DNA from: Dehalococcoidia bacterium | GTDB taxonomy: Bacteria > Chloroflexota > Dehalococcoidia > SM23-28-2 > RBG-16-64-32 | DNA: 64,000 bases | Direction of reading: 5' to 3' | NCBI GenBank assembly: GCA_041481535.1 | Contig: JBGPBZ010000001.1 | Span: 1,065 to 65,064 of the forward strand | Part shown: piece by piece, positions 1 to 64,000 of the stretch | How the letters are laid out: the number at the start of each line of letters is the position of its first letter | Numbering within the stretch: the stretch's first letter is position 1 | Position numbers and translations under genes: made by a program | Notes under the pieces: model-generated | The model's input: the letters and a program-made list of their open reading frames with translations, nothing else | Told to the model about the DNA's origin: nothing | Database searches by the model: none

Positions 1-380
1 TCGACAACCGGACGGAGATCTACGGCTCGCAGGGGCTGACGGTCGCGGACATGGGGCGAGGCGCGGCGCTGCAGACGTTCAGCGCGCAGGGGTACGGTTA
101 CGCGGGCGAGAAGTCGCCGTGGACGCGCGGCTGGACGTGGACGGGGTTCGAGGAGGCGTGGAGCTACGGGTTCCCGCAGGAGATCGCGCACTTCGTGGAC
201 TGCATCGAGTCCGGCAAGCAGCCGATGCTGGGCGGCGAAGACGGCCGCGCGGTGCTCGAGATCATTTGCGCGGCGTACTTGTCGGCGCGGACGGGGCGGC
301 GGGAGTCCTTCGAGAGCCTCAGGACGAGCGGGAGATTGGAGCGGACGCGGACGCCGGTGGATTTCTGGCTTAGCGAGTAA
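1..380 (+). CDS. Gfo/Idh/MocA-family oxidoreductase, C-terminal fragment (gene starts upstream of the window)
   Basis: The frame is open from base 3. The C-terminal sequence (GYGYAGEKSPWTRGWTWT, EIAHFVDCIESGKQPM) is typical of the C-terminal alpha/beta domain of Gfo/Idh/MocA dehydrogenases. Confidence 0.55.
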   Translation, partial: DNRTEIYGSQGLTVADMGRGAALQTFSAQGYGYAGEKSPWTRGWTWTGFEEAWSYGFPQEIAHFVDCIESGKQPMLGGEDGRAVLEIICAAYLSARTGRRESFESLRTSGRLERTRTPVDFWLSE

Positions 381-1257
381 CGCTCCTTCGGGCGAGGAAC
401 AATCCTGCGCTAACGGCGGCCAGAAGCGCGAATGCAGCGAGTAGCGGCGCTTTCAGATCCCGGTTGCCGGACGAAGCGGGTACGACGACCGCGCCGCCAA
501 CCGCGTCTGAAGACCACACTACGGACTGAACGTTGCACTGATCGCACCCGGTCAGCTGTGCTTCAAGCAAGTTGCTTAGGCCAACGCACGCGGTTGACCA
601 GACGAACTGCAAGTCCAATGTCGAGATGGCAGTGACCTGCGGAGCGGGGCAGCCCGGTGGATTCTGAAGTATCGATACGATGGACGGCGCGAATGTTGTA
701 TGGGGACCACAGGTACTTCCGCTAGAAAAGTCGATGCAGTACGCAAGAAGCTCGACGCGAAGGGCTGAGACGTAGTGCCCGGTGTCGTTGTGCGGCCAGA
801 CAACCAGTTGGCCGGAAGGCGCCGGGCGTGGCAGCCATTCGTGGGCGGAGAACTGTGGCTGAGTGCAGCTGCAGCCCGTGTCGAACTCGAAAGTGATGGA
901 CGCTCCAGGTGCAAGACAGGCAGTTGGCCAGGTGGCGACGAACTTCGAGTAAAAGGTGCCACCGATTGGGGTGGGCACGGGCGTTGCGGTCGGGAAGCTG
1001 AAATCGATGATGTCAGCCGGTCCGTTCGGGAAGTAATCAATGGCCGGCGTGCCGCAGCCCGGAGCGGCTGTGTTGATCACCTTGGCCTGCGCCTGACCAG
1101 AGAGGTAGACGACGACGCCCGACGCTGTCTCGCCGCTGTCGTTCTGGGCGGAGAAGGACGTGTCGGCGGACGCCGTCTGTGTTGCGAATGCAACGAGGCC
1201 GAGCAGCGCCAGCGTTAGCGCCAGGGCAGCGGACCAGCAGATTCTCGCGTTTTGCAA
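370..1257 (-). CDS. Secreted Cys-rich cell-surface protein, paralog B
   Basis: Likely TTG start at 1257-1255, preceded by GAGGGGG 7 nt upstream. The signal peptide reads MQNARICWSAALALTLALLGLVAFATQTASA. A Cys-rich body carries NPPGCP, FDTGCSC and AHEW motifs shared with the upstream gene. The C-terminus is a hydrophobic helix plus an RR tail (LLAAFALLAAVSAGLFLARR). The ORF-track version (to 1701) overlaps the upstream gene and is probably an over-extension. Confidence 0.5.
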   Translation of the reverse strand: MQNARICWSAALALTLALLGLVAFATQTASADTSFSAQNDSGETASGVVVYLSGQAQAKVINTAAPGCGTPAIDYFPNGPADIIDFSFPTATPVPTPIGGTFYSKFVATWPTACLAPGASITFEFDTGCSCTQPQFSAHEWLPRPAPSGQLVVWPHNDTGHYVSALRVELLAYCIDFSSGSTCGPHTTFAPSIVSILQNPPGCPAPQVTAISTLDLQFVWSTACVGLSNLLEAQLTGCDQCNVQSVVWSSDAVGGAVVVPASSGNRDLKAPLLAAFALLAAVSAGLFLARRSVTR

Positions 1258-1301
1258 ATTACCCCCTCGAGTGGCGTCAGCATACGCCCGTTGGGGTTGT
1301 T

Positions 1302-2444
1302 TTAGTAGTTCGGCGCGCGGCGGGCGAGAGCGAATCCGGCGAAGGCCAGCGCCAGCCCCGCGAGCAGCCAGACGAACAGCCAGCCATGCTTCTCCGTCGC
1401 GGCCCCGCTGTGAGGAAGGGAAGCGGGAGTGATGACGGGCGTCGCCGATGGGTGCGACGTTGCGGTCGGGGAAGACGTCGGAGTTGGCGTGGGGGATGGC
1501 GTCGGCGACTTCGTCTGGCCTGAAGGGGTCGGCGTCGTGAAGGTCCATTCGTGGGCGTAGACCTCGGGCGGGGCGCAAGGCGAGCAGACGTTGGAGAGAT
1601 GGATGGAGAACGTCTCGCCGGGGTCGACGCAAGGGATCGGCCAGGTGATGTAGAGCGGGTCGAGGTTGTTGATGTCGAAGTCGATATTGGGATCCGGGCA
1701 ACCCGGCGGGTTTTCGACAACCATCAGGCCGTCCGTATGGTGCGAGTGGAGGATGAGGCCGCGGGCGATCTTGTTAGTCTCGTTCTGGATCGTGGCGATG
1801 AGGACGGGGTTTGGCGTGGGCGTGGGTGTGTAGTACGGCGAGGGCGGCGGCGTGTCAGTGCCGTTGCGCGGCGTGGGCGTCTGCGGCTCGGGGGTGGGCA
1901 CCGGCTGCGGGTTCTGGCAGCGGTTAGGGTTGAGGACCGCCGGGCTCACGGACGGGGCGGGCTGCCCACTGAGCGTCCAGTAGAAGCAGTTCACGCGGGG
2001 CACGCCGCAACCGGGCTGGGGCGTGACGCAGTGCGCGTCGAGGAAGACGTAGACCTGGTCGCCCGGGTCGATGCAGGGCGTTCCGTAGTTGATGTCGATC
2101 ACGGTGTAGTAGGGTGGGTCGGCGCCGGAGTGGGTGTAGGCGGGGTACGGACAGCCGGACACCGACGCAGCGGGATCGTAGTTGGCGGCTGGGTGATCGA
2201 GAAAGAGGTGCAGGTCGCTGGCGGCGGTGGCCGTGTCGTTGCAGATCAGGATCGAGTAGAAGGGTATCCAGGGAGGCGTGGGCTGGGGCGCAGACGTTAC
2301 GGTCGGCGTGCCGGTGAAGGCCCGGCAGTCTGAGCTGGAGGCCGGGAAGTCCGCCGAGGCATCTCCGGCGTGCTCGGCGATGATCGTGGTGACGAGCGCG
2401 GCACAGACGCCGAGAGCTGCAAGCAGTAGAACCGCGCGAAACAT
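1302..2444 (-). CDS. Secreted Cys-rich cell-surface protein, paralog A (two internal ~100-aa repeats, Pro/Thr linkers, LPHSG plus a C-terminal anchor)
   Basis: Signal peptide MFRAVLLLAALGVCAALV. Two internal repeats carry the P-C-[IV]-D-P-G-[DE] motif (PCIDPGDQVYVFL and PCVDPGETFSIHL). PTPTP linkers separate the domains. The C-terminus has LPHSG, then the hydrophobic WLFVWLLAGLALAFAGFALA, then RRAPNY, which resembles a sortase sorting signal. NPPGCP and AHEW motifs are shared with paralog B. Confidence 0.6.
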   Translation of the reverse strand: MFRAVLLLAALGVCAALVTTIIAEHAGDASADFPASSSDCRAFTGTPTVTSAPQPTPPWIPFYSILICNDTATAASDLHLFLDHPAANYDPAASVSGCPYPAYTHSGADPPYYTVIDINYGTPCIDPGDQVYVFLDAHCVTPQPGCGVPRVNCFYWTLSGQPAPSVSPAVLNPNRCQNPQPVPTPEPQTPTPRNGTDTPPPSPYYTPTPTPNPVLIATIQNETNKIARGLILHSHHTDGLMVVENPPGCPDPNIDFDINNLDPLYITWPIPCVDPGETFSIHLSNVCSPCAPPEVYAHEWTFTTPTPSGQTKSPTPSPTPTPTSSPTATSHPSATPVITPASLPHSGAATEKHGWLFVWLLAGLALAFAGFALARRAPNY

Positions 2445-2556
2445 CGTGACTTCGAACCAATCCTGGACCCGCCGTCAATGCGCGGGCGCGTACAATTTGA
2501 GTGTGACTACGTATACCACGCCCGAGCTTGAATTCCACCCCCCAACGTCGGTGGAC

Positions 2557-3918
2557 ATGCCGTTCATCAGGGAGTTGATCGAGAACGAGCATCTGGACAA
2601 CGAGCGGCTTGAGGCGGAGCAGTTCATCACGCTACAGGATGGCGGTCGCATTCTTGCTTGCGGACGCGTCAAGCCGTACGAGCACACGTACGAACTGGGC
2701 AGCGTCTGCGTCGTCCCGGAGGCCCGCAACCGCGGCCTCGGCGCGCGCATAACGAAGGAGTTGATCCGGCGCTTCCCGCAGGACGAGGTCTACATCACGA
2801 CGGACCAGCGCGTTGGCCTGCCTGCCTACTACGAGAGGCTTGGCTTCCTGCGCACTGAGCTGCTGCCGGAAGAGCTAAAGGCGAAGTGCGAGCGGATCAG
2901 AGCTGCCGGCCTGCGAGACCCCGTCGGGATGATCTACGACCGGAACTACGAGAAGCTCCCGACTCTCGCCGACGTGTATCGCGCGAAGCACTTGCTGGAG
3001 GGGCAGTTGCAGCCAACGCCGCTCGTCCACAACCCAACGATGAGCCGGGAGCTAGGCTTCGAGGCGTACCTGAAGCTGGAGAACCTGCAGCCGATCGGCG
3101 CGTTCAAGGTGCGCGGGGGAATCAACCTCTGCGCGAACCTGGCGGAGGACGAGCACGCGCGCGGGATCGTCGGTGCGTCGACGGGGAACCACGGGCAGTC
3201 ACTCGCTTACGGGGCGAAACTTTGTCACACGCGCTGCGTGATCGCGATGCCGGAGGAGGCGAACCCGCTGAAGGTGGAGTCGATGCGAGCGCTGGGTGCG
3301 GAGGTCGAGTTCCATGGCGCGAACTTCGAGGAGGCGCGTGTATGGGCAGAGGACTTCGCGCGGGAGAACGGGATGCGCTACGTGCACCACGTGAACTCGC
3401 CGGAGCTGGTCGCCGGCGTGGCCACGATGAGCCTTGAGATTGTGGAAGCGCTGCCGGACGTGGACGTGATCGTCACGCCGATCGGCGGTGGTAGCGGCGC
3501 GATCGGGCATCTCATCGTCGCGAAGGCGCTGCGACCGGACGTGCAGGTGATCGGCGTGCAGGCGGCAGGGGCGCCGGCGGTGTACAACTCGTGGCGCGAG
3601 CGCACTCTGCAGAAGGGCCCGATCAACACGGCGGCCGAGGGATTGGCGACGGGGCAGGCGTACTATACGCCGGTGCGGATGTGTATGGAGCGGATGGACG
3701 ACATGCTGCTGGTCTCGGAAGAGGAGATGCGCGCGGCGATGCTGCTGCTGGCGCGGACGGCGCACATCGTGGCGGAGGAGTCGGGCGCGGCGTCCACGGC
3801 GGCTGCGGTCCAGATCGGCGAGAGGCTGCGCGGGAAGAAGGTGGCGATTGTGGTGAGCGGCGGGAACGTGACCTTGGACCACCTGCGACGGGTGCTACTC
3901 ACAGCGGATTTGAGCTGA
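2557..3918 (+). CDS. Fusion protein: N-terminal GNAT acetyltransferase-like domain plus a PLP-dependent threonine/serine dehydratase (threonine ammonia-lyase-like)
   Basis: The GNAT-like motif is GSVCVVPEARNRGLGARITKELI. The fold-type II PLP signature follows (LKLENLQPIGAFKVRGG with the PLP lysine, GASTGNHGQSLAYGA, glycine loop GGGSGAIG). There is no C-terminal ACT domain. The start is uncertain (ATG 2557 or GTG 2551). Confidence 0.7.
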   Translation: MPFIRELIENEHLDNERLEAEQFITLQDGGRILACGRVKPYEHTYELGSVCVVPEARNRGLGARITKELIRRFPQDEVYITTDQRVGLPAYYERLGFLRTELLPEELKAKCERIRAAGLRDPVGMIYDRNYEKLPTLADVYRAKHLLEGQLQPTPLVHNPTMSRELGFEAYLKLENLQPIGAFKVRGGINLCANLAEDEHARGIVGASTGNHGQSLAYGAKLCHTRCVIAMPEEANPLKVESMRALGAEVEFHGANFEEARVWAEDFARENGMRYVHHVNSPELVAGVATMSLEIVEALPDVDVIVTPIGGGSGAIGHLIVAKALRPDVQVIGVQAAGAPAVYNSWRERTLQKGPINTAAEGLATGQAYYTPVRMCMERMDDMLLVSEEEMRAAMLLLARTAHIVAEESGAASTAAAVQIGERLRGKKVAIVVSGGNVTLDHLRRVLLTADLS

Positions 3919-4063
3919 TAAGCGGATTCGCGTGATGGTTGGTTGGGGGAGCGTGGGCGGTGGGAACGCTGCGACTTCGATTCCTCAGTCTTCGCTGGCG
4001 ATTGAGGCGGTCCTTCGATTCCTCCAGACGAACGGGGTGTGACGTCGTAACATACGGCTCGTC

Positions 4064-5407
4064 ATGACTACGCTTCGCGCCGGGGTTGCCAGCGCTGATA
4101 TTACGCCGGCTGTTGGCGGGATGATGGACGGGTATGGCGGGCGGCTGACGCCGTCGCAGGGGGTGCACGATCCGCTTTCGGCGCGCGTGCTGGTGCTCGA
4201 CTACGGCGACGCGGCGTGCGCGATTGTCGGGTGCGACTTGCTCGGTATACACCCGGAGATGACGGCGGAGGTGCGGCGTCGCGCGAAGGCGGCGATTGGT
4301 ATCACGGAGGACGGCGTCGTGCTGGCGGCGATGCACAACCACGCGGGCCCGGTCGGTCTGCGCGCGGGGATGTTCTCGCGGCTGGACGACGCGCTGACGC
4401 AGGCCACGGTGGAGAAGATCATCGCGGCGCTGGAGCAGGCGTGGGCGTCTCGCAAGCCGGTCGCGATCAAGACCGGTGAGACGATCGTCGACACGGTTGG
4501 GATGAACCGCCGCGATCCGGAGTGGCCGAGCGATGCCGTGCTGCGCGTCGTGCTGTTCGACGGTGAGGGCGGGCCGGTTGCGAGCCTGCTGAACTTCGCT
4601 TGCCACGCGACGGTGCTTTCCGGCGCGAACCTGATGCTTTCTGGCGAGTTTCCGGCGGCGGCCTGCCGCATCGTCGAAGCGGCGACGGGAGCAGGCGCGG
4701 TGTACTTGAACGGCGCGTGCGGTGACGTCAACCCGATGTGGATGCGCCAGGACTTCGCCAGCGTGGAGCGCGCGGGGCAGGCCATCGGCGGCGCGGCGGT
4801 GCGGCTCATCGCCGACTTGCGCGCCGCAGGCGAAGGGTTGCGCGCGCACAACATTCGCTGGGACGAGTTTCCGGAGCGGCCGGTCGCCGGTCGCGTCGTG
4901 GAGCCAAAGCTGCGTATTGTGCGGCGGGAGATCGACCTGCCGCTGCGCGAGTTTGAGCCGGACGAGGCGTACGTAGCTCGGATCGAGCAGGCGCGGACGG
5001 AGGCGGACAAGCATCCCGCGTCGTCGCCGCCGCGGCGTGAGGCGATTGCGAAGCTGCAGCGGTTCGGAGGCGAGCGCTGGGCTGCCGCGTGGGCCCGCCG
5101 TAGCGGGGAGTCCGGCACGAGACGGGCCGAGGTGCAGGCGATGTCGCTGGGAGATGGGCTTGGGCTGCTGGCGCTGCCGGGGGAGTTCTTCGCGGAGACG
5201 GGCGCGGTGATCCGGGAGGCGGCCGGGATCGAACAACTGCTGATAGCCTGCTACGCCAACGACTACGTCGGCTACGTCGTCCCGGAGCACGCCTTCGACG
5301 AAGGCGGCTATGAGAGCGGCGTCACATTCTTCGCGGGAGAGGCGGAAGCTATAATCAGAAAAAGCTCGTTGGAGCTTCTATCGGAGGTTAGTCGCGATGG
5401 CGACTGA
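4064..5407 (+). CDS. Neutral/alkaline non-lysosomal ceramidase family protein
   Basis: The N-terminus (ADITPAVGGMMDGYGGR, then HNHAGP) is characteristic of the neutral ceramidase N-terminal domain. The protein is 447 aa. Confidence 0.7.
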   Translation: MTTLRAGVASADITPAVGGMMDGYGGRLTPSQGVHDPLSARVLVLDYGDAACAIVGCDLLGIHPEMTAEVRRRAKAAIGITEDGVVLAAMHNHAGPVGLRAGMFSRLDDALTQATVEKIIAALEQAWASRKPVAIKTGETIVDTVGMNRRDPEWPSDAVLRVVLFDGEGGPVASLLNFACHATVLSGANLMLSGEFPAAACRIVEAATGAGAVYLNGACGDVNPMWMRQDFASVERAGQAIGGAAVRLIADLRAAGEGLRAHNIRWDEFPERPVAGRVVEPKLRIVRREIDLPLREFEPDEAYVARIEQARTEADKHPASSPPRREAIAKLQRFGGERWAAAWARRSGESGTRRAEVQAMSLGDGLGLLALPGEFFAETGAVIREAAGIEQLLIACYANDYVGYVVPEHAFDEGGYESGVTFFAGEAEAIIRKSSLELLSEVSRDGD

Positions 5408-6491
5408 AGGCACATTTGTGTTGGCGGACATCGGCGGGTACACGAAATTCCTGACCGGCGTCGGGATACAGCACGCGAAGGAGGTGACAGAGCACCTCCT
5501 GAACCGCTTGATCAAGTCGACCGACCGCAACTGGAAGGTTGCGAACGTGATGGGCGACTGCGTCTTCTTCTACTCCGAAACGCCCGAGCCGCCGGCGAAT
5601 ACTTTTCGGTTGCTCCGCGGACTGCACGAGGAGTTCCAGGATGCACAGCTCGACATCGCGTCTGGGTCAACGTGTCGGTGCGGCGCCTGCGATCGAACTG
5701 AGGACCTCTCACTGAAGTTCGTAGTGCACGCGGGTGAGTTTGAGGTGCAGAACATCGGCGGGCGCAAGGAGCTGATTGGCCAGGACATCATCGTCGCCAC
5801 TCGGCTCCTCAAGAACTCGGTCCCGGCGCGCGAGTATGTGATCGCCACCCCTGCGGCTCCCGGCGTGGCGGAAGCGTCGGGCGAAGCCGCTCAGCAGGGG
5901 CGCGACGAGCTGGAATCGATCGGGCCGATGGAGTATTCGTACGTGGACCTCGGGCCGGTACGTGACGCCTACCAGAAATCGAAGGCGTTCCACGTGTCGC
6001 CGGAACAGTCCGACCTGACCATCGTCGGAGATATCGACGCGCCGGCGAGCGTCGTCTGGGAGGCGCTGACGACGCTTGAGAAGCGCAAGCTGTGGCAGGT
6101 GACGATCAGCAAGATGGAGCACATCCAGGGTGAGGCCGACTCGGTGGGCGAGGTGCACAGTTGCGTGCACGGCGCAAAGAAGATCGTGCACGCTACCATC
6201 GCGATCGATCCGGAGACGATGCAGCAAACGGAGCGTGCCTGGTTCAGCCCGCCGATCGTGAAGGACATCTACATCACCCTCCAGGCGATCCCGCTCTCCG
6301 AGAACCGGAGCCGCTGCGAACTGCGCGGCATTTTCAAGCCCGCTATCCCCGTCGTCTCGACGCTCCTGCGTCCGGTGTTCATACACATGATGAGGAGCGA
6401 CATCCGGAAAGACTTGGCTGGTCTGAAGGAACTTTGCGAGACGGGCAGGGTCGCCGCGCGGGAAGCGGAAGCCGCGAAATCGGCGGCATGA
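5397..6491 (+). CDS. DUF2652 (nucleotidyl-cyclase-like) domain fused to an SRPBCC/START-like domain
   Basis: FVLADIGGYTKF at the N-terminus is typical of DUF2652. The C-terminal roughly 150 aa resemble a polyketide-cyclase/SRPBCC lipid-binding fold. The start overlaps the ceramidase stop. Confidence 0.65.
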   Translation: MATEGTFVLADIGGYTKFLTGVGIQHAKEVTEHLLNRLIKSTDRNWKVANVMGDCVFFYSETPEPPANTFRLLRGLHEEFQDAQLDIASGSTCRCGACDRTEDLSLKFVVHAGEFEVQNIGGRKELIGQDIIVATRLLKNSVPAREYVIATPAAPGVAEASGEAAQQGRDELESIGPMEYSYVDLGPVRDAYQKSKAFHVSPEQSDLTIVGDIDAPASVVWEALTTLEKRKLWQVTISKMEHIQGEADSVGEVHSCVHGAKKIVHATIAIDPETMQQTERAWFSPPIVKDIYITLQAIPLSENRSRCELRGIFKPAIPVVSTLLRPVFIHMMRSDIRKDLAGLKELCETGRVAAREAEAAKSAA

Positions 6492-6970
6492 GCGGCGACG
6501 GCTGCCTGGCCTGTGAGCTCGCCTCCGGGAAGCAGCCGCTCGTTGGTGGGACGATTCACCGAACGCCACACTGGACGGTGGAGCACTGCGTTGGGCCGCT
6601 CGGTGTCGGCACGCTGATCGTCAAGCCGCTGCGGCACGTGGTGCGCTTCGCTGAGCTGACAACGCCGGAAGCCGCTGAGTTCGGGCAGCTGCTGCACATG
6701 GTCACGCGCGCTCTCGGCGAAGAGCTGGAGCCGGACCAGACGTACATCACAGAGTGGTCGCACGCCGGGTTCGTCGCAGGGCACATCCATTTCGTCGTCC
6801 AGCCGGCTTGGGACGCGAACCGTGAGCGCTTCGAGCGTCCGGGGCCGTTCACTCAGGTCGCGATGTTCGAGTCAAACGTGCCGCTGAACGAGGCGGCGGT
6901 CGTCGCCTTCTGCGATCGCCTGCGGGCGCGAATGGCCAGCGTTCGAGGAAAGAGCGGCGGACAACAGTGA
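6488..6970 (+). CDS. HIT (histidine triad) family hydrolase
   Basis: The histidine triad motif is AGHIHFVVQP. The N-terminus is Cys-rich (CLACE). The ATG at 6488 overlaps the upstream stop (ATGA). Confidence 0.7.
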   Translation: MSGDGCLACELASGKQPLVGGTIHRTPHWTVEHCVGPLGVGTLIVKPLRHVVRFAELTTPEAAEFGQLLHMVTRALGEELEPDQTYITEWSHAGFVAGHIHFVVQPAWDANRERFERPGPFTQVAMFESNVPLNEAAVVAFCDRLRARMASVRGKSGGQQ

Positions 6971-7788
6971 GCAAGCGTGTACTGGTCATCGTCGCGCACG
7001 CGGACGACATGGAGTTCTTCGCAGGCGGCACGATCGCGAAGATGGCGGGCCTCGGCTACGAGATCCGCGAGGTGATCGCAACGAACAACGAACGCGGGAC
7101 GTTCGATCCGGAGTGGAGCGCGCGCTTTACGGCGGACACGCGGCGCGAGGAGGCGCGACGAGGCGCGGCTGTGCTTGGTGTGAACGCTGACGTTGAGTTC
7201 CTCGGGTACGAGGACGGGCGGCTGAGCGAGACGCCGCTCAACGAGCTGCGGGAACGCTGCATGCGCGCGATCCGCCGACACAAGCCGGACGTGTTGTTCA
7301 CGTGGGACGCCTTCGCGCCGTACGAAGAGCATCAGGACCACCGTTCGGTCGGGCTGGCGGCGACGGAAGCGGCGAGCTTCTCGCCCTTCCCGCTGTACCA
7401 CCCGGAGCACCGCGACGAGGGGCTGGAGCCGCACTACGTGGGTGAGCGTTACTACTTCGCGAAGTCACCGCGCGACGCGAACAAGATCGTCGACATCAGC
7501 AAGACGATCGGCACGAAGATTGATGCGCTGTGTGAGCACGTGTGCCAGATGGAGATGACGGTGGCGGAGCTGCAGACGACGCTCGCCGCCTCGGGACTCG
7601 ACATCCCGGCGCTGGCGGACGCTGACCCAAAGAACTACCGCCCGATCATCGAGAGGATGATCAGGGGCTGGGCTGGAGCCGTCGGGCAGCGAGCGGGGTT
7701 CGCGTACGGCGAAGAGTTTCGCCGCGTGAGGTTCAGTGGCGTGGAGCGCTGGGGCCGCGGCACGGTGGAGTTACCGGACGAACTGTGA
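6967..7788 (+). CDS. PIG-L / LmbE family N-acetylglucosaminyl deacetylase
   Basis: VIVAHADDMEFFAGG matches the AHPDDE-type motif, and the downstream HQDH region fits the family. The GTG start overlaps the HIT stop. Confidence 0.75.
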   Translation: MSKRVLVIVAHADDMEFFAGGTIAKMAGLGYEIREVIATNNERGTFDPEWSARFTADTRREEARRGAAVLGVNADVEFLGYEDGRLSETPLNELRERCMRAIRRHKPDVLFTWDAFAPYEEHQDHRSVGLAATEAASFSPFPLYHPEHRDEGLEPHYVGERYYFAKSPRDANKIVDISKTIGTKIDALCEHVCQMEMTVAELQTTLAASGLDIPALADADPKNYRPIIERMIRGWAGAVGQRAGFAYGEEFRRVRFSGVERWGRGTVELPDEL

Positions 7789-8682
7789 TCAGGCCGCGGA
7801 GGCCGCAGTCGCGGGCACGTGCGCTGGCGTCTCGCGGAGCAGGTCAGCGCGCGGTGTCGTCTCCGCCTCGCCGGCCGTCCCGGTGATCTCGCCGCGCTCC
7901 TCGCAGCGCTGGAAGGCCCGGACAACCTCCGGGTCGAACTGCGTCAGCGAGTTGCGGAGGATTTCCTTGATCGCCATCTCGTGCGGCATCTTCTTGCGGT
8001 GCGGCCGGTCGCTCGTCATCGCTGTGTAAGCGTCGACGACCGAGAAGATTCGCGCGCCCAGCGGGATTGCCTCGCCCTTGAGGCCGCGCGGGTAACCCTG
8101 GCCATCGAACCGCTCATGGTGCGAGCGGACGATGTCCCCGCAGTCACGCAGGTGACGGATGCTGTTCAAGAACTCGAAGCCGAATTCCGGGTGGCGCTTC
8201 ATCTGGGCCCACTCCTGCTCGGTCAGCGCGCCGGCCTTGGTGAGGATGCCCTGCGCGATCTCCACCTTGCCGCAGTCTGCGAGGAGGGCGGCCTTCTGTA
8301 GCAAGCACACATCGTCCTTGCGCATGCCCATCTCGGCGGCGAGGATGCCCGCCAGCTGCCGGACGCGCGCGATGTGATCGCCGCGCATGTCGTCGTCCAG
8401 CTCCAGCGCCGTCGTCAGAGAGCCGATCACGGCGTCGTACTTGTCGCGCGAGTTCTGAATGACCCGCTCGGCACTCTTGTTCGCGGTCTGCAGGCGCCGC
8501 AGCGCGATGTACAGGGCCGCCCACAGCCCGAGGGCCACGGCGACAACCGCTGCGGTCGCGCTGATAAGCAGCGTCACTGCTGCCAAAACGCCGCACACGG
8601 CGGCGACTCTCAGAACCAGCAGAACGGCCCCTACGTAGGGCCGCCTGCGCCCAGGCTTCTTGTTCTTAGACTTGGCTGTCAT
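7789..8682 (-). CDS. Membrane-anchored HD-GYP domain c-di-GMP phosphodiesterase
   Basis: The N-terminus has 2 TM helices. The HD-GYP signature reads HHERFDGQGYPRGL. GGGAGG lies 4 nt upstream of the ATG at 8682. Confidence 0.8.
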   Translation of the reverse strand: MTAKSKNKKPGRRRPYVGAVLLVLRVAAVCGVLAAVTLLISATAAVVAVALGLWAALYIALRRLQTANKSAERVIQNSRDKYDAVIGSLTTALELDDDMRGDHIARVRQLAGILAAEMGMRKDDVCLLQKAALLADCGKVEIAQGILTKAGALTEQEWAQMKRHPEFGFEFLNSIRHLRDCGDIVRSHHERFDGQGYPRGLKGEAIPLGARIFSVVDAYTAMTSDRPHRKKMPHEMAIKEILRNSLTQFDPEVVRAFQRCEERGEITGTAGEAETTPRADLLRETPAHVPATAASAA

Positions 8683-8691
8683 CGGTCCTCC

Positions 8692-9552
8692 CTAAACGCC
8701 CCCGAGTACATCGTCGGCTATCGCATCAATATCAGTGGGTACGTCATCGATCGGCACGGCGTTGGAAATGTGACGCGATGCCTTGTTGGCGTACATGTCC
8801 GCGTCCGCCCACTGGATCATTTCTTCAACTGTTTCGCCGCCCCACGGGTAGCCCGCCAGGCCAATCGAGACGGTGACGGTCAGCGCAACTCCGTTCGACT
8901 CGTACATTGGGATCTGCTCCAGGTCCAGCCACAAGCGGCGCGCCAGTGCGAAGGCGCCGCGCTTGTCAGTGCCCGGCATCACGATCCCGAACTCGTCGCC
9001 GCCGAGCCGCGCCGGCACGTCGTCGGAGCGAGTGTGCGCAGAGATCACACGGCCGAGGTTTGCGATTACGACGTCGCCGACGTTGTGGCCGTACTCGTCG
9101 TTGATCAGCTTGAGCTTGTCCAGGTCCATGATGACGATCGCGAGCGGCCGCTTCGATATCTTCGACTTCTCGATTTCGACACGCGCTACTTCGTAGAAGT
9201 GGCGGCGGTTGTAGAGTCCGGTCAGCTCGTCTCGATAGACCATCTCGGAGAGGTCTTCGATCTGGCTCAGCAGCTGGTTTCGGTAGCGGGCGAAGACGGC
9301 TGTTTCCATGCGGCGCATGATCACGTTGGAGAAGATGGCGTAGCTGAACGGGACGCCGGCGAGGATGCAGTAGAGAGCGAGGTGCCACCAGATACCGCCG
9401 CCCGCAGTCGCGACGGCCACGCCGAGCACCACCGACGTCACCACGGTTACGGCGATGCCGCCCGTCCAGGCGATGCGCGAGATGTTAGTCTCTTCGGCTT
9501 CCAGATCGCCTTCGGGGCGAACCATTCTCTTGGAATTGATAGTCGTGCTCAT
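8692..9552 (-). CDS. Membrane-anchored GGDEF diguanylate cyclase
   Basis: RLGGDEFG is the active site, RYNRRHF/DLDKLKLIND is the I-site-like region, and there are 2 N-terminal TM helices. The ATG at 9552 has GGAAGG 5 nt upstream. The ORF-track extension to 9765 has no RBS. Confidence 0.75.
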   Translation of the reverse strand: MSTTINSKRMVRPEGDLEAEETNISRIAWTGGIAVTVVTSVVLGVAVATAGGGIWWHLALYCILAGVPFSYAIFSNVIMRRMETAVFARYRNQLLSQIEDLSEMVYRDELTGLYNRRHFYEVARVEIEKSKISKRPLAIVIMDLDKLKLINDEYGHNVGDVVIANLGRVISAHTRSDDVPARLGGDEFGIVMPGTDKRGAFALARRLWLDLEQIPMYESNGVALTVTVSIGLAGYPWGGETVEEMIQWADADMYANKASRHISNAVPIDDVPTDIDAIADDVLGGV

Positions 9553-9624
9553 AACGCCTTCCGTCGATCGCGTAGCGATATTTAGTTGCACCGCCAAAGC
9601 GTTCAACGGTAGGCCCTCCAGCCC

Positions 9625-9725
9625 CATCGATTTTCCACGCGTCCGGCGGCCTGGCGGCCGTATCCGTTTTGGCGGACTTAGGCCCATGGCTTTGCGCCCC
9701 ACCCTTTCGGGCGGTTTGCTCTTTT
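9625..9725 (-). ncRNA. Candidate c-di-GMP-I (GEMM) riboswitch in the 5' leader of the GGDEF/HD-GYP operon
   Basis: The minus strand reads AGCAAACCGCCCGAAAGGGUGGGGCGCAAAGCCAUGGGCCUAAGUCC. This matches the GEMM core (GCAAACC, a GAAA tetraloop, GGGRCGCAAAGCC, GGGCCUAA). Downstream, CGCUUUGGCGG can pair with aptamer CCGCCAAAACG, which would form an expression platform. Confidence 0.55.
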
Positions 9726-9849
9726 CCAGCCTGGAATTGGATACGCGGAGTAGCCACGCATCCACTCAGTAAGACGCTACCTGACCAGACCAGTTACATA
9801 AGCAGAAAGTAAGGAAATGGTTGCGATCCTATAGCAGTTGCCGGACGGG

Positions 9850-10797
9850 TTATTCAGCATTTGCCAGTACGTGCGGTTCGTCCGGCTCTATGTGGACGAC
9901 GACGACGGTCCCCGGCAGCCGCTGGTGTATCTCGTCCGCGATGGCGTCCGCCACCTCGTGAGCCTGGTGGACGCTGCTCGAAGCGTCGAACAACAGGTGC
10001 ATATCGACGTGGCGTGAGGCGCCCGCCTTTCGGGTGCGCAGGCGGTGGAACCCGCGGATCTCGGGGCCGTGCGCATCGATCACGTCCATTATCTCTCGCA
10101 ACTCGTGCTCCGGGAGAGCGGTATCGATCACATCGCTAATGGCCGTCCGTACCAGGCCCCAGGCCACCCACGCCATGTACGCGGAGAGAGCCAGCGCCGT
10201 CAGCGGGTCGAAGAACGTCCTGTCCGTCAGCTGGACCAGCAGCAGGCCGGCGATGATCGCGCTCGCCTGGACGATGTTGGTGTGGAGGTGCGTGGCCTCG
10301 GCACTTAGCGCCATCGAGTGCGAGCGCTTCGCCTCGCGCCGCATAAAGAGCGAGGTGAGGAGGTTCGCGACGGCGGCGATGCCCATCGCGATCAATCCAA
10401 CGCCGACGTTGATCTCGGGCGAGCCGGAGATCAGGCGGATGACTGCTTGCGTCGCGACGAGCCCGCCGCCGAGCGCGATGACCGTGGCCGCAACGGAGGC
10501 GGAGACTGCTTCGACTTTGCCGTGGCCATAGGGGTGCGCTTCGTCAGCCGGCGTCGAGGCGATGCGGACGCTGATGAGCGCCGCTGCGCCGCCGACGAGG
10601 TCCGTCGCGCTGTCGACGGCGTCGCCGAGGACGGCGATGCTGCCGCTGATGAGGCCGAGGGTAAGCTTGAGGACGAGAAGGCCGCAGGTGACGGCGAGCG
10701 AGATCGCGGCGATGCGGGCCGGGGCTGCGAACAGTGCCGAGTGCTCCTCGGCGTGAGAGAGCTCGTGCGGCTCAGCGGGACTTACGTGCGATGACAT
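9850..10797 (-). CDS. Cation diffusion facilitator (CzcD/ZitB-like) transporter
   Basis: Six TM helices, an HxxxD-type metal site (DAVDSATD) and a C-terminal cytoplasmic domain. The His-rich N-terminus reads HELSHAEEH. Confidence 0.8.
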   Translation of the reverse strand: MSSHVSPAEPHELSHAEEHSALFAAPARIAAISLAVTCGLLVLKLTLGLISGSIAVLGDAVDSATDLVGGAAALISVRIASTPADEAHPYGHGKVEAVSASVAATVIALGGGLVATQAVIRLISGSPEINVGVGLIAMGIAAVANLLTSLFMRREAKRSHSMALSAEATHLHTNIVQASAIIAGLLLVQLTDRTFFDPLTALALSAYMAWVAWGLVRTAISDVIDTALPEHELREIMDVIDAHGPEIRGFHRLRTRKAGASRHVDMHLLFDASSSVHQAHEVADAIADEIHQRLPGTVVVVHIEPDEPHVLANAE

Positions 10798-11728
10798 TCC
10801 TGGCCGCCTGGGCGATCGCTTCGGGCGTCAGGTTGAAGTGCTCCAGTAGTTCTTTCCAGGTGCCGCTGGTGCCGTAGCGGTCGCGCATCCCCACGAACTC
10901 CATTGGCGCCGGGCGTTGCTCCGACAGGGCCTGCGAAACGATGGTGCCCAGACCGCCGAAGACGAAGTGGTCCTCCGCCGTCACGATGGCGCCGGTTTCC
11001 TCGGCTGATTCTAGTACCGCGTCGGTGTCCATCGGCCGCAGGCTGGAGGCGTTGAAGACGCGCGCTTCGATGCTCTCGGCGGCGAGGATTTCGGCGGCGT
11101 CCAGTGCTGACTTCACGAGCTCACCGCAGGCGATGATGGTGACGTCTTTGCCGTCCCGCAGGCGAGGCCACTTTCCGAGCTCAAATCGATATTTGTCGTC
11201 GAAGATGATTGGCGTCTTGGGGCGAAGCGCGCGGATGTAGAAGGGGCCATCAGTGCGGGCGGCGCATTCGATCGCCTGCTCACATTCGACAGAGTCGGCC
11301 GGGAAGAGGACGGCGAACGGCGGCATCGAGAGCATCAGCGCGAGGTCTTCCAGCCCCTCAGCAGAGGCGCCGTCTTCGCCGGTCACGATGCCGGCGTGGC
11401 TGGCGAAGAGCTTGACGTTGGTGCGCGGCTGGGCGACGGCCATGCGCAGTTGGTCGAAGCAGTGGCCCGGCGCGAACACCGCGAAGCTGCTGACGAAGGC
11501 GACTTTACCGGCTGCAGCGAGGCCGGCGGCGACACCGATCATGTTCTGCTCGGCGACGCCGACCGGGAAGAATCGCTCCGGGAACTTTGCGCCGAACTTG
11601 ACGGCGGAGGTGGAGACGCCGAGGTCAGCGTCGACGCAGACGACGTCGAGGCCGGCCTCGCAGAGACGGGCGAGGGTTGGGCCGAAGACTTCGCGCGTGG
11701 CCTTTTCGCCGTAAGTTTGGACGGGCAT
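10772..11728 (-). CDS. Transketolase, C-terminal (pyrimidine-binding plus C-terminal domain) subunit
   Basis: Sequence typical of the split-transketolase B subunit (GEDGASAEGLEDLALM..P). Its ATG directly follows the TAG of the upstream N-terminal subunit gene. Confidence 0.8.
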   Translation of the reverse strand: MPVQTYGEKATREVFGPTLARLCEAGLDVVCVDADLGVSTSAVKFGAKFPERFFPVGVAEQNMIGVAAGLAAAGKVAFVSSFAVFAPGHCFDQLRMAVAQPRTNVKLFASHAGIVTGEDGASAEGLEDLALMLSMPPFAVLFPADSVECEQAIECAARTDGPFYIRALRPKTPIIFDDKYRFELGKWPRLRDGKDVTIIACGELVKSALDAAEILAAESIEARVFNASSLRPMDTDAVLESAEETGAIVTAEDHFVFGGLGTIVSQALSEQRPAPMEFVGMRDRYGTSGTWKELLEHFNLTPEAIAQAARNVIARKSR

Positions 11729-12647
11729 CTATGCGTCGAATCCAAGCTCGCGGAGGCCTTGCTTCAGTTCTTCAGGGTTCGGCGCCTTGCCGTGGAAGTC
11801 CGGGTTGTTTTCCATGTAAGAGATGCCTTTGCCCTTGATGGTTTCGCAGATAACGATGGCGGGGCCTTCGTTGTAGTCGCGCGCTTCTTCGAGCGCGGGG
11901 ATGACCTGCGAGAAGTCGTTGCCGTCGTTGACGCGAATCACTTTCCAGCCGAACGCCTTCCACTTATCGTCGACGGGCTCGAGGTTCATGATGTTCGCGG
12001 TGTGGCCGTCCGAGAGGACGAATCCACCGCTGAGGTGCGACGGCTCGCGGACATCGCGGGGAGTGCGCTGGAAGTCGGAATAGCCGTCGTTCTGGATGTG
12101 ATTGCGGTCCATGATCGCGACGAGGTTACCGACTTTGTGGTGCGCGGAGGACATGGCGGCTTCCCACGTCTGACCCTCCTGACTGTCGCCGTCGGAGATC
12201 AGGCAGTAGACGTTGTAGTCGCGCTTGTCCAGCCGGCCGGCCAGCGCCTGCCCGAGCGAGAACGAGAGCCCCATGCCAAGCGCGCCGGCCGACATTTCGA
12301 CGCCGGGGGGCTTACCCATGATGACGTGTCCCTGGAGCTTGCTGCCGAGCTTGCGGAAGGTGAGCAGCTCATCGACAGAGAAGTAGCCGGCTTCGGCCAG
12401 CACCGAATAGATGACGGGCGTGGCATGGCCTTTGCTGAGGATGAAGCGATCCCGCTCCGGCATCGCGGGGTTCTTGGGGTCGTGGCGCATGATCGCGAAA
12501 TAGAGCGCGGTCACGATCTCCACCGCCGAGAGCGAGCCGCCGGGGTGGCCGGAGTTGGCGGCCGCAGTCATCTCGAGGATGTGCTTGCGGACGCTGCGGG
12601 CGATCTCTTTGAGCTGGTCGATGGAAACGGTGGAGGCCTGGGCCAAT
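11729..12647 (-). CDS. Transketolase, N-terminal (TPP-binding) subunit
   Basis: GHPGGSLSAVEIVTALYF and GHATPVIYSVLAEAGYF are the TPP-binding signatures. The likely start is the TTG at 12647, with AAGGAG 7 nt upstream. Confidence 0.75.
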
Positions 12648-12752
12648 GAGGTGCTCCTTGCGGGGGATGTACCTCGAATTATAGTGCCGGGAATGCGTGC
12701 CGCAATGTGGATAAGGTGAGGGTGGCGGCTAAGAGGGTATAGCGCGGCTGCG

Positions 12753-12840
12753 GCTGTCAACGGATGGGGGAACGGATTACGGAGCGGGAGCACGTGGCTG
12801 TCAACGAATGGGAGACCGAATTAACGAATCGAGACGGGTG
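12753..12840. repeat. Two tandem ~44-nt units (GCTGTCAACGRATGGG..GAACGRATTA..CGRATCG..GTG) containing AACGRAT direct repeats; a third copy is at 22422-22464
   Basis: Unit 1 spans 12753-12796 and unit 2 spans 12797-12840. Both sit in the divergent promoter region between the transketolase and amidohydrolase genes. Confidence 0.5.
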
Positions 12841-12872
12841 CCGCGACCGGGTTGACCGCCGGGGGCCCATCC

Positions 12873-13721
12873 TTGACGCTTGGGGGCGTGATCATCGACG
12901 TCCATACGCACATCTTCCCGCCCGAAGTCTCCGAGCGGCGGGCCGAGTACGTCAAACGTGACGCGACGTTCGCCGAGATGTACGCGAACCCCCGGGCGGA
13001 TATCGCTACCGTGGACGATCTCCTCGCAAGCATGGACGAAGCGGCGGTCAACACGAGCGTGGCGCTCGGTTTCGCATGGGGAGATGCCGAGACGGTGTCC
13101 GCGCACAACGACTATCTGCTCGAGGCTGCGGCGCACAGCGGAGGCCGAATCGTGCCGTTCTGTAACGTGAACATGGCCGATCCCGGAGCCGCGGAGGAAG
13201 TGGGGCGCTGCGCAGCGAGGCACGCGCGCGGGCTGGGAGAGCTGCGGCCGGACAGCCAGGGTTGGGATTTGAACGGCGCCGCAGGGGACCAGCTGGCGGA
13301 GATGGCGCGGCGGCTCAACCTGGTGCTACTGTTTCACGTCACGGAGCCGGGGTTCCGCTCGTATCCCGGGCGCGCGGGCTGCAAGCTCGAGTCGTTCCAG
13401 GCGTTCGCCAACAAACATCCCGACCTCTGGATCATCGGCGCGCACTTCGGCGGCGGGTTCTACACGGGAGACCCCGGCTCGCCTGCCTCACCTTTCGTCG
13501 ACACCGCCGCACAACCGTTTCTCCATCCCGGCGAGCACGCACGCCGAGAGCTGGCCTGCGTGCCACTGGACCGCATCCTCTTCGGTAGCGACTTCCCGCT
13601 AATCTCGCAGGCCCGGCAGATCGCCGAGCTGCGCACCGCCATCGCCGAGGAGGGGCATCTTAGCGCCGCGCTGGGCCGAAACGCGGAGGCTTTGCTCCAC
13701 GCGGCGAAGATCCGCCCCTGA
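12873..13721 (+). CDS. Amidohydrolase-2 family metal-dependent hydrolase (TIM barrel)
   Basis: VIIDVHTHIFP at the N-terminus is typical. HFGGG follows, and the C-terminal LFGSDFPL carries the catalytic Asp. The start is uncertain (TTG 12852, TTG 12873, or GTG 12888). Confidence 0.65.
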   Translation: MTLGGVIIDVHTHIFPPEVSERRAEYVKRDATFAEMYANPRADIATVDDLLASMDEAAVNTSVALGFAWGDAETVSAHNDYLLEAAAHSGGRIVPFCNVNMADPGAAEEVGRCAARHARGLGELRPDSQGWDLNGAAGDQLAEMARRLNLVLLFHVTEPGFRSYPGRAGCKLESFQAFANKHPDLWIIGAHFGGGFYTGDPGSPASPFVDTAAQPFLHPGEHARRELACVPLDRILFGSDFPLISQARQIAELRTAIAEEGHLSAALGRNAEALLHAAKIRP

Positions 13722-13723
13722 CC

Positions 13724-14302
13724 GTGAACCTCCGACTCTTCGTCGCCATCGAACTGCCTGCGGACGTTCTATCCACCCTCAACGACCTGCAGCACGAACT
13801 GCAGAGGGACGCGGCGCTCGCCCGCTTGCGGTGGGTACGGGCGGAGGGCATCCACCTCACGCTGAAGTTTCTGGGAGCAGTGCCCGCAGAGAAGCGCGGG
13901 GGGATCGAGGCGGCCGTTCAGCGCGCCGTGGCTGGCATCACGCCGTTTGAGTTGAGGTTCGGAAAGCTCGGGACGTTTGGCAGCAGGCGTTCGCCGAGAG
14001 TGTTGTGGGTGGATGTGGCGGGCGATACGCAGACGCTCGCTCGATTGCAAGAGCAGGTGGAGCGAGAGCTGGCGCCGCTCGGCTTTCCTTCGGAGGGACG
14101 AACGTTCTCGGCGCACTTGACGCTGGCACGCGTGCCGCCAGAGCGCGCGGCGGATGCGTCGGAGGCGCTGGCGGAGACCGTCGCGAAGAACGAAGCGCCG
14201 CGCGGGGCGATTGCGGCGAAGGAGCTGGCGCTGATGAAGAGCGACCTGCGTCCGGGCGGCGCGGTCTACACACAGCTGTTTGCAGCGCGGCTAGAGGATT
14301 AG
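13724..14302 (+). CDS. thpR: RNA 2',3'-cyclic phosphodiesterase (2H family, LigT/ThpR)
   Basis: Two H-x-T-x motifs (HLTLKF and HLTLAR) in a protein of roughly 190 aa. The start is a GTG. Confidence 0.75.
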   Translation: MNLRLFVAIELPADVLSTLNDLQHELQRDAALARLRWVRAEGIHLTLKFLGAVPAEKRGGIEAAVQRAVAGITPFELRFGKLGTFGSRRSPRVLWVDVAGDTQTLARLQEQVERELAPLGFPSEGRTFSAHLTLARVPPERAADASEALAETVAKNEAPRGAIAAKELALMKSDLRPGGAVYTQLFAARLED

Positions 14303-14710
14303 GCGGTAGTAGTCGGCGGAGTCTTCGTAGCCGATGGCGGCGTAGAAGTCGCCAGCACGGCGGGTGGCGAGCGAGACGAGGACGCAGCCCCGCTCGCGGG
14401 CCCAGTCTTCGAAAGCGCGCATAAGAAGGCGGCCGAGGCCGGAGCGCCGGTGGGCTTCGGCGACAGCAAGCTCGTCGACCCAGGCGGTACGGCCGTTGGC
14501 GTAGAGCGTTGGGTGATCGAAACCGAGCAGGTAGCCGGCGATGTGGCCATCGGACTCGGCGACGAGAAGGACCGCGTCAGGCTGAGCGACAATTTCGGCG
14601 AATGAGGCGCGCCAGGCGGTCTCCTTGGTGGGGAAAGTGGTCGCGAAGTCTGTAGTGAGGGCGAGGATGGCGTCGGCGTCGGCGAACGTGGCGCGGCGGA
14701 TCGTGTTCAT
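14291..14710 (-). CDS. GNAT family N-acetyltransferase
   Basis: Acetyl-CoA-binding motif RRSGLGRLLM. A TATAAT sits 8 nt upstream of the ATG, suggesting a leaderless mRNA. Confidence 0.7.
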   Translation of the reverse strand: MNTIRRATFADADAILALTTDFATTFPTKETAWRASFAEIVAQPDAVLLVAESDGHIAGYLLGFDHPTLYANGRTAWVDELAVAEAHRRSGLGRLLMRAFEDWARERGCVLVSLATRRAGDFYAAIGYEDSADYYRLIL

Positions 14711-14735
14711 GCGCACGGATTATACTGACCGAGGT

Positions 14736-15338
14736 ATGACCGAACACGCCGCCAATCCACCCGCCGACGTCCGTGGCGACGGGTTTTTCGCCACTCTGCG
14801 CGCAGGCGGCGAGTTCTTCAAGCGAAACCTCACGCCGCGGACGGGCGTCGCCCTCACTGCGTGGCGCATCGAGACGCTGCTGATCACGCCGCTCTCCATC
14901 TTCTTCATCGAGACGCTTGGACGCTGGCGCGGCGCGTTTGCGATGAGCTTGGTGATGGCGGGATTCGCGGTTCTCTTTCTGCTGCTGCTGGCGGGCGAGC
15001 CGATCATGGCGGACTTCCGGCGCTGGCTGGGTGAGCGACGGTTCGGCCACTGGTCGATGCGCATCGCTGAGAGGCGGGACGCGACGGGCGTCGCCCAGCG
15101 TGCGATTTCCGTTCCCTTCATCGTGATGCTTCTCGGGCCGTTCTGGCGGGCGGTTACGGTGGAGACGTTTCTCGTGAGGAAGCCGATCGCGGCGCTGATT
15201 GCGGTGGGCGGGACGTTCCCCCACACGATGTTCTGGACGGGACTTGTGACGGCGAGTGCGTGGGAGCTGATCACGAAGCCGGCGCTGTGGTGGCTGTGGG
15301 ACAACGGCGTGTCGCCGCTGTTCGGCCTGGTGTTCTGA
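14736..15338 (+). CDS. Hypothetical integral membrane protein (4-5 TM)
   Basis: Hydrophobic helices. A TATACT box sits 9 nt upstream of the ATG, divergent from the GNAT gene. Confidence 0.45.
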   Translation: MTEHAANPPADVRGDGFFATLRAGGEFFKRNLTPRTGVALTAWRIETLLITPLSIFFIETLGRWRGAFAMSLVMAGFAVLFLLLLAGEPIMADFRRWLGERRFGHWSMRIAERRDATGVAQRAISVPFIVMLLGPFWRAVTVETFLVRKPIAALIAVGGTFPHTMFWTGLVTASAWELITKPALWWLWDNGVSPLFGLVF

Positions 15339-15426
15339 GCGCGAGGTGTTTGGCGGATAAAGTCGGGATGCCGCGCTATGCCCAACCCCACCCCTCTAAC
15401 AGGCGAAACCTCACGGCGCAGCCGCT

Positions 15427-16404
15427 CTATTCCCGGTAGCCCTCTGGGTGAGACTGGCGCCAGCGCCAGGCGGTTTCGATGATCGATCCGAGGTCTGTGT
15501 ACTGGATCTTCCAGCCGAGCTCGGAGACGGCCTTCTCGTGTGAGGCGACGAGAATGGCGGGGTCGCCGGAGCGGCGGGGCTCTTCGCTGATCGCGATCTC
15601 GTCGCCGGTGACGCGGCGGGCGGCCATGATGACGTCTCGGTTGGAGAAGCCCTGGCCGTTGCCGAGGTTGTAGACGCCGCTCGCCGATTCGGTGCGATCG
15701 AGGGCGAGGAGGTGCGCGGCGGCGAGGTCGGAGACGTGGACGTAATCGCGGACGCAGGTGCCGTCGGGCGTCTCGTAGTCGGTGCCGAAGAGGGGGACGA
15801 CATCTCGGCGACCGTCGGCGGCCTCGAGGAGGATCGGGATGAGATGCGTCTCCGGGCGGTGATCTTCGCCGCGGGTATCTGTCGCGCCCGCGGCGTTGAA
15901 GTAGCGCAGGGCGACGTACCGCATCTCAAACGCCTGCTCGTACCAGGGAAGCAGACGCTCAACGATGGCTTTCGACTCGCCGTAAGGGTTTACTGGTTTG
16001 ATTGGCGCATCTTCGCGGATGGGCACTTCGTCGGGCTCACCGTAGACGGCGGCGCTGGAGCTGAAGACGAAGCGCTGGACGCCGTAGGTCACCATAGCGT
16101 TCAGCAGCGTGATCGTGCCGCCGATGTTGTTGGCAAAGTAGCGGCCGGGCTGCTTGACGGACTCGCCGGCCTGGATATAGCCGCCGTAGTTCACGACGGC
16201 GTGGAAGTTGTGCGAAGCGAAGAGGCGGTTGAGGGCGGTCTCGTCGCGGATGTCGGCGTGTACGAACTCGGCGTCGGGGTTGAGCGCCTGGAGGTGCCCC
16301 GAGACGAGCGAGTCGATGACGGTGACGTCGTGTCCGGCCTCAACGATCTGATCGACCGTGACGCTGCCGATGTACCCGGCGCCGCCGACTACGAGAATGC
16401 GCAA
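15427..16404 (-). CDS. galE: UDP-glucose 4-epimerase
   Basis: Rossmann motif GGAGYIGS and the YxxxK motif (YGESK). The protein is 325 aa and aligns with GalE over its full length. Confidence 0.85.
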   Translation of the reverse strand: MRILVVGGAGYIGSVTVDQIVEAGHDVTVIDSLVSGHLQALNPDAEFVHADIRDETALNRLFASHNFHAVVNYGGYIQAGESVKQPGRYFANNIGGTITLLNAMVTYGVQRFVFSSSAAVYGEPDEVPIREDAPIKPVNPYGESKAIVERLLPWYEQAFEMRYVALRYFNAAGATDTRGEDHRPETHLIPILLEAADGRRDVVPLFGTDYETPDGTCVRDYVHVSDLAAAHLLALDRTESASGVYNLGNGQGFSNRDVIMAARRVTGDEIAISEEPRRSGDPAILVASHEKAVSELGWKIQYTDLGSIIETAWRWRQSHPEGYRE

Positions 16405-16407
16405 GAG

Positions 16408-17016
16408 CTAGCGCCGCCGCCGACGGTAGATGAAACGGGCGGGTGATCGCCAGACCGAAATTAGTTTGCGCAATGACAGGAGGAAAGGGACGACGACTAC
16501 AGCGATGACGGCCCACAGGATAAAGCTGGCGATAAGCGAGAACTCAGAGGAAGTGTGGGGTCCGAAGGAATCCCACGTTGTGTCTTGAAATTCGACCCAG
16601 GGCCGTCGGACTTGGGACAGCAGAAGAGCTACGAAAAGACCTGTGACAGCCGTCCACACGACGGGATAATAGAAAGGCGAGCTCCAACGGCGGGCGTAAC
16701 TTCGGATTTGCGCAACGTTCAGCCAGATGCCGCCACCGATGACTAGCAAGAATACTCCCAACAGAACCACCGGGGTCCAGTTCGATGATGAGTCGGAGCA
16801 GGTCTCCGGCGTGGCGTTTCCCTCATCGACGATGTTGCCGGAAGCATCAGTCACAGGCCCCTGGAAGCCGCTCGTACAGATTTGTGATGGGCCTAAAGCA
16901 GGCACGAGGAAGATAGTCCCTACGAACATCAAGATAAGAATTACCAACGTCGCCAAGGCAAACGCCGTGCCGAAGTACGGCTTGTCCGGCCTGCGGAAGT
17001 GAGTCGATGCTCGCAT
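16408..17016 (-). CDS. Hypothetical membrane protein (4 TM, Arg-rich C-terminus)
   Basis: Hydrophobic segments. Its stop overlaps the galE start. GC content is slightly lower than the surroundings. Confidence 0.45.
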   Translation of the reverse strand: MRASTHFRRPDKPYFGTAFALATLVILILMFVGTIFLVPALGPSQICTSGFQGPVTDASGNIVDEGNATPETCSDSSSNWTPVVLLGVFLLVIGGGIWLNVAQIRSYARRWSSPFYYPVVWTAVTGLFVALLLSQVRRPWVEFQDTTWDSFGPHTSSEFSLIASFILWAVIAVVVVPFLLSLRKLISVWRSPARFIYRRRRR

Positions 17017-17056
17017 GCTCAGATTAGTCTAATCCCCCTGAGCGATTTGCGGCGCG

Positions 17057-18322
17057 CTAGTCTTCGTAGCGCTTGTAGACGAGGCAGGCGTTCTGGCCGC
17101 CGAAGCCAAAGCTGTTCTTCAGCACGACTTTGACGTCCGTCTGGCGCTTTTCGTTCGGCACGTAGTCGAGGTCACAGTCGGGGTCCGGGTGCTCGAGGTT
17201 GATCGTTGGGTGGATCCAGCCTGTGCGGATTGTCTGGATGACGGCGATCGACTCGATGGCGCCGGCGGCTCCGAAAGAGTGGCCGATCATCGACTTGGTG
17301 GAGCTGATTGGGACCTTGTAGGCGTCCTCGCCGAAGAGCTTCTTGATCGCCGTGGTCTCCGACTTGTCGTTGAGTTCCGTTGAGGTGCCGTGGGCGTTGA
17401 TGTAGTCGATGTCCGTCGTCTCGACGCCGGCGTCACGGAGCGCCTCGGCCATCGCGCGGCGGGCCCCGTCGCCGTCTTCGCGCGGGGCGACGACGTGGTA
17501 GGCGTCGTTGCAGGCGCCGTAGCCGGAGATCTCGGCCAGGATCGGGGCGTTGCGTGCCTTCGCGTGCACAAGGTTCTCGAGCACGAGGATGCCAGCCGCC
17601 TCACCGGCGACGAAGCCATCGCGCTTGGCGTCGAAGGGGCGGCTCACCTTCTCGGGCGGGACGTCGTTGTTGGTGGAAAGCGCGCGGATCACGGCGAACC
17701 CGCAGAGGCCGACTTCGGTGAGCGCAGCCTCCGTGCCGCCGGTGATGACGGCGTCGACGCGACCGGAGCGGACGAGGTCGAGTGCGTCGCCGATCGCCTG
17801 GGTGCCGGCAGCGCAGGCGGTGATGACGGTGTTGTTGTAGCCGCGCGCGCCGAACTGCAGCGCGATGTGCGCAGCCGCCATGTTCGGAAGCATCTTGGGG
17901 AAGTAGAAGGGGTCGATCTTCATGCCGCCGCGGGTGTCGAGGGTGCGAACGGCTGCCTGTGACTCCTGCAGCCCACCGATTCCGTTGCCGATGAGCACGC
18001 CGACGCGATCACGATTGACCGTGTCCATATCGAGCTCTGCGTGCGTGAGCGCCTGCTTCGTCGCCGCGATGGCGAACTGGCTGAAGCGGCCCATACGGCG
18101 GGCGTCACGGCGGTCCATGTACTGCTCCGGGTCGAAGTCCTTGATTTCGCCGGCGACGTGCACGGGATACGACGAGTGGTCGAACGATTCGAGGATGCTG
18201 ATGCCCGACTTGCCTTCGAGGGCGCTCTCCCAGAACTTCTCGACGGTCAGGCCGATCGGTGAGATCGCGCCCATGCCGGTTACTACGACCCGCGTGCCGT
18301 TCCTGCCGTTACCAGCGGCCAT
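17057..18322 (-). CDS. fabF: 3-oxoacyl-ACP synthase II
   Basis: The active-site Cys is in TACAAGT, with HxxxT/HGTST and the GHSFGAAG family signatures. The protein is 421 aa. Confidence 0.9.
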   Translation of the reverse strand: MAAGNGRNGTRVVVTGMGAISPIGLTVEKFWESALEGKSGISILESFDHSSYPVHVAGEIKDFDPEQYMDRRDARRMGRFSQFAIAATKQALTHAELDMDTVNRDRVGVLIGNGIGGLQESQAAVRTLDTRGGMKIDPFYFPKMLPNMAAAHIALQFGARGYNNTVITACAAGTQAIGDALDLVRSGRVDAVITGGTEAALTEVGLCGFAVIRALSTNNDVPPEKVSRPFDAKRDGFVAGEAAGILVLENLVHAKARNAPILAEISGYGACNDAYHVVAPREDGDGARRAMAEALRDAGVETTDIDYINAHGTSTELNDKSETTAIKKLFGEDAYKVPISSTKSMIGHSFGAAGAIESIAVIQTIRTGWIHPTINLEHPDPDCDLDYVPNEKRQTDVKVVLKNSFGFGGQNACLVYKRYED

Positions 18323-19714
18323 TCAATCCTCCAGTGAAAACGAGGCCCTCGCAAAGTACTCGCGCGCTTCTGCAGCCACGAAGAGAGACCCTGCAAGACA
18401 TATTAACCCGCCTTCAATGTTAGCCGCCAACGCGAGGTCTATCGCCTCAGATACGGATTTGGCTTCTTCCACATTCACGCCCGCAGTCCGGAAAGCCTTG
18501 GCCACGCGCGCCGGTTCCATCGCCCGCGGGTGCTTCGAACGCGTCGCGATGACGCGCCCGGCTATGGGTGCAAGCTCTTCGACGAGGCCGACGACATCTT
18601 TGTCCCCGCCGGCGCCGATGATGAACGTCACGCTCGTTGCGGCGAAGTATTCGACCAGCGCCTCCCGCAAGCGGCGGGCGGAGTCGGCGTTGTGCGCACC
18701 GTCTGCGATGACAAGCGGCTCCTCGCACAGCACTTCGACGCGACCGGGCCAGCGCACGGACTCGAGGCCGCGGACGATCGCGTCGTCCGGGACGCCGAGG
18801 GATCGAGTGGCTGCGACGGCGGTGGCGGCGTTTTCCGCCTGGTGGCGGCCGAGGAGCGGGAGGCGTGCTTCGAGGCGAGCACCACCGCGCCCCCCGGTCA
18901 GGCTAAGAGCCTGACCCCCAGGGATGATGGGACCGTCGATCTGGACTGTCTGGCCTCGCGCGTCGTGCTCAACGACAGACCAGCGGTAGTCCGCCGCGAC
19001 GTCGACAAGGCAAGCGTTCGCGCTGGCTGCGAAGGAGCGCACGACGGCGGCGGCTTCGCCGTACGGCTGCGGGGCGAGCACGGCGACGCAGCCCGGCGTG
19101 ATGATCGCCGCCTTTTCCGCGGCGATCTGCTCGATCCGCTCGCCGAGGACGGCGGTGTGTTCGAACGACAGGGGTGTGATCACGGCGACTTCCTTCGATT
19201 CGAAGACGTTGGTCTGGTCGACGCGGCCTCCGAGGCCGACTTCGATCACCTGCGTTTGGACGCCAGCCTCTCGGAAGGCGAGGAAGCCAAGGGCGGTCAG
19301 GAGATCGAATGTGACGAGCGCGGTGTTGCCGTCGGCCCGCTCGGCTTCGATGGCGGCGCGCATTTCATCGACGAGCCGCGCGAAGGTGTCGCGGGAGATG
19401 GGTTCGCCGTTGAGGGCGATGCGTTCGGTGAAGTCGTGGAGGTGGGGGCTCGTGTAGAGGCCGGTGGTCTGGCCGGACGCGCGGAGGATCGACTCGACCA
19501 TCGCCGAGACGCTGCCCTTGCCCTTGGAGCCAGCGACGTGCACGGTCCTGCGGCCGAGGTGTGGGTCACCCAGGCGGTGCAGGAGCGAGAGCATCGGGGC
19601 GACGTCCGGCCGCTCCTGGAAATGGCCGGTACGCTCGAAATCGGCGAAAGAGAGGAGGTATTCGATGGCGGCGTCGTAGTCCACGGGGCAATTGTACGGG
19701 GGGCTGACGTTCAC
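18323..19714 (-). CDS. folC: Bifunctional folylpolyglutamate synthase / dihydrofolate synthase
   Basis: Mur-ligase P-loop GSKGKGS. The protein is 463 aa. Its stop is adjacent to the fabF start. Confidence 0.85.
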   Translation of the reverse strand: MNVSPPYNCPVDYDAAIEYLLSFADFERTGHFQERPDVAPMLSLLHRLGDPHLGRRTVHVAGSKGKGSVSAMVESILRASGQTTGLYTSPHLHDFTERIALNGEPISRDTFARLVDEMRAAIEAERADGNTALVTFDLLTALGFLAFREAGVQTQVIEVGLGGRVDQTNVFESKEVAVITPLSFEHTAVLGERIEQIAAEKAAIITPGCVAVLAPQPYGEAAAVVRSFAASANACLVDVAADYRWSVVEHDARGQTVQIDGPIIPGGQALSLTGGRGGARLEARLPLLGRHQAENAATAVAATRSLGVPDDAIVRGLESVRWPGRVEVLCEEPLVIADGAHNADSARRLREALVEYFAATSVTFIIGAGGDKDVVGLVEELAPIAGRVIATRSKHPRAMEPARVAKAFRTAGVNVEEAKSVSEAIDLALAANIEGGLICLAGSLFVAAEAREYFARASFSLED

Positions 19715-19870
19715 GGGGCACAGCTCAGCCCGTTCGCCGCCTTAACGGAAGTTTTCCACATACTAGGCCCGTTTTCAGCGGCGCACATCCGGCGGGCACT
19801 GTAAGTTTGTTGACAGCAAACGCCGCGCGGTTCGACGCCAGAACCGCCCAAGACACACCGGGAGGCTACT

Positions 19871-20332
19871 ATGGCCACTTCCAGCCGCGAAACGGCCCGC
19901 GAATCGGCCACTGACAGAGTGTTCGACTACTTTCTCGAGCGGCAGACGGCTCTCTTCGAGGCCATCCGCGCCTCGACGGACCGAACCAACCGCTTCAACA
20001 ACAGCCTGATCGATGGGGCACGGCAGTCGTCGCAGGACTGGGTTGAGGTGGGCCGGCGCTGGCTCGACAAGCCGTCGGACCTGATCAGCCTCTGGGAAGG
20101 CGCGTCCGAGGCGTGGGGCAACGCCCAGCAGCGGAACCTGTCTCTTGTCCGCGAGTTCATCGAGAACAGCGTCGAAATGCAGCGCGAGAACTCGGAGGCG
20201 ATCCGCCGCGGCATCGGCGACGTCCGCGAGGTGGTCGAGCGCGCGCAGGCGAACGCCCCGCAGTTCCTCCGCCGCGGCTGGCGCCGTGCCGAAAACGGCG
20301 CAGAAGAACGGACGGCGGCAACAGAGGCGTAG
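19871..20332 (+). CDS. Hypothetical protein (helical; phasin-like composition)
   Basis: A strong RBS (GGGAGG, 6-nt spacer) precedes the ATG. The gene is followed by an intrinsic-terminator-like hairpin. Confidence 0.5.
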   Translation: MATSSRETARESATDRVFDYFLERQTALFEAIRASTDRTNRFNNSLIDGARQSSQDWVEVGRRWLDKPSDLISLWEGASEAWGNAQQRNLSLVREFIENSVEMQRENSEAIRRGIGDVREVVERAQANAPQFLRRGWRRAENGAEERTAATEA

Positions 20333-20382
20333 GCACGCACCCGGGCACATTCGTTTTCCCCGCAAAGCGAATCGCGTAAACG

Positions 20383-20414
20383 AAGCCGAGGCCATAAAGC
20401 CTCGGCTTCTTGTT
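20383..20414. terminator. Bidirectional intrinsic-terminator-like hairpin between convergent genes
   Basis: The stem is AAGCCGAGGC / GCCTCGGCTT (10 bp) with a 6-nt loop, followed by CTTGTT on the plus strand. Confidence 0.5.
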
Positions 20415-20420
20415 GCCAGC

Positions 20421-20440
20421 GGGTCGTTTGCGAACGACCC
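20421..20440. repeat. Palindromic element GGGTCGTT-TGCG-AACGACCC (copy 1; copy 2 at 37447-37467)
   Basis: An 8-bp stem and 4-nt loop that overlaps the agmatinase stop codon. A near-identical sequence follows the radical-SAM stop at 37447. Confidence 0.5.
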
Positions 20441-21321
20441 TACTCCCGCAGCGCCAACCCAATCAGGCGGTACGCCAGCTTCGCGGCCAGCTGGGCGTTG
20501 GCCTTGGGGCCCAGCGCGGGCGTTAGTTCCGTGACGTCGAAGCCGACGATGCGGCGGCTATGGGCAACGGTGGCGAGCAGCTCCGAGACTTCGTCCCAGT
20601 GCAGACCACCGGGCTCGGGCGTGCCGACGGCGGACATCACGGAAGAGTCGAAGGCGTCGAGGTCGAAGGTGATGTAGACGTTCTCGGATAGCTGGTCGGC
20701 GATGCCCTGCGGGCCGAGGGCGCGGTATTCGGCGGGCTGGTAGAACGGGAGGCCGGCCTCCTTGAGCTCGTTGTGCTCTTCTTTTTCGGCGCTGCGCAGG
20801 CCGACCTGGACGATCCGCCCCGGGCGGACCACCTCGGAGATCCGGCGCAGGGTGCAGGCGTGGTTGTACGGCGAATCGAGGTAGGAGTCTTGGAAGTCGG
20901 CGTTCGCGTCGAAGGCGAGCACGGAGAGGCCGGGGATGCGCTTGGCGTGGGCGCGAGCTGAACCAATGGCGACGGTGTGCTCGCCGCCGAGGGTGACGAC
21001 GAACTTGCCGGCGTCGATCTGCTCGCCGGCGACCTCTTCGATGCGGTTGACCATCGCCTCGGGGCCGCCGGTGTGCACGGCGAGCTCCGGCAGCGTGTGT
21101 ATCCCGAAGCGGTACGGCTCCAGGCCGATGCCGATGTCGTACAGCTCCATGTTCCCGGACGCCTCAATAATCGCCCACGGCCCTTCACGAGAGCCGACCC
21201 AGCCGGACGCGGTGCTGTCGTACGGCACGGGCAGCACTACGACGCGGGCCCGGTCGTAGTTCGAGTAATCGTCCTCGATCCAGGCGAAGTTGCGTCGGGG
21301 AGTGAAGCGATCGTCGGCCAT
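20440..21321 (-). CDS. speB: Agmatinase (arginase/ureohydrolase family)
   Basis: Mn-binding motifs GGEHTV, DANADF and SFDLDAFD. Confidence 0.85.
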   Translation of the reverse strand: MADDRFTPRRNFAWIEDDYSNYDRARVVVLPVPYDSTASGWVGSREGPWAIIEASGNMELYDIGIGLEPYRFGIHTLPELAVHTGGPEAMVNRIEEVAGEQIDAGKFVVTLGGEHTVAIGSARAHAKRIPGLSVLAFDANADFQDSYLDSPYNHACTLRRISEVVRPGRIVQVGLRSAEKEEHNELKEAGLPFYQPAEYRALGPQGIADQLSENVYITFDLDAFDSSVMSAVGTPEPGGLHWDEVSELLATVAHSRRIVGFDVTELTPALGPKANAQLAAKLAYRLIGLALRE

Positions 21322-21426
21322 AGTTAAAGGGTCAGGGGTTAGCGGTCAGGGGTCAAGGGCAAGATTCGGGCGGGCGCCATGAGGCCCACGGCCCGCCGGA
21401 GCGAGCCGTGGGCCCTGGGTTTGAAG

Positions 21427-21834
21427 CTAGACCGCGGCGGCCGCGGCCTTCTTGAGCGTGGCCGGATCGGGCGCCGGCCCGGTGAAAGGCTCCAGGTTGC
21501 GCGGCAGGCTCTGGACGTCCATCTGTCGTAGCGAGAACCTCTTCTTGATCGCGTCCAAAACGGGCGTCGCGTCGAAATCCTTGCATGAAAAGACGTCGGC
21601 CCAGATCAGGCGCCGCTCCGGGAACGTGTGCATCGAGATGTGACTCTCGGCGATCATCACGAACCCCGAAACGCCCCAGTCTTCTGGTTTGCTGCCGACG
21701 TATCGAAGAACCTTGGGCTGCGTGATCTTGGACATCCCCATGAGTTCGGGGACCTCGTCCAGGATCACGCGAACCACATTTTCATCGGAAAGCTGGTCCG
21801 GATCACCTCCGTAGCCGTCGATGATGACATGCAT
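21427..21834 (-). CDS. speH: S-adenosylmethionine decarboxylase proenzyme (small bacterial/archaeal SpeH type)
   Basis: N-terminal MHVIIDGYG and the AESHISMHTFPE cleavage/pyruvoyl site. AAGGAGGG lies 6 nt upstream of the ATG at 21834. The ORF-track extension to 21939 is unlikely. Confidence 0.8.
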   Translation of the reverse strand: MHVIIDGYGGDPDQLSDENVVRVILDEVPELMGMSKITQPKVLRYVGSKPEDWGVSGFVMIAESHISMHTFPERRLIWADVFSCKDFDATPVLDAIKKRFSLRQMDVQSLPRNLEPFTGPAPDPATLKKAAAAAV

Positions 21835-22174
21835 CGCAATCCCTCCTTGCGGAAACTGGTGGCCACCTTCGCGATTGCGCGCCGATGACCGCAAGAGAGA
21901 CCCCGCCCCCGCCTCCCGGCGAGAACGGTATATGGTCAATTTACAAGGACGAATGTTAACAGTCGGGGGTCAGCCCAGCAAAGGTTATCTCGAACAAATC
22001 TGGGCCAAATCGGGCTAATGCAGAATGAGAGCGTTTATTCTCTGGCCCGTAGCGTGAATTCTCTTCCGTTCTCTGGTTAAATCGGGTTTTCTCGGGTCAT
22101 GCGAGACCCGTTATGGCGCACGTAAACTTTGCACACCGCGCACGATCGCCGACGCCGGCGAATCGATATTTGAG

Positions 22175-22282
22175 CTAGGCGCTGGCAGTGGCCAGGAAGC
22201 CCAAACAGCCGGCGAAGCATGAGACGACGATCAGAATGCCTGTCGCCCCTTCGCGCCCCTTCATCGCTATCGCCTTCAACAT
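22175..22282 (-). CDS. Candidate small hydrophobic peptide (35 aa, MLKAIAMKGREGATGILIVVSCFAGCLGFLATASA)
   Basis: The ATG is preceded by GGAGAGGAGCGGGGGG. One predicted TM helix. It lies in a roughly 600-bp ORF-poor, AT-richer region. Confidence 0.25.
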   Translation of the reverse strand: MLKAIAMKGREGATGILIVVSCFAGCLGFLATASA

Positions 22283-22421
22283 GTCCCCCCGCTCCTCTCC
22301 GCTGGTCCTCAGGTCTTTCGTTGCACCCCTGCGCCATGATTGTCCCGCGCGCAGGTGAACAGCGAGGTTAACCGGATGGGAACGGGGGTAAAGATGCGGT
22401 AAACAGTAGGTAGCGGGCGGG

Positions 22422-22464
22422 ACTGTCAACGAATGGCCTTCCGCGGAACGAATTAACGAATGCG
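22422..22464. repeat. Third copy of the CTGTCAACGAATGG..GAACGAATTAACGAATG element
   Basis: Reads ACTGTCAACGAATGGCCTTCCGCGGAACGAATTAACGAATGCG and abuts the holB stop codon. Compare 12753-12840. Confidence 0.5.
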
Positions 22465-23481
22465 TTAGCGCAAGAGAGAGGCTTGTGCTGCTGGAGCGGC
22501 GAGCATGAGGGCGTCGAGGGCGATGCGGGACTGCACGTTCTCAACGAGGTAGGTGCGCGTCTCGATGATCGTCTGCAGGAACGAGGCGACCTCAGCGCGA
22601 GAGTGCTCGGCTGCGTCTTCGCGTAGCTCCTCGTCGCGGTCCAGGTTAGCGATGCGGTCGGCGGCGCCGGACTGTGCGAGGAGGACATCGCGCCACCAGG
22701 CCGCCCATTCGTCAAGCTGGCGGAGGACGGCGTCGCGGTCTCGCTTGAAGGCGTCGGAGAGCTTCTCGGCGAGGTCCATGCGATCGGCGACGGGGAGCCT
22801 GGCCAGGGACCGCGCCGTGTCCAGCACATCGCGCCGGCGTTCGAGGACTTTCGGGTCGTTGAGGGCGTCGATCGCCCAGCCAGGGCGGCCACCCGAGAGA
22901 CGAGCGAGGAGGCGCGCATTGTCTGCGGTTGCGCCGCGGTCACGGAGGGCCGCCTCGATGTCGTCGGCAGCGACGAGGCCGAAGTCGATGCGGGCGCAGC
23001 GGGAACGGATCGTCTCGAGAAGCTTCTCGGAGTCGCTGGCGATGAGGACGAACGCGACGTGCGGCGGCGGCTCTTCCAGCGTCTTCAGGAAGGCGTTCTG
23101 CGCGCCGTCGGACATCTCCTCGCTCGGGTCGATGACAACGACTCTGGTACGGCCCTCGTAGGGGTTGAGAGAGGTGGCTTGCTGTACGTCGCGCATCTGC
23201 TCGACGCTTATCGCCTTGCGGGCTGGGCCATCGTCAGCCTCGACGCTGACGGTGAAGACATCGGAGTGGATGCCGTTTTCGATACGGCGGCACTGGTTGC
23301 ACTCGCCGCAGGGCGGATCGCCTCCGGTGCAGTTGAGGGCCTGGGCGAGGCGCATGGCGGTAGTGGCGCGACCGGTGTGCTCGGGGCCGAAGAAGAGATA
23401 GGCGTGGGCCGGGGAGCCGCTCGCGACGGCTGCCTGGAGAGCGCTGATGGCCCGTTCGTTACCGGCGATGCGCCAGGGCAT
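22465..23481 (-). CDS. holB: DNA polymerase III delta-prime subunit
   Basis: AAA+ P-loop region GPEHTGRATTA, a zinc module CGECNQC, and the SRC sensor motif (IRSRCARI). Confidence 0.8.
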   Translation of the reverse strand: MPWRIAGNERAISALQAAVASGSPAHAYLFFGPEHTGRATTAMRLAQALNCTGGDPPCGECNQCRRIENGIHSDVFTVSVEADDGPARKAISVEQMRDVQQATSLNPYEGRTRVVVIDPSEEMSDGAQNAFLKTLEEPPPHVAFVLIASDSEKLLETIRSRCARIDFGLVAADDIEAALRDRGATADNARLLARLSGGRPGWAIDALNDPKVLERRRDVLDTARSLARLPVADRMDLAEKLSDAFKRDRDAVLRQLDEWAAWWRDVLLAQSGAADRIANLDRDEELREDAAEHSRAEVASFLQTIIETRTYLVENVQSRIALDALMLAAPAAQASLLR

Positions 23482-23786
23482 CAGATCGCGCTTCCTTCGA
23501 TGAGGAGGACGCGTTCGACGGATTCGTCTTTCAGCGGGAGGTGCTTCTGACGTTCTTCATCCGCGGCATAGGCCTCGAAGTCCTGGCGCGATTCGAACGT
23601 GATCAGGTGGACTTCGTACGGCTGGCCGAGGGTCGTCGTGATAACGGCATCGCGGCCGGCTCGGGCCCGGTACAGGAGTTCGCCGTTGTATTTCGCGAGC
23701 AGCGGGAGCACATGGTCTTCGAAGCTGTGGAACGCATCTTCTTTGCCCTCGCGGAGGAAGATTAGCTGGGTGTAGTAGACGGTCAC
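23481..23786 (-). CDS. DUF1330-like small protein
   Basis: A 101-aa ORF whose start overlaps the upstream gene's stop and whose stop overlaps the holB start. The domain call is tentative. Confidence 0.45.
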   Translation of the reverse strand: MTVYYTQLIFLREGKEDAFHSFEDHVLPLLAKYNGELLYRARAGRDAVITTTLGQPYEVHLITFESRQDFEAYAADEERQKHLPLKDESVERVLLIEGSAI

Positions 23787-24229
23787 CGGAGGCTCTTGGG
23801 GTAGCGCTTGACGAAGTCGAAGATGCGATAGCCGGTTGGGCGCACGCGGATGCGCACCTGGCGCTTCACTCGCGGCAGGAGTTGGCCGAGGTAGGCGTCA
23901 GCGGCAGCGCCGAGGTAACGCTGAACGATGGGACGGTACTCAGCGGCCATGCCTTCAACGGGCTCGAGCGCGGCGTCGCCGTCGACGAGCAGGACGTTGT
24001 ACGGCGGCGTCGCGGAGTCGATCGTCAGCGCGACAGCGGGGTTCTTCGCGAGGGCGCGCGCCTTCTCGGCTTTGGGGCCGGTGACCATGATGATGTCTCC
24101 GTCGATGTGGGCGAACCAGATCGGCACGACGCGCGGGCGGCCGTCGAGGCCGATATAGGCGAGACGGGCGAGGTTGGGTTCTTCGAGGAGCTTACGGACG
24201 ACGGGGTCGTCGAGGGGGAGCGCACTCAC
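23783..24229 (-). CDS. Pyridoxamine 5'-phosphate oxidase family / F420-dependent PPOX-class protein
   Basis: LARLAYIGLDGRPRVVPIWF is the split-barrel PNPOx-like N-terminal signature. The protein is 148 aa. Confidence 0.7.
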   Translation of the reverse strand: MSALPLDDPVVRKLLEEPNLARLAYIGLDGRPRVVPIWFAHIDGDIIMVTGPKAEKARALAKNPAVALTIDSATPPYNVLLVDGDAALEPVEGMAAEYRPIVQRYLGAAADAYLGQLLPRVKRQVRIRVRPTGYRIFDFVKRYPKSLR

Positions 24230-24605
24230 GCGCCGAGGATAGCACGTGGCCTTGCCTTCAGCACTCAGCTGTCAGCAGTCAGCGCTTCGCTTGCGTATCG
24301 ACGGCCTGATCGCTGTTGATGGCCGGTGGCTGAGAGCTGACTGCTGAAGGCTGGTCGCTACTCGCGCCGTCTTTGCGCCACTGCTGCTGTAGTTGCAGCG
24401 TCATTGGCTGCTTACGGGTCGTTCCGGTCCCTCGGTTGTGGTTTTGCATGAGCTTGGCCTCGGTGGTTCTGGATTTGGTAACTGGACTCACGATCGTTTT
24501 TACAGGTAGACAAGTGCGGTCGGCGAAACGTTGCGCACCGGTGGACAATAACGGTGTGACATTCGTCACCTTTCGCCGGGAAACCAGCCGCATATACTGA
24601 GGCGC

Positions 24606-25592
24606 GTGACCGCGATCTTTGCCGAGGCGCTCGTCCGCCACTTCCCGCCCGACATCCGCGCCGTCGATGGCATCGATCTCGACATACAGGGCGGCCAGAT
24701 CTTCGCCTTCCTCGGCGCGAACGGGTCGGGGAAGACGACCACTGTCCGCATGCTGACAACGCTCATTCAACCGACGAGCGGGCGCGCAAGCGTGCAAGGC
24801 CTCGACGTCGTGAAGGACGGGCAGCGGGTGCGCGAGCAGATAGGCGTGGCGCTGCAAGAGGCCTCGCTCGATGACCTGCAAACGGGCCGCGAGTTGCTGA
24901 CGCTGCAAGCACGCCTCTACCACGTTCCCTCCCGCGAGGTGACGACGCAGGTCGAGCGGCTGCTGGGGATCGTCGACCTGGAGGACGCGGCCGACCGGCG
25001 TGTGAAGACGTACTCCGGCGGCATGAAGCGGCGGCTGGACCTGGCGGCAGCGCTCGTGCACAGGCCCAAGGTGATCTTCCTCGATGAGCCGACGACCGGG
25101 CTCGATCCGATCAGCCGCGAGGCGATCTGGCGCTACGTCGTCGAGTTGAACAGCGGTGACGGCGTCACGTTTTTCCTGACGACGCAGTACCTGGAGGAGG
25201 CGGACCGCCTGGCGCACGACGTCGCGATCATGGACCGCGGGAAGATCGTCGCGCGGGGATCACCGGAAGAGCTGAAGGCCTCGATCGGCGCGGACAGGAT
25301 CACGGTGCGGGTGCCGGACGACGAGGACGCGCTGCTGAAGAGAGCCGTCGAGGCGCTTAAGTCCGTGAACGGGTTCGAGGACGCGCGGATCTCCGAGGGG
25401 ACGGTCGTGATCTACGTGCGCGATGGGAAGTCGGCCGTCGCGCCGATTGTGCGGGCATTGGACGAGCTGGGGGTGCCGATGGAGGAGATCAGCGTGTCGC
25501 GGCCGACGCTGGACGACGTATTCCTGCGCACGACGGGGCACAAAATGGAGCAGGACGACCTGCTGGGCGCGCCGGCGAGGAGCCAGCTGTGA
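24606..25592 (+). CDS. ABC transporter ATP-binding protein (DrrA-like)
   Basis: Walker A GANGSGKTT, signature SGGMKRRL and Walker B IFLDEPTTGLD. GTG start. Confidence 0.85.
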   Translation: MTAIFAEALVRHFPPDIRAVDGIDLDIQGGQIFAFLGANGSGKTTTVRMLTTLIQPTSGRASVQGLDVVKDGQRVREQIGVALQEASLDDLQTGRELLTLQARLYHVPSREVTTQVERLLGIVDLEDAADRRVKTYSGGMKRRLDLAAALVHRPKVIFLDEPTTGLDPISREAIWRYVVELNSGDGVTFFLTTQYLEEADRLAHDVAIMDRGKIVARGSPEELKASIGADRITVRVPDDEDALLKRAVEALKSVNGFEDARISEGTVVIYVRDGKSAVAPIVRALDELGVPMEEISVSRPTLDDVFLRTTGHKMEQDDLLGAPARSQL

Positions 25593-26353
25593 TCCGGCTG
25601 GCGTATTACACGTTCGTGCTGATGAAGCGGGCGCTGCGCGAGACGATCCGGCAGCCCGGCTTCGAGGCGCAAAACATCTTCATCCCGATCTTCTTCTTCG
25701 CAGTGATTACGGCGGCCATCGGAAACACAGCGGGCCGCGCGTTCGGAGTGGACAACTACACCGGGTTCCAGATGCCGGTGGCGATCCTGCAAGGCATCGC
25801 GGGCGCCGCCAGCGTCTCGTCGTTCGGGATGGTGACAGACATCGAGCGCGGGTACTTCGACAAGCTGCTGCTGACGCCGACGCCTCGGCTGGCGCTCGTG
25901 CTGGGGCGGCTGGCTTCGGACGGGGTGCGCGTGACGCTGCTGACAGCGCTGATCATGACGATCGGTATCATCGCGGGGGCGGGGATGGAGGCGGGCGTGG
26001 GCGGGTTCATCGTCATCTTGCTGCTGGGTGGGATGTTTGGCGTCGCGTACGCGGGTATCGGGCTTTCGATTGCGCTGCGGACGGGGAGCGCGCAGGCGTC
26101 GCAGGCCGGCTTCCTGGTGTTCTTCCCGCTACTGTTCCTTTCGCCCGCCTTCGCGCCCAAGGACAACTTCGAGGGTTGGCTCAAGTTCCTGGCGACGATC
26201 AACCCGGTGACGTACATCCTTGAGGGGATGCGATCGCTGGTGCTGGACGGCTGGGAGTGGGAGAAGCTGGCCTACGCCTCGCTGGCGATCGCCGGGCTGG
26301 GGGCGTTCACGCTGACGCTGACGATGCTGTCGCTGCGCTACCGGATCCGGTAG
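25589..26353 (+). CDS. ABC-2 type transporter permease
   Basis: Six TM helices. Its start overlaps the ATPase gene's stop. Confidence 0.8.
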   Translation: MIRLAYYTFVLMKRALRETIRQPGFEAQNIFIPIFFFAVITAAIGNTAGRAFGVDNYTGFQMPVAILQGIAGAASVSSFGMVTDIERGYFDKLLLTPTPRLALVLGRLASDGVRVTLLTALIMTIGIIAGAGMEAGVGGFIVILLLGGMFGVAYAGIGLSIALRTGSAQASQAGFLVFFPLLFLSPAFAPKDNFEGWLKFLATINPVTYILEGMRSLVLDGWEWEKLAYASLAIAGLGAFTLTLTMLSLRYRIR

Positions 26354-26452
26354 ATCGCCCGTCAATTAGGCTGACAGTTCCGCTATCAACTTTGCTGCGT
26401 GTAATCGTGGACATTTGTTCGGCGTCCTCGTACAATAACCGTGGATACGCGC

Positions 26453-27505
26453 ATGGCAAAGGACTATTACAGCACGCTCGGCGTCAAGAAGGGCGCCACC
26501 CCGAAGGAGATCAAGTCTGCCTTCCGGAAGCTGGCCCGCAAGCACCACCCGGACGTGAACCCGGGCGATAAGTCGGCGGAGGAGCGCTTCAAGGAGATCA
26601 ACGAGGCGCACGACGTCCTCTCCGACACCGACAAGCGAGCGAAGTACGACCGCTACGGCGAGAACTGGGAGCAGGCGGAGGCTTACGAGAAGGCGCGGGC
26701 GCAGTACGGCGCCGGCGGCCCCGGGGGTCACTCCGAGACGTTCACGTTCGACATCAACGATCTGCTCAGGCGCCAGGGCCAGGGTGGCGGGCGCACGCGG
26801 ACGGGCGGCGGCGGGTTCGACTTTAACGACGTGCTGGGCGGGATCTTCGGAGGCGGCGGTGGTGGCCGTCGTCAGGGGCCGATGCGCGGCCAGAACGTCG
26901 AGTACGAGACGGAGATCACGCTGGAAGAGGCGTACAACGGGACGACTCGCACGTTGCAGTTGCAGGGCGAGGAGCCCTGCCCGACCTGCGGAGGCGCCGG
27001 CCATATCGGCGATGCCGTTTGCCACACGTGCAGCGGCGTCGGCTCCGTGGCCCGCCCCAGGCGGATCGAGGTGAAGATACCGGCCGGCGCGCAGACGGGC
27101 ACTCGCGTGCGGATTGCGGGCGAGGGCAGCCCCGGCATGGGCGGCGGACCGCGCGGCGATCTTTATGTCGTGACGAACGTTCGGCCACACTCGAAGTTTG
27201 AGCGCAAGGGCGACGACTTGATCGAAGAGATCGCGGTGCCGGTGGAGGACGCGGTGCTCGGCGGCGAAGTCGAGGTGCCGACGATCGCGGGCAAGCGCGT
27301 GGCGATGAAGGTGCCGGCGATGACGCAGAGCGGGCGCCAGATCAAGCTGAAGGGCCTCGGGATGCCGAACCTGAACGGCCGCGACAAGGGCGACCTCGTT
27401 GCGCGCGTAAGGGTAGTGATCCCGGACGAGGTGTCGGAGGACGAGCGCGCGCTGTTCGAGGAGCTGCGGGAGATGCGGCGCAATGGGCATGAGGTGAAGT
27501 CATGA
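26453..27505 (+). CDS. dnaJ: Chaperone DnaJ (J domain, G-rich linker, reduced zinc finger, C-terminal domains)
   Basis: DYYSTLGV..KYHPD is the HPD J domain. Gly-rich region. Only two CxxCxGxG motifs are present (CPTCGGAG, CHTCSGVG). Confidence 0.85.
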   Translation: MAKDYYSTLGVKKGATPKEIKSAFRKLARKHHPDVNPGDKSAEERFKEINEAHDVLSDTDKRAKYDRYGENWEQAEAYEKARAQYGAGGPGGHSETFTFDINDLLRRQGQGGGRTRTGGGGFDFNDVLGGIFGGGGGGRRQGPMRGQNVEYETEITLEEAYNGTTRTLQLQGEEPCPTCGGAGHIGDAVCHTCSGVGSVARPRRIEVKIPAGAQTGTRVRIAGEGSPGMGGGPRGDLYVVTNVRPHSKFERKGDDLIEEIAVPVEDAVLGGEVEVPTIAGKRVAMKVPAMTQSGRQIKLKGLGMPNLNGRDKGDLVARVRVVIPDEVSEDERALFEELREMRRNGHEVKS

Positions 27506-28296
27506 AATACGACTACCTGACCAATGAGCTAACCGATTGGTACAAAATGGCACAAGAGCGCGACCGACTTGCCATCCAGCATTCCGAGTCGATCCTCGGG
27601 GCAGAAATGGCCGTGTTCGTTCAGGGGATGGGTCTCTCTCGGACGCTACTTGATTTCGTGTTGCATGGAGAAGGCCAAGTGCATGACGAAGCACTCAAGG
27701 CCAAGATGGGCGTCGCGGACAGAATGTTCCTACTGCTTTGGGCGTCTTGGCACGATACGTTGACGGGACGATACACCGCAGCCGCTGAGCATTGGCGCAG
27801 TTTACTTGAAGCGCCCAATTTCCTGCTCGCCTTTACCTGGGATCCATCATTAGCTGAGAGATGGATCAAAGGAGACGATGTCAAGTTCGAGAAGGTGCGG
27901 AAGGCAATTCGGAATGCGCTGAAGGACGAAGGCTCGAGCGACTTCGCCAGAGAATGGGACCAACGACACCTTCGAGACGACAGGGCTGTTCAAGCGTTTT
28001 CGCATACGAGCACAAAGGCCATCTACTCTATGCTCGCGACGGCGACAGACGAACGTGGGAATCTCGGGTATCAACTAAGGAGTGAACTCTCAGTTGATCG
28101 GACGAGAGAACTCTGCATCTTTCTAGCGAAGGATGCTTGGGAGCTAGCGCGCGCATGTGGGGCGGCCTTCTCAGACAACACCAAGGTAGCTGAACTCTGG
28201 GGAGGGCCCGGCAAGATATTGCTCGAAGAGAATATTGGAAGGCTCACGGACGCTCTATCGGAGTTGGAAGCGCCTAGTGCGGCGGTGAAGTCATGA
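27502..28296 (+). CDS. Hypothetical protein X1 (264 aa, all-alpha, low GC) inserted between dnaJ and hspR
   Basis: ATGA overlap with dnaJ at its start and with hspR at its stop. GC is about 52%, against about 67% for the flanks. No recognisable domain. Confidence 0.55.
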   Translation: MKYDYLTNELTDWYKMAQERDRLAIQHSESILGAEMAVFVQGMGLSRTLLDFVLHGEGQVHDEALKAKMGVADRMFLLLWASWHDTLTGRYTAAAEHWRSLLEAPNFLLAFTWDPSLAERWIKGDDVKFEKVRKAIRNALKDEGSSDFAREWDQRHLRDDRAVQAFSHTSTKAIYSMLATATDERGNLGYQLRSELSVDRTRELCIFLAKDAWELARACGAAFSDNTKVAELWGGPGKILLEENIGRLTDALSELEAPSAAVKS

Positions 28297-28646
28297 ACGA
28301 AAGACAAACGTACGACGAAGAAGTGCCGTGTTTCGTGATCAGCGTGGCGGCGCGGATGGTGGGGATGCACGCGCAGAGCCTGCGCAACTACGAGCGGATG
28401 GGGCTGATCCAGCCCGGGCGCTCGCAGGGGCGGGTGAGGCTGTACTCGCAGGCCGATATCGAGCGTCTACGGAACATCCAGCGCATGGTTCAGGACCTGG
28501 GTGTGAACCTTGCCGGGGTGGAAGTGATCATGAACATGCGCGAAAGCATGCGGCGAATGGAGCACGAGATGGACCGCCTGCGCGAGAAGCTGCAGGAGTA
28601 TCGGAACAGGACGCTGCCGGCGGTGAAGGGGCGGGCGACGGGATGA
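28293..28646 (+). CDS. hspR: MerR-family heat-shock repressor HspR
   Basis: N-terminal MerR HTH (CFVISVAARMVGMHAQSLRNYERMGL) followed by a coiled-coil. This is the typical position after dnaJ. Confidence 0.75.
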   Translation: MNERQTYDEEVPCFVISVAARMVGMHAQSLRNYERMGLIQPGRSQGRVRLYSQADIERLRNIQRMVQDLGVNLAGVEVIMNMRESMRRMEHEMDRLREKLQEYRNRTLPAVKGRATG

Positions 28647-29443
28647 AGAAGAACCCAGGACGTGAGATAACCAAGCGGATCGACGAACTAATCGGTCGGA
28701 TGAAGAGGTTCAACGTTTACGGGTCGCACCTTGCCTACTCGGATGCGGACGTCGAGATACTAAAGAACGACATTCGCGAATTCGCTCGAACGCTTCCAGA
28801 ATCGGAGACTGGCAAGATTCTCGAGATTCTGAGATACACCCACCTTCGGGGATCTCTCGCTCGAAGCTCTGACCACTTTTGGACTGACTACGGTCATTCT
28901 CTGACAACCCAATTCGAGCTCATCAAACATCGCATCGCAAGAGGCCAAGTGGCTCTTGAGGAGCCGAACCTCGACATCCTGATCGACCCCAAGACACCAC
29001 ACTCGGCGTATGTGGCGCTACGTCAAATAATCGAGACGGTTCAGAGCGACATCATGATGGTTGATGCCTGGATGGATCGGATTTTGTTCGACCTCCTAAC
29101 TAACCTAAAGAGTCCCTCACAGGTTCGATTTCTGACCCGGGCAGACTTCTTGCCGGGAGACTTCGCGATTGAAGCTAAGAAGTTTGGACAACAATACAAC
29201 CACAAAGTGGAAGTTCGCATTCACCCAGACGTGCATGATCGATACCTGCTCGTCGATGGGGCTGCGTTTGCGACCGGGGCATCATTCAAAGACTTCGGAC
29301 GAAAGATGTCATACGTCATGAAGGTTAAGGACATGGCCGCACCGACAATTTCCATGCTGGAGAAGAGATGGCAAGAGGCCTCACCCTCTAAGCGAGCCGC
29401 GCCGAATGCCGAACAGGCTAAGCAGAAAGTAGAACGGAAATGA
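28643..29443 (+). CDS. Hypothetical protein X2 with a C-terminal PLD-like (HKD-like) domain carrying H-D-R in place of H-x-K
   Basis: [21 protein letters not shown] aligns with the Nuc-type VHAKFMVIDDEWALIGSANF. GC is about 50%. There are 4-bp overlaps with hspR and clpB. Confidence 0.5.
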
Positions 29444-31917
29444 TGAGACAGGATAGGTTTACAGAGGGCGCGCAGGAAGTGCTGGCGGCGAGCCAGGAGC
29501 TCGTGCGCAAGGAACGCCACTCGCAGTGGGACGTGGAGCACGTGTTGCTGGCGCTGCTGCAGTACGACAAGGGCATCACGCCGGAGATCTTCGCCAAGCT
29601 GGGCGTCGATACGGAACGGCTGCGCGCGGCGGTGCGAGAGGCGCTCGACAGGTCGGGGAAGCTGCAGTACGAGGTGGTGCAGATTTTCACGACGCCGCGC
29701 ATTGTGAAGATGCTGGAAGCGGCGAACGCGGAGGCGGAGCGCCTGAAGGACGAGTACGTCGGCGTGGAGCACATGCTGGTCGCGATCACAGATGAGCGCG
29801 ACGGCGAGTCGGCGCGGATTCTGCGCGACTTCGGCATCGACAAAGAGAAGGTGTACCGCGCGCTGCAAGAGGTGCGCGGCGGCGCCAAGCTCGACAGCCC
29901 GACGGCGGAGTCGAAGTACAAGGCGCTCGACAAGTTCTCGATCGACCTGACGGAGGCGGCGCGGCAGGGCAAGCTCGACCCGGTGATTGGCCGCGACGAC
30001 GAGATCCGGCGCGTGATGCAGATCCTGAACCGGCGCACGAAGAACAACCCGGTGATCATCGGCGAAGCCGGCGTCGGCAAGACGGCGATCGCGGAAGGCC
30101 TGGCGCAGAAGATCGTGGCCGGAGACGTGCCGGAGAACCTGAAATCGAAGCGCGTGCTCGCGCTCGACATGGGCGCGATGGTCGCAGGCTCGAAGTTCCG
30201 CGGCGAGTTCGAGGAGCGCCTGAAGGCCGTGATGGACGAGATCAAGCGGGCGCGCGGCGAGATGATCATCTTCATCGACGAGATCCACCAGGTGATGGGC
30301 GCGGGCAGCGCTGAGGGATCGATCGACGCGTCGACGATGATGAAGCCGGCGCTGGCCCGCGGCGAGCTGCAGTGCATCGGCGCGACGACGCTGGACGAAT
30401 ACCGCAAATACATCGAAAGGGACGCCGCGCTCGAGCGGCGGTTCGCACCGGTGTACGTGGACGAGCCTTCGGAGGAAGAGGCGATCGCGATCCTGAAGGG
30501 GCTACGCCCGCGCTACGAGGCGCACCACAAGGTGAAGATCACCGACGAGGCGATCGAGGCGGCAGTGCAGCTTTCGTCGCGCTACCTGACCGAGCGCTAC
30601 CTGCCGGACAAGGCGATCGACCTGATCGACGAGGCCAGCTCCAAGCACGTGATCGACGCGCAGAGCATGCCTGCGAACGTCCGCGAGCTGCAGAAGCGGG
30701 TCGAGGAGCTGGAACGCGAGCAAGAGGCGGCGGCCGGGCGCGAAGACTGGGAGCAGTCGGCGAGCATCAAGCAATCGCTCGAAGGCGCGCGCTCGGAATT
30801 CGAGTCGGCGCGTGATGGGTGGCTAGCTGAGACGGGGCACGACGACATGACGGTGGACGAGCACGACATCGCGGAGCTGGTACACAAGATCACGGGCATC
30901 CCGGTGAGCCGGATGCTGGAAGGCGAGCCGGAGAAGCTGCTGCAGATGGAGGAGCGACTGCACGACCGCGTGATCGGGCAAGACCGGGCGATCGAGGCGG
31001 TGTCGGACGCGATTCGTCGCGCGCGGGCCGGACTGAAAGACCCGAACAGGCCGATCGGATCGTTCATCTTCCTCGGGCAGACGGGCGTCGGGAAGACCGA
31101 GCTGGCGAAGGCGCTGGCCGAGTTCATGTTCGACGACGAGGAAGCTATGATCCGTCTAGACATGAGCGAGTACCAGGAACGGCACACGGTGTCGCGGATG
31201 ATCGGCTCGCCACCCGGCTACGTCGGCTACGACGAAGGCGGCCAGCTGACCGAAGCGGTGCGCAGGCGGCCGTACCGGGTGATCCTGCTCGACGAGATCG
31301 AGAAGGCGAACCCGGAGGTGTTCAACGTCCTGTTGCAGATGCTCGACGACGGGCGCCTTACAGACGGGCACGGGCGCACGGTGGACTTCCGCAACACGGT
31401 TGTGATCATGACCTCGAACCTGGGGACGGAGGCGTTCCACAAGCCGCAACTCGGGTTCGGGCTGCCGACGAGCAAGCCGTCCGAGACGGAGCGCGACAAG
31501 CAGAAGGCCGAGATCGAGAAGGCGCTCCGCCAGACGTTCCGGCCGGAGTTGCTGAACCGCATCGACGACATCATCATCTTCGACCCGCTGACTGAGGACG
31601 ACCTGAAGCGCATCGTGGAGTTGCTGCTGAACGACGTGGCGGAACGCCTCGGCGACAAGCACGTCGAGTTGCAGCTGACCGACGCGGCGAAGGCGGCGCT
31701 GGTGCGCGAGGGCTACGACCCGGTGTACGGCGCGCGCCCGTTGCGCCGCGTGATCGAGCGCCGCATCGCGAACCCGCTTTCGAAGCGGATCCTCTCGGGC
31801 GAGTTCGCAGACGGCGACTCCGTGGAAGTGACGTACGCGGACGGAGAGTACGCGTTCGCGAAGAAGACGGCCGCCACGAACGGACGCAAGAAGGAGCGGG
31901 TGACGGTCGAGGCGTAA
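29440..31917 (+). CDS. clpB: Clp/Hsp100 ATPase, ClpB-like with an unusually short middle domain (825 aa)
   Basis: Two Clp_N repeats and two AAA+ modules (GEAGVGKTA and GQTGVGKTE). About 90 aa separate NBD1 from GIPVSRM, compared with about 150 aa in E. coli ClpB. Confidence 0.8.
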
Positions 31918-31966
31918 CGGAAACAGTAGAGAACGAGAGGCGCTCGCTTTCGCGAGCGTCTCTCGT

Positions 31967-32413
31967 CTAATCCTGTGTTAGTAGCAGATGAATCAGCGGA
32001 CGCTCTGACAATGGTTTGCCTCCGGGGAGCAATAGCACCAATTGATTGAGCTGTTCCTCTGGTGCGTTGCCTATTACGTCCAAGGCTATGGATCTTGCTG
32101 ATAGCCAAAGCGCAATCTTGTCGACGTTCTTCTCGTGGCCAGCCGCGATGCTGACTGTAAATTCGTAGAGTTCTTCGTCGTACGCGCACAACACTTGGCT
32201 GTTGGTCAGCAAGAAGACTATCGCTGCCGCCAGTCCCATTCGCTTGTTCCCATCCATGAACGGGTGATCGAGGATGATCGAACGCATGAGAACCGCGGCC
32301 TTGGCAAAGTCGCCGACATAGGCCTCCTCGCCAAATGCTGATTGTCGGGGGAGAGCGAGGACACCTTCGAGGACATCGCGACCGCGTTCGCCAAGCAACG
32401 ACAGGACGGGCAT
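31967..32413 (-). CDS. doc: Fic/Doc family toxin (death-on-curing)
   Basis: HPFMDGNKRMG is the Doc/Fic motif. GC is about 50%. Confidence 0.75.
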   Translation of the reverse strand: MPVLSLLGERGRDVLEGVLALPRQSAFGEEAYVGDFAKAAVLMRSIILDHPFMDGNKRMGLAAAIVFLLTNSQVLCAYDEELYEFTVSIAAGHEKNVDKIALWLSARSIALDVIGNAPEEQLNQLVLLLPGGKPLSERPLIHLLLTQD

Positions 32414-32499
32414 TGGGTCGTCTGGCTGAGAGAATACTTCGACTGCGAGTTCGTACGCGACTGTGTTCAGATCGTCGAAGGACAGGTAGTTAGTCGAGG

Positions 32500-32646
32500 C
32501 TAGTCCTTCTGGAGGCGCTCAAAGACTTTCTTGTGCGCCCGAGCAATCGCCTTCGAGGCGCCGCGAACAGTAGTAACTTCCCGGATCTTTTCCTGAGATA
32601 GCCGGTTCTTGGGTGCTTGCTTACGCGTCGATTTACTCGTGACCAT
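32500..32646 (-). CDS. Putative antitoxin (48 aa, basic; Phd/RHH-like) upstream of doc
   Basis: ATG at 32646. The product is MVTSKSTRKQAPKNRLSQEKIREVTTVRGASKAIARAHKKVFERLQKD. It sits 86 bp upstream of doc. Confidence 0.4.
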   Translation of the reverse strand: MVTSKSTRKQAPKNRLSQEKIREVTTVRGASKAIARAHKKVFERLQKD

Positions 32647-32667
32647 ATCTGTCAAATATTACCACGC

Positions 32668-33192
32668 CTACGGGCCCAACCCGCCGATCTTGTACTTGAC
32701 AGCGACGGAAATCGTGCCCGAGCCGGTGTTGACGAGGTCGATCGTATCGCACCCGATGGACTGTTCGCCGGACGGACCTTCGGCGACCTTCACATCCGAG
32801 CCGCTGCGTTCGATCTGCCACTGGAGGGTGACGTTAGCGGGCGGGTAGGGGTCCTGGACCTGCCAGGTGAAGTCGAACTGGAAGTTGTCGCAGGATGGCG
32901 TGCTCCCCGCCGCCTCGGCGATGGCCTGCGGGTCGAACGGATAGATTTCGCCGGGGCCGAGTTCGGCGGTGGCGTCGCCGCTTGTGATCAGCGTCACCGC
33001 TTCGTCCAGCGTAGGCTCGGCGGGCGCAGGGATGGGGCCCCCATTGGCGGTTGTCGGCTCAGCCGAGGCAGTTGGCGCGCCGGACTTCGTACCGATCGGG
33101 GAGATCGTACCGGACGGGGTGTCGTCGCCGCCGCAAGCGATCGCGAGCACGAGGGTGGAGAGCGCGAGGACGGCGAGGGCGGCGCGAATCAC
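32668..33192 (-). CDS. Hypothetical lipoprotein
   Basis: The signal peptide plus lipobox reads LVLAIAC-GGDD. The mature region is Pro/Thr/Ala-rich. Its start overlaps the stop of the translin-like gene. Confidence 0.55.
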   Translation of the reverse strand: MIRAALAVLALSTLVLAIACGGDDTPSGTISPIGTKSGAPTASAEPTTANGGPIPAPAEPTLDEAVTLITSGDATAELGPGEIYPFDPQAIAEAAGSTPSCDNFQFDFTWQVQDPYPPANVTLQWQIERSGSDVKVAEGPSGEQSIGCDTIDLVNTGSGTISVAVKYKIGGLGP

Positions 33193-33836
33193 TTCGGGAG
33201 GCGCTCTTCGAACTGCTGGAGGCGTTGCTCGAGCCGTCGCTGCATGTAGGAGGCGGTGAAGTCGCCGCGAGTGCGCTCGAGGATGCCACGCATGGCGTCA
33301 GCGGTGCGGCGGAGGCCGGCGGTGACGGCTTCGGGGTAGTCCATCGTGACGAGCGCGTCGTAGATGTCGCCCATCACCTGCAGCGATTCTTCGCAGTGCT
33401 CGATATCGCCCGCGCGCATTGAGTCGAGGAGGTGGCGGCGCAACTCGCCGACTGTCTCGCCGAGGCCGTTGAGGTAGGACGCCGCCATTACGCCGATGTC
33501 CTGCGGCGTCGGCAGGGAGCGCCCCGCGATCAGGGCGAGCGTGCAGTTCGCCTCGGCGTATTCCTTCTGGGAGTCGTGAACGAAGCCCGCGTAGTAGATG
33601 TCGCGGTGCTCGGCCAGCAGCTTTTCGACTTCGTCGAGGTTGGCTCGGCCTTTGCGGAGGAGCACCTCGGCTTCCTCGAAGTTGCGGCGGTGGACGTTGC
33701 GGATGGCGTTGGCGGAGAGGCGGATGACCTCGCGGGTGAGAGCGAGCGCGCCTTCGCGAGCCTTGTGCTTGGCGTCGAGGTAGGCGCGGACTTCGTCGGC
33801 TATTGCGTTGAGGCCGTCAGCGTTCATTGGGCGCAA
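33189..33836 (-). CDS. Translin-family (translin/TRAX-like) all-alpha protein
   Basis: The pattern IYYAGFVHD...EYAEANCTLALI...YLNGLGETVGELRRHLLDSMRAGD parallels the eukaryotic translin core (YYRFHEHW..YL.G..ELSRL..NSVTAGD). Confidence 0.45.
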   Translation of the reverse strand: MRPMNADGLNAIADEVRAYLDAKHKAREGALALTREVIRLSANAIRNVHRRNFEEAEVLLRKGRANLDEVEKLLAEHRDIYYAGFVHDSQKEYAEANCTLALIAGRSLPTPQDIGVMAASYLNGLGETVGELRRHLLDSMRAGDIEHCEESLQVMGDIYDALVTMDYPEAVTAGLRRTADAMRGILERTRGDFTASYMQRRLEQRLQQFEERLPK

Positions 33837-33864
33837 TCATAGCACCGCGCGTAGAGTGTTTCGC

Positions 33865-34203
33865 TTACAGGTCTTTCACCGGGTCGGGGAACTCCCCTTC
33901 GCGGGCGGCGTCGATCATCTTGCGCGCCTCTTGCGGCATGTCCATACCGAACTCGTCGAACTTGCGCTCGGCCCAGCGGCCGATCTGGCGCGGGTCTTTG
34001 TAGTCTTCGAGGCGGCTTGGCTCGGAGGAGTACCGCTCTGCGATGTCGCTCTTTGATTGATGGTGCGCGAACTTGGAGAAGACGCGCTCCAGTTTCTTCG
34101 AGCCGCAGTGCTTGCACTCGGCGGTCGTGGGCGCGTCGGCGCTGCGCGTGAAGACACTCGTGAGGCGGCTGCACTTGGCGCACTTGTATTCGTAGATGGG
34201 CAT
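33865..34203 (-). CDS. FmdB-family zinc-ribbon protein (paralog 1)
   Basis: MPIYEYKCAKC...CKHCGS is the CxxC...CxxC zinc ribbon with the family's N-terminal signature. Confidence 0.7.
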   Translation of the reverse strand: MPIYEYKCAKCSRLTSVFTRSADAPTTAECKHCGSKKLERVFSKFAHHQSKSDIAERYSSEPSRLEDYKDPRQIGRWAERKFDEFGMDMPQEARKMIDAAREGEFPDPVKDL

Positions 34204-34245
34204 GCGTCTAGATTAACAAACCTACAAACCGACGAACCCACAAAC

Positions 34246-34602
34246 CTACAGGTCGTCTCCGAACGAATCGGCGTCGCCGTCGTCATCGTCCGACATCTCG
34301 CCGGATTCCATGCGTTCGAGCTCGCCCTGCATGTCGGCGTCGAGTGGCTCACCCATCTCGCGGCTCATTTTGCGGACCCATTTGGCGACGGAACGCGGGT
34401 CGTTCTCGTCGACATCGCCGAGGCTGGATTCGGCGCCCTCGAGGCCGTCGCCACCGCGGAGGACGGCGATCCGGGAGAAGATGCGCTCGGTCTTCTTCGA
34501 GCCGCAGTGCTGGCAGGCGGGTTTGGCGACAGAGGTGACGCTGCGTACGAAGACGGACGTGCGCTTGCGGCAGCCGGCGCAGCGGAACTCGTAGATCGGC
34601 AC
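34246..34602 (-). CDS. FmdB-family zinc-ribbon protein (paralog 2, acidic C-terminal tail)
   Basis: MPIYEFRCAGC...CQHCGS followed by a DDDDGDADSFGDDL tail. Confidence 0.7.
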   Translation of the reverse strand: MPIYEFRCAGCRKRTSVFVRSVTSVAKPACQHCGSKKTERIFSRIAVLRGGDGLEGAESSLGDVDENDPRSVAKWVRKMSREMGEPLDADMQGELERMESGEMSDDDDGDADSFGDDL

Positions 34603-35360
34603 TACCAGCCCTCCCCGGCGCGCGTCTCTGCGATCTCCTCGCGGACCTCGCAGACCTTGAGATAGGGGCAGAAGCCGCAGTGCGGGGCGATCGTCGGTAG
34701 AAAGTCGTGCACGTCTTCCATCGCCTGGACGGTGGCGAGAAGCTCTTCGCGGGCGCGGCGCTTGTCATCGTCGGAGAAGTCCATCGTCCAGACGGAGCCG
34801 TCGTCGAGGTACCAGAATGACGCCTTCGAGACGCTGCGGCCGAGCTTGGCCTCCACGAGGAGAGCGTAGAAGATGAGTTGCTTCGGGTCGATCTCCTCGG
34901 GCTGGGTGCCGGTCTTGTAGTCGATGATATGCAGCGTGCCGTCCGGCTCTTCGTCCAGGCGGTCGAGGCGGCCGAAGAGCGTGACGCCGGGCTCGACCTC
35001 TTCCTGGAAATACGGCTCGACCATGAATGGGCGGGCGTCGATGTCGAACTTCAGCGTGAAGTTGTTGAGCTGGCGGAGCGAGGCTTCGTAGTGCTCCTCG
35101 ACGCCGGCGATGCGGTGGTAGTTCGGCGTGAGCGCCTGCCAGCCATCTTTGAACATGTCGAGGAGGCGGTCGTGGCTGCGCTCGTTCTCGGGAACCTTGG
35201 TGAAGAAGTCGCAGAGCACGCGGTGGACGAGGCTACCGGCCGTGTCTGCGGGCCGCAGGCGTGGCTTCACGCGGCCCTCGTCCTTGTTGACGTACTGGTA
35301 TCGGAAGCGGAGGCGGCAGGCTTCGAAGACGCGGACTTTGAGGGGCGAGACACGGGCCAT
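34602..35360 (-). CDS. PD-(D/E)XK nuclease, Cas4/RecB-like with a predicted Fe-S cluster
   Basis: GRLDRLD and IIDYKTG are the D and E-x-K catalytic motifs, and KQLIFYALL is the QxxxY motif. An N-terminal Cys plus the C-terminal CGFCPYLKVC form the cluster site. A TACAAT sits 7 nt upstream of the ATG at 35360, suggesting a leaderless mRNA. An alternative GTG start exists at 35387. Confidence 0.6.
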   Translation of the reverse strand: MARVSPLKVRVFEACRLRFRYQYVNKDEGRVKPRLRPADTAGSLVHRVLCDFFTKVPENERSHDRLLDMFKDGWQALTPNYHRIAGVEEHYEASLRQLNNFTLKFDIDARPFMVEPYFQEEVEPGVTLFGRLDRLDEEPDGTLHIIDYKTGTQPEEIDPKQLIFYALLVEAKLGRSVSKASFWYLDDGSVWTMDFSDDDKRRAREELLATVQAMEDVHDFLPTIAPHCGFCPYLKVCEVREEIAETRAGEGW

Positions 35361-35479
35361 CGGAGTAATTGTAGGTGCGGAACGCACGATTTTGTGAAAA
35401 CGTGACGCGGATAACTTCAGAGGCTGGCTACCTATGGTATTGTTTAGGCAATCGATCCCAGCATACCGGCGAGGGGTAT

Positions 35480-36406
35480 ATGAGTAGCGAGGCGTCAGCT
35501 CGAACGCAGGCGGGCCTGAGGGCGTTGCTAAACAGGAGGGCTCGCGAAATCAAGGCGAACATTGACGTTGTCCTGAGGTGGCGCCCGGGGTGGAAAGACG
35601 GCGCCGAGATATTCCTCCTGGCCTCGACCCTGCCGCTCTACTACCTGGTGCGCGGCGTTACGAACAGCGAAAACCACATCAACCAGGCTGTGTCGCGCGG
35701 CGTCGACATCATCAACATCGAGAACAGCCTCGGCATCTTCTACGAAGTGCAGTTACAGCACTGGGCGCTGCACTACGACTGGTTGATAACGTTCCTCAAC
35801 GCGTTCTACCTGTACGGGCATCTGCCGGTGATTGGCGCGCTCGCGGTCTGGATGTACTTCTGGCACCGGCCGCAGTACCTGGTGATGCGAAACGCGTTTC
35901 TGGTGTCGGGCGCGATCGCCCTGATCTTTTACGTCAACTTCCCCACTGCACCACCGCGGCTGCTCGATGCTTCCGGATACCACTTCGGGTTTGTGGACAC
36001 GATCCTGGACCAGTACAAGACGAGCCGGCCGGACACGCCGTCCTGGTTCGTGAACGAGTACGCGGCGTTCCCCAGCATGCACATCGGCTGGAACTTGCTG
36101 GTCGGTATCTCAATCTGGCTTTCGACCAGGAATGTGCTTATGCGTGCGTTTGCCGTGGTCATGCCGTTCACGATGTTCTGCGTGATCATACTCACCGGCA
36201 ACCACTACCTGCTGGACGCGGCGGCCGGGATCATAGTGATGCTGATCGGCCTCGGGATTGCGTTTGGGGGGAAAGCTCTGATACAGCGGGTGATCTCGCC
36301 TGACAGCAGGACCGCGAGGGAGAAGGGCTGGGTGCGGTGGGTGTACTGGCTCTTCGGCGTGCCCGACAAGAAGGACGCTGGACTGACTGCTTCGCAACCC
36401 GCATAA
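35480..36406 (+). CDS. PAP2-superfamily integral membrane protein (AUR1 / sphingolipid-synthase-like)
   Basis: PAP2 motifs PSMH and NHYLLD (SRx5Hx3D-type), with 6 or more TM helices. Confidence 0.65.
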   Translation: MSSEASARTQAGLRALLNRRAREIKANIDVVLRWRPGWKDGAEIFLLASTLPLYYLVRGVTNSENHINQAVSRGVDIINIENSLGIFYEVQLQHWALHYDWLITFLNAFYLYGHLPVIGALAVWMYFWHRPQYLVMRNAFLVSGAIALIFYVNFPTAPPRLLDASGYHFGFVDTILDQYKTSRPDTPSWFVNEYAAFPSMHIGWNLLVGISIWLSTRNVLMRAFAVVMPFTMFCVIILTGNHYLLDAAAGIIVMLIGLGIAFGGKALIQRVISPDSRTAREKGWVRWVYWLFGVPDKKDAGLTASQPA

Positions 36407-36415
36407 TTTTTCGCA

Positions 36416-37447
36416 GTGCAAGTTAAAGGCCTGCTCGCCGCCGTTCCCCGCGTACTCTTCACCAACGCGCCGATTGACGCCCAACTTATCATCACCCGCC
36501 GCTGCAACTTGAGCTGCGGCTACTGCGCCGAGTACGACAACTTCTCTGAGCCGGTGCCGCTCGACGTGCTAAAGGAGCGCATCGACGCGCTGCACAAGCT
36601 GCACTCCGCGAACATCACTCTGCTCGGCGGCGAGCCGCTGATGCATCCCGACATCGCCGAGATCGTGCGCTACGCGGGGCGCAAGGCGAACGTCAGCATC
36701 GTCACCAACGGATTCCTGCTCCGCAACGGCGTGATCGAGGCGCTAAACCAGGCCGGACTGAACAACCTCACGGTGAGCGTCGACACGTTGAAGGCAGACC
36801 GCACGCGCTACATCCAGAAGTCGTTCCAGTCGCTGAAGACACGGCTGCTGCGCCTGCAGAACCTGGCGCGGTTCGACGTGCACGTGACGGCGGTCCTCTG
36901 CGACTCGTCGAAGGACGACTTCCGGGAGCTGGTGCGCGAGGTGCAGGGGATGGGCTTCCGGATGTCGATCAACCTGCTGCACAACGCGAAGGGCTACATC
37001 ACGATCGAGGGGCAGCCGTACCTTGACCTGTTCGAGGAGTTCTACCGCGAGGGCAAGCCGTTCACGTTCCTCGACTACGAATACGGGAAGGCGCTTCTCT
37101 CGGGCGAGCGGCCGGACTGGGCGTGCAAAACGGGCTCGCGCTACCTCTACGTGGACGAGCACGGCGACGTCCAGCTCTGCGCGTCACAGCTTGGGCGCAA
37201 GAACTTCGTGAAGCCGATCGTGGACTACACGTCGGAGGACTTGAACCGCAACGCGAAGACGGCGAAAGGCTGCGAAGAAGGATGCTCGGTGGGCTGCGCG
37301 TTCCGCTGTTCCGTGATCGACAACGACAAGCCGGCGTTTGTCAGCGCAATCGTCAAAGGCGGCCTACGCGGGACAATTTTTGACAACGGGCGCGCGAAGA
37401 AGCGCGCACCGAAGTTGCATCCGGAAGTCGCGCTCAGCGACGAGTAG
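36416..37447 (+). CDS. Radical SAM enzyme with a C-terminal SPASM/twitch-like Cys cluster
   Basis: CNLSCGYC is the CxxxCxxC motif. The C-terminus carries CKTGSRYLYVDEHGDVQLC...CEEGCSVGCAFRC. GTG start. Confidence 0.75.
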   Translation: MQVKGLLAAVPRVLFTNAPIDAQLIITRRCNLSCGYCAEYDNFSEPVPLDVLKERIDALHKLHSANITLLGGEPLMHPDIAEIVRYAGRKANVSIVTNGFLLRNGVIEALNQAGLNNLTVSVDTLKADRTRYIQKSFQSLKTRLLRLQNLARFDVHVTAVLCDSSKDDFRELVREVQGMGFRMSINLLHNAKGYITIEGQPYLDLFEEFYREGKPFTFLDYEYGKALLSGERPDWACKTGSRYLYVDEHGDVQLCASQLGRKNFVKPIVDYTSEDLNRNAKTAKGCEEGCSVGCAFRCSVIDNDKPAFVSAIVKGGLRGTIFDNGRAKKRAPKLHPEVALSDE

Positions 37448-37467
37448 GGGTCGTTCGCGAACGACCC
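37447..37467. repeat. Palindromic element GGGGTCGTT-CGCG-AACGACCC (copy 2)
   Basis: It lies immediately 3' of the radical-SAM stop and 5 nt before the stop of the convergent yraN gene. It is near-identical to the element at 20421-20440. Confidence 0.5.
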
Positions 37468-37471
37468 GCCC

Positions 37472-37867
37472 TCACGCCCCTATCACCGCGTTCTCGTAGT
37501 GGTTCAGCGACAACAGTCGGCCGGCCGGCGCGAAGTCGATGGCGATGACGTCGATGCGGAGACCGGCGTCCGGGGCGTGTTCGGCGGCGTAGGCTTCGGC
37601 GAGGGCGATAAGGCGGCGCTGCTTGGCGGGCGTGACGGCGTCGGTGGCGGTTCCCATGCGGGATCCGCGACGAGCCTTCACTTCGACGAAGACGATGGTG
37701 CCGCCGTGCTCGGCGATGATGTCGATCTCGCCTTCAGCGCAGCGGTAGTTTGTTTCGCGAATGCGGTAGCCGTTGGCCTGGAGGTGGTGGAGGGCGAGGC
37801 GTTCGCCGAGTTGGCCGAAGGCGCGGCGCGGGTTGGCGAGGACCATGGGGTTAGTGTGGGCCGGCAT
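37472..37867 (-). CDS. YraN/UPF0102 family endonuclease
   Basis: GEIDIIAEHGGTIVFVEVKAR is the PD-(D/E)XK-type YraN core. ATG at 37867; the longer ORF-track start overlaps the upstream gene. Confidence 0.65.
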   Translation of the reverse strand: MPAHTNPMVLANPRRAFGQLGERLALHHLQANGYRIRETNYRCAEGEIDIIAEHGGTIVFVEVKARRGSRMGTATDAVTPAKQRRLIALAEAYAAEHAPDAGLRIDVIAIDFAPAGRLLSLNHYENAVIGA

Positions 37868-38013
37868 TTCGATCGCGTGAAGAGATGAATGGCACTGAGC
37901 CAACTCACGATCTGTTTTGGGTGGCGTTTTGCGCAGGTATAGCGTTCGGGCGGCCCGAGGGCACGCCCCTACGAGATGGCCCCTAGTACTTGTTCGGCGT
38001 GCCAAGGCGCTGC

Positions 38014-38601
38014 TCAGACTAGACCGCTGTGTTCACGTATGAATTCCATGATCCTCTGGCGGCCAGATACGACGAATCGATACTTCTTGCCGTCCTTGGT
38101 CAACACTAGAAGCCCGTTTGGAACTACACCTAGCGTGTTCTTGAGGGTAACCTCTCGCACGTCGGACATCGGGATTTCGGTCTCACCGGTTTGCAGGTTG
38201 AAGCGGTGCGACTTGAAGAGCAATGTATCCGGAGTTAGAAACAGCCTTCCCCCCACGGACTCAATCCCGCGAAAGAGGTTCGCCGCGACGTCAAATCCCT
38301 CCGACCCCTCGTGTGTCGTTTGCGGCTGTAAGGGCGCGCCCGCATTCTCGGTGTGCGCCGAGCTGGAAGCATGCGCGTCTCCGGCATGGCCCCGGCGACG
38401 ATCGTATTCGGACCGTGCCGCGGAATTTCCCAACACTTCGAATGCAGCATTGATCTGCTTCATCCGTTCCGACGCGTCGACTCGAGTGTTGACATCAGGA
38501 TGGTACTTTCGGGCCAGTCTCCTGTATGCCGCGTCAATCACTTCCGCTTCGGCGGAAGGGTGGACTTGCAGGATCTCGTAGTAATCGGGCTCTTGAGCCA
38601 T
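38014..38601 (-). CDS. J-domain protein with a C-terminal bacterial PH/GRAM-like domain
   Basis: YYEILQV...KYHPD is the J domain. The C-terminal [14 protein letters not shown]...KKYRFVV segment looks bPH-like. GC is about 55%. Confidence 0.6.
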
Positions 38602-38610
38602 GGCGCTCCG

Positions 38611-39561
38611 CTAGTATTTGCCCTGGCGTTCGAAGATTTTACGGGGGTTGTCGACGGTCATCTGGGTGACCATGGCGTCGGTGACGCCGCTTTTCTTGAG
38701 GGCGGGGAGGATGTCGTCTGGGATGTGGTTGAAGTGCCAGTTGGGGACGAGCTTGGCCATCAGGCCGGGGTCGGCCCAGGCGAAGTGGCAAGCGGCGTCG
38801 TGGGAGAGGACCATCTGGCCGGCGTAACCCATCTCGCACATCTTGACGATCGTATCGACGCGCTTGGCCATCTCGAGGAAGATGTCGATGCCGAAGCGGT
38901 CCATGCCGATGAACGAGCCACGGTCGCAGATCTTCTTCAGGTAGTTGGTGTCTGTGGTGTCGCCGCTGTGACCGATGACGACGCGGCTGAGATCGACGCC
39001 CTCGCTTTCGAAGACGTCCTGCTGCTTGAGGCCGACTTCGCTGGCGGCGTGGGTGTGCGTGGAGATCGGGACACCGGTGCGGCGGTGGGCCTGGGCAGAG
39101 GCGCGGAGGATGCGCTCAACGTCCGGGGTGACGCCGGGCTCGTCGGTGGCGCACTTGATGATGCCGGCCTTGACGCCAGTGTCCATGATGCCGTTCTCGA
39201 TGTCGCGGGCGAAGAGGTCGGCGATGAACTCGATGGGGCGGCCGCTCTGCGCGGAGAAGTAGTGCGGGACTTCCCAGTAGATGCCCGTGGCGACGATGAC
39301 TTGCATCCCGCTGCCCTTCACCACATCTTTGACGAACGGGATGTCCCGCCAGTCGGCGACGGTGAGGTCGACCAGCGTCTTCACTCCGCGCGACTGCACA
39401 TCCTTCAGCTTCTGGATGGCGATTGCGGTCTCGGCCTTGCGGTCGAAGATCGGGAAGTTCTCCTTCATGCCGGGCGAGTGCACGATGATGTGCTCGTGCA
39501 TGAGCGTGAAGCCGAGGTCCTTGGTGTCGAGCGGGCCGGACACGGAGTTAACGGTAGGCAT
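38611..39561 (-). CDS. Phosphotriesterase-family (PTE/Php) metal-dependent hydrolase
   Basis: GFTLMHEHI is the N-terminal His pair. The fold is TIM-barrel amidohydrolase. The protein is 316 aa. Confidence 0.8.
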   Translation of the reverse strand: MPTVNSVSGPLDTKDLGFTLMHEHIIVHSPGMKENFPIFDRKAETAIAIQKLKDVQSRGVKTLVDLTVADWRDIPFVKDVVKGSGMQVIVATGIYWEVPHYFSAQSGRPIEFIADLFARDIENGIMDTGVKAGIIKCATDEPGVTPDVERILRASAQAHRRTGVPISTHTHAASEVGLKQQDVFESEGVDLSRVVIGHSGDTTDTNYLKKICDRGSFIGMDRFGIDIFLEMAKRVDTIVKMCEMGYAGQMVLSHDAACHFAWADPGLMAKLVPNWHFNHIPDDILPALKKSGVTDAMVTQMTVDNPRKIFERQGKY

Positions 39562-39605
39562 GGCGTCTCCTTCTAAAGTAGGCGCGCCCGATTATACGTC
39601 AGCGC

Positions 39606-40319
39606 TCAGACGATGGCAGCAGCAAGATCGCCGGCCGCGGCGATCGGCGGCTCCGGGAAGTCGGGCGTGAGGTCGAGCTGGTAGCCGAGGAGAATCTCCT
39701 TGACGGGCGAGAAGGAGCGGCGGTGGAGGTCGCACGGGCCGAGGTCTTTGATGGCGCGGACGTGCTCCGACATGTAGTAGCCCTTGTTGTGGAGGAATCC
39801 GTAGCCGGGGAAGTTGCAGTCGTGCGTGTCCATGAGCCTGTCACGCGCGACCTTGGCGATGATCAAGGCAACCACGATAGAGAAAAAGATGCCATCACCG
39901 CCGATGATGTTGGTCTGCGAAAGGTTGCAGGCGCGCAACGGGAATGCGTCCGTCAGGAGATGCTGGGGCCGCACCGGCAGGTCCCCGAGCGCGGCCAGCC
40001 AGGCCTGGCGCGAGGCCTCCGCGATCCCGATGCGATCGATCGTCTCGACCGAGACAAACGCCACGCTTGCGGCGACAGCGCGCTCCCAGATCAGCGGCGC
40101 GAGCTCTTCGCGGGCTTCGGGCGAGAGCTTCTTGCTGTCGTTGAGGTGGCGGATGAACTTGTACCGTCCGGCGGCCCGCGCGCCCATCGGAAGAATTACC
40201 GCGCCCGCAGCGACCGGCCCGGCGAGCGGCCCTCGCCCAACCTCGTCCACTCCGGCGATGAGGTGCCTGCCCTCGCCCCAGACGGTGCGTTCGAATCGGA
40301 ACGAGGGGCGCTTCGGCAT
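39606..40319 (-). CDS. rnhB: Ribonuclease HII
   Basis: GVDEVGRGPLAGPV is the catalytic DE motif region. The protein is 237 aa. Confidence 0.85.
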   Translation of the reverse strand: MPKRPSFRFERTVWGEGRHLIAGVDEVGRGPLAGPVAAGAVILPMGARAAGRYKFIRHLNDSKKLSPEAREELAPLIWERAVAASVAFVSVETIDRIGIAEASRQAWLAALGDLPVRPQHLLTDAFPLRACNLSQTNIIGGDGIFFSIVVALIIAKVARDRLMDTHDCNFPGYGFLHNKGYYMSEHVRAIKDLGPCDLHRRSFSPVKEILLGYQLDLTPDFPEPPIAAAGDLAAAIV

Positions 40320-40448
40320 CCTGGCTCGATGCTAGCGCCGCGGCGAGAAGCGAGTCAACGAAACGAGCAGGCTTGTTAACAATATGCTACCGCTAAGAAT
40401 CAATCATCAGCCGGACAAACGTGACAACTGCTTGATTGTTTGAGCGAT

Positions 40449-40494
40449 TGCTGATTGACTGTTTGCTGATTGACTGTTTGCTTTTGATACGGGA
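40449..40494. repeat. Tandem direct repeats (CTGATTGACTGTTTG x2 plus a partial copy) in the rnhB/tautomerase divergent promoter region
   Basis: Reads gattgCTGATTGACTGTTTGCTGATTGACTGTTTGCttttga, immediately upstream of the GGGAGG RBS of the tautomerase gene. Confidence 0.6.
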
Positions 40495-40501
40495 GGACAG
40501 G

Positions 40502-40687
40502 ATGCCAATCGTGCACATAGAGATGTTCAGCGGCCGCACAGACGCGCAGAAGAGCGAGCTGGCCCGCGTAATCACGGACGCCCTCGTCAATATCGCTCAC
40601 ACAACCCCCGACGCAACCATCGTTATCTTCCAAGATATCGACAAGGAGAACTGGGCCCAGGAGGGCAAGCTATTAAGCGAAGACTAG
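40502..40687 (+). CDS. 4-oxalocrotonate tautomerase family protein
   Basis: MPIVHIEMF gives a catalytic Pro1 after Met removal. GGGAGG lies 5 nt upstream of the ATG. The protein is 61 aa. Confidence 0.7.
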   Translation: MPIVHIEMFSGRTDAQKSELARVITDALVNIAHTTPDATIVIFQDIDKENWAQEGKLLSED

Positions 40688-40864
40688 CCGCCAGGAGCGC
40701 ATAATCGCGAATTGTAACGCCGATCATGGCTTTATCTGTAACCGATGCCAAGCGCGATTCGTCACATCTTTCAGAGACCGAGCCAGACAGGGCTCCGTGC
40801 TATACTCGAAATGAAGTATCGATAGATGTAAGTCTATCCAGGGTAGATACGTAGAAAGAGTCGT

Positions 40865-42832
40865 ATGAACGGTCGTTGGTTACGCAATAGCTTCATTTAC
40901 TTGCTCATATTGGTGGCGATCGTCGCCATCATCTTCACTGTCTTCTACGGCGGTAACTCCGGCGCGCAAAAAGAGACCGTCGGTGACTTTGTGGCGCACG
41001 TGCAGGCTGGCGAGATCAAGAAGATAGACGTCTCCGGCAGCAAGCTCACCTATACGCTCAACGGCGACGAGAACGAGTCCTACACGCAGATGGAAGAGGG
41101 CGACACCGTCAACAGTCTGCTCTCCCAGGCCAACCCCGCGATTCGGCTCGGCGACGACAAGTACCCCGAAGTAAACATCAAGGGGACTAGCGGCTGGAAG
41201 ACAGCGCTCAGTATTCTTCTACAGTTCATTCCGATCATCATCATCGTCGGTATCTTGTTCTTCTTCCTGCGCCAGGCACAGGGGTCGAATAACCAGGCGC
41301 TCAACTTCGGTAAGAGCCGCGCCCGCATGTTCAGCGGCACGAGGCCCAGCGTCACGTTCTTAGACGTGGCCGGAGTGGAGGAGGCAAGGGACGAGCTGAA
41401 AGAGGTCGTCGAGTTCCTCAAGTACCCGGAGAAGTTCGCCGCCCTCGGCGCACGCATTCCGAAGGGCGTGCTGCTCATCGGACCGCCAGGCACGGGCAAG
41501 ACGCTGCTGGCCAAGGCCGTCGCCGGCGAGGCTGGCGTGCCGTTCTTCTCGATCTCAGGCTCGGAGTTCGTCGAGATGTTCGTCGGTGTCGGCGCGTCTC
41601 GTGTGCGCGATCTGTTCGATCAGGCCAAGCGCAACTCCCCGTGCATCGTCTTCGTGGACGAGATCGACGCCGTCGGCCGCCACCGTGGCGCAGGCCTGGG
41701 CGGCAGCCACGACGAGCGCGAGCAAACTCTGAACCAGATCCTCGTCGAGATGGACGGGTTCGACACGAACACCAACGTAATCGTCATCGCGGCCACGAAC
41801 CGGCCGGACATTCTCGACCCGGCACTGCTTCGCCCGGGCCGCTTCGACCGGCAGGTCGTCCTCGACCAGCCGGACATCAAGGGCCGCAAGGCGATCCTCG
41901 AAGTGCACGCGAAGGGAAAGCCACTGGACCCGGTTGTGAACCTGGAGACGGTGGCAAAACAGACGCCTGGCTTCTCCGGCGCTGACCTCGCGAACCTCGT
42001 AAACGAGGCCGCGATCCTGGCCGCGCGCCGGGGCAAGAAGAAGATCACGATGCCAGAGCTCGACGAAGCGGTCGACCGCGTAATCGCGGGGCCGGAGCGC
42101 CGCAGCCGCGTAATCAGCAAGAAAGAACGCGAAATTATCGCTTACCACGAGGCCGGCCACGCGCTGGTCGGCTACATGCTCCCGAACGCAGACCCACCGT
42201 ACAAGATCAGCATCGTCGCGCGCGGAATGGCGGGCGGCTTCACCCGCTTCCTGCCGGAAGAGGACCGCCACCTTCACTCCCGCAGCGAGTTGCTGGACCG
42301 ACTCGCGGCGTTCCTCGGCGGCCTCGTCGCGGAGGAGCTGGTCTTCGGCGAAGCGACTACTGGGCCTTCGGACGACATCGGACGAGCGACGTCTATCGCG
42401 CGCCAGATGGTGACGCAGTGGGGCATGAGCGAGCGTCTCGGGCCCCGGACGTTCGGGCGCAAGGAAGAGTTGGTGTTCCTGGGTCGCGAGATCTCGGAGT
42501 CACGCAACTACTCGGACAAGGTGGCGGAAGAGATTGACGAAGAGGTCCGGCAGATCATCGAGCACGCGTACCAGACGGCGAAGCGCCTTCTGACGGAGCA
42601 CCGCACGAAACTTGACGCTCTCGTCACGGCGGTGATGGAACAAGAGACGATTGAGGGCGAAGCGCTACAGCAGCTGCTGTCCGGCACCGGTGCGCCCGGC
42701 CAGACGATGCCGGAAGGCGAGACGCCGCAGACGGAAGAGCGCAGCCCGGAGCCGCAGAAGCCGAACGTGGCACCGCCGAAGCCGGGCCTGGCCTGGGACA
42801 CGCCGTCGGTCGTCGATCCGCCTGTGGACTAG
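40865..42832 (+). CDS. ftsH: ATP-dependent zinc metalloprotease FtsH
   Basis: Two TM helices, the AAA module GPPGTGKT, the SRH region, and the HEAGHA zinc site. There is a Pro-rich C-terminal tail. Confidence 0.9.
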
Positions 42833-42943
42833 CGTCTAACTGGACACGAACGGCCCTCGTCGATACAATCGCTTGGTGCGCTCGAATCTAAGCGCGCAAT
42901 AACGGCCGCCATAGGCCGCGAATCACCCCACGGAGGCAATCCC

Positions 42944-43579
42944 ATTTACGCAATAGTCCGCGCCGGTGGCAGGCAATACCGGGTCGAACCGAGCCAGATT
43001 CTCGACGTTGACCGGCTGCCCGCCAACGTCGGCGATACAGTTGACCTTGGCGTGCTGATGCTCGGCGGAGACGGCGAGACGCACATCGGCACACCGCTCG
43101 TGGACGGCGCGCGCGTCGTCGCGGAGGTGATCGAGCACTTGCGCGGGGAGAAGATCCTCGTCTTCAAATACAAGAACAAGGTGCGGTACCGCCGCCGCCA
43201 CGGACACCGCCAGGACTACACCCGCCTTTCCATCAAAGAGATCGTAACCGCGGCTGGAAGCGTATCTTCCGTTGAGAGGCCCCGCCGCCGTCGCGTCGAG
43301 GTGAAGGTCGACGCGGACGAAGAACAGCCGGTCACCGAGGCGATGACCGAAGCGCCGGAGGCCGAACCGACACCCCGACGCCGTCGCGCGCCACGCGCCG
43401 AAGAGGCCGAGCCGGTCGCCGAAGCGGAAGCCCCCGAGGCCGAAGCATCGACGGAGCAACCGGCACGGCGGACTCGCGTGCGGAAGGCTGAGCCGGAAGG
43501 CGAAGCGCCGCCGGAGTCCGACAAGCCGGGCCGCCGGAGCCGCGCTGCGAAGCCGGACGCCGAGGGCGAAGGAGAATAA
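42944..43579 (+). CDS. rplU: 50S ribosomal protein L21 with a probable ATT start codon and an Ala/Glu/Pro/Arg-rich C-terminal extension
   Basis: The conserved N-terminus (M)YAIVRAGGRQYRV is encoded directly after GGAGG plus a 7-nt spacer by ATT TAC GCA. No ATG, GTG or TTG lies in frame between the upstream stop (42887) and Tyr2. Confidence 0.6.
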   Translation: MYAIVRAGGRQYRVEPSQILDVDRLPANVGDTVDLGVLMLGGDGETHIGTPLVDGARVVAEVIEHLRGEKILVFKYKNKVRYRRRHGHRQDYTRLSIKEIVTAAGSVSSVERPRRRRVEVKVDADEEQPVTEAMTEAPEAEPTPRRRRAPRAEEAEPVAEAEAPEAEASTEQPARRTRVRKAEPEGEAPPESDKPGRRSRAAKPDAEGEGE

Positions 43580-43582
43580 ACG

Positions 43583-43849
43583 ATGGCACATAAGAAGAGC
43601 GGTGGAAGCGCCAAGAACGGCCGCGACTCTCACGGGCAGCGGCTGGGCGTGAAGCGCTACGACGGCCAGATAGTGCTTCCGGGCACGATCATCGTGCGGC
43701 AGCGCGGGACGAAGATTCACCCCGGCGTAAACGTCGGGATGGGGCGCGACTTCACGATCTTCTCGCTGATCGAGGGAAAGGTTAAGTTCGCGGCGTACGC
43801 GAAGGACGGCCGACGCAAGGTCAGCGTACAAACGGTATCGGCAGAATAG
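43583..43849 (+). CDS. rpmA: 50S ribosomal protein L27
   Basis: [16 protein letters not shown] is canonical. The protein is 88 aa. Confidence 0.9.
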
Positions 43850-43867
43850 GCAGAACGAAGGAACGGC

Positions 43868-44068
43868 ATGAAAGAGAAGATTCACCCCGAATACGTCGTG
43901 GCGACTGTGCACTGCGCGTGCGGCAACCGCTGGGAAACGCACGCCACAGTACCCGACCTGAAGATTGAGGTGTGCAGCAACTGCCACCCGTTCTTCACGG
44001 GCGAGCAACGCATCGTTGACACGGCAGGCCGCGTCGAGCGGTTCAAGCGCCGCTACAACATGAAGTAG
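43868..44068 (+). CDS. rpmE: 50S ribosomal protein L31
   Basis: MKEKIHPEY plus the CxxC..CxxC zinc motif. The protein is 66 aa. Confidence 0.9.
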
Positions 44069-44071
44069 CAC

Positions 44072-44145
44072 CCGAGGCTAGAAAGCCTCGGCCACAAAGA
44101 ATATCGAATCGGGTCCCGGCCAGCGCCGGGGCCCGATTCTGCTTT
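44072..44145 (+). terminator. Tandem terminator hairpins after rpmE
   Basis: The first hairpin is CCGAGGCT-agaa-AGCCTCGG. The second is AATCGGGTCCCGGC-cagc-GCCGGGGCCCGATT, followed by CUGCUUU. Confidence 0.5.
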
Positions 44146-44158
44146 ATGCTGGAACTCG

Positions 44159-45097
44159 ATGCCAGAGAAGCGCGTGTACTACGGGGGACAGGCCGTGATG
44201 GAGGGCGTGATGATCCGCGGCCCCCGCAGCCTGGCCATAGCCTGCCGCCGTCCGGACGGCGAGATCGCGACGAAGCGCGAGCAGCTGGGCAGCCTGTACG
44301 CCGGCGCCCCACGACGCCTGCCGTTCGTGCGAGGCGTGATCGTCCTCTGGGAGACGATCGCGCTGGGCATACGGGCGCTCACCTGGTCGACTAACGTCGC
44401 GCTGGGGGCCGAAAACGAGGAGGAGGAGTCGAAGGGGATGCCAGTCGCGGCGCTGCTTATGCTGGTGATCGTCGCGGGGATCTTCTTCGCCGGGCCGCTG
44501 CTGCTCGCCAGCTTTCTCCACGACCTGCTCGGGAACGACCTGCTCGTCGTCATCGTCGAAGGATTGATCCGCCTTGGCGTGGTGGTGGGATACGTGACCG
44601 CGATAGGCCTTGTGCCGGATGTCCGGCGCGTCTATGAGTACCACGGCGCCGAGCACAAGACGATCCACGCGATGGAGGCGGGCGATCCCCTCGATCCGGC
44701 GCACGTGCAGCGGCACCCGACGGCGCATGTCCGCTGCGGCACGAGCTTTCTGCTGACGGTGGTCGTCGTCAGTATCATCGTCTTCGCGCCGATCGGTAGC
44801 CCGGACCTCTGGCTGCGGGTGGTCTCGCGGATCGTGCTAATCCCGGTGATTGCTTCGATCTCATACGAGCTGATCCGCATCGGCGGCGCGTTCGAGAGCA
44901 ACCCGATCACGAAGGTGCTGATGTGGCCAAACCTGGCGCTGCAGGCGATCACGACAAAGCCGCCGGACGACGCCCAGGTGGAAGTTGCGATCACGGCGCT
45001 GAACGAGGTGCTCGCCGCGGAGCAAGAGATTGAGTCTGCGGCGCCGATAGGGCGCGAGGCGGAAGCAGCAATCGAAGCCGCGCCACCTCTGGACTAA
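44159..45097 (+). CDS. DUF1385 family protein
   Basis: YYGGQAVMEGVMIRG is the DUF1385 N-terminal signature, with HGAEH and internal TM segments. Confidence 0.7.
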   Translation: MPEKRVYYGGQAVMEGVMIRGPRSLAIACRRPDGEIATKREQLGSLYAGAPRRLPFVRGVIVLWETIALGIRALTWSTNVALGAENEEEESKGMPVAALLMLVIVAGIFFAGPLLLASFLHDLLGNDLLVVIVEGLIRLGVVVGYVTAIGLVPDVRRVYEYHGAEHKTIHAMEAGDPLDPAHVQRHPTAHVRCGTSFLLTVVVVSIIVFAPIGSPDLWLRVVSRIVLIPVIASISYELIRIGGAFESNPITKVLMWPNLALQAITTKPPDDAQVEVAITALNEVLAAEQEIESAAPIGREAEAAIEAAPPLD

Positions 45098-45185
45098 GCC
45101 GCGACCAGTTAAAGTTTCCTAACCTATAGATATTTGCGTTGTCAAGACGTTGACGTCTGCGTTCGCGCATTAGAAAATACGCGTC

Positions 45186-45256
45186 GCGGGCAGGACCGCC
45201 AAAGGCGCTGTGGACTACCCCCTCGGGCTAATGAGGACCCTGCCCGCTTTTTCTTT
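45186..45256 (+). terminator. Long-stem terminator (GCGGGCAGG ... CCTGCCCGC followed by TTTTTCTTT)
   Basis: A 9-bp outer stem encloses internal structure and is followed by a T-run. It lies between the DUF1385 gene and the convergent small ORF downstream of hisI. Confidence 0.4.
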
Positions 45257-45264
45257 GCCTGCTT

Positions 45265-45537
45265 TTAGTCGCGATGCATTCGGCCGAGCGCGGCGATTCG
45301 CTCTTCCTCTGTGAGGTCGGCTTCGGGCAGGCCGTGCCAGGGCTTCTCGGGTTCGGGCGCTTTCTCACGCGCTTCCATCTCGCGCATCCGGAAGAAGATG
45401 AGCATCCCGAACGGCGCGCGCAGCAAGTTGGTGAGGGAGAGAAACGCCGACCAGCCCCACAAACGCTCGAACAAGCTCTTGCGCTTACCGGGGAAGTCGC
45501 CGTCCGCCGTAGCGCCGGTTCGTGTGAAGAGCGGCAT
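45265..45537 (-). CDS. Hypothetical small protein downstream of hisI
   Basis: A 90-aa ORF that starts 4 nt after the hisI stop. One hydrophobic segment. Confidence 0.35.
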   Translation of the reverse strand: MPLFTRTGATADGDFPGKRKSLFERLWGWSAFLSLTNLLRAPFGMLIFFRMREMEAREKAPEPEKPWHGLPEADLTEEERIAALGRMHRD

Positions 45538-45540
45538 CGC

Positions 45541-45873
45541 TCAGACCGGCGTCGCCTTCTCCGGCGATTCCAACTCGCGGAAGAAGCACGTCTTCTCGCC
45601 GGTGTGGCAGGCGGCGCCAGTTGGCTCGACCCGGACGACCAGCGCGTCGGCGTCGCAGTCGTAGAGAACCTTGCGCACGTTCAGGTAATCACCGGAAGTC
45701 GCACCCTTGAGCATGAGCTTCGCGTGCTGGCGGCTGTACCGCCAGACCTGCCCGGAGTCGAGCGTCTTCTGCACAGCCTCGCCGTCCATCCAGAAGAGCG
45801 TGAGGACGTCGCCGGACTTGTCGTCCTGGATGATTGCCGGGATCAGGCCTTTGTCGTCGTACTTGAGTGACAT
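45541..45873 (-). CDS. hisI: Phosphoribosyl-AMP cyclohydrolase
   Basis: GLIPAIIQD and the C..C..H zinc motif (DCDADALVV...ACHTG). The protein is 110 aa. Confidence 0.85.
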   Translation of the reverse strand: MSLKYDDKGLIPAIIQDDKSGDVLTLFWMDGEAVQKTLDSGQVWRYSRQHAKLMLKGATSGDYLNVRKVLYDCDADALVVRVEPTGAACHTGEKTCFFRELESPEKATPV

Positions 45874-45932
45874 GTGGTTACACCTTTCGTCTACTAAGAG
45901 ATAGGATAGCGCGCCCGCCCGGAACGTGGTGG

Positions 45933-46700
45933 CTAAAGCCGGACGGGGATGCTATGCGAGGCCAGGTACTCCTTAACCTCACGGATACGGAACGTGCCGA
46001 AGTGGAAGATGCTGGCGGCGAGCACGGCGTCGGCCTTGCCTTCGACTATCGCCTCCAGCAGGTGCTCGAGCTTGCCGGCGCCACCCGAGGCGATCACGGG
46101 CACACGCACGGACTCCGAGATGGCGCGCGTGAGGCCGATATCGTAGCCGTTCTGCGTGCCGTCTGCGTCCATGCCGGTGACGAGCAGCTCGCCCGCGCCC
46201 AGCTCGACGCAGCGCTGCGCCCACTCGACGACGTCGAGCTCGACGGGGGTGCCGCCGCCGGAGCCGCCATAGGTGTGCACCTGCCAGCGGCCCTGCCCGA
46301 TGCGCTTGGCGTCGATGGCGACGACGATGCACTGCGAGCCGAACTTGTGCGCCGCTTCTTCGATGAAATGCGGGTTCTCGACGCCGGCGGTATTGATCGA
46401 GACCTTGTCTGCGCCGGACTCCAGCATCGCGCGGACGTCTTCGAGCGTGCGGATGCCGCCGCCGACGGTGAACGGGATGAACACCTGGTCGGCAACGTGG
46501 CGCACCATCTGCACGGCGGTGTCGCGCCGGTCCGGCGATGCCTTTATGTCGAGGAAGACGAGCTCGTCCGCACCCTCTTCGTAGTAGACCTTGGCGAGCT
46601 CGACGGGATCGCCCGCGTCGCGCAGGTCTACGAAGCGAATGCCCTTGACGACGCGCCCGTCCGCGACGTCGAAACAGGGGATGATGCGCTTGGTGAGCAT
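45933..46700 (-). CDS. hisF: Imidazole glycerol phosphate synthase, cyclase subunit
   Basis: [16 protein letters not shown] is typical of HisF. ATG at 46700. Confidence 0.9.
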
Positions 46701-46728
46701 GGTGTGATTTATGGTAAGGGATATAGCG

Positions 46729-47500
46729 CTAGGGCGTCGAATCAAACGGCTTCGATGAGCGCAAAGCCGATGACCAGAACCTCATGACTACGAGGAGGCC
46801 GACGACGAGGCGCCGGAACAGATCCGCCTCGATGTGATTGCGAAGCCAGGCACCGACGAGGACGCCGCCGGCGATGGCCGGTGAAGCGACGGCGCCTGCG
46901 ATGAGCACGTCTTCGTCGATGCGGCCGACGACGACGAAAAGTGCGAGAGTGAAGCAACTGATCGGCAGAAAGTAGGCCTGTAGAGTCGCGCGAAAGCGAT
47001 GGATATCCAGCTCACGACCGAGCACGTAGAGGACGACCGGAGGGCCACCTATACCGGTCGCAGAAGCGGAGGCGCCGCTCGCTGCGCCGGCGACGACGCG
47101 CGCAAATCATACTGTCATGGCCGGGATCGATTGCCGGGCGGAGGTACAGCACGGGCGCGGCGACGATGACGACGACGCCGAGAGTAATCTGCAGCACTTC
47201 GCCGCTGACGAGCTCAAGGAAGAGCAGCCCCGGACCAACGCCGAGCAGGTAGCCGCCGTACATGCCGGGCAACCGGCCGTAGTTGATGTGCCCGCGCACC
47301 TGCAGCAGCACCAGCACGTTCACGACGACGCTGAGGACGACGGTGGCGGCTACGGCGGGTTTCGGCTCCCAGGCGAGGGCGAAGAGCGGCGCGAAGACGA
47401 GGGCGAAGGCAAAACCAGTGATCGACTGGGTAACGGCGGCGACAAAGGCGATGAGAGCGCCGAGGAGTGCTGTTTCGGTGTCCAGCGACCTAAGCCGCGT
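46729..47500 (-). pseudogene. TauE/SafE (DUF81) family membrane transporter gene disrupted by a frameshift near 47105-47125
   Basis: The N-terminal part (..MYGGYLLGVGPGLLFLELVSG..PAIDPGHDSMI) and the C-terminal part (ASGASASATGIGGPPVVLYVLGRELDIHRF..) lie in frames that differ by 1 nt. A TGA falls at the junction. Confidence 0.45.
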
Positions 47501-47717
47501 CCAACGTGATCGTCGCGATTTCGGCGGGCTGCGTCTCGCGCGGCACCGGGTCGCCCGCTTTCACGAGACCCTCGATGAAGCCTTCGATCGCTTCTTTGGC
47601 GTTGGCGATCGCTTCGTCGCGTGTAGCACCTTCGGTGATGCAGCCCGGCAGCGCCGGAACGCGCACCGTGAAGCCGTTTCCGTCTGCGTCAGGTTCGAGG
47701 ATGATGGAGTACTTCAT
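47490..47717 (-). CDS. Orphan HicB-like (UPF0150) antitoxin-domain protein
   Basis: MKYSIILEPDADGNGFTVRVPALPGCITEGATRDEAIANAKEAIEGFIE is the HicB N-terminal domain. No hicA is adjacent. Confidence 0.6.
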   Translation of the reverse strand: MKYSIILEPDADGNGFTVRVPALPGCITEGATRDEAIANAKEAIEGFIEGLVKAGDPVPRETQPAEIATITLDAA

Positions 47718-47729
47718 TTCCAGCGCTGG

Positions 47730-49019
47730 CTAGAACACCGTGTCGCCGCGAAGCATCTGGCGGGCGATGGTGCGGCGCTGGATCTCGCCGGTGCCGTCGG
47801 GGATGCGCAGCGTGCGGGCGATGCGGAAGCCCTCGTTCAGCGGGAGCTCGTTCGTCAGGCCCATACCGCCGTGCACCTGGATCGCGCGGTCGTAGCACTC
47901 CTGCGTCTTTTCGACGGCGTAGGCCTTGGCGATCGAGATCTCCTTCACGGGAAGGCGGCCGGTCTTGGCCGCGTTCTCGATGAGAGCAGCGGTCTGGAGG
48001 ACCATGTACTTCATCGTGAAGATGTCGATCGCCATGTCGGCGAGCATAAACTGGATCGCCTGATATTCCGAGATCGGCGAACCGAAGCTCTTGCGCTGCT
48101 GCGAGTACTCAAGCGAACGGTCGAGGGCGTACTCGCACATGCCGATGCAGTTGGCGGCGATGGAGGTGCGGCCTTCGGAGATTCCGAACATCGCGATGTT
48201 GAAGCCCATGTTCTCGGCGCCGACGAGGCGGTCAGCGGGGACGCGGAGATCGTCGAACGACATCGAGCCACAGTCGCCGCCGGTGTGGCCCATCACGGGG
48301 AGCACGCCGTCGAACGTGTAGCCCTGCGCGTCGGTCTCGACGAAGAAGGCGCTGATGCCGCCCTTGCGCTCCTTCACCATGTTCTCGTCGGTGACGGCGA
48401 AGACGATGGCGTAGTCGGCGTAGGGGGAGTTGGTGATCCACTGCTTGCTGCCGTTGATGATCCAGTCGTCGCCGTCCTTCTTGGCCTTCGTCTGGAGGCC
48501 CCAGACATCGGAGCCGGCGTTCGCCTCGCTCAGCGCGAAGCAGACGGTCTTCTCGCCGCTGGAGACGCGCGGGAGGAACTCCTTACGGACGCTCTCGCTG
48601 ACCGAGACGAGCATGTGCGACGGGCCGTCGACAAACGAGGCGATGGTCGGCTGGCTGAGGAAGCCCTTGGCCCAGGTGATGAGCGGGCGGCCGGGCCCGT
48701 ACTTGCGGTACATCGCCTCTTCGACGAAGACCATGGTCCGCGCGCCGATGCCGCCGCCGCCGACGCTCTCCGGCGCGAACATGCCGTAGTAGCCCGCCTC
48801 AGCCGACTTCATGCGGACGTGCTTGCGCGCTTCCATCACTTCGTCGACGGCTTTGCCGCCGGCGTCGAAGAACTTGCGTTCGTTGGTGAGCAGGTCGCCC
48901 ATCTGCTGCTCCATCGGCAGGACTTCGCTGTCGATCAGCTGATTGAGGCCGGTGCTGGCCTGCTTGACGAGGTCTCGAATGTCGTCGGGAATGCCGACTT
49001 CGGATGAACCGGTAACCAT
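47730..49019 (-). CDS. Acyl-CoA dehydrogenase
   Basis: Three-domain ACAD architecture with the C-terminal YAVEKTQECYDRAIQVHGGMG motif containing the catalytic Glu. Confidence 0.85.
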   Translation of the reverse strand: MVTGSSEVGIPDDIRDLVKQASTGLNQLIDSEVLPMEQQMGDLLTNERKFFDAGGKAVDEVMEARKHVRMKSAEAGYYGMFAPESVGGGGIGARTMVFVEEAMYRKYGPGRPLITWAKGFLSQPTIASFVDGPSHMLVSVSESVRKEFLPRVSSGEKTVCFALSEANAGSDVWGLQTKAKKDGDDWIINGSKQWITNSPYADYAIVFAVTDENMVKERKGGISAFFVETDAQGYTFDGVLPVMGHTGGDCGSMSFDDLRVPADRLVGAENMGFNIAMFGISEGRTSIAANCIGMCEYALDRSLEYSQQRKSFGSPISEYQAIQFMLADMAIDIFTMKYMVLQTAALIENAAKTGRLPVKEISIAKAYAVEKTQECYDRAIQVHGGMGLTNELPLNEGFRIARTLRIPDGTGEIQRRTIARQMLRGDTVF

Positions 49020-49115
49020 GGGGAAGTCTCCTTCTGAGGGGCGTTAGTCGCTACGGGGAAGTATAGCCACGTTGGTTGCTAGACACACGCCAGGAGGCGC
49101 CCGCCGGGGACGTTT

Positions 49116-49848
49116 CTACGCAGTCGCATCCAACGCCTCACGCAGGTCCAGATCGCCCGTGTACAGCGCCTTGCCAATGATGACGCCTTCGACGCCGATG
49201 AGCTTGAGGCGGTGGATGTGCTCGACGGAGGAGACGCCGCCGGAGGCGATCACGGCCATCGGGATCGCGAAGCCAGAGGCGTGCTCGACGACTTCGTTGA
49301 TGACCGGGAAGTTGGGTCCACGGAGCATGCCGTCGCTGGTGATGTCGGTGTAGAAGATGCGGCGGACGCCAAAGCCGGACAGTTGCTCGATGAGGTCGAG
49401 GGCGCGCACTTCGGACGTCTCACGCCAGCCTTCGGTGGCGACGAGGCCGTCGCGCGCGTCGACGCCGACGAAGATGCGCTCGCCGGGAAAGATGCCGAGA
49501 GCGTGGATGAGGACGGTCGGGTCTTTGATCGCCGCCGTGCCGATCGCGACGCGGTCTGCGCCGGCTTCGACGTAGCGGCCGATGACGGCGACGTCGCGCA
49601 TGCCACCACCCACTTCGACGGAGATGTCGACGGACTTGATCAGGCGGCGGATGACGTCTTCGTTGCGGGGGCTGCCCTCCCGCGCGCCGTCCAGGTCTAC
49701 GACGTGAAGGCGGGTCGCGCCGGCGGCCTGCCAGCGACGGGCCACCTCCACCGGGTCGTCGGCGAAGACGGTCTCGCGGTCGTAGTCTCCCTGGTCGAGG
49801 CGGACGCAGCGGCCGCCGCGAATGTCGATGGCTGGGATGATCTCCACG
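49116..49848 (-). CDS. hisA: ProFAR isomerase (HisA)
   Basis: VEIIPAIDIRGGRCVRL is the conserved start. The 5' end is uncertain: a GTG near 49848, or the ORF-track start at 49901. Confidence 0.8.
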
Positions 49849-49956
49849 CGAGCATTGTACCGAGTTAACGAACGGGGAAATTCTTCAGAGCAGGCCGACA
49901 AGCCATAACGAAACGGCGCTTACGCCGTCTTAACTAACGTGAAGCGATTCGATTTT

Positions 49957-50340
49957 CTACCCGCGGCTCTCGCGTTTTCGCAGTTCGCGCTCAATCATCC
50001 GGCGTTCAGCCTCGCGGCCGATGAGGGAGTCGAAGACGAATACGCTGAAGAAGCGCAGGCCGATCAGCAGGCCCCAGATCGCCGCCACGGCGATCAGCAG
50101 CCGGCTGTGCCAGCCGAAAACTAGCTCAAGCACCGCCAGTACGCCGATCACGAAGACGTAGGTAAAGAGCATACGCAGGAAGCCCATGCGCCTTCGCACC
50201 CTACGGCGGATCGAGCGGAACTCTCGGTCGTCGCCTTCGGACGAGCGGTAGCCACCGCCGCGGCCGGCGCGGAACGTGCCGACAGGCGTATCGAACTCCA
50301 CGCCTTCGAAGCCTTCGTCGTCCTGGATCGTCATCGCCAT
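49957..50340 (-). CDS. Hypothetical 2TM-domain membrane protein inserted between hisH and hisA
   Basis: An Arg-rich N-terminus and two TM helices. The gene is immediately flanked by hisH and hisA. Confidence 0.45.
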   Translation of the reverse strand: MAMTIQDDEGFEGVEFDTPVGTFRAGRGGGYRSSEGDDREFRSIRRRVRRRMGFLRMLFTYVFVIGVLAVLELVFGWHSRLLIAVAAIWGLLIGLRFFSVFVFDSLIGREAERRMIERELRKRESRG

Positions 50341-50341
50341 C

Positions 50342-50971
50342 TCAGTTGACCGCCGTCATCGCCGCGATTCGCAGGAAGTTGGCGTACATTCGCAGGCCGG
50401 TCTCGCCGCTCTTCTCCGGGTGGAACTGCGTAGCGACAACGTTGTCCCGCGCGACGACGGAGGCGAACTTCACACCGTATTCGGTCTCGCCGATGATGAT
50501 CGATGGGTCGTCCGGCAGCGGGACGTAGGAGTGCACGAAGTAGAAGTAGCTGTTGTCTGCGATGCCTTCGAAGATCGGGTGATCGTGGACGATGCGGACC
50601 TGGTTCCAGCCCATGTGCGGCACCTTCTGGTCCGGGCCGCTCGCAAGTTTGACGATGCGGCCCGGGAGCACGCCGAGGCACTCCTGGAAGCCGTTCTCCT
50701 CGCTTGATTCGAAGAGCGCCTGCTGGCCCATGCAGACGCCGAGGAACGGGCGCCCGGAGTCGATGTATTCCTTGATCGGCTCGACGAGTCCGCAGCGGCG
50801 CAGGTTGGACATCGTGTCTTCGGCGGCGCCGACGCCCGGAACGATGATTGCGTCGGCTTCATCGAGGTAGCGCGCGCTGGTCGTGATCATCGGCTTCACC
50901 CCCTGCGCCTGCACCGCCTTGGCGACGCTGTGCAGGTTTCCGGCCCCGTAGTCAACGATGACGAGCTTCAC
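50342..50971 (-). CDS. hisH: Imidazole glycerol phosphate synthase, glutamine amidotransferase subunit
   Basis: MKLVIVDYGAGN is the N-terminal signature. The catalytic Cys is in GVCMGQQ, and HPEKS carries the His/Glu of the triad. Confidence 0.9.
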   Translation of the reverse strand: MKLVIVDYGAGNLHSVAKAVQAQGVKPMITTSARYLDEADAIIVPGVGAAEDTMSNLRRCGLVEPIKEYIDSGRPFLGVCMGQQALFESSEENGFQECLGVLPGRIVKLASGPDQKVPHMGWNQVRIVHDHPIFEGIADNSYFYFVHSYVPLPDDPSIIIGETEYGVKFASVVARDNVVATQFHPEKSGETGLRMYANFLRIAAMTAVN

Positions 50972-51058
50972 GTCTCGATTTTAGCACTGGGGGGTGGGCA
51001 AGATGTGATTGTCGTCACAGAGGCCGTTTAGTTTGCTTATGGAGCTTATAATGAAGCC

Positions 51059-51355
51059 ATGGTACGAGAAGCGAAACGCGTTCGCGTGAGCAATGATAGC
51101 GACATCGCCCGCGCGTTAGCCGACGTGCGTGCAGACGGAGAACCGCGAATCGTCGAAAAGAACGGCGAGGAATTGGCTGCGATAGTGCCCGTCGACTACT
51201 TGCTCGGTTCGGCGATGAGACGCCCGTCTGAGGAAGACGTCGAGCGTGCTCTGGCTGCGATCGGGGCGTGGAAGGATCTTGTACCCGAAGACTTCGCCGA
51301 GAGGATAATGGAGCGCCGTCACGCCTCTCCGCCAAGTAAGCCGATCCGCTTGTGA
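51059..51355 (+). CDS. vapB: Phd/YefM-type antitoxin
   Basis: RIVEKNGEELAAIVPVDYL is Phd/YefM-like. Its stop overlaps the vapC GTG. Confidence 0.6.
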   Translation: MVREAKRVRVSNDSDIARALADVRADGEPRIVEKNGEELAAIVPVDYLLGSAMRRPSEEDVERALAAIGAWKDLVPEDFAERIMERRHASPPSKPIRL

Positions 51356-51747
51356 ACCTAGCTGACAGTGACGTTCTCGTAGATGTCCTAAGAGACCACC
51401 GAAGCAGCGCCGAGTTCCTTCGTCCTTACATTCGCAACGCCGAAGTCTGCACGTCCATCATCGTTTTCGGTGAGCTGCAGGAGGGGTTGTTTTACGACAA
51501 GGTCGATAAAGACGCAGCTGCACGGGCGCTCTCGGAGGTGCTCGCCGGAATTCCAGTCATCAGCATCGACGAGGACACTGCACGCGAATTTGGCCGTCTG
51601 CGCTTCGACCTAAGGAGCCGTGGCTTGTTGCTTCCAGACAACGATCTGTGGATCGCAGCGACCGCCCTGCGCCACGATGCGACGCTAGTCAGTCGCGATT
51701 CACACTTCGACCGCATACCGGGACTCAAGCTTCTTCGCCCCGCCTGA
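51352..51747 (+). CDS. vapC: PIN-domain toxin VapC
   Basis: The acidic residues fit the PIN pattern (D5, E in FGEL, D in DNDLWIAATAL, D in VSRDSHF). Confidence 0.75.
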   Translation: MNLADSDVLVDVLRDHRSSAEFLRPYIRNAEVCTSIIVFGELQEGLFYDKVDKDAAARALSEVLAGIPVISIDEDTAREFGRLRFDLRSRGLLLPDNDLWIAATALRHDATLVSRDSHFDRIPGLKLLRPA

Positions 51748-51748
51748 G

Positions 51749-52243
51749 TCACAGCATCATCTGCATGTCGATGGTGTCGAGCCAGCGCTCGAACTTATAG
51801 CCGACCTGGCGGATGCGGCCGGCGTGCTCGAAGCCGAAGCGGGCGTGAAGCGCCTCGCTGTCCGGGTGACCTTCGGCGATGACGGCGATGATGCTGCGGA
51901 GGCCGCCCTCTCGCGCCAGCTCGACGAGCCGCCCGAGGATGGCTGTGCCGATGCCCTTGCCACGCCAGTCCTGGTGCACGTAGACGGAGTCCTCCGTGGT
52001 GAAGCGGTAGCCCGGGCGCGGCCGGAACCCTCGGAGGCTGCCCCAACCAACGACCACGCCAGACAGCTCGGCGGTTAGTACGACGTACGGCGGGCGCTGC
52101 GTCTCGCGGAACCAGGCGAGGCGGTCTTCCAGCGTACGCGGCTCAGTGTCGAAGGTGGCGGTACCGTTCAGCACTTCGTAGTTGTATATCTCCCGGATCG
52201 CGGGGACGTCGGACTCGATCGCCAGGCGCACCTCGATGTCCAT
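51749..52243 (-). CDS. GNAT acetyltransferase (phosphinothricin-acetyltransferase-like)
   Basis: MDIEVRLAIESDVPAIREIYN...WRGKGIGTAIL. ATG at 52243. Confidence 0.7.
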   Translation of the reverse strand: MDIEVRLAIESDVPAIREIYNYEVLNGTATFDTEPRTLEDRLAWFRETQRPPYVVLTAELSGVVVGWGSLRGFRPRPGYRFTTEDSVYVHQDWRGKGIGTAILGRLVELAREGGLRSIIAVIAEGHPDSEALHARFGFEHAGRIRQVGYKFERWLDTIDMQMML

Positions 52244-52381
52244 AGCGGACACAGGGTACGACATTTCAGTCGCAGATGGGACTGTTGTGGGCGTTTCAGT
52301 TCGCACCGAGGCCGGCCCTCCAAGGTCCTTCGCTCGCCGCCTGATTGTTGCGAGCGGGTGTCACCACGGCTCAGGATGAAG

Positions 52382-53068
52382 TTACGGAGTGATCGTCGGA
52401 ATCGCTTGCTGCGCAAGCACCTGGCCGACGCGGTCGTAGATGGTCTGTGCGATGGTCGCGGCCGACTGGTCGTTCGCCGGCGCGCCGGGCAGGGCGAGCG
52501 TGATGTCGACGTCCACGAAGTTCTCCACGAAGTGGACGCTGTAGTACTCGAACACCTGGACGCGGCCGGGATACTGCGCGCGGAACTTGAGCGCGTGGCT
52601 GTACGGTCCAATGCTCGGCAATTCGATAAACTGAGCGCTGCCCTCAAGCGGGGTCAGCTGGCCTGCGATGGCCTCCGCCATCGACTGGGCCCGGCCGGCG
52701 GGATCCGCGTGCAGCTGCACCTCGCGCGCAACGTTGGCGACGGAGCCCTCAGCTGGAAGCGCGACGGTGGACATGACGAACGCGCCGGCGGCCGAGCACC
52801 AGGCGCTGTCGGCGCGCTTGCCCTGCGCCGGGTCGACGAGCGGCGGCGCAGCAGGCGATTGGCCCACGCAATCGCGCACCTCGCCCGCAATAGAGAAAGC
52901 GTCGGCCTGTGAGACGACGAGCTCGGGGAGGCGGGGCTCGAGCGTCTGCAGGGTGGCGAGCTGCTCGGCGCTGAGCTGCGCGGACGAGGGGAAGATGACG
53001 AAGCGGAAGAGCGCGTAGCCGGCGACGACGAGAACAACCGCTCCGACGAGGCGTATCGGAGCCTTCAT
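52382..53068 (-). CDS. Hypothetical membrane-anchored/secreted protein
   Basis: An N-terminal TM or signal anchor (LVGAVVLVVAGYALFRFVIFP). No recognisable domain. Confidence 0.45.
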   Translation of the reverse strand: MKAPIRLVGAVVLVVAGYALFRFVIFPSSAQLSAEQLATLQTLEPRLPELVVSQADAFSIAGEVRDCVGQSPAAPPLVDPAQGKRADSAWCSAAGAFVMSTVALPAEGSVANVAREVQLHADPAGRAQSMAEAIAGQLTPLEGSAQFIELPSIGPYSHALKFRAQYPGRVQVFEYYSVHFVENFVDVDITLALPGAPANDQSAATIAQTIYDRVGQVLAQQAIPTITP

Positions 53069-53152
53069 GAAAGTGAGGACGCCGTCGCCCGTTCACCGTT
53101 TCGGACGTTAGGTCGAGGGATGGTTCACGGTCGGTTGCTATACTTAACGTGA

Positions 53153-55183
<2,031 letters not shown>

Positions 55184-55417
55184 ATGGCCGAAGCGTACCG
55201 GCGCGTTTCTGGTAGAGATCTCATTCGGGTGCTTGAGTCGTTCGGGTGGTACGTACATCGAATTCGCGGCAGCCACCACGTGATGCGACATGGCAAAAGA
55301 CCCCGTGTTACTCTATCTGTGCCCGTTCACGGCAGCCGTACGCTCCCGGTGGGCACACAAGTATCGATACTCAAAGACGCAGGAATCGAACCTGATGAGT
55401 TCAACGAACGTGCGTGA
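55184..55417 (+). CDS. hicA: HicA toxin (YcfA-like mRNA interferase)
   Basis: GRDLIRVLESFGWYVHRIRGSHHVMRH is typical of the family. Its ATG abuts the ligA stop. Confidence 0.7.
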   Translation: MAEAYRRVSGRDLIRVLESFGWYVHRIRGSHHVMRHGKRPRVTLSVPVHGSRTLPVGTQVSILKDAGIEPDEFNERA

Positions 55418-55649
55418 ATTGGAATACCGAGTCGTGCTTTCCCGTGATGAAGAAGGCAACTGGCTGGTATCAGTACCGGTCATTCCGGGCTGTCACACGT
55501 TTGGTTCGACGCGAGAGGAAGCGCTATCGAATGCGCGCGAGGCGATCGAATTGTGCCTCGAGAGCCTGGCCGACACGGGCGACGAACCTCCTGACTCCGA
55601 CGCGCCCGTCGAACTCGAAACCATTCGCGTGATTCTTCCGGCTGCTTAA
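55395..55649 (+). CDS. hicB: HicB antitoxin (UPF0150)
   Basis: YRVVLSRDEEGNWLVSVPVIPGCHTFGSTREEALSNAREAIE. The gene overlaps the end of hicA by 23 bp. Confidence 0.65.
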   Translation: MSSTNVRELEYRVVLSRDEEGNWLVSVPVIPGCHTFGSTREEALSNAREAIELCLESLADTGDEPPDSDAPVELETIRVILPAA

Positions 55650-55766
55650 GCTCTCTCTTCCGGCCGCGTGAAGAACGTGGAGCTTGCGTGAAGCCTGCTC
55701 TCAAGCGCCTCTGCACTCCTTGAACGCTCCTCACCCGGCCCGGAGACTACCCGCAAAGGGGGTCTC

Positions 55767-56110
55767 ATGTCTGCCAGCCGCCTCGTCGCGATTCTGCTTA
55801 CCCTGGCCCTTGCCAGCATCTTCGCAGCGTGCGAGAAGACGGAGGACGCGTCGGCACGCCCTCGGCGACGGGTGCAAGGGGCAGCGCGTCAACGCCTGCG
55901 CCAACGCCACGGCCGACCGCCGCACCCACTACGCCGCCTCAACCCGCCTGCCACCCGTCTTACGTTGGGGCGTGCCTCGATCCGAACGCGAGCGATTACG
56001 ACTGCCTGGGTGGGTCAGGCAACGGGCCGTACTACACGGGCCCGGTGCGCGTCGTGGGGCCAGACGTGTTCGGACTGGACCGCGACGGCGACGGTTACGG
56101 CTGCGAATAG
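55767..56110 (+). pseudogene. Excalibur (extracellular Ca-binding) domain lipoprotein with a +1/-1 frameshift just after the lipobox
   Basis: Frame 0 encodes MSASRLVAILLTLALASIFAAC (signal plus lipobox), then Arg-rich nonsense. The +2 frame, from 55829, encodes a Pro/Thr linker and the Excalibur motif DYDCLGGSGNGPYYTGPVRVVGPDVFGLDRDGDGYGCE. AAGGGGG lies 5 nt before the ATG at 55767. Confidence 0.45.
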
Positions 56111-56143
56111 CCCGATCTCGCGTCGCAAGGTATCGTTTCGCGT

Positions 56144-56983
56144 ATGAGGGGTGTTTCGGCGCTTATGACCGCCGTCTGCCTGGCGCTGGTAGTCGCCTGT
56201 GCGGACACTGTCCATGCGCCGGAAGGGTCTCCCGGACCGTCGGCGACGACGACAGCTGGCCGGATCACCCCGCAACCCACGGGCTCACCATCGGCCACCC
56301 CCCTCGTCGAGATCGACATCCCTTACCCGACCGACCTGGAGACGGCGACAGTCACGCGCGTGGTCGACGGTGACACGATCGAAGTCGACATCGCCGGAGA
56401 AACACACAAGGTTCGGTACATCGGCGTCGACACGCCTGAGACGGTCGATCCGAACCGGCCGGTCGGGTGCTACGGGCACGAGGCGTCTGATCGGAACAAG
56501 GAACTGGTCTTGGGCAAGATTGTCGGGCTTGAGAAAGACGTCTCAAACACGGACGACTTTGGACGGCTCTTGCGTTATGTCTGGGTGGACGGCCAGATGG
56601 TGAACGCCTTGCTCGTCCGAGACGGGTACGCAGAAGCAGAGACCGGCTTCGCGGAAGTGAAGCACCAGGACGTCTTCCTGGAGCTGCAGGCAGAAGCGCA
56701 AGCGGCGGGGCGCGGGATCTGGGGGCCGGAGTGCTCGAACGCGACGCCGTTCGATTCGCCAACCCAGACGCCGCCAGCAGGCTCCGGCACCGAGATCTGC
56801 CAATTTTCGGGGACGACGCAGGCTGTCATCAAGGGCAACATCTCCAGCTCGGACGAGAAGATCTACCACGTGCCCGGACAGAGCTCGTACGACGAGACCG
56901 GGATCACGGAGTCGCGCGGAGAGCGCTGGTTCTGCACAGAGCAGGAGGCCGTCAACGCGGGCTGGCGCAAATCGAAGTCGTAG
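56144..56983 (+). CDS. Thermonuclease (SNase-like) lipoprotein with a C-terminal Cys-containing extension
   Basis: Lipobox LALVVAC. The SNase core reads TVTRVVDGDTIEV..VRYIGVDTPE..GRLLRYVWVDG. The C-terminal module is KGNIS..KIYHVPGQ..WFC. Confidence 0.8.
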   Translation: MRGVSALMTAVCLALVVACADTVHAPEGSPGPSATTTAGRITPQPTGSPSATPLVEIDIPYPTDLETATVTRVVDGDTIEVDIAGETHKVRYIGVDTPETVDPNRPVGCYGHEASDRNKELVLGKIVGLEKDVSNTDDFGRLLRYVWVDGQMVNALLVRDGYAEAETGFAEVKHQDVFLELQAEAQAAGRGIWGPECSNATPFDSPTQTPPAGSGTEICQFSGTTQAVIKGNISSSDEKIYHVPGQSSYDETGITESRGERWFCTEQEAVNAGWRKSKS

Positions 56984-57104
56984 AGTCGGCGACTCGCGCT
57001 CTTTTCTGCGCGCTAAGGTTATACACAAGTCGACGGCGCGCCACCCGTGACGATCCACTGATCGCCGCGTTGTGGCATGTGAGCGAGGCCTAACTTCAGC
57101 AGCT

Positions 57105-57134
57105 TTTGCAGCTTCGGTATGCCTCGGTTACAAT
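57105..57134 (+). promoter_or_regulatory. Sigma-70-like promoter upstream of mreB (-35 TTTGCA, 17-bp spacer, -10 TACAAT)
   Basis: Reads TTTGCAgcttcggtatgcctcggtTACAAT, about 55 nt upstream of the mreB TTG start. Confidence 0.4.
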
Positions 57135-57191
57135 GCCAACAACGTATGCCCCATCCACCTTCACGGTGGAACTTACGTTTGGGAGGCCCCG

Positions 57192-58256
57192 TTGCCCGCA
57201 AACCCGCTTAATGCCCTGCTTGGGCTATTTTCGCATGACGTCGCAATAGACCTCGGAACCGCAAACACCCTCGTCATGGTGCGTGGCCGCGGCATCGTTA
57301 TCGACGAGCCGTCAGTCGTCGCCATCGACCGGATCAACAAGAAAATCCTGGCGATCGGCTCAGAGGCCAAGCGCATGGTCGGCCGCACCCCCGCGGACAT
57401 CGTCGCTGTGAGGCCCCTGCGGGACGGCGTCATCTCCGATTTCTCGGTTACCGAGAAGATGCTGCAGTACTTCATTCGCTCCGTGCACGATCACTTCGGG
57501 CTGGGACTGCCACGCCCGAGGGTGTCGATCGGCATCCCCTCTGGGGTGACGGAAGTCGAGAAGCGCGCTGTACACGACGCCGCCCTCAACGCCGGAGCGC
57601 GGGCGGCCTACCTCGTCGAAGAGCCGATGGCGGCTGCGATCGGCGCCGGCCTGCCGGTCATGGAGCCGGGCGGTTGCATGATCGTCGACATCGGCGGCGG
57701 GACGACGGAGGTCGCCGTCATTTCGATGGGTGGCATCGTCGTCGCCACGTCGATCCGCACGGCCGGTGACGAGATGGACCAGGACATCATCTCCTACGCG
57801 CGCCAGGTGCATAACATGCTGATCGGCGAGCGCACAGCGGAAGACATCAAGATCGAAGCAGGCTCGGCTTTCGCGCTCGACCGCGAGCTGACGATCGAGA
57901 TCAGAGGCCGCGACCTGGCGACGGGTCTGCCGAAGTCGGTCGAGGTGAGCAGCATCGAGATTCGCGACGCGCTGGCCGGATCGATCAACGCCATCGTCGA
58001 CTCTGTCCGGCAGACGATTGAGATAACGCCCCCCGAGCTCGTGGCCGACATCATGAGCACCGGGATCATCCTCGCCGGCGGCGGCGCCCTCGTGCGCGGC
58101 CTGGACCGGCGACTGGCACAAGACACGCGATTCCCTGTTTACGTTGCGGAAGACGCGCTGACGTGCGTTGTCCGCGGGGCGGCGGAAGTCCTGGAGGAAG
58201 CGGCGATCCTGCAGAAGCTGCAGGCGCGCCTGAACACACGAAAGGCGCCCAGGTAG
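57192..58256 (+). CDS. mreB: Rod shape-determining protein MreB
   Basis: Actin-like ATPase motifs (IDLGTANT, DIGGGTTE). The TTG start is preceded by GGAGG with a 5-nt spacer. Confidence 0.85.
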   Translation: MPANPLNALLGLFSHDVAIDLGTANTLVMVRGRGIVIDEPSVVAIDRINKKILAIGSEAKRMVGRTPADIVAVRPLRDGVISDFSVTEKMLQYFIRSVHDHFGLGLPRPRVSIGIPSGVTEVEKRAVHDAALNAGARAAYLVEEPMAAAIGAGLPVMEPGGCMIVDIGGGTTEVAVISMGGIVVATSIRTAGDEMDQDIISYARQVHNMLIGERTAEDIKIEAGSAFALDRELTIEIRGRDLATGLPKSVEVSSIEIRDALAGSINAIVDSVRQTIEITPPELVADIMSTGIILAGGGALVRGLDRRLAQDTRFPVYVAEDALTCVVRGAAEVLEEAAILQKLQARLNTRKAPR

Positions 58257-58307
58257 CGGACTGCAGGGCCCCCGTCAGCCGGCGGGCTGACGCAAGAAGC
58301 CTATTGA

Positions 58308-59234
58308 ATGCGACTGATCTGGTGGCTGGCAACGGTTGTGGCGGTGAGCCTTGTCAGCATTTTCTTATCTCAGCATCACGCGACTGACCCAGCACACAAC
58401 TTAACGCTCACCATTAGCGCCCCATTCGAAGACTTGCTGTACGACGCCGTCCACCCGATCGACAACATCTACGAGGGCATCGCCGACCGCGGCAACCTCG
58501 TCCGGCAGAACGAGGACCTGCGCGCACAAGTCGAGAAGCTGCAGGCGGAATTGGCGTCGCGCGAGGACAACGCGCAGCGCATCGCGGCGCTGGAAGATGC
58601 GCTCGGCGTCAAGACCAATCGCCCGGACGACAAGCTCCTCGCGGCGAACGTTGTCGCGCAGGACCCGTCCGGACAGAAGCGCCTGATCGCAATCGACCGT
58701 GGCACCGGCGACGGCGTCGAAGAGGGAATGGTAATTCTCTCTCGCAGCGGCAGCCTCGTCGGCACCGTCGCGACCGTCTACAAAGACTACGCGTGGGTGC
58801 GCTTGATCACGGATCCCGACAGCGCCGTGAACGCCCAAGTCGACGTGAGCCCGGCGGAGTCCGGCACCAACACCGGCGTGCTTACCGGCCCGTCCGCAAC
58901 TCCCGGCGCAGCGGCGACGCCATCACCCACACCCGGGCCCGGCTTCCACGAATCGACTTCTGTGCGAGGTGTGGCGGACGGCGACCTGCGACAGGGCATC
59001 ATCCTCGACCTGCTCCCGCCGGACGCGAACATACCGAAAGACACGCTGGTACTGACGTCCGGGCTCGGTGGCAACTACCCGCCGGGCATCTTGATCGGCA
59101 GCATCAAGGATATCGAGCAACGCCCGCAGGCAGCGTTCAAGAAAGCCACCCTGGAGCCGGCCACGCAGCTCTCCTCGCTGGAGACGGTGCTCGTGCTGGT
59201 CAGCTTCAAGCCGGCGCGGTTGGAGACGCCGTGA
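58308..59234 (+). CDS. mreC: Rod shape-determining protein MreC
   Basis: An N-terminal TM helix and a coiled-coil (LRAQVEKLQAELASRED) precede the beta-domain. The Pro/Ala/Thr-rich linker is typical of high-GC MreC. Confidence 0.8.
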   Translation: MRLIWWLATVVAVSLVSIFLSQHHATDPAHNLTLTISAPFEDLLYDAVHPIDNIYEGIADRGNLVRQNEDLRAQVEKLQAELASREDNAQRIAALEDALGVKTNRPDDKLLAANVVAQDPSGQKRLIAIDRGTGDGVEEGMVILSRSGSLVGTVATVYKDYAWVRLITDPDSAVNAQVDVSPAESGTNTGVLTGPSATPGAAATPSPTPGPGFHESTSVRGVADGDLRQGIILDLLPPDANIPKDTLVLTSGLGGNYPPGILIGSIKDIEQRPQAAFKKATLEPATQLSSLETVLVLVSFKPARLETP

Positions 59235-59752
59235 GGTACGCTGCTGCTTTCCTGGTCGCCTGGCTGCTGGCTGTCGCCAACGTCTCGGCGTTCAGCTACA
59301 TCAAGGTGCTGGGCGTGACGCCGGACTTCGTGCTAATCTTCGCCGCTTGCTGGGCCGTCATCCGCGGCGAACCGGAGGCGCTGATCGTCGTGCCATTTGC
59401 GGGCATGATGCGCGACCTGCTTTCGAGCGATCCGCTGGGCACATCGATTCTCGCCTTCGCGCCGATCGTAGTGTTCGCATCGGTCGCGCGGATCCAGGTG
59501 ATCGACTCGGACTTCCCACCGACCGTCGCAGTCGTGGCGGCCGGGTCGCTGGCGTTCGGGATCATCCAGACGCTTGTGCTCGGTGCAACAGGCCAGCATA
59601 TCGAAATCTGGCAAGTGTTCTTGCGCGTGATCGTGCCGGGCGTCATCGTCAACGCACTGTTCACACCGATCGTTTATCTTCCGGTCCGCTGGTTAAACCC
59701 CCGCTTCACGGGCCTCCGAGGCTCGCGCGGGTTGGCGTCGCCGTATAGCTGA
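59231..59752 (+). CDS. mreD: Rod shape-determining protein MreD
   Basis: A 173-aa polytopic membrane protein. The GTG start overlaps the mreC stop. Confidence 0.65.
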   Translation: MRYAAAFLVAWLLAVANVSAFSYIKVLGVTPDFVLIFAACWAVIRGEPEALIVVPFAGMMRDLLSSDPLGTSILAFAPIVVFASVARIQVIDSDFPPTVAVVAAGSLAFGIIQTLVLGATGQHIEIWQVFLRVIVPGVIVNALFTPIVYLPVRWLNPRFTGLRGSRGLASPYS

Positions 59753-61941
59753 TGTCGGGTCGCATGAAGGGCCCGTTCGAGGGCCGCCGCCGCTGGAAGT
59801 CCAAGGAGCCGAAGAGAGAACGGCCGGCCGGCGCGCGCGTCGTCACAATGGCGGCGGTGCTGCGCTCACTGATCCTGCTGATGTTCGGCATCCTTGTGAT
59901 CCAGCTGATCAACCTGCAGGTGATCCACGGCGCCAGCTACAAAGAACAGTCTGCGATCAACGCCGTGCGCGAGGTGCCGATCCCGGCGGCGCGCGGGCTC
60001 ATCTACGATCGCAACGGCAAGCCCGTCGTCGAGAATGCGGCGCGCTTTTCGGTGACGATCACGCCGAGCGACCTGCCGGACGCCGGCGGGGCGGCTGTCT
60101 ACGCTCAGCTCTCGGGCGTCATCGGCATGCCTGTGAGCGACATCCAGGCGACGGTCCAGCAGAACATCAAGGACCAGGGCGACTTCAGCCCTGCTCTGAT
60201 CAAGACTGACCTCGACCGCGACACTGCGCTCGTCCTGATGGAGCTGGAGCCGCACGCGCCGGGGATGAAGGTCCAGGTCGATCCGGCGCGCCGCTACCTC
60301 ACCGGTGACCAGCTGTCGCACGTCCTCGGCTACGTCGGGCCGATCTCCGCCGAGCAGTACGCGGAGCTCAGCGACCAGGGCTACGGCTACAACGATTTCG
60401 TCGGCCAGACGGGCGTGGAGTCAACGTACGAAGCGAAGCTGCGCGGCAAGTCCGGCGCCAAGCTCGTCGAGGTGGACGCGGCGGGACGAGAGCTCCGCAC
60501 GATCTCCGAACGGCCGCCGATCGACGGGGCGAACGTCGTGCTCAGCCTCGATCTGGACCTGCAACAGCAGGTGACGAATATCCTCAAGCAATACTCGCAG
60601 AACTCCGAGAACGCGGCGGCAGCCGTGATGGACGTCCACACCGGAGAGATCCTCTCGCTCGTTTCCCTGCCGAGCTACGACGCGAACGTCTTCTCCGGCA
60701 AGCTCTCGCAGGCGCAGCTCGACGACCTGATCAACGCGCCGGGCAAGCCGCTCGTCGACCACGCGATCGGCGAGCAGTACCCGCCCGGCTCAACGTTCAA
60801 GACGATCGTAGGCTCAGCGGCGCTGCAAGAAGGCATCGCCGGGCCGACGACGACGATTACGAGCCGCGGCTACATCACGATCGAGAACGAGTTCGACCCG
60901 AACGTCGTTTACGTCTACCCGGACTGGGCGCCCCTCGGCACGCTGGACTTCTACGGTGGCGTCGCAATGTCCTCCGACGTCTATTTCTACTACCTGGCCG
61001 GCGGCTTCGCGGACGACGGCTTCCGTGGGCTCGGTCAGGAGAAGATCGCGGAGTATGCGCGGGACTTTGGCCTCGGCTCGCCGACGGGCATCGACATTCC
61101 TGGTGAGGCGTCCGGCCTCGTCCCCGACTCGAAGTGGAAACAGGACAACATCGGCGAGCCCTGGGTACTGGGCGACACGTACAACTACGGCATCGGTCAG
61201 GGGTACGTCTCCGCAACGCCGATGCAGATGCTCGACGCGGTGACGGCGATCGCGAACGGCGGCCAGCTGGTCACGCCGCACGTCGTCAAGGAGTACCGCG
61301 ACTCAATGGGCAACATATACGACCCGCTGGCGACGCAGGTCCGCAGCCGGCTCCCGGTTGAGCCGGGCTACTTGCAGATCATGCGCGACGCGATGCGCCA
61401 GTCGGTGACGGCGGGCGTCGCGCGCAACGCCGCGAGCAGCGCTGTCGCCGTCACGGGCAAGACAGGCACTGCGGAGTTCGGAGATCAGCACGCCGACGGG
61501 ACGTATGACACGCACGGATGGTTCGTCGGTTTCGCGCCGTCGGACGACCCGCAGATCGCGGTGATGGTGTTCGTGCAGCACGGCTCCGGCGGCAACGATG
61601 CGTCACCGGCTGCGGCGCAGATCTTCAACTACTACTTCGGCCACGAGACGCCGTCTGCGCCCGGCGAGGCAACCGCCGCTCCCGCACCAACGGAGGAGCC
61701 GAGCACGGGCGAGCCCGCACAGACGCCGTTCGTGATCCCGACGCCGCTGGGCGGTGACTTCGTGCCGAACCCGGCGCCGATCATCACGGACGCGCCGCCG
61801 GCCGCAACGCCTGCGCCCACGGACACACCGGAGCCGGTCCCAACGGCCACGGCCGAACCTCCGCCCGACACGCCAACACCAGGAGCGATCCCCAGCCCCG
61901 TCGCGGAACGGCTGTACAGACGGCTGGAGGGCCCGCTGTGA
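59752..61941 (+). CDS. mrdA: Penicillin-binding protein 2 (peptidoglycan D,D-transpeptidase) with a Pro/Thr-rich C-terminal tail
   Basis: The PBP dimerisation domain is followed by the transpeptidase motifs STFK (PPGSTFK), SSD and KTGT (GKTGTAEF). Confidence 0.85.
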   Translation: MSGRMKGPFEGRRRWKSKEPKRERPAGARVVTMAAVLRSLILLMFGILVIQLINLQVIHGASYKEQSAINAVREVPIPAARGLIYDRNGKPVVENAARFSVTITPSDLPDAGGAAVYAQLSGVIGMPVSDIQATVQQNIKDQGDFSPALIKTDLDRDTALVLMELEPHAPGMKVQVDPARRYLTGDQLSHVLGYVGPISAEQYAELSDQGYGYNDFVGQTGVESTYEAKLRGKSGAKLVEVDAAGRELRTISERPPIDGANVVLSLDLDLQQQVTNILKQYSQNSENAAAAVMDVHTGEILSLVSLPSYDANVFSGKLSQAQLDDLINAPGKPLVDHAIGEQYPPGSTFKTIVGSAALQEGIAGPTTTITSRGYITIENEFDPNVVYVYPDWAPLGTLDFYGGVAMSSDVYFYYLAGGFADDGFRGLGQEKIAEYARDFGLGSPTGIDIPGEASGLVPDSKWKQDNIGEPWVLGDTYNYGIGQGYVSATPMQMLDAVTAIANGGQLVTPHVVKEYRDSMGNIYDPLATQVRSRLPVEPGYLQIMRDAMRQSVTAGVARNAASSAVAVTGKTGTAEFGDQHADGTYDTHGWFVGFAPSDDPQIAVMVFVQHGSGGNDASPAAAQIFNYYFGHETPSAPGEATAAPAPTEEPSTGEPAQTPFVIPTPLGGDFVPNPAPIITDAPPAATPAPTDTPEPVPTATAEPPPDTPTPGAIPSPVAERLYRRLEGPL

Positions 61942-63056
61942 TCGGCATCGACAGCAGGGCCGTCCGCCACTTCGACCCCGTGATGGTGCTGCTTGCCTGC
62001 GCGCTCGTGGCGTTTGGCGGGCTGCTCATCTACAGCGCGTCGCTGAGCAGCTCCGCAGGCGTTACCGTCGGTCATCCGCTCGTCAAGCAGCTGGCGTTCG
62101 CGCTGCTGGGACTCTGCGCGATGGCGGCCGTCGCCTGGACGGACTACCGGGTGTACGGCCATATGGCGACGGGCTTGTACGTGTTTGCGGTGATGATGCT
62201 CGTGGGCGTTCTCTTTGTCGGCAACTCAGCGTATGGCTCGACGCGCTGGTTCAACGTCGCGGGACAACAGGTGCAAGCATCTGAGATCGCGAAGATCCTG
62301 GTGATCATCGCGCTCGCCCGTTATCTCGCCGATCGGCACAACAAGATGGCCGACCCGCGCGTCTTCCTCATCTCGCTCGCGATGACGGCGGTGCCGGCGG
62401 CGCTCGTCCTGGTCGAGCCGGACATGGGGACGGCGCTCGTCTTCTTCGCGGTCTGGTTGGGCATGGTGGCGATGGCCGGCTCGCCGACAAAGCACATCAT
62501 GGTGCTCCTCGGGTCGATCCTCGCGATCGCGCCGTTCGCAGCGTTGCTCGTGCTCAACGACTATCAGCTCGAGCGGTTCAAGCTGTGGATCAACCCGAAC
62601 CAGGACCCGCTGGGCGGCGGCTTCAACATCATCCAGGCGAAGATCGGCATCGGCTCGGGCGGGCTGTTTGGCAAAGGGTTGACTCACGGCAGCCAGACGC
62701 AGCTCGACTTCCTGCAGACTTCGACGACGGACTACATCTTTACGGTGCTCGGCGAAGAGCTGGGATTGCTCGGCGCGATCGTGCTGTTCGCGCTGTTCAC
62801 GGCGCTGCTCTTCCGCGGCATCCGCGCCGCGACCCTATCGCGCGACCAGTTCGGGCGCCTGATCGCGACGGGGATCGTGATCATGATCCTCTTCCAGGTG
62901 TTCATCAACGTCGCCGTCAACATCCAGTTGGTGCCGGTGACAGGCATCCCGCTACCGTTTATCAGCCAGGGCGGCAGCTCGCTGATCATGATGTTCATCG
63001 CGCTCGGCCTGCTGGAGGGCATCGTCCTCCGGCACAAAAGGCTCGAGTTCCAGTAG
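61938..63056 (+). CDS. rodA: Peptidoglycan glycosyltransferase RodA (SEDS family)
   Basis: Ten TM helices and SEDS motifs (GDLGTALV-like PDMGTALVFF, SQGGSSL). Confidence 0.85.
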   Translation: MIGIDSRAVRHFDPVMVLLACALVAFGGLLIYSASLSSSAGVTVGHPLVKQLAFALLGLCAMAAVAWTDYRVYGHMATGLYVFAVMMLVGVLFVGNSAYGSTRWFNVAGQQVQASEIAKILVIIALARYLADRHNKMADPRVFLISLAMTAVPAALVLVEPDMGTALVFFAVWLGMVAMAGSPTKHIMVLLGSILAIAPFAALLVLNDYQLERFKLWINPNQDPLGGGFNIIQAKIGIGSGGLFGKGLTHGSQTQLDFLQTSTTDYIFTVLGEELGLLGAIVLFALFTALLFRGIRAATLSRDQFGRLIATGIVIMILFQVFINVAVNIQLVPVTGIPLPFISQGGSSLIMMFIALGLLEGIVLRHKRLEFQ

Positions 63057-63061
63057 CTGCG

Positions 63062-64000
63062 CTAGTTCGAGGCGCCGGCGTCCGGGGGCGTCACGTAACC
63101 CTTCAGTCGATAAACGTCGGCGAACTGGACGCGGCCGACGTAGTCGTATTCGCCGGCGAGGAACTGCTGCCATTCGGCCGGGTGTGCGGTGGCCCAGTCC
63201 TCAAACAGCGGAGCCTGCAGCGAATCGACTATGTAAACGGGCCGAGTCGTCTCGAGATCCGCGATGATCTCGCCCATCGGCGCTGCGTCGTACTTCAGCA
63301 CCCAGTCGTAGAAGAACGGGATCGCGGGCTGGCGGTCGGCGTAGAAGTAGACCTGCGGCTCAAGCCCGTAGTTGAAGATGACGTCGTTCGGGCCCGTCCG
63401 AGCTTTCACGTAATCGCCGACGTCTTCGCTGTACTGCTCCCACTGCTTTTGCGTGAACCAATTGGAGGCGACCTGCTCCTCCGCCTTGCCCGGAAGCACG
63501 ACGAGAACGCTGCTCATCCCAACAGAGACAGCGATGAGCGAGAGTGAGGCGATCCAGGCCGGCTTGCTTATCGTGTGGTCGCGACCGTTGAGAAAGCGGT
63601 CGTAGATGACGATGGCGGTGAGGACGGCCAGCGCCGGCAGCAGCTGCAGGAAGTAGTGTGGGAAGAAGCGCCCGCCCGAGGCCACGCCAATCGCAGACGC
63701 GAAGGCCCAGACGATGAGCACATAGTCCGCCACCGCGGCGTCAGCCCGCTTGCGCCAGACCACCCAGAGGCCGCCGAGCGCTCCCGCCACGAGCGGCGCC
63801 GCGATCGCGCAGAAGAAGAGCAGACCGTAGCCCATGTTGGTGAGACGCTCGGCCATCGAGAGGAAAGAGACGTAGACCAGGTTGTAGGAGAGGTTCGCGT
63901 AAAAGAACTCGCCGAGCGCGCCCGAAAGTGCAAAGGGCAGCGCGACGACGGCCGAGCTGACCGCGGCGCCTCCGAGCATCCAAACGGCGGGCGCAATCGC
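63062..64000 (-). CDS. GT-C / ArnT-PMT (glycosyltransferase family 39-like) membrane protein, C-terminal part (the gene continues past the window end)
   Basis: Multiple TM helices, then a periplasmic C-terminal domain. The ORF is open to the window edge. Confidence 0.55.
   Translation of the reverse strand, partial: AIAPAVWMLGGAAVSSAVVALPFALSGALGEFFYANLSYNLVYVSFLSMAERLTNMGYGLLFFCAIAAPLVAGALGGLWVVWRKRADAAVADYVLIVWAFASAIGVASGGRFFPHYFLQLLPALAVLTAIVIYDRFLNGRDHTISKPAWIASLSLIAVSVGMSSVLVVLPGKAEEQVASNWFTQKQWEQYSEDVGDYVKARTGPNDVIFNYGLEPQVYFYADRQPAIPFFYDWVLKYDAAPMGEIIADLETTRPVYIVDSLQAPLFEDWATAHPAEWQQFLAGEYDYVGRVQFADVYRLKGYVTPPDAGASN

What the first reader, a model, noticed from the sequence alone, without database searches (positions are those of the whole stretch)
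370..2444. Tandem paralogous Cys-rich secreted proteins with an internal repeat domain and sortase-like C-terminal anchors
Two adjacent minus-strand genes encode proteins with signal peptides, Pro/Thr linkers and C-terminal hydrophobic helices ending in Arg-rich tails. The upstream one carries LPHSG directly before the helix, which looks like a sortase sorting signal. Each protein contains two copies of a roughly 100-aa Cys-rich module with shared motifs (NPPGCP, P-C-[IV]-D-P-G-[DE], AHEW) that I do not recognise as a named domain. The arrangement suggests a new cell-surface adhesin or S-layer-associated domain family that has duplicated in tandem.
Basis: seen in the sequence. Interest (0 to 1): 0.6.

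Follow-up and report, generated by a model that had tools for sequence, protein, structure and literature searches.

The report
Unnamed disulfide β-sandwich surface proteins, Chloroflexota
Two neighbouring genes of a soil Chloroflexota-type bacterium encode small exported cell-surface proteins built from an uncatalogued, disulfide-braced β-sandwich module; one carries a sortase-type (LPXTG-like) anchor and the other a different recurrent C-terminal tail, so this is a real but fairly ordinary kind of surface protein whose domain and second tail have no name yet.

Summary
Gene A (1302-2444, minus strand, 380 aa) and gene B (370-1257, minus strand, TTG start, 295 aa) each encode a signal peptide, two copies of a ~100-aa Cys-rich module, and a C-terminal hydrophobic helix with an Arg tail.

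The module matches nothing in Pfam, NCBIfam or PDB sequences. AlphaFold2 predicts a confident 7-strand β-sandwich (pLDDT 93) with no significant Foldseek match in the PDB. An exhaustive profile search finds only 278 cluster representatives among 1.84 billion. The only two genomes named are Chloroflexota MAGs.

In relatives the same module sits in front of LPXTG-like tails, dockerins, T9SS tails, an IPTL-CTERM tail, or a second tail type. It therefore behaves as an extracellular "choice-of-anchor" passenger.

A's LPHSG is a variant of LPXTG: proteins in the same genomic slot in related contigs have LPQTG and LPQSG. No sortase could be looked for beyond the 64 kb.

B has no LPXTG. Its tail (PVGGxVxL, then a Ser/Gly spacer ending in SSG, a TM helix and RRR) recurs in at least 21 family members and on unrelated passengers, and no NCBIfam model covers it.

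A and B share only about 27% identity, so they are old paralogues, not a recent tandem duplication. The function (binding, adhesion or spacer) is inferred. Interest is moderate.

The parts
1302..2444 (-). Gene A, 380 aa: signal peptide, module 1, P/T linker, module 2, P/T linker, LPHSG, TM helix, RR tail.
   Evidence: ORF list and sequence. Identical protein P0001 is in NCBI/JGI as 'hypothetical protein'. GC3 is 0.86.
2352..2444 (-). A signal peptide, residues 1-31 (MFR, a hydrophobic core, then ASA|D).
   Evidence: Hydropathy segment 1-26. The AxA site was read from the sequence; no SignalP was run.
1917..2327 (-). A module 1 (core residues 57-166) with flanking arms bracketed by Cys40 and Cys176. 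It has 6 core Cys plus the 2 bracket Cys.
   Evidence: HMM domain hits. The alignment of 'type-1' modules has invariant C16/C46/C72/C87/C94/C101. The DCR..FT and NP..RC bracket is also present in P0002, P0003, P0039 and P0046.
1821..1946 (-). A Pro/Thr-rich linker 1 (residues 167-208).
   Evidence: Read from the sequence.
1518..1820 (-). A module 2 (residues 209-309): NPPGCP, PCVDPGE, CSPC, AHEW.
   Evidence: HMM hits. AF2 model me8a4f2d3e5ff has pLDDT 92.9 and 7 β-strands. Its closest match inside the window is B module 1 (E 1e-10).
1419..1517 (-). A Pro/Thr/Ser-rich linker 2 (residues 310-342), the presumed stalk.
   Evidence: Read from the sequence.
1404..1418 (-). LPHSG (residues 343-347), inside the extended motif TPASLPHSG. 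It is a variant of the LPXTG sortase signal.
   Evidence: Same-position LPQTG, LPQSG, LPKTG, LPATG, LPVAG and LPIAG occur in 7 relatives. Enrichment over shuffles is shown. TIGR01167 is not matched.
1305..1382 (-). A C-terminal TM helix (residues 355-374) plus the RRAPNY tail.
   Evidence: Hydropathy segment 353-375.
1258..1301 (-). 44-nt A-B spacer with the Shine-Dalgarno sequence GAGGGGG (1262-1268) for B. The two genes are probably co-transcribed.
   Evidence: Sequence. No terminator-like site was found on the minus strand.
370..1257 (-). Gene B, 295 aa (TTG start): signal peptide, module 1, module 2, class-2 tail.
   Evidence: P0007 is identical in NCBI. JGI calls the same 295 aa.
1165..1257 (-). 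B signal peptide, residues 1-31 (ASA|D).
   Evidence: Hydropathy segment 4-30. AF2 predicts helix 7-25.
811..1164 (-). B module 1 (residues 32-149) with a ~21-residue low-confidence insertion at 80-100.
   Evidence: HMM hits. AF2 strands span 33-142, with pLDDT<50 for residues 80-100.
508..810 (-). B module 2 (residues 150-250) with an extra Cys174-Cys183 insertion.
   Evidence: HMM hits. AF2 strands span 150-249.
466..504 (-). B juxtamembrane motif AVGGAVVV-PASSG (residues 252-264): the 'class-2' tail motif.
   Evidence: [VI]GGx[VI]x[LIV] followed by ..SSG.. is conserved in at least 21 family members. AF2 gives pLDDT<50 for 254-269, so it is not part of the fold. It is enriched over shuffles, 20 observed vs 1.6 expected.
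373..450 (-). B C-terminal TM helix (residues 270-289) plus the RRSVTR tail. The 3' end overlaps the convergent GFO_IDH_MocA gene by 11 nt.
   Evidence: Hydropathy segment 268-291. AF2 helix 270-294. The overlap is seen.

Best explanation
A and B are two old paralogues of a small, uncatalogued family of extracellular proteins. The only genomes named for the family are Chloroflexota MAGs.

Proposed mechanism:
1. Each protein is exported by Sec and cut by signal peptidase at ASA|D (inferred).
2. Each folds outside the cell into two independent 7-strand β-sandwich modules. The fold is predicted. The modules are braced by up to three disulfides: one invariant pair (PGC to CVDPG) and two covarying pairs (inferred from Cys conservation and covariation).
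3. Pro/Thr-rich stalks hold the modules away from the membrane.
4. A is then most likely cleaved within LPHSG by a sortase encoded elsewhere in the genome and linked to the cell wall (inferred from LPQTG/LPQSG proteins in the same slot of related contigs).
5. B stays tethered by its C-terminal helix with an Arg-rich cytoplasmic tail, or is processed at its own conserved PVGGxVxL...SSG tail by an enzyme not yet identified.

What the module does. It has no conserved polar pocket. The only near-invariant residues are one Asn, one Gly-Cys, one Trp, one Cys and one Gly. It diverges much faster than the flanking genes. In relatives it is fused to many different anchoring devices. So it most likely acts as a displayed binding or adhesion surface, or as a structural spacer, and not as an enzyme.
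For: - Gene structure, signal peptides and tails.
- Module reality without circularity: an HMM built from non-window modules hits A at 1.5e-20 and 2.2e-14 and B at 2.4e-25.
- Family size: 278 representatives at E<=1e-3 and 105 at E<=1e-10 among 1.84 billion.
- Fold: pLDDT 92.9 for module A2. In full-length B, two β domains plus a terminal helix are predicted.
- Disulfides: columns 42 and 67 are Cys in 115 of 115 modules; columns 82/86 have phi 0.76 and columns 12/93 phi 0.62.
- Extracellular passenger behaviour: among 102 members, Pfam finds dockerin in 11, TSP_3 in 5, T9SS Por_Secre_tail in 2, and IPTL-CTERM and cohesin in 1 each. Motif counts on the same set give 35 TM tails, of which 8 are LPx[TSA]G and 24 are class-2.
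- Sortase signal: P0039 (LPQTG) and P0046 (LPQSG) lie in the same slot between the acetyltransferase-PALP gene and the GFO_IDH_MocA gene. The motif occurs 8 times against a shuffle mean of 0.48.
- Fast divergence: slot proteins are 43-49% identical, flanking proteins 75-79%.
- Taxon: the only two relatives found in the genome collection are Chloroflexi/Chloroflexota MAGs, and P0157 is also from a Chloroflexi MAG.
Against: - No sortase was found. Only a catalytic-motif regex was run over the 64 kb, and the rest of the genome is not available.
- TIGR01167 (LPXTG_anchor) does not score A at all. However, it also misses the homologues with canonical LPQTG/LPKTG, so this is weak evidence.
- Position 4 of A's motif is Ser, not Thr.
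- No coordinates were available, so the disulfide pairing and any binding surface were not inspected.
- No ligand, expression or localisation data exist.
- Fold matches are only generic: best Foldseek E 0.075 and best query-normalised TM-score 0.55.
Confidence: 0.72

Rival explanations
1. Neither protein is sortase-processed. Both are plain type-I membrane proteins held by the C-terminal helix, LPHSG is a relic or a coincidence, and the conserved tail motifs are only juxtamembrane stalk features.
For: TIGR01167 does not match A and does not reach its cut-off in any of the other seven LPx[TSA]G members scanned (P0006 comes closest, 14.2 bits against 15.9). No sortase motif is present in the window. 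A has Ser instead of Thr. B has an otherwise similar tail without LPXTG. B's VPASSG reads like A's TPAS[LPH]SG with the LPx core deleted (my reading of the sequences).
Against: LPx[TSA]G occurs in 8 of 35 TM-tailed members at a fixed distance from the helix, against 0.48 expected. It sits in a conserved context, TPA[SA]LPx[TS]G. Canonical LPQTG and LPKTG are among these.
Confidence: 0.2
2. The module is a carbohydrate- or polymer-binding module of a cohesin-dockerin-type extracellular assembly, and A and B are the cell-bound members of that system.
For: Pfam finds dockerin in 11 of 102 family members, and a motif count finds dockerin-like C-termini in about 25. One member has a cohesin domain. 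The weak fold matches include cohesins and CBM2. The N-termini of P0002 and P0004 look cohesin-like to me (read; not tested).
Against: A and B have no dockerin or cohesin. The fold matches are not significant (E >= 0.075). No glycoside hydrolase or scaffoldin lies nearby. The module has no conserved aromatic platform beyond one Trp.
Confidence: 0.15
3. The module is a distant, unrecognised member of an existing Ig-like/E-set Pfam clan (for example CARDB/DUF11-like), so the 'new domain' is only a sensitivity gap.
For: A 7-strand β-sandwich is predicted. The 'x-N-x-[TS]-G...A..L.[IV]' first hairpin recalls CARDB/DUF11 motifs (from my own memory; not tested). The weak Foldseek matches are all β-sandwich domains.
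Confidence: 0.3

Closest known systems
LPXTG sortase-anchored surface proteins of monoderm bacteria with Ig-like repeat modules and Pro/Thr stalks (MSCRAMM-type architecture; TIGR01167 signal)
   Same: They share an N-terminal signal peptide, tandem β-sandwich modules, a low-complexity stalk, a pentapeptide followed by a hydrophobic helix and a basic tail (protein A), and fast-evolving ectodomains.
   Different: The module has no sequence or significant fold match to Cna-B, DEv-IgG, SdrD-B or any Pfam family. Its stability appears to come from disulfides. The motif is LPHSG. The TIGR01167 HMM is not matched. The host lineage is Chloroflexota. No sortase has been identified.
'Choice-of-anchor' passenger domains (NCBIfam naming by D. 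Haft for domains that pair with alternative C-terminal sorting signals; from my own knowledge)
   Same: The same module occurs with LPXTG-like tails, class-2 tails, dockerins, T9SS Por_Secre_tail and IPTL-CTERM.
   Different: No choice-of-anchor family appears among the NCBIfam matches shown for the members.
Tripartite C-terminal sorting signals: PEP-CTERM/exosortase, GlyGly-CTERM/rhombosortase, PGF-CTERM/archaeosortase, GVDTG_CTERM (NF058571)
   Same: B's tail has a short conserved motif, a TM helix and an Arg cluster at the extreme C-terminus. The same tail occurs on unrelated passenger domains (L021, L033, P0157).
   Different: The motif sequence is different ([P][VI]GGx[VA][ED][LIV]). A 10-25-residue Ser/Gly/Asp spacer ending in SSG separates the motif from the helix. 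The only NCBIfam matches are sub-threshold: GVDTG_CTERM at 17.5 bits (cut-off 29) matches the TM/Arg part only, and the LPXTG_anchor and Microco_LAVTG matches also lie at the extreme C-terminus. No cognate enzyme is known.
Generic bacterial β-sandwich modules: cohesins (5n5p, 2xdh), CBM2 (6qfs), YcnI/DUF1775 (7me6, 3esm)
   Same: They share an all-β sandwich of similar size, and they are the top Foldseek matches.
   Different: E-values are 0.075-0.6, query-normalised TM-scores 0.39-0.47 and identity 11-17%. This is not evidence of homology.

Membership tests
LPXTG cell-wall sorting signal (sortase substrate), protein A | An LPXTG pentapeptide near the C-terminus. | tested here: inconclusive
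   A has LPHSG, with Ser at position 4. Proteins in the same slot of related contigs have LPQTG and LPQSG.
LPXTG cell-wall sorting signal (sortase substrate), protein A | A hydrophobic helix within about 10 residues after the motif, followed by basic residues, plus an N-terminal signal peptide. | tested here: met
   There is a 7-residue gap, a helix at 355-374, then RR. The signal peptide covers residues 1-31.
LPXTG cell-wall sorting signal (sortase substrate), protein A | A score above the TIGR01167 cut-off. | tested here: not met
   A gives no hit at E<=10. The model also misses the LPQTG/LPKTG homologues, and P0006 scores 14.2 against a cut-off of 15.9.
LPXTG cell-wall sorting signal (sortase substrate), protein A | A sortase encoded in the same genome. 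| not testable with these tools
   Only 64 kb are available. No TLxTC-type motif occurs in the window ORFs, and no sortase was found in the fetched neighbourhoods.
LPXTG cell-wall sorting signal, protein B | An LPXTG-like pentapeptide. | tested here: not met
   No LPx[TSA]G is present. The tail reads AVGGAVVVPASSGNRDLK followed by the TM helix and RR.
Any Pfam-A or NCBIfam domain for the repeat module | An HMM match covering the module. | tested here: not met
   A and B give no Pfam family at E<=10 and only one weak NCBIfam match over A's C-terminal linker and tail, outside the modules. Among 102 members, only co-occurring domains match.
Known C-terminal sorting domains in NCBIfam (PEP-CTERM, GlyGly-CTERM, PGF-CTERM, GVDTG_CTERM, Microco_LAVTG and others) for B's tail | An HMM score above the curated cut-off that includes the signature motif. 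| tested here: not met
   B gives none at E<=10. In 10 class-2 homologues there are only sub-threshold hits, all at the extreme C-terminus (TM/Arg region).
S-layer or SLH-anchored proteins | SLH or another wall-binding domain, and a large self-assembling protein. | tested here: not met
   No SLH domain was found. The proteins are small (295 and 380 aa).
Cohesin-dockerin system components | A dockerin or cohesin domain in the protein. | tested here: not met
   Neither occurs in A or B. They occur only in other family members.
Disulfide-stabilised extracellular β-sandwich (Ig-like) module, a structural class and not a family | A confident all-β sandwich prediction with paired conserved Cys. | tested here: met
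   pLDDT is 92.9 with 7 strands. There are invariant and covarying Cys columns. The pairing itself was not seen in coordinates.

The most novel reading that the evidence does not exclude
B's tail ([P][VI]GGx[VA][ED][LIV], then a Ser/Gly/Asp spacer ending in SSG, a TM helix and (W)YARRR) is a previously undescribed C-terminal protein-sorting signal of Chloroflexota, recognised by a dedicated processing enzyme yet to be identified. The Cys-rich module is a new 'choice-of-anchor' passenger domain. The slot between the PALP gene and the GFO gene is a fast-evolving surface-protein locus that switches between sortase-type and class-2-type anchoring.
Probability: 0.25. Interest if true: 0.6.

Novelty: new variant of a known kind. 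Interest (0 to 1): 0.38.

Why it matters
Chloroflexota are abundant in soils and sediments, but their cell envelope and surface proteins are poorly described. This locus contributes three things:
- A compact, confidently modelled but unnamed extracellular domain that could be added to the domain databases.
- Evidence that LPXTG-type signals with relaxed motifs (LPx[TSA]G) are used on this family, for which the only named genomes are Chloroflexota MAGs.
- A candidate second C-terminal tail that recurs on unrelated passenger domains and could be tested as a sorting signal.

None of this overturns current knowledge. It mainly fills an annotation gap and gives a handle for envelope proteomics.

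Tried and rejected
- The search for related loci with the 15-module alignment failed because no stretch was conserved enough. With protein A alone it found no relative in 185,579 species genomes. Only the tighter 'type-1' module alignment worked, giving 2 Chloroflexota MAGs.
- The exact look-up of B's encoding contig returned nothing.
- TIGR01167 cannot decide the sortase signal here, because it also misses the canonical LPQTG/LPKTG homologues.
- GVDTG_CTERM looked like a lead for the class-2 tail, but it matches only the TM/Arg part and stays below its cut-off. A literature search for 'GVDTG' gave only irrelevant hits.
- The literature search for sortase + Chloroflexi + LPXTG gave nothing useful.
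- I tested whether the single-gene slots in relatives arose by recombination between the A and B tails. The DNA alignment of the 3' ends is inconclusive, because the last codons are constrained by the 11-nt overlap with the convergent GFO gene.
- The promoter/terminator scan gave no usable signal on the minus strand.
- The profile search with the tail alignment was limited by its word filter and gave only one significant extra protein, P0157. A back-translated DNA pattern for G-A-A-W-Y-A-R-R (the GAAWYARRR end of some class-2 tails) matched 23 stretches in the metagenome collection, of which 2 carry true class-2 tails and the rest are chance or out-of-frame matches.
- I rejected 'recent tandem duplication' (27% identity; distinct subfamilies) and 'S-layer protein' (no SLH; small size).
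Full report
**1. What is in the sequence**

The region holds two minus-strand genes.
- Gene A is 1302-2444 (ATG, 380 aa).
- Gene B is 370-1257 (295 aa). Its TTG start at 1257-1255 is preceded by GAGGGGG at 1268-1262 with a 4-nt spacer.
- The long 443-aa ORF listed for B (370-1701) is an upstream extension that overlaps A. The TTG start is supported in two ways: JGI's independent gene call on an identical contig also gives 295 aa, and homologues P0008, P0009 and P0028 begin at the equivalent position with signal peptides.
- Codon-position GC (A 0.59/0.57/0.86; B 0.59/0.56/0.71) marks the minus strand as coding. The plus-strand ORFs here are the usual shadows of a 65% GC genome.
- The 44-nt spacer has no terminator-like site on the minus strand, so A and B are probably co-transcribed. 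This is an inference.

**2. Topology**

- Each protein has exactly two hydrophobic segments, one at each end: A 1-26 and 353-375, B 4-30 and 268-291.
- Both N-termini read as a basic n-region, a hydrophobic core and ASA|D at residues 29-32. I read this from the sequence; no predictor was run.
- Both C-termini are a ~20-residue helix followed by RR.
- A has LPHSG at residues 343-347, seven residues before the helix.
- A has long Pro/Thr linkers (167-208 and 310-342). B has only short ones.

**3. The repeat module is real**

- BLASTP aligns A residues 220-310 with B 38-150 (E 1e-10), and A 240-290 with B 194-241 (about 1e-5).
- I aligned 15 modules from A, B and seven homologues. Invariant positions are one Asn (the N-D/E-T/S turn), the Gly-Cys of 'PGC', the Cys of 'CVDPG' and one Trp.
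- To avoid circularity I rebuilt the HMM from 111 modules that are not from the window. It hits A at 61-163 (i-E 1.5e-20) and 217-303 (2.2e-14), and B overall at E 2.4e-25, all at a database size of 1.8 billion.
- No other ORF in the 64 kb carries the module.

**4. How big and how known is the family**

- The word-indexed search found only 5 relatives of A and 2 of B among 5.8 billion proteins.
- The exhaustive profile search found 278 cluster representatives at E<=1e-3 and 105 at E<=1e-10 among 1.84 billion.
- Pfam and NCBIfam give no match to either module in A or B, even at E<=10; the single weak NCBIfam hit lies in A's C-terminal linker and tail.
- Scanning 102 family members finds no family that covers the module, only co-occurring domains.
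- A profile search of PDB sequences gives nothing.
- The only relatives found among 185,579 species genomes are two Chloroflexi/Chloroflexota MAGs (VBJS01000003, JADFRV010000114).

**5. Structure**

- AlphaFold2 on module A2 with the 15-row alignment gives pLDDT 92.9 and pTM 0.83, with seven β-strands.
- Full-length B gives two β domains (33-142 and 150-249), an N-terminal helix, a C-terminal helix (270-294) and a disordered segment at 254-269.
- Foldseek against the PDB gives no match with E<=0.001. The best matches are cohesins, CBM2, YcnI/DUF1775 and Ig-like domains of chitinases and aminopeptidases, at E 0.075-0.6, with a highest query-normalised TM-score of 0.55.
- The fold class is therefore an ordinary β-sandwich, with no demonstrable homologue.

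**6. Disulfides (inferred)**

- Over 115 near-complete modules, columns 42 and 67 are Cys in every one.
- Columns 82/86 covary (phi 0.76), and so do columns 12/93 (phi 0.62).
- A module 1 has all six of these Cys, plus a conserved bracket pair (C40 and C176) that is also present in P0002, P0003, P0039 and P0046.
- A module 2 and both B modules have four core Cys each. B module 2 has an extra pair in an insertion.
- Mature A has 12 Cys and mature B has 10, all assignable to pairs.
- I could not read model coordinates, so the pairing is not verified.

**7. Anchors**

Of the 102 members examined, 35 end in a TM helix plus basic tail.
- Class 1 (8 members). These have LPx[TSA]G 5-15 residues before the helix, usually within TPA[SA]LPx[TS]G: LPQTG, LPKTG (twice), LPATG, LPQSG, LPHSG (= A), LPVAG and LPIAG. 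Composition-preserving shuffles give a mean of 0.48 and a maximum of 5 in 2000 trials.
- Class 2 (24 members, including B). These have a different tail: [P][VI]GGx[VIA]x[LIV], a 10-25-residue Ser/Gly/Asp-rich spacer that usually ends in SSG or DSG, a TM helix, and often (W)Y-A-R-R-R. The VGG motif is seen 20 times against 1.6 expected.
- In B the class-2 segment is predicted disordered. In several homologues it follows a Pro/Thr linker or a non-module domain. It is therefore not part of the module fold.
- No NCBIfam sorting-domain model reaches its cut-off on these tails. GVDTG_CTERM, LPXTG_anchor and Microco_LAVTG give sub-threshold hits at the extreme C-terminus, in the TM/Arg region.
- The class-2 tail also occurs on unrelated passengers:
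  - P0157 from a Chloroflexi MAG (E 1.8e-8).
  - A 46-residue-repeat protein in L021.
  - An acidic TSP3-like protein in L033.
- That is the behaviour of a modular sorting signal, but no cognate enzyme is known and none was found here.
- The remaining members end in dockerins (Pfam finds 11; a motif count finds about 25), T9SS tails (2) or IPTL-CTERM (1), or are truncated.
- The module is thus always a secreted passenger with interchangeable anchoring.

**8. Sortase question for A**

- TIGR01167 does not score A. It equally fails on the LPQTG and LPKTG homologues, and P0006 is just under the cut-off. The HMM is therefore uninformative here.
- The strongest evidence comes from position in the genome. 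In related contigs the gene between the acetyltransferase-PALP gene and the GFO_IDH_MocA gene is P0039 (LPQTG, locus L012) or P0046 (LPQSG, locus L004). Both are 43-49% identical to A's first module.
- A sortase gene could not be sought beyond the window. A catalytic-motif regex finds none in the 64 kb.

**9. Evolution of the locus**

- The window is syntenic with L004 over more than 10 kb: transketolase, cation efflux, GGDEF, HD, PIG-L, DUF2652, ceramidase, PALP.
- Flanking proteins are 75-79% identical between these relatives. The slot proteins are only 43-49% identical.
- The slot holds one A-type single-module gene in L004 and L012, one B-type gene in L007, and A plus B in the window.
- A's second module, with its AHEW ending, resembles B-type first modules most closely. 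This suggests module exchange between the two lineages.
- A and B are therefore old paralogues in a variable, fast-evolving surface-protein slot, not a recent tandem duplicate.
- The 3' end of whichever gene abuts GFO overlaps it by 11 nt in the window, L004 and L007.

**10. Function**

- Shown: the gene structure, the module family, the predicted fold, the tail motifs and their enrichment, and the synteny.
- Inferred: export, disulfide pairing, sortase cleavage of A, membrane tethering or processing of B, and a binding, adhesion or spacer role.
- Three observations argue for a displayed binding or structural module and against an enzyme: no conserved polar cluster, fast divergence, and promiscuous anchoring.

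**11. Verdict**

It is a new domain family and a sortase-type signal on A. It is not a sortase signal on B, not a recent duplication, and there is no S-layer evidence.
- Novelty: a new variant of a known kind, namely modular anchored surface proteins.
- The most novel open possibility is that the class-2 tail is an undescribed sorting signal.

Noticed in passing
window 9642-9730 (-): There is a c-di-GMP-I riboswitch here (RF01051, 75.4 bits, E 5.5e-13). It lies inside the 5' end of the long ORF 8692-9765, so the true start of that GGDEF (diguanylate cyclase) gene is probably near 9550. The riboswitch would then sit in the leader of a GGDEF gene followed by an HD-domain gene (7789-8691). A c-di-GMP sensor in front of c-di-GMP turnover genes suggests feedback control.
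   Followed up: partly
L021 (minus strand, ORF ending about 920 nt from the strand start) and L033 (minus strand, nt 6643-7755 on that strand); protein P0157: The class-2 tail (PVGGxxL/ELP, then a spacer ending in SG, a TM helix and AWYARRR) occurs on proteins without the Cys-rich module. One is a protein of 46-residue 'YxDxTNxDLKHAYW...' repeats, another is an acidic TSP3-like secreted protein, and the third is a fragment from a Chloroflexi MAG. This suggests a modular C-terminal signal.
   Followed up: partly
window 370-380; L004 10755-10765; L007 1445-1455: The surface-protein gene and the convergent GFO_IDH_MocA oxidoreductase gene overlap by 11 nt at their 3' ends in all three related contigs, whichever family member occupies the slot.
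   Followed up: partly
window 370-1257 compared with 1302-2444: Gene B has a clearly lower third-position GC (0.71) than gene A (0.86) and than most neighbouring genes (about 0.8-0.9). This is possibly a trace of a different history, such as recombination or transfer, for B.
   Followed up: no
window 370-2444 compared with L004, L007 and L012: The slot between the acetyltransferase-PALP gene and the GFO_IDH_MocA gene holds different family members in related organisms: an A-type single module with LPQTG or LPQSG, a B-type gene alone, or A plus B. The slot proteins diverge far faster (43-49% identity) than the flanking proteins (75-79%).
   Followed up: yes
window 28000-32000 and 42000-44000: GC dips locally to 0.58 at 28-30 kb. 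AT skew is strongly positive at 28-32 kb (0.17-0.23) and at 42-44 kb (0.26), compared with the rest of the window. I did not examine these regions.
   Followed up: no
L003 5048-7282 (+); L002 6554-7138 (+): In the Chloroflexota MAG JADFRV010000114, a 744-aa secreted protein combines an N-terminal cohesin-like region, one copy of the module, a further unknown domain and a C-terminus that looks TSP3/dockerin-like by eye (none of these extra domains was scanned). In L002, a neighbouring ORF ends in the same Cys/Asp-rich C-terminal segment ('...CYNALADDD...DNR...') seen in family members P0018, P0068, P0076 and P0098.
   Followed up: no

Follow-up and report, generated by a model that had tools for sequence, protein, structure and literature searches.

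Upstream of a pair of minus-strand genes encoding a GGDEF protein and an HD-GYP-type protein, a stretch of 64 kb (the window) from an uncultured Chloroflexota/Dehalococcoidia lineage carries a leader that a first-pass annotation had read as a c-di-GMP-I riboswitch, which raises the question of what this leader senses, how it acts on the operon, and what the two encoded proteins do. The riboswitch itself is ordinary: this aptamer would be detected by any pipeline that annotates with Rfam, and GEMM elements 5' of GGDEF and HD-GYP genes have been known since 2007, both families being listed among the GEMM-regulated genes in the original description (PMC1950547). What is unusual is an A at one predicted ligand contact and a second protein that lacks the metal-binding histidine of the HD dyad.

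A GEMM-I aptamer in the operon leader

Covariance-model searching (cmscan, Rfam 15) gave one gathering-level match across the 64-kb window, to RF01051 (c-di-GMP-I/GEMM-I) at 9730..9642 on the minus strand, with a score of 75.4 bits (gathering threshold 35; E 5.5e-13) that is far above chance level and an alignment that covers model positions 1-87 of 87. The GEMM-I aptamer proposed by the first-pass annotation was thereby recovered as a significant match, and the features described with it were all found in place, the quoted leader GCAAACCGCCCGAAAGGGUGGGGCGCAAAGCCAUGGGCCUAAGUCC beginning at 9719 (minus strand); the range 7789-9725 given for the whole element located it correctly, but slightly clipped the aptamer, which extends to 9730. 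The leader contains the following features:

9770..9798, minus strand: conserved promoter-like element, TGTAAC (9798..9793), 16-nt spacer, CGTCTTA (9776..9770)
9738..9764, minus strand: 5' leader hairpin UGGAUGCGUGG-CUACU-CCGCGUAUCCA, where the transcript is predicted to begin
9642..9730, minus strand: GEMM-I (c-di-GMP-I family) aptamer, RF01051, full length
9720, 9693 and 9646, minus strand: ligand-contact equivalents, position 20 (A), A47 and C92
9708..9705, minus strand: GAAA tetraloop
9696:9655, minus strand: interhelical pair C44:G83
9683..9678, minus strand: CCUAAG receptor half

On the receptor side, CCUAAG is combined with UACGG, one change away from UAUGG, the corresponding half of the 11-nt tetraloop receptor consensus. 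The two hairpins are joined by an AAA linker (9693..9691, context GC-AAA-GCC), and this linker is AAA virtually always in GEMM elements (PMC1950547).

Orthologs were drawn from a metagenome scan and from look-ups of individual proteins; a scan of genome contigs with the GGDEF alignment returned mostly generic GGDEF proteins, with L001-L003 orthologous among the matches listed. At 23 fetched loci an aptamer match preceded the orthologous GGDEF gene, and these loci yielded 14 distinct Chloroflexota/Dehalococcoidia leaders that were aligned. De novo RNAalifold analysis of the aptamer alignment gave a fold partly unlike that of Rfam, and the Rfam structure was then tested explicitly: it is paired in 92.9% of cells, compared with 28-52% in slid controls, and compensatory changes occur at 4 pairs, so that pairing in the helices has been maintained in orthologs, partly by compensatory change. 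Moreover, A47, C92 and C44:G83 are invariant in the 14 leaders. Model score, full length, two hairpins with the AAA linker, GNRA tetraloop with receptor, and C44:G83 are thus all those of GEMM-I, and of the contact set G20/A47/C92 the latter two are present, with A at position 20. The c-di-GMP-I label therefore holds for the scaffold, which is that of a GEMM-I family member, but not for the pocket base G20, and the pocket is predicted to be of a variant type. That the leader contains a genuine GEMM-I-family aptamer is practically certain.

The TGTAAC-N16-CGTCTTA element upstream of the aptamer has 1 match in the window versus 0.01 expected, occurs exactly once 5' of the GGDEF gene at each of 26 orthologous loci, and is absent from 149 unrelated fetched loci. 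A sigma-70-type promoter was searched for and none was found, and from its resemblance to what we take to be the ECF consensus sequences we infer a -35/-10 pair of the ECF-sigma type. Transcription would probably start near 9764-9760, placing the leader start near 9764. The hairpin at this position is found in minimum-energy folds, and its pairs are kept in the alignment consensus (columns 4-31), where both sides change at 1 pair and a single side changes at several others. An open reading frame of 357 aa with a GTG start at 9765 runs through the aptamer; it was rejected as coding, since gene callers choose ATG 9552 and in orthologs the leader is interrupted by in-frame stops.

The cyclase and its AD-GYP partner

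The first-pass annotation had described the regulated genes as a GGDEF plus HD-GYP-type bicistron with a 9-nt spacing, which agrees with the domain matches and with the positions of the cyclase stop (TAG, 8694..8692) and the second start (ATG, 8682..8680). The genes and their motifs are:

8692..9552, minus strand: GGDEF diguanylate cyclase (predicted), membrane-anchored, 286 aa (PF00990, E 1.1e-38)
9105..9073, minus strand: guanine-contact residues N151 and D160 in INDEYGHNVGD
9030..9019, minus strand: RxxD I-site RSDD, residues 175-178
9003..8989, minus strand: GGDEF motif, residues 184-188
8683..8691, minus strand: intercistronic spacer GGAGGACCG, 9 nt, containing the GGAGG Shine-Dalgarno (SD) sequence of the second gene
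7789..8682, minus strand: HD-GYP-family protein of an 'AD-GYP' variant, membrane-anchored, 297 aa (HD_5/HD, PF13487, E 4.5e-34)
8283..8266, minus strand: LADCGK, residues 134-139, replacing HDxGK
8121..8089, minus strand: HHERFDGQGYP, residues 188-198
8007..7996, minus strand: RPHR, residues 226-229, the Rxx[K/R] guanine contact

Gene callers agree on ATG 9552 as the start of the first gene, in whose product a hydrophobic segment lies at about residues 27-55 and another at about 60-78. With its active site, guanine-contacting Asn and Asp, and RxxD site it is a predicted diguanylate cyclase; N151, D160, R175, D178 and GGDE do not vary among 27 orthologs, and F188 is kept in at least 90%. The Asp at the GacA-348/PleD-344 position is this same invariant D160, in GHNVGD. 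Both genes are found together at all orthologous loci that extend far enough to show it.

In the second protein, residue-by-residue alignment to PmGH (4mcw) and V-cGAP3 (5z7c) places A134 at the position of PmGH H221, and the equivalent of PmGH E185 is a Met, which matches the HD-GYP subfamily without a third metal. The dyad is AD in 111 of 120 homologs and HD in 7. HHExxDGxGYP, the other metal ligands (H103, H165 and D217, equivalent to PmGH H189, H250 and D305) and Rxx(K/R) are present, and all 120 homologs have RxxR, the c-di-GMP-type guanine contact, cGAMP-specific enzymes having RxxQ/N. Activity of PmGH is essentially abolished by H221A (PMC4159591), and RpfG is active although it lacks two of the eight PmGH metal ligands. 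Because of the AD dyad, the Met at the E185 position and the inactivity of PmGH H221A, the earlier designation of this protein as an HD-GYP phosphodiesterase could not be upheld, and the self-balancing pair of synthase and hydrolase built on it, a c-di-GMP homeostat, is not established. Judging from its motifs, the AD-GYP protein is less likely to be a robust hydrolase than either an enzyme with weak or altered activity or a partner of the cyclase that binds c-di-GMP.

Among characterized proteins, PA2572 of Pseudomonas aeruginosa (a YN-GYP protein) and RpfG share the HD-GYP fold, an altered HD dyad with the GYP part kept being found as it is here, and PA2572 is enzymatically inactive, yet regulatory. 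A review of RpfG proposes that conserved HD-GYP residues possibly serve protein-protein interactions with GGDEF proteins, which fits the conserved pairing of cyclase and AD-GYP genes. Unlike in PA2572, only the His is replaced in the present protein (AD instead of YN), and the Asp, the Lys, the H189, H250 and D305 equivalents, HHE and RxxR are conserved in the subfamily; unlike both RpfG and PA2572, it has a short membrane anchor instead of a REC domain. A conserved AD-GYP subfamily that is always paired with a cyclase could help to decide whether such proteins are receptors, scaffolds or altered enzymes.

Expression platform and proposed switch

No intrinsic terminator was found on the minus strand, and a terminator was accordingly rejected as the expression platform, so that control is most likely exerted at translation initiation; we consider sequestration of the SD sequence moderately probable. 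The elements involved are:

9637..9650, minus strand: switching sequence GCCGCCGGACGCGU (RNAalifold consensus of 8 leaders)
9608..9613, minus strand: anti-SD element CCUACC (CCUUCC or CCUUUCC in orthologs)
9588..9602, minus strand: platform segment ACGCUUUGGCGGUGC, with almost no variation in the close clade
9557..9562, minus strand: SD sequence GGAAGG of the GGDEF gene, 4 nt 5' of the ATG at 9552

The switching sequence comprises the final three bases of the 3' strand of P3, C92, the 3' strand of P1 and the bases that directly follow, and according to the folding models it can either close the aptamer or form a helix (helix D) with the platform. The platform segment, in turn, is modelled to pair either with the aptamer tail in helix D or with downstream positions 9582..9570 within an SD-sequestering hairpin. 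GGAAGG is conserved in all 8 close leaders, and its pairing with the anti-SD element is part of the full-length minimum-energy folds of the window, L166, L161 and L163. The mean probability of being unpaired is 0.17 for the SD sequence in the full-length fold of the window leader, and it rises to 0.52 when helix D is enforced. Helix D forms in the minimum-energy fold of nascent transcripts 173-191 nt long; it appears in the prefix folds of 8/8 close leaders and lasts to nearly full length in 4. The tail-platform duplex has an energy of -19.8 to -26.2 kcal/mol across these 8 leaders, and in the window (-22.3 kcal/mol) the platform is the best partner within the leader, a value reached by 2.5% of shuffles. 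With 99.1% of cells paired, helix D is almost invariant, and it has no double-sided changes and does not exceed the shuffle control in covariation, so that conservation supports helix and platform and covariation does not. The platform hairpin is paired in only 74% of cells in the 8 leaders, and the tail-platform helix was not found in the more distant riboswitch-bearing orthologs L174 and L091.

On this basis, the following sequence of events is proposed, which as a whole we rate marginally better than even. Transcription probably starts about 30 nt 5' of the aptamer, from the TGTAAC-N16-CGTCTTA element, and the aptamer (9730..9642) would most likely sense c-di-GMP with a pocket relaxed by the A for G at the G-alpha contact. 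When ligand is absent, the 3' tail (9650..9637, with C92 and the 3' strand of P1) would pair with ACGCUUUGGCGGUGC (9602..9588), CCUACC would be kept in a local hairpin, and the GGAAGG sequence would stay accessible. When ligand is bound, the tail would be locked in the aptamer and the platform would form the long hairpin, with CCUACC paired to GGAAGG, so that less diguanylate cyclase would be translated; expression of the second gene would probably drop too, via coupling or mRNA fate. Such an OFF switch, a direction to which we give an even chance, would constitute negative feedback on c-di-GMP synthesis, in addition to the RxxD product-inhibition site of the cyclase.

It is possible, but rather unlikely, that the aptamer is real and its platform works otherwise, as an ON switch or through Rho-dependent termination or mRNA stability. 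In the full-length window RNA, folding with and without an enforced aptamer favours SD sequestration alike, by about 7-12 kcal/mol, so that a purely thermodynamic switch is not predicted and the OFF model must assume kinetic (co-transcriptional) trapping; helix D lacks covariation, platforms differ in distant orthologs, and GEMM-I switches of both kinds are known, ON (Vc1) and OFF (Cd1). Nevertheless, the platform segment and the anti-SD and SD sequences are as strongly conserved in the close clade as the aptamer core, helix D takes exactly the C92/P1 strand that the ligand-bound aptamer must hold, and no alternative fold was found that frees the SD sequence upon aptamer formation.

The first-pass annotation had placed the switch elsewhere, in an anti-aptamer helix between CGCUUUGGCGG (9601..9591) and the P2/P3 loop sequence CCGCCAAAACG (9675..9665), and had combined it with an active HD-GYP enzyme balancing the cyclase. 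This pairing exists (10/11), and with an enforced-fold energy of -91.0 kcal/mol it lies near helix D (-91.6 kcal/mol), but the complementarity is at chance level: 10/11 matches to the 11-mer number 5 in the window versus 3.2 +/- 1.6 expected, and 61% of shuffled leaders contain an equally good duplex with the platform segment. Moreover, 0/10 of its pairs occur in the minimum-energy fold at any nascent-transcript length, and, since the platform is fixed and the loop covaries with its own stem, the duplex weakens to -10.5 kcal/mol in L081 and -6.6 kcal/mol in L171. As an expression platform it is therefore not supported. The enzymatic half of that model can draw on the catalytic-site residues retained besides the HD histidine and E185 and on the activity of the incomplete RpfG site, against which stand the loss of activity in PmGH H221A and in the YN-GYP protein, and the combined model is improbable. 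Two other partners for the platform GGCGG, ACCGCC of the first hairpin (-87.2 kcal/mol) and CCGCCAGG of the P3 3' strand (-85.8 kcal/mol), were weaker and were rejected. Modelling thus suggests that the switch helix with the better support is that of the aptamer 3' tail (C92/P1 strand, 9650..9637) with ACGCUUUGGCGGUGC (9602..9588).

Position 20 and the ligand

The A at the position of Vc2 G20 (9720) recurs in 5 of 13 orthologous leaders (L081, L166, L168, L165 and L171), and G20 is found in the close relatives L161 and L163, which have the same operon. A20 falls in two separate subclades of the GGDEF tree, indicating that the A state is tolerated or selected. In characterized aptamers, a G-to-A change at the G-alpha contact reduces the affinity for c-di-GMP, from pM to tens of nM, and lets 3',3'-cGAMP bind. 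A20 is reported as the signature of GEMM-Ib (cGAMP-sensing or bispecific) members, and A20G is reported to confer c-di-GMP selectivity on a Geobacter aptamer. A20 alone does not confer selectivity, because Vc2 G20A binds c-di-GMP at 53 nM and cGAMP at 120 nM (10 uM for cGAMP with wild-type Vc2), and the natural A20 aptamer Cbe 1-2 binds them at 30 nM and 463 nM, respectively. Since both enzymes of the operon carry canonical c-di-GMP signatures, c-di-GMP is the most likely ligand, and we regard it as the likely physiological one.

A physiological role in sensing 3',3'-cGAMP, alone or together with c-di-GMP, would make this a GEMM-Ib type aptamer and tie the operon to a cGAMP pathway undescribed so far in Chloroflexota. 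The A20 state of the window and its orthologs, its occurrence in two subclades, the reported Geobacter A20G switch and the gain in cGAMP affinity of Vc2 G20A all agree with it, but the surrounding circuitry does not. Where Hypr enzymes have Ser/Thr, the cyclase carries the canonical Asp, which is invariant in 27 orthologs; its partner has RxxR instead of the cGAMP-type RxxQ/N in 120/120 homologs; L161 and L163 carry G20 before the same operon; Cbe 1-2 itself favours c-di-GMP; and a motif scan of the 64-kb window found no further cyclic-dinucleotide gene, including no other GGDEF or HD-GYP gene. cGAMP sensing is therefore improbable, and a complete cGAMP module (A20 aptamer, Hypr GGDEF and cGAMP-specific HD-GYP) was rejected as the main reading by the Asp at the Hypr position and RxxR. 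EAL and PilZ pattern matches seen in the same scan resemble chance matches.

A more far-reaching proposal, put forward tentatively, is that the bicistron, instead of pairing a synthase with a hydrolase, forms a conserved Dehalococcoidia-wide module of a membrane cyclase and a catalytically crippled, c-di-GMP-binding AD-GYP partner, whose riboswitch may toggle between G20 and A20 alleles, which would shift the threshold of feedback, from pM to tens of nM, or open the circuit to 3',3'-cGAMP cross-talk. Seven orthologous loci lack the aptamer, so that the operon is able to work without it. That the aptamer is a decaying relic without a regulatory role in this lineage is nevertheless very improbable: the aptamer-less loci fall in at least 4 separate lineages of a midpoint-rooted neighbour-joining tree, consistent with repeated loss, and one ligand contact is changed, but the full-length 75-bit match, the near invariance of aptamer core and platform in relatives whose proteins are just 79-91% identical, and the compensatory changes maintaining the helices argue against it.

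Compared with known systems, the aptamer shares with Vc2/Vc1 (Vibrio cholerae) and Cd1 (Clostridioides difficile) the fold, AAA linker, GAAA tetraloop with CCUAAG-type receptor, C:G pair, A47, C92 and location in a 5' leader, and Cd1 is an OFF switch, the direction proposed here. It differs in having A rather than G at position 20, in lacking an intrinsic terminator, with apparent SD sequestration and the aptamer 3' tail as switching strand, and in its host, an uncultured Chloroflexota/Dehalococcoidia lineage. GEMM-Ib and bispecific aptamers (Geobacter Gs1761 and Gmet_0970, Clostridium beijerinckii Cbe 1-2, Vc2 G20A) likewise have A20 on a GEMM-I scaffold, and Cbe 1-2 and Vc2 G20A bind both c-di-GMP and cGAMP with nM affinity. 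The Geobacter members are reported to regulate genes for cytochromes, pili and polysaccharides and to require a Hypr GGDEF synthase, whereas a canonical Asp cyclase and an RxxR HD-GYP-type protein are found here, and, unlike in that set, A and G alternate among close orthologs. The locus would document riboswitch feedback by c-di-GMP on a cyclase in a lineage little studied for c-di-GMP signalling, and the natural series of close aptamers with A20 or G20 before the same canonical cyclase offers a clean system for the in vivo role of A20, be it affinity tuning or cGAMP cross-talk.

Finally, RF03167 (c-di-GMP-I-GGC) outscores RF01051 in L161/L162 and L091/L092, with scores of 62.7-68.1 against a gathering threshold of 59. 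This class is defined by G47 (model consensus GACGCGAAg), whereas the window and all orthologs read GCAAAG with A47; a variant ligand class for these leaders was rejected, as the defining G47 is absent, and the matches arise from competition between related models.

The bicistron and its c-di-GMP-I aptamer

The best model for this locus is a c-di-GMP-responsive GEMM-I riboswitch of relaxed specificity, by which translation of a membrane diguanylate cyclase/AD-GYP operon would be repressed via sequestration of the Shine-Dalgarno sequence (SD), and in which the steps past aptamer identity are ones that we infer. The two genes, described in the first-pass annotation as encoding GGDEF and HD-GYP proteins 9 nt apart, were recovered as such by their Pfam matches and the spacer between them:

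9552..8692, minus strand: GGDEF open reading frame (PF00990, E 1.1e-38)
between the GGDEF and HD_5/HD open reading frames, minus strand: intercistronic spacer of 9 nt, GGAGGACCG
8682..7789, minus strand: HD_5/HD open reading frame (PF13487, E 4.5e-34)

A cation-diffusion-facilitator (CDF) transporter gene lies upstream on the same strand and ends at 9850, and the downstream neighbour, a PIG-L deacetylase gene, is convergent and in the window abuts the stop codon of the second gene, so that the GGDEF and HD-GYP genes form a bicistron with a leader of its own. The window has a G+C content of 64%, and its proteins have matches in Chloroflexota/Dehalococcoidia MAGs; a 100% identical counterpart of the HD-GYP protein is encoded on a 65-kb NCBI/JGI contig. 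Orthologous loci were gathered from genome, metagenome and assembly collections, yielding full-length orthologs of the GGDEF protein with 54-91% identity, and the HD-GYP-type gene follows the GGDEF gene in every locus long enough to show it. Gene order around the operon (window 5397..12793) is conserved in the closer relatives (L161, L163, L165, L166, L171, and L172): a transketolase split into N and C subunits, CDF, GGDEF, AD-GYP, the convergent PIG-L gene, a small open reading frame, and a gene of the DUF2652/polyketide-cyclase-like type. The frames for CDF and transketolase-C share 26 nt (10772..10797). In L169 (4237-4767), L174 (4227-4772), and L175 (2057-2602), the AD-GYP gene is followed on the same strand by a further gene, for a protein of 176-181 aa, that the window lacks; Pfam gives a faint match to DUF6812 in L169 and none in L174. 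A 357-aa frame running from a GTG at 9765 through the leader and in frame into the GGDEF gene (8692..9765, minus strand) was rejected as non-coding, as ortholog leaders contain in-frame stops and gene callers start at the ATG at 9552.

Scanning the whole 64-kb window with Rfam 15 returned one gathering-level match, RF01051 (c-di-GMP-I), on the minus strand at 9730..9642. Its score was 75.4 bits (threshold 35) and its E-value 5.5e-13, and it spanned model positions 1-87 of 87. The covariance model thereby bore out the c-di-GMP-I candidate of the first-pass annotation, the quoted leader of which is present on the minus strand with GCAAACC from 9719. A GEMM-I-clan aptamer was detected by Rfam between the CDF and GGDEF genes in 23 fetched loci, from which 14 distinct leaders were aligned. 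The helices are supported in these homologs: the Rfam secondary structure was 92.9% paired over the 14 leaders, versus 28-52% when the 3' partners were slid by 1-3 columns, four aptamer pairs, mostly in the distal second hairpin, displayed compensatory changes, and the covariation score was reached by 0 of 500 shuffles. Of the family hallmarks, the AAA linker and the GAAA tetraloop with its CCUAAG-type receptor are present in the window, and the interhelical C:G pair (9696:9655), A47 (9693), and C92 (9646; numbering of the Vibrio cholerae Vc2 aptamer) are invariant among orthologs. The sole departure is an A at 9720, the equivalent of Vc2 G20; family membership was upheld, and the description as an unqualified c-di-GMP-I pocket was not.

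For some orthologs a different class, RF03167 (c-di-GMP-I-GGC), was assigned just above the gathering score (L161 3835-3923, L162 1780-1868, L091 2319-2408, L092 1764-1853). This class was rejected, as its defining G47 (consensus GACGCGAAg) is missing and all sequences have A47; the assignments arise from competition between models of one clan, an artefact by which automated annotation could be misled.

When GEMM was described in 2007, "HD-GYP domain, GGDEF domain" was already named among the families regulated in more than one instance (PMC1950547), both OFF and ON GEMM-I switches are known, and natural bispecific A20 aptamers have been described, so that the element is of a known kind, which standard Rfam annotation would detect. 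Four features exceed routine annotation: close orthologs carry either G or A at the specificity position ahead of a canonical cyclase, a conserved AD-GYP subfamily always accompanies that cyclase, a putative ECF-like promoter is conserved, and the aptamer was apparently lost repeatedly.

Ligand specificity and the two encoded proteins

Position 20 is A in the window and in L081, L165, L166, L168, and L171, and G in L087, L088, L089, L091, L161, L163, L172, and L174. In a neighbour-joining tree of the GGDEF proteins, which is approximate and without bootstrap, the A20 state occupies two separate subclades with the G-bearing L161 and L163 between them, implying at least two changes at this position. 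In Vc2, G20 contacts G-alpha of c-di-GMP, while A at this position is the signature of GEMM-Ib cGAMP riboswitches and A20G confers c-di-GMP selectivity on a Geobacter aptamer; both points favour cGAMP as a ligand in the A20 loci. Wild-type Vc2 (G20) binds c-di-GMP at pM and cGAMP at 10 µM, the Vc2 G20A variant binds them at 53 nM and 120 nM, and the natural A20 aptamer Cbe 1-2 at 30 nM and 463 nM, respectively, from which it follows that A20 by itself confers no selectivity; the A20 allele probably has lower affinity and relaxed specificity. The proteins speak against cGAMP: Hypr (cGAMP-making) GGDEFs have Ser/Thr where c-di-GMP cyclases have Asp, which is invariant in the 27 orthologs here, and cGAMP-type HD-GYP enzymes carry Rxx(Q/N), whereas Rxx(R) occurs in the HD-GYP partner and throughout its homologs (120 of 120). 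Since both published protein signatures are of the c-di-GMP type, c-di-GMP is taken as the likely physiological ligand, and a physiological role for cGAMP is judged improbable.

The first protein begins with two hydrophobic segments, and its GGDEF motif is intact. N151 and D160 are present as guanine contacts and RSDD as the RxxD I-site, and the protein resembles an active diguanylate cyclase subject to product inhibition. The second protein combines an N-terminal hydrophobic anchor with an HD-GYP domain, which was aligned residue by residue to PmGH (4mcw) and V-cGAP3 (5z7c). Its HD dyad reads AD (A134), within an LADCGK motif at residues 134-139 (window 8266..8283), and the equivalent of PmGH E185 is Met. 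In PmGH, H221 and E185 belong to the set of eight metal-ligand residues, and phosphodiesterase activity is essentially abolished by H221A (PMC4159591). The assumption that the protein is an active HD-GYP phosphodiesterase is therefore not supported, and in its plain meaning that label is unproven and probably incorrect.

Ala replaces the HD histidine in 111 of the 120 best homologs (90%-identity clusters, 49-100% identical to the window protein); 2 have Gly there and 7 have His, so A134 is not a sporadic defect. In the same set D222, K225, E278, D305, GYP, and RxxR vary in no more than one protein, and H189, H250, H276, and H277 are kept in 90-97%. The remainder of the pocket is thus strongly conserved, which speaks for continued binding of c-di-GMP and metal. 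The first His is lost in 6 of the 120 homologs and 5 of 15 fetched orthologs, being replaced by Q, P, E, or S, and 12 of the 120, as well as L085 and L090, have QR in place of HH. The AD-GYP protein may still hydrolyse c-di-GMP, since RpfG is active although it lacks two of the eight ligands. PA2572, with a YN-GYP dyad where AD is found here, is enzymatically inactive yet regulatory, and the review that covers it also suggests that conserved HD-GYP residues might serve to contact GGDEF proteins. A subgroup of longer partners (about 360 versus about 290 aa, with some 70 extra residues) was encountered in L172 (3379-4461) and L173 (2338-3420), and among the homologs in P0218, P0223, and P0227-P0239.

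The expression platform

No intrinsic terminator was found on the minus strand. In the full-length leader fold the SD, GGAAGG (9562..9557), is paired with CCUACC (9613..9608) in a long hairpin and has a mean P(unpaired) of 0.17; in orthologs the anti-SD is CCUUCC or CCUUUCC, and it captures the SD when the leaders of L161, L163, and L166 are folded at full length. Translational control is rated as somewhat favoured. Two further segments are involved:

9602..9588, minus strand: platform segment ACGCUUUGGCGGUGC, almost invariant in the close clade
9650..9637, minus strand: aptamer 3' tail GCCGCCG-G-A-C-GCGU, comprising the base of the second hairpin, C92, and the P1 3' strand

As partner of the platform segment, the first-pass annotation had proposed the second-hairpin loop CCGCCAAAACG (9675..9665). 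This loop is complementary at 10 of 11 positions, yet that is at chance level; the pairing never appeared in the minimum-energy fold at any nascent-transcript length, and its duplex is weaker in two orthologs (-10.5 kcal/mol in L081, -6.6 kcal/mol in L171). The aptamer 3' tail appears to be the better partner in these models. Its pairing with the platform segment (helix D) is the RNAalifold consensus of 8 leaders and, at -22.3 kcal/mol, the strongest duplex that the leader can form, a value that 2.5% of shuffles attain; energies run from -19.8 to -26.2 kcal/mol across 8 of 8 leaders. Moreover, helix D is the minimum-energy fold for nascent transcripts of 173-191 nt. Prefix folds contain it in each of the 8 close leaders, and in 4 it lasts to nearly full length. 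When helix D was enforced, the anti-SD was captured in a local hairpin and SD accessibility rose to 0.52. The pairing is conserved but invariant, and helix D displayed no covariation.

Helix D is incompatible with the ligand-bound aptamer, which makes an OFF switch the simplest logic: with ligand bound, the aptamer would keep its 3' tail, the platform hairpin would form, and the SD would be hidden. The OFF direction is given even odds. At equilibrium the SD-sequestering fold of the window is the more stable by about 7-12 kcal/mol, with or without the aptamer, so that kinetic control of folding must be assumed in this scheme. Over the 8 leaders, pairing of the platform hairpin reaches just 74%, and more distant orthologs have different platforms.

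Promoter-like element and distribution of the aptamer

No sigma-70-type promoter was found for the operon, and the following element precedes the leader:

9798..9770, minus strand: promoter-like element TGTAAC-N16-CGTCTTA, 1 copy in the window versus 0.01 expected by chance

Exactly one copy (e.g., L161 3769-3796, L001 2875-2902) lies upstream of the GGDEF gene on the same strand in 26 of 26 orthologous loci with enough upstream sequence, with a spacer of N16 or N17 and irrespective of the presence of the aptamer, and the element is missing from 149 other fetched loci with unrelated GGDEF genes. With its AAC-containing -35 and CGT-containing -10, which we take to resemble ECF-sigma promoters, it looks like a promoter of that type; the window holds no second copy and no obvious linked sigma gene. 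Transcription is predicted to start near 9764, so that the RNA would open with a conserved 5' hairpin (9764..9738), and the aptamer would come next.

Rfam detected no GEMM aptamer in seven orthologous loci with ample upstream DNA. In L001, L002, L003, L084, L085, and L093 there was no aptamer match even at E <= 1; for L169 the absence refers to the gathering-threshold search, and the L086 leader is the same as that of L001. In the same approximate, unbootstrapped tree, the aptamer-less loci are spread over at least four distinct lineages. The simplest reading would be an ancestral riboswitch that was lost repeatedly. The aptamer-less operons (L001, L002, L003, L084, L085, L086, L093, and L169) have the same promoter element followed by a short leader.

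Follow-up and report, generated by a model that had tools for sequence, protein, structure and literature searches.

Accessory genes on both sides of hspR in a heat-shock operon of a Dehalococcoidia bacterium

The heat-shock operon at positions 26,453-31,917 of a 64,000-nt window from an uncultured Dehalococcoidia bacterium (GCA_041481535.1 JBGPBZ010000001.1:1065-65064; the window is the whole stretch of DNA analyzed) carries an additional gene at each boundary of the repressor gene hspR. We incline to the view that these two genes, X1 and X2, are unrelated accessory genes, independently acquired, which occupy recurrent slots (dnaJ|hspR and hspR|clp) of an HspR-controlled operon.

Layout and composition of the operon

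All five genes lie on the + strand, in the order dnaJ (26453..27505), X1 (27502..28296), hspR (28293..28646), X2 (28643..29443) and an Hsp100 (clp) gene (29440..31917). The first-pass annotation had described X1 and X2 as each overlapping their neighbors by ATGA, and reading the sequence bears this out at all four of the four junctions: the ATG codons stand at 27502, 28293, 28643 and 29440, with the upstream TGA one base on. The 350-aa DnaJ comprises a J domain and DnaJ_C (Pfam DnaJ 2.9e-27, DnaJ_C 9.8e-49) with a partial Zn-finger region, for which the Pfam DnaJ_CXXCXGXG match falls under its cut-off. The 117-aa hspR product, a MerR-type heat-shock repressor, scores 120 bits with the NCBIfam HspR equivalog NF047375 (cut-off 105). 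Judged by its sequence, hspR is native to the operon; its identity to the hspR of L003, the nearest genome found, is 84% in nucleotides and 86% in amino acids. The last gene had been labeled clpB, which we correct to an Hsp100 unfoldase of ClpC-type architecture. A ClpB disaggregase was rejected: the score of 1124.5 with the NCBIfam ClpB model TIGR03346 is under the cut-off of 1232.1 and the match comes in two stretches; among solved structures B. subtilis ClpC ranks first and aligns without a break, whereas ClpB matches are split at the middle domain; and the sequence itself shows an LGF loop (PQLGFGLP).

X1 and X2 differ from the native genes in base composition. GC is 0.545 in X1 and 0.517 in X2, against 0.677 in dnaJ, 0.630 in hspR and 0.657 in clp, and the difference is larger at third codon positions (GC3 0.604 and 0.603 against 0.886, 0.847 and 0.910, respectively). 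Few segments of the 64 kb fall below a GC of 0.57 in 400-nt windows, X1 and X2 among them. The earlier figure of 50-52% GC for both genes thus holds for X2 and is slightly low for X1. Their proposed foreign origin is supported: both are compositionally foreign, accessory, and missing in L003. An abrupt GC change at gene borders, in DNA of metagenomic source, is also what a chimeric contig from faulty assembly or binning would give, but we regard such an artefact as scarcely credible: the JGI contig and a Logan contig from a separate assembly agree exactly over the X1-hspR-X2 segment, the junctions preserve the frame with precise ATGA overlaps, and the same slots are used on many independent contigs.

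Recurrent slots and their junctions

The comparison set consists of 80 related Dehalococcoidia/Chloroflexota loci (nearest species representatives). In 76 of the 80, hspR lies directly 5' of clp, with dnaJ upstream wherever the contig extends that far; the dnaJ-hspR-clp order is therefore broken twice in our operon, once on either side of hspR, as had been claimed. Homologues of X1 or X2 occur in none of the 80 loci. L003 (ClpB 90%, DnaJ 84%) has dnaJ-hspR-clp without X1 and X2, and its dnaJ and hspR overlap by ATGA. Insertions recur at both boundaries of hspR, which thus serve as slots. Other cargo is found between hspR and clp in 15 of 76 related loci, and at least 10 distinct members of the X1 family occupy the dnaJ|hspR slot. 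The cargo is mixed (HtrA protease, methyltransferases, YtfJ, VTT membrane proteins, PIN toxins), so the slots are not dedicated to defence.

Duplicate copies of the core-gene junction, 14-55 nt long, bound several of the insertions and recreate the stop/start coupling signal. At X1 this is the 14-mer GGTGAAGTCATGAA, of which the copy at 27493..27506 spans an SD-like GGTGA together with the stop of dnaJ and the start of X1, and the copy at 28284..28297 the stop of X1 and the start of hspR, both on the + strand; these are the only two copies in the 64 kb. Like repeats bracket X1-like genes in L083 (20 nt, 90%) and L092 (13 nt, 92%). Short junction repeats could partly stem from a common need for a Shine-Dalgarno sequence and ATGA.

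The insertion of ORFans into native E. coli operons, with use of the native promoter, is a known pattern (Price, Arkin and Alm 2006, PMC1480536). Our locus resembles it, and core-gene hotspots too, in having foreign promoterless genes inside a native operon whose promoter they use; with accessory or defence hotspots it shares the same boundaries filled by different cargo in each genome. It differs in that the slots lie within a stress-repressor operon and flank the repressor gene itself, and in the duplicated junctions, which suggest how coupling persists. Canonical spacing is less frequent among newly formed operon pairs (Price et al. 2006, PMC1480536), whereas here the ATGA spacing is already canonical though the genes look recent.

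That pattern, the heterogeneous slot cargo and the restriction of X2 to this organism would also suit neutral or selfish hitch-hikers, with no host function, in a tolerant and well-expressed operon. We judge this to be quite unlikely. The invariant residues of X1 are kept over 29 diverged sequences and its fold is predicted with high confidence, X2 has lost none of the residues that are invariant in its domain family, and both frames are intact with exact coupling. A useless insert would moreover carry a cost, because clpC translation should now depend on X2: at this locus the Hsp100 gene lacks both its own Shine-Dalgarno sequence and an intergenic region before it. In L003, a 114-bp intergenic region with AGGAAGGA lies upstream of the clp gene.

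The first-pass annotation took X1 and X2 for a foreign two-gene module, and this did not survive comparison. That they form one functional system straddling hspR, whether as a pair for defence or abortive infection or as a set of co-chaperone partners, is very improbable and largely refuted, because their homologues do not co-occur. X1 was found in 13 other contexts, none with X2, and the X2 domain in seven, none with X1 nearby. At least nine other operons (L085, L089, L091 and L092 among them) carry an X1 homologue in the absence of X2. The like GC3 of the two genes (0.60) and their co-oriented, coupled placement in one transcription unit speak for a joint system, as do L083 and L104, where both slots are also filled; but there the second slot holds unrelated proteins, of 249 aa in L083 and a transmembrane one of 198 aa in L104. 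The hspR gene between X1 and X2 is native, and the two proteins show no similarity to each other.

The X1 and X2 protein families

X1 had been described as a 264-aa all-alpha protein, and a confident AF2 model (pLDDT 93.9) agrees; no fold match to the predicted structure was found in PDB or BFVD. The gene is no orphan: about 70 clusters make up its family, which is all-alpha and undescribed, and the closer members (alignment A1) share invariant W83, R90, R99, E103 and H168. The X1 gene adjoins hspR in 10 of 14 contexts. Distant members lie beside integrases, CBASS/IS66 or AbiTii/portal genes, in prophage neighborhoods, or between eno and an HGD-D gene. At the nine loci compared, every X1 homologue is low in GC3 against its own flanks (0.60-0.70 versus 0.83-0.95). 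X1 is 43% identical to its homologue in L091, where the flanks reach 81% (DnaJ) and 84% (HspR). In L104, which comes from the sister sample, ClpB (89%) and HspR (87%) are close to ours, the X1 allele has just 28% identity and the hspR-clp cargo is different. On these sequence comparisons the X1 family, low in GC throughout, changes far more quickly than the genes that flank it.

CbpM, which modulates CbpA, offers a model for another origin of X1, as a lineage-specific heat-shock accessory that modulates HspR or the DnaJ co-chaperone, descended vertically and lost in, for example, L003; only X2 would then be foreign. We consider this rather unlikely, although the position of X1 beside hspR also fits a heat-shock-related role. 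The 10 homologues in question, all distinct, lie directly 5' of hspR with stop and start overlapping or nearly so, and the place is kept even where htrA, not dnaJ, is upstream (L104). For some pairs the identity of X1 roughly tracks that of the flanks (L083 versus L085: DnaJ 90%, X1 60%), and the flanking 14-nt repeats would permit a precise loss that leaves the ATGA junction of L003. The low GC3 in every operon is, however, hard to sustain vertically, and X1 is missing from all 80 nearest species representatives. The phylogenies conflict as well, since L104, with its closely related ClpB, has a more divergent X1 than the more distant L091, and the distant family members sit by mobile-element and defence genes or between eno and an HGD-D gene.

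The closest named family to X1 is DUF5677, a family of no known function. The tie is weak and passes through a 219-aa protein in the hspR|clp slot of L017 (L017:7324-7983), which the X1 profile matches with an hhalign probability of 83% (E 8.5e-6), which keeps R99 and H168, and which itself has a weak DUF5677 match (E 0.0073); the chain consists of two weak links. None of 29 scanned X1-family members matches Pfam DUF5677 at E up to 1, and with the gathering score not reached and just this indirect route, membership of X1 was rejected. A tie to HEPN is also weak, and assignment as HEPN was rejected: X1 does not combine a conserved Rx4-6H motif, set in a bundle of four helices, with a structural resemblance to HEPN domains. 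DUF5677 is reported to be enriched beside defence-linked serine recombinases (PMC12632615). The one DUF5677 protein assayed elsewhere was not among the active hits.

The 266-aa X2 combines a helical N-terminal region (residues ~1-105) with a PLD/Nuc-like C-terminal domain (~108-247). The 19-residue peptide that had been aligned with the HKD motif of Nuc/PLD nucleases is found at residues 197-215, and the resemblance, with Arg for the catalytic Lys, survives profile tests at weak to moderate scores. The HKD-like motif (29234..29299, + strand) reads H198-D199-R200-x4-D205-x6-G212-x-S214...G219. Compared with the PLD motif HxK(x)4D(x)6G(S/T)xN, the His, Asp, Gly and Ser are correctly spaced, Lys is replaced by Arg, and Asn is absent. 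These motif residues, together with D141 and T165, are invariant in eight aligned sequences from bacteria, archaea and a virus (alignment A3, with RhuM/ORF6N homologues), which marks Arg for Lys, at the level of sequence, as a trait of the whole domain family and not as decay. X2 itself has no Pfam PLDc match. In PDB, the best match to the X2-family profile, a marginal one, is Nuc of Salmonella plasmid pKM101, a single-HKD PLD-superfamily nuclease (1byr, E 0.043, over the whole domain). With hhalign, Nuc scores E 2.6e-4 at a probability of just 42%. The alignment covers chain residues 15-150 of 155, nearly all of the Nuc domain, and puts HDR over HDK, with the same spacing to Asp and to Gly-Ser; against Nuc, every member of the X2 family has Arg for the motif Lys and G-x-S-x-K-D in place of the Ser-x-Asn part. 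A Treponema homologue of the domain matches PLDc_2 at E 0.0032, under the gathering score, and PADLOC DpdK at 0.013. The single-sequence AF2 model of X2 has a pLDDT of 41.

The statement that no described equivalent exists holds in part. The X1 family is undescribed, whereas PADLOC models of PDC-S05, a RhuM-type single-gene defence candidate, include the X2 domain (PDLC04869, E 5.7e-19, X2 residues 111-240; PDLC04879, E 7.1e-17); the aligned part is C-terminal on both sides, 130 residues of X2 and a third of the models. The same domain ends some RhuM/ORF6N proteins. All invariant residues are common to X2 and these RhuM/ORF6N proteins, which carry an N-terminal RhuM/ORF6N (KilA-N-like) domain where X2 has its unique helical ~105 aa; residues 1-105 gave no Virulence_RhuM, ORF6N or other match, and a word search of 5.8 billion proteins found only X2 itself. 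Homologues of the X2 domain occur next to Fic in an operon for type I R-M, by a retron-type HNH and AAA ATPase, by AIPR and hsdR, and in haloarchaeal viruses. Defence islands and type I R-M operons are where the PDC-S05-type homologues lie; X2 instead is placed within a heat-shock operon, hspR on one side and clpC on the other, and the sole conflict-type gene near it is a downstream Fic/Doc gene. A PDC-S05 representative with a RhuM domain cut T7 and T5 plating ~1000-fold (bioRxiv 10.1101/2024.09.26.614923). The assayed protein, described just as having a Virulence_RhuM domain, may lack the PLD-like one.

Putative promoter, candidate operator and possible role

A sigma-70-like promoter, TGGACA-17-TACAAT, lies upstream of dnaJ (26408..26436, + strand) and fits 10 of 12 consensus positions. 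A + strand scan of 26200-32700 found no second promoter-like site, and X1 and X2 have no detectable promoter of their own. Adjoining the promoter is a HAIR-like inverted repeat, CTGACA-N7-TATCAA (26371..26389, + strand), a candidate HspR operator. It is conserved across seven aligned dnaJ upstream regions, with the relatives' consensus TTGATA-N7-TATCAA, and with up to two mismatches it has two matches in the 64 kb against 0.26 expected. The canonical HAIR operator CTTGAGT-N7-ACTCAAG has no match near dnaJ with up to three mismatches, and the conserved repeat is a variant of it. The suggested co-transcription of X1 and X2 with the HspR regulon is supported by the single promoter-like site and the conserved repeat. 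The arrangement recalls the HspR/HAIR regulon of Actinobacteria (dnaK-grpE-dnaJ-hspR; clpB) in its HspR equivalog adjoining dnaJ and an Hsp100 gene, and in the inverted repeat, of 6+7+6 geometry, that precedes the promoter. The half-sites are different (CTTGAGT/ACTCAAG there, TTGATA/TATCAA here), dnaK-grpE is lacking at our locus, and the Hsp100 here is of ClpC type.

X1 and X2 are most likely conflict-type cargo expressed from the HspR-controlled promoter, with a presumed defence function. The five genes would be transcribed from the promoter at 26408-26436, with HspR acting at the adjoining repeat, and translated by termination-reinitiation. Under such control X1 and X2 would therefore be made only when proteotoxic stress, perhaps including phage infection, de-represses the heat-shock regulon. 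Nuc has a single motif per chain and a homodimeric active site; the one motif per X2 chain therefore implies, by this analogy, a homodimeric active site, and X2 may be a homodimeric phosphodiesterase or nuclease effector. X1 may be a conflict-type protein, of defence or counter-defence, whose functional site would include R99 and H168. Stress-triggered defence is plausible for this cargo and draws context support from the islands of defence and mobile-element genes in which distant relatives of X1 lie. The cargo probably moves between operons through recombination anchored in the conserved flanking genes.

A bolder proposal, which we hold only as a doubtful one, is that the HspR operon of this Dehalococcoidia clade serves as an integron-like expression platform. 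If true, promoterless cargo would be captured exactly at the stop/start junctions on the two sides of the repressor gene, the coupling signal would be regenerated by junction duplication, and cargo would be swapped between the operons of different lineages. Conflict proteins would gain, in X1, a new fold family. Proteotoxic stress that a phage induces would, by de-repressing the heat-shock genes, also raise an alarm of infection, a role proposed because the cargo includes nuclease- and toxin-type effectors (X2, PIN, X1/DUF5677-like).

Operon layout and gene content of the hspR boundaries

Five co-oriented genes with ATGA stop/start overlaps at all four junctions occupy positions 26453-31917 (+ strand) of the window, which comes from an uncultured Chloroflexota of class Dehalococcoidia: dnaJ (26453-27505; J domain and DnaJ_C), X1 (27502-28296; 264 aa), hspR (28293-28646; HspR equivalog scoring 120 bits, cut-off 105), X2 (28643-29443; 266 aa) and the Hsp100 gene clp (29440-31917; 825 aa). 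This is the translationally coupled dnaJ-hspR-clp order, with X1 and X2 in between, that the first-pass annotation had described. Its composition figures (about 50-52% GC for X1 and X2 against about 67% for the flanks) hold in direction for both genes, at 0.545 and 0.517 versus 0.63-0.68 in the neighbours, but are slightly low for X1; GC3 is 0.60 in both, compared with 0.85-0.91. The X1-hspR-X2 segment recurs identically in a second contig, assembled separately, and an assembly artefact was therefore rejected as the origin of the arrangement.

The Hsp100 gene had been labelled clpB. Its product scores below the NCBIfam ClpB equivalog cut-off and its ClpB match is split in two pieces, while B. 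subtilis ClpC, the top relative among solved structures (PDB), is matched in one piece; the middle domain is short and the LGF loop is present. By these features the label is better replaced by ClpC-type. The window DnaJ may be a reduced-Zn-finger or CbpA-like J protein, partnered with a CbpM-related HspR, as it has two CxxC pairs only and its DnaJ_CXXCXGXG match (E 8.3e-4, 20 bits) is below the cut-off of 32.7. Convergent with clp lies a low-GC (0.53-0.57) Fic/Doc-type gene (31967-32413, - strand) with an HPFMDGNKR motif (Pfam Fic 6.6e-11), which matches the Fic part of the PADLOC models PDC-S23 and PDC-S05 (the latter a single-gene defence candidate); a 51-aa ORF upstream of it (32500-32655, - strand) could encode its antitoxin. 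A split, degraded Fic/Doc remnant is found at the corresponding place in L003, the closest relative of this locus. GC is lowest in the window at 40301-41300 (0.534), where an intergenic region is followed by a small tautomerase-like ORF (40436-40687) and the 5' portion of an FtsH gene.

Among 80 species-representative loci fetched, hspR is directly upstream of clp in 76, with dnaJ upstream where the contig allows, and X1 or X2 homologues occur in none. In L003 (ClpB 90%, DnaJ 84%, HspR 86%) dnaJ and hspR are joined by an ATGA overlap. The canonical order is thus interrupted in the window, and X1 and X2, absent from all of these loci and low in GC3, are accessory genes of foreign composition, in agreement with the earlier proposal. 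Extra same-strand genes (0.35-2.7 kb) are present at the hspR|clp boundary in 15 of the 76 loci, and extra genes at the dnaJ|hspR boundary in three. This cargo includes an HtrA-type protease, SAM methyltransferases, a YtfJ-like protein, a methyltransferase/VTT/hydrolase-like module, a PIN toxin with an upstream partner, a family with an N-terminal transmembrane helix, a weak DUF5677-like protein and several low-GC unknowns. The boundaries around hspR are accessory-gene slots, and they are not defence-specific. A second Hsp100 paralogue, about 50% identical, lies near the operon in L053 (3764-6172) and L071 (14546-16987), and in L004 the locus search returned a 3.6-kb match span (1780-5375) for the 2.5-kb Hsp100 gene.

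Between 26200 and 32700 the + strand has a single sigma-70-like site, TGGACA-17-TACAAT (26408-26436), and terminator-like sites are not more numerous than expected by chance. The canonical HspR operator HAIR (CTTGAGT-N7-ACTCAAG) was searched for near dnaJ and is absent; seven aligned dnaJ upstream regions conserve a variant inverted repeat immediately 5' of the -35 box, TTGATA-N7-TATCAA (window copy CTGACA-GTTCCGC-TATCAA, 26371-26389). From the single promoter-like site and the conserved repeat beside its -35 box we infer that co-transcription of the operon and its control by HspR are plausible. The earlier picture of foreign cargo, plausibly controlled by the heat-shock regulon and including one PLD-like gene, stands. 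Elsewhere in the window we noted two weak matches at chance level, one to the variant repeat (45127-45145, 2 mismatches) and one to canonical HAIR (46404-46424, 3 mismatches), and no others. In L003, clp has its own 114-bp leader containing AGGAAGGA; this leader is missing in the window, and translation of clp should therefore depend on coupling to X2. The same L003 spacer (114 bp; 7897-8000) holds two GC-rich hairpins, GGGGCGAGTTGCGCTCGCCC and GGGCGAGTGCCACTCGCCCC, possibly a scar or an element of the REP kind.

The C-terminal domain of X2

A word-indexed search of 5.8 billion proteins with X2 returned only X2 itself, even at E up to 10, and no Pfam, NCBIfam or PHROG family was matched apart from a weak hit to VPA1262_N_dom (0.0022). 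Residues 111-240 match the PADLOC PDC-S05 models (E 5.7e-19). Homologues of this domain, found by tblastn against plasmids and phages and carrying it C-terminally in each case, comprise Bacteroides 'RhuM family' proteins (one beside an AAA ATPase and a retron-type HNH), a Treponema ORF6N protein within a type I R-M operon with Fic, an Azotobacter protein adjoining AIPR and hsdR, and haloarchaeal plasmid and virus proteins.

Nine residues (D141, T165, H198, D199, R200, D205, G212, S214 and G219) are invariant in an alignment of eight sequences. The HKD-like motif with Arg for Lys, recognized previously in X2, is a family trait. The best PDB match of the family profile is the Nuc endonuclease 1byr (E 0.043), covering essentially the entire Nuc domain with HDR falling on HDK; hhalign of the family against Nuc gives E 2.6e-4, and the Treponema homologue weakly matches PLDc_2 (0.0032) and also DpdK. 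The PLD-like similarity initially proposed from the motif holds up at weak-to-moderate profile scores. The single-sequence structure model of X2 (pLDDT 41) is too poor to read the fold.

RhuM-like proteins have been proposed as toxins of multi-level R-M-linked defence (Anantharaman et al. 2013, PMC3710099), and a RhuM-domain representative of PDC-S05 cut plating of T7 and T5 about 1000-fold (bioRxiv 10.1101/2024.09.26.614923). X2 shares the C-terminal domain with PDC-S05/RhuM proteins, whereas their N-terminal RhuM/ORF6N domain is absent from X2, whose first ~105 residues are unique.

Genomic contexts, divergence and predicted fold of X1

Genomic context is the main finding for X1. A word-indexed homologue search matched X1 alone, an exhaustive HMMER search gave 70 clusters of 250-285 aa, and a metagenome contig search with a tighter X1 alignment recovered six short loci. 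In ten distinct cases a family member occupies the slot that X1 has here, directly 5' of hspR (the window, L083, L084/94, L085, L086, L087, L089/90, L091, L092/93 and L104/105). Heat-shock neighbours are absent for four others (L088, L102/103, L106 and L107/108), three of them on short contigs, and another three, more remote relatives (E about 1e-4 to 1e-5), were examined on longer contigs. In L110 the X1-like gene belongs to an island with HTH/M78, EVE, IS66, an integrase and CBASS; in L111 it adjoins AbiTii and a phage portal gene; in L109 it sits between eno and an HGD-D gene with an ATGA overlap; and in L102 it comes after a tyrosine integrase gene, within a duplication (165 nt) of that gene's 3' end. 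GC3 of the X1-like gene is markedly below that of its neighbours in every locus. We also note that the L102 segment (4991-7326) places a 115-aa ORF with the X1-family gene between the integrase and its 3'-end copy (84%), an arrangement that indicates a cassette-like insertion or the remnants of tandem elements. In L109 the distant relative (7001-7786) has GC3 0.41 against about 0.7 in the flanks, and another ORF of very low GC (8853-9437; 0.38) follows two genes further downstream.

X1 evolves much more quickly than the genes on either side: identities between the window and L091 are 81% for DnaJ, 84% for HspR and 43% for X1, and between L083 and L085 90%, 93% and 60%. In L104, from a sister sample, ClpB (89%) and HspR (87%) are close to those of the window and the X1 allele only 28%, so that the divergence of X1 does not fully follow the relatedness of the hosts.

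Wherever the contigs of X1-bearing relatives reach hspR|clp, this second slot lacks X2: it is empty in L089 and L091, whereas in L083 it is filled by an unrelated protein of 249 aa and in L104 by a transmembrane protein of 198 aa. Comparison of X1 with X2 led us to reject a relationship between them. The idea of a two-gene module therefore has to be given up. The best-supported reading is a putative defence or conflict role for both proteins, argued from homology for X2 and from context for X1. Its main rival takes X1 to be a heat-shock-specific modulator of HspR or DnaJ; ten homologues do neighbour hspR, and others have the integrase, CBASS, AbiTii and phage neighbours just described.

In a 29-sequence alignment W83, R90, R99, E103 and H168 are invariant, with R99 and H168 the sole residues kept across the most distant members. 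The AF2 model built with this alignment (pLDDT 93.9, pTM 0.89) is all-alpha with one small hairpin, consistent with the original description. Foldseek searches of PDB and BFVD with the model returned nothing significant, only generic helical matches with TM < 0.3; Pfam, NCBIfam, PADLOC and PHROG gave no match to X1, nor did IMG/VR to the family pattern. The best PDB profile match is a retron HEPN chain (E 0.11), and assignment as a HEPN protein was rejected, as the motif His is not conserved and structural support is absent. The X1 profile aligns with the L017 cargo protein (hhalign probability 83%), itself a weak match to DUF5677; this is the sole named link, and an indirect one. As modelled, X1 represents an undescribed, confidently predicted family that resembles no solved or viral structure.

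Junction repeats and a proposed mode of gene entry

The 14-mer GGTGAAGTCATGAA has exactly two copies in the 64 kb, at the dnaJ/X1 and X1/hspR junctions, so that the copies on either side of X1 would be a duplicated ancestral junction (Shine-Dalgarno, stop and start). Repeats also surround X1-like genes in L083 (20 nt, 90%) and L092 (13 nt, 92%), and L104 retains a relic of the dnaJ 3' end before its X1-like gene, though htrA is now upstream. In the hspR|clp slot, pseudo-copies 86-97% identical to the real clp or hspR ends lie between cargo genes: clp 5' ends in L083 (2706-2760; 36/41), L005 (7792-7833; 36/42) and L018 (7324-7377; 50/54), and an hspR 3' end in L017 (6609-6648; 39/40). We infer that these repeats and pseudo-copies are traces of recombination anchored in the conserved flanks, which would either have duplicated the junction or brought in part of a donor operon.

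Part of the similarity in the shortest repeats could come from a common need for a Shine-Dalgarno sequence. However, the spacer bases are identical too, the repeats match within each locus and differ between loci, and the window's two remaining ATGA junctions lack the repeat; on these grounds duplication is the more probable origin. Flank-anchored recombination would also explain the canonical spacing of newly inserted genes. In the work of Price et al. 2006 (PMC1480536), new operon pairs are less often at canonical spacing, and how a gene can enter with translational coupling kept was left open.

Hotspots for accessory or defence genes are known, as is the insertion of ORFans into operons; what stands out here are slots on both sides of a stress repressor, together with duplicated junctions, and an undescribed protein family with a confidently predicted fold. 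If correct, a stress-repressor operon would be able to receive and express horizontally acquired genes repeatedly, and duplicated junctions would be a sequence signature of operon entry with translational coupling kept intact. Two tractable proteins would follow, a PLD-like domain with an invariant H-D-R motif spread over bacteria, archaea and viruses, and the all-alpha X1 family. Borrowing the heat-shock regulon as a sensor would suggest a simple route to inducible defence effectors. Were the defence reading wrong, the operon would still be a clean case of accessory-gene turnover in a core operon of an uncultured lineage.
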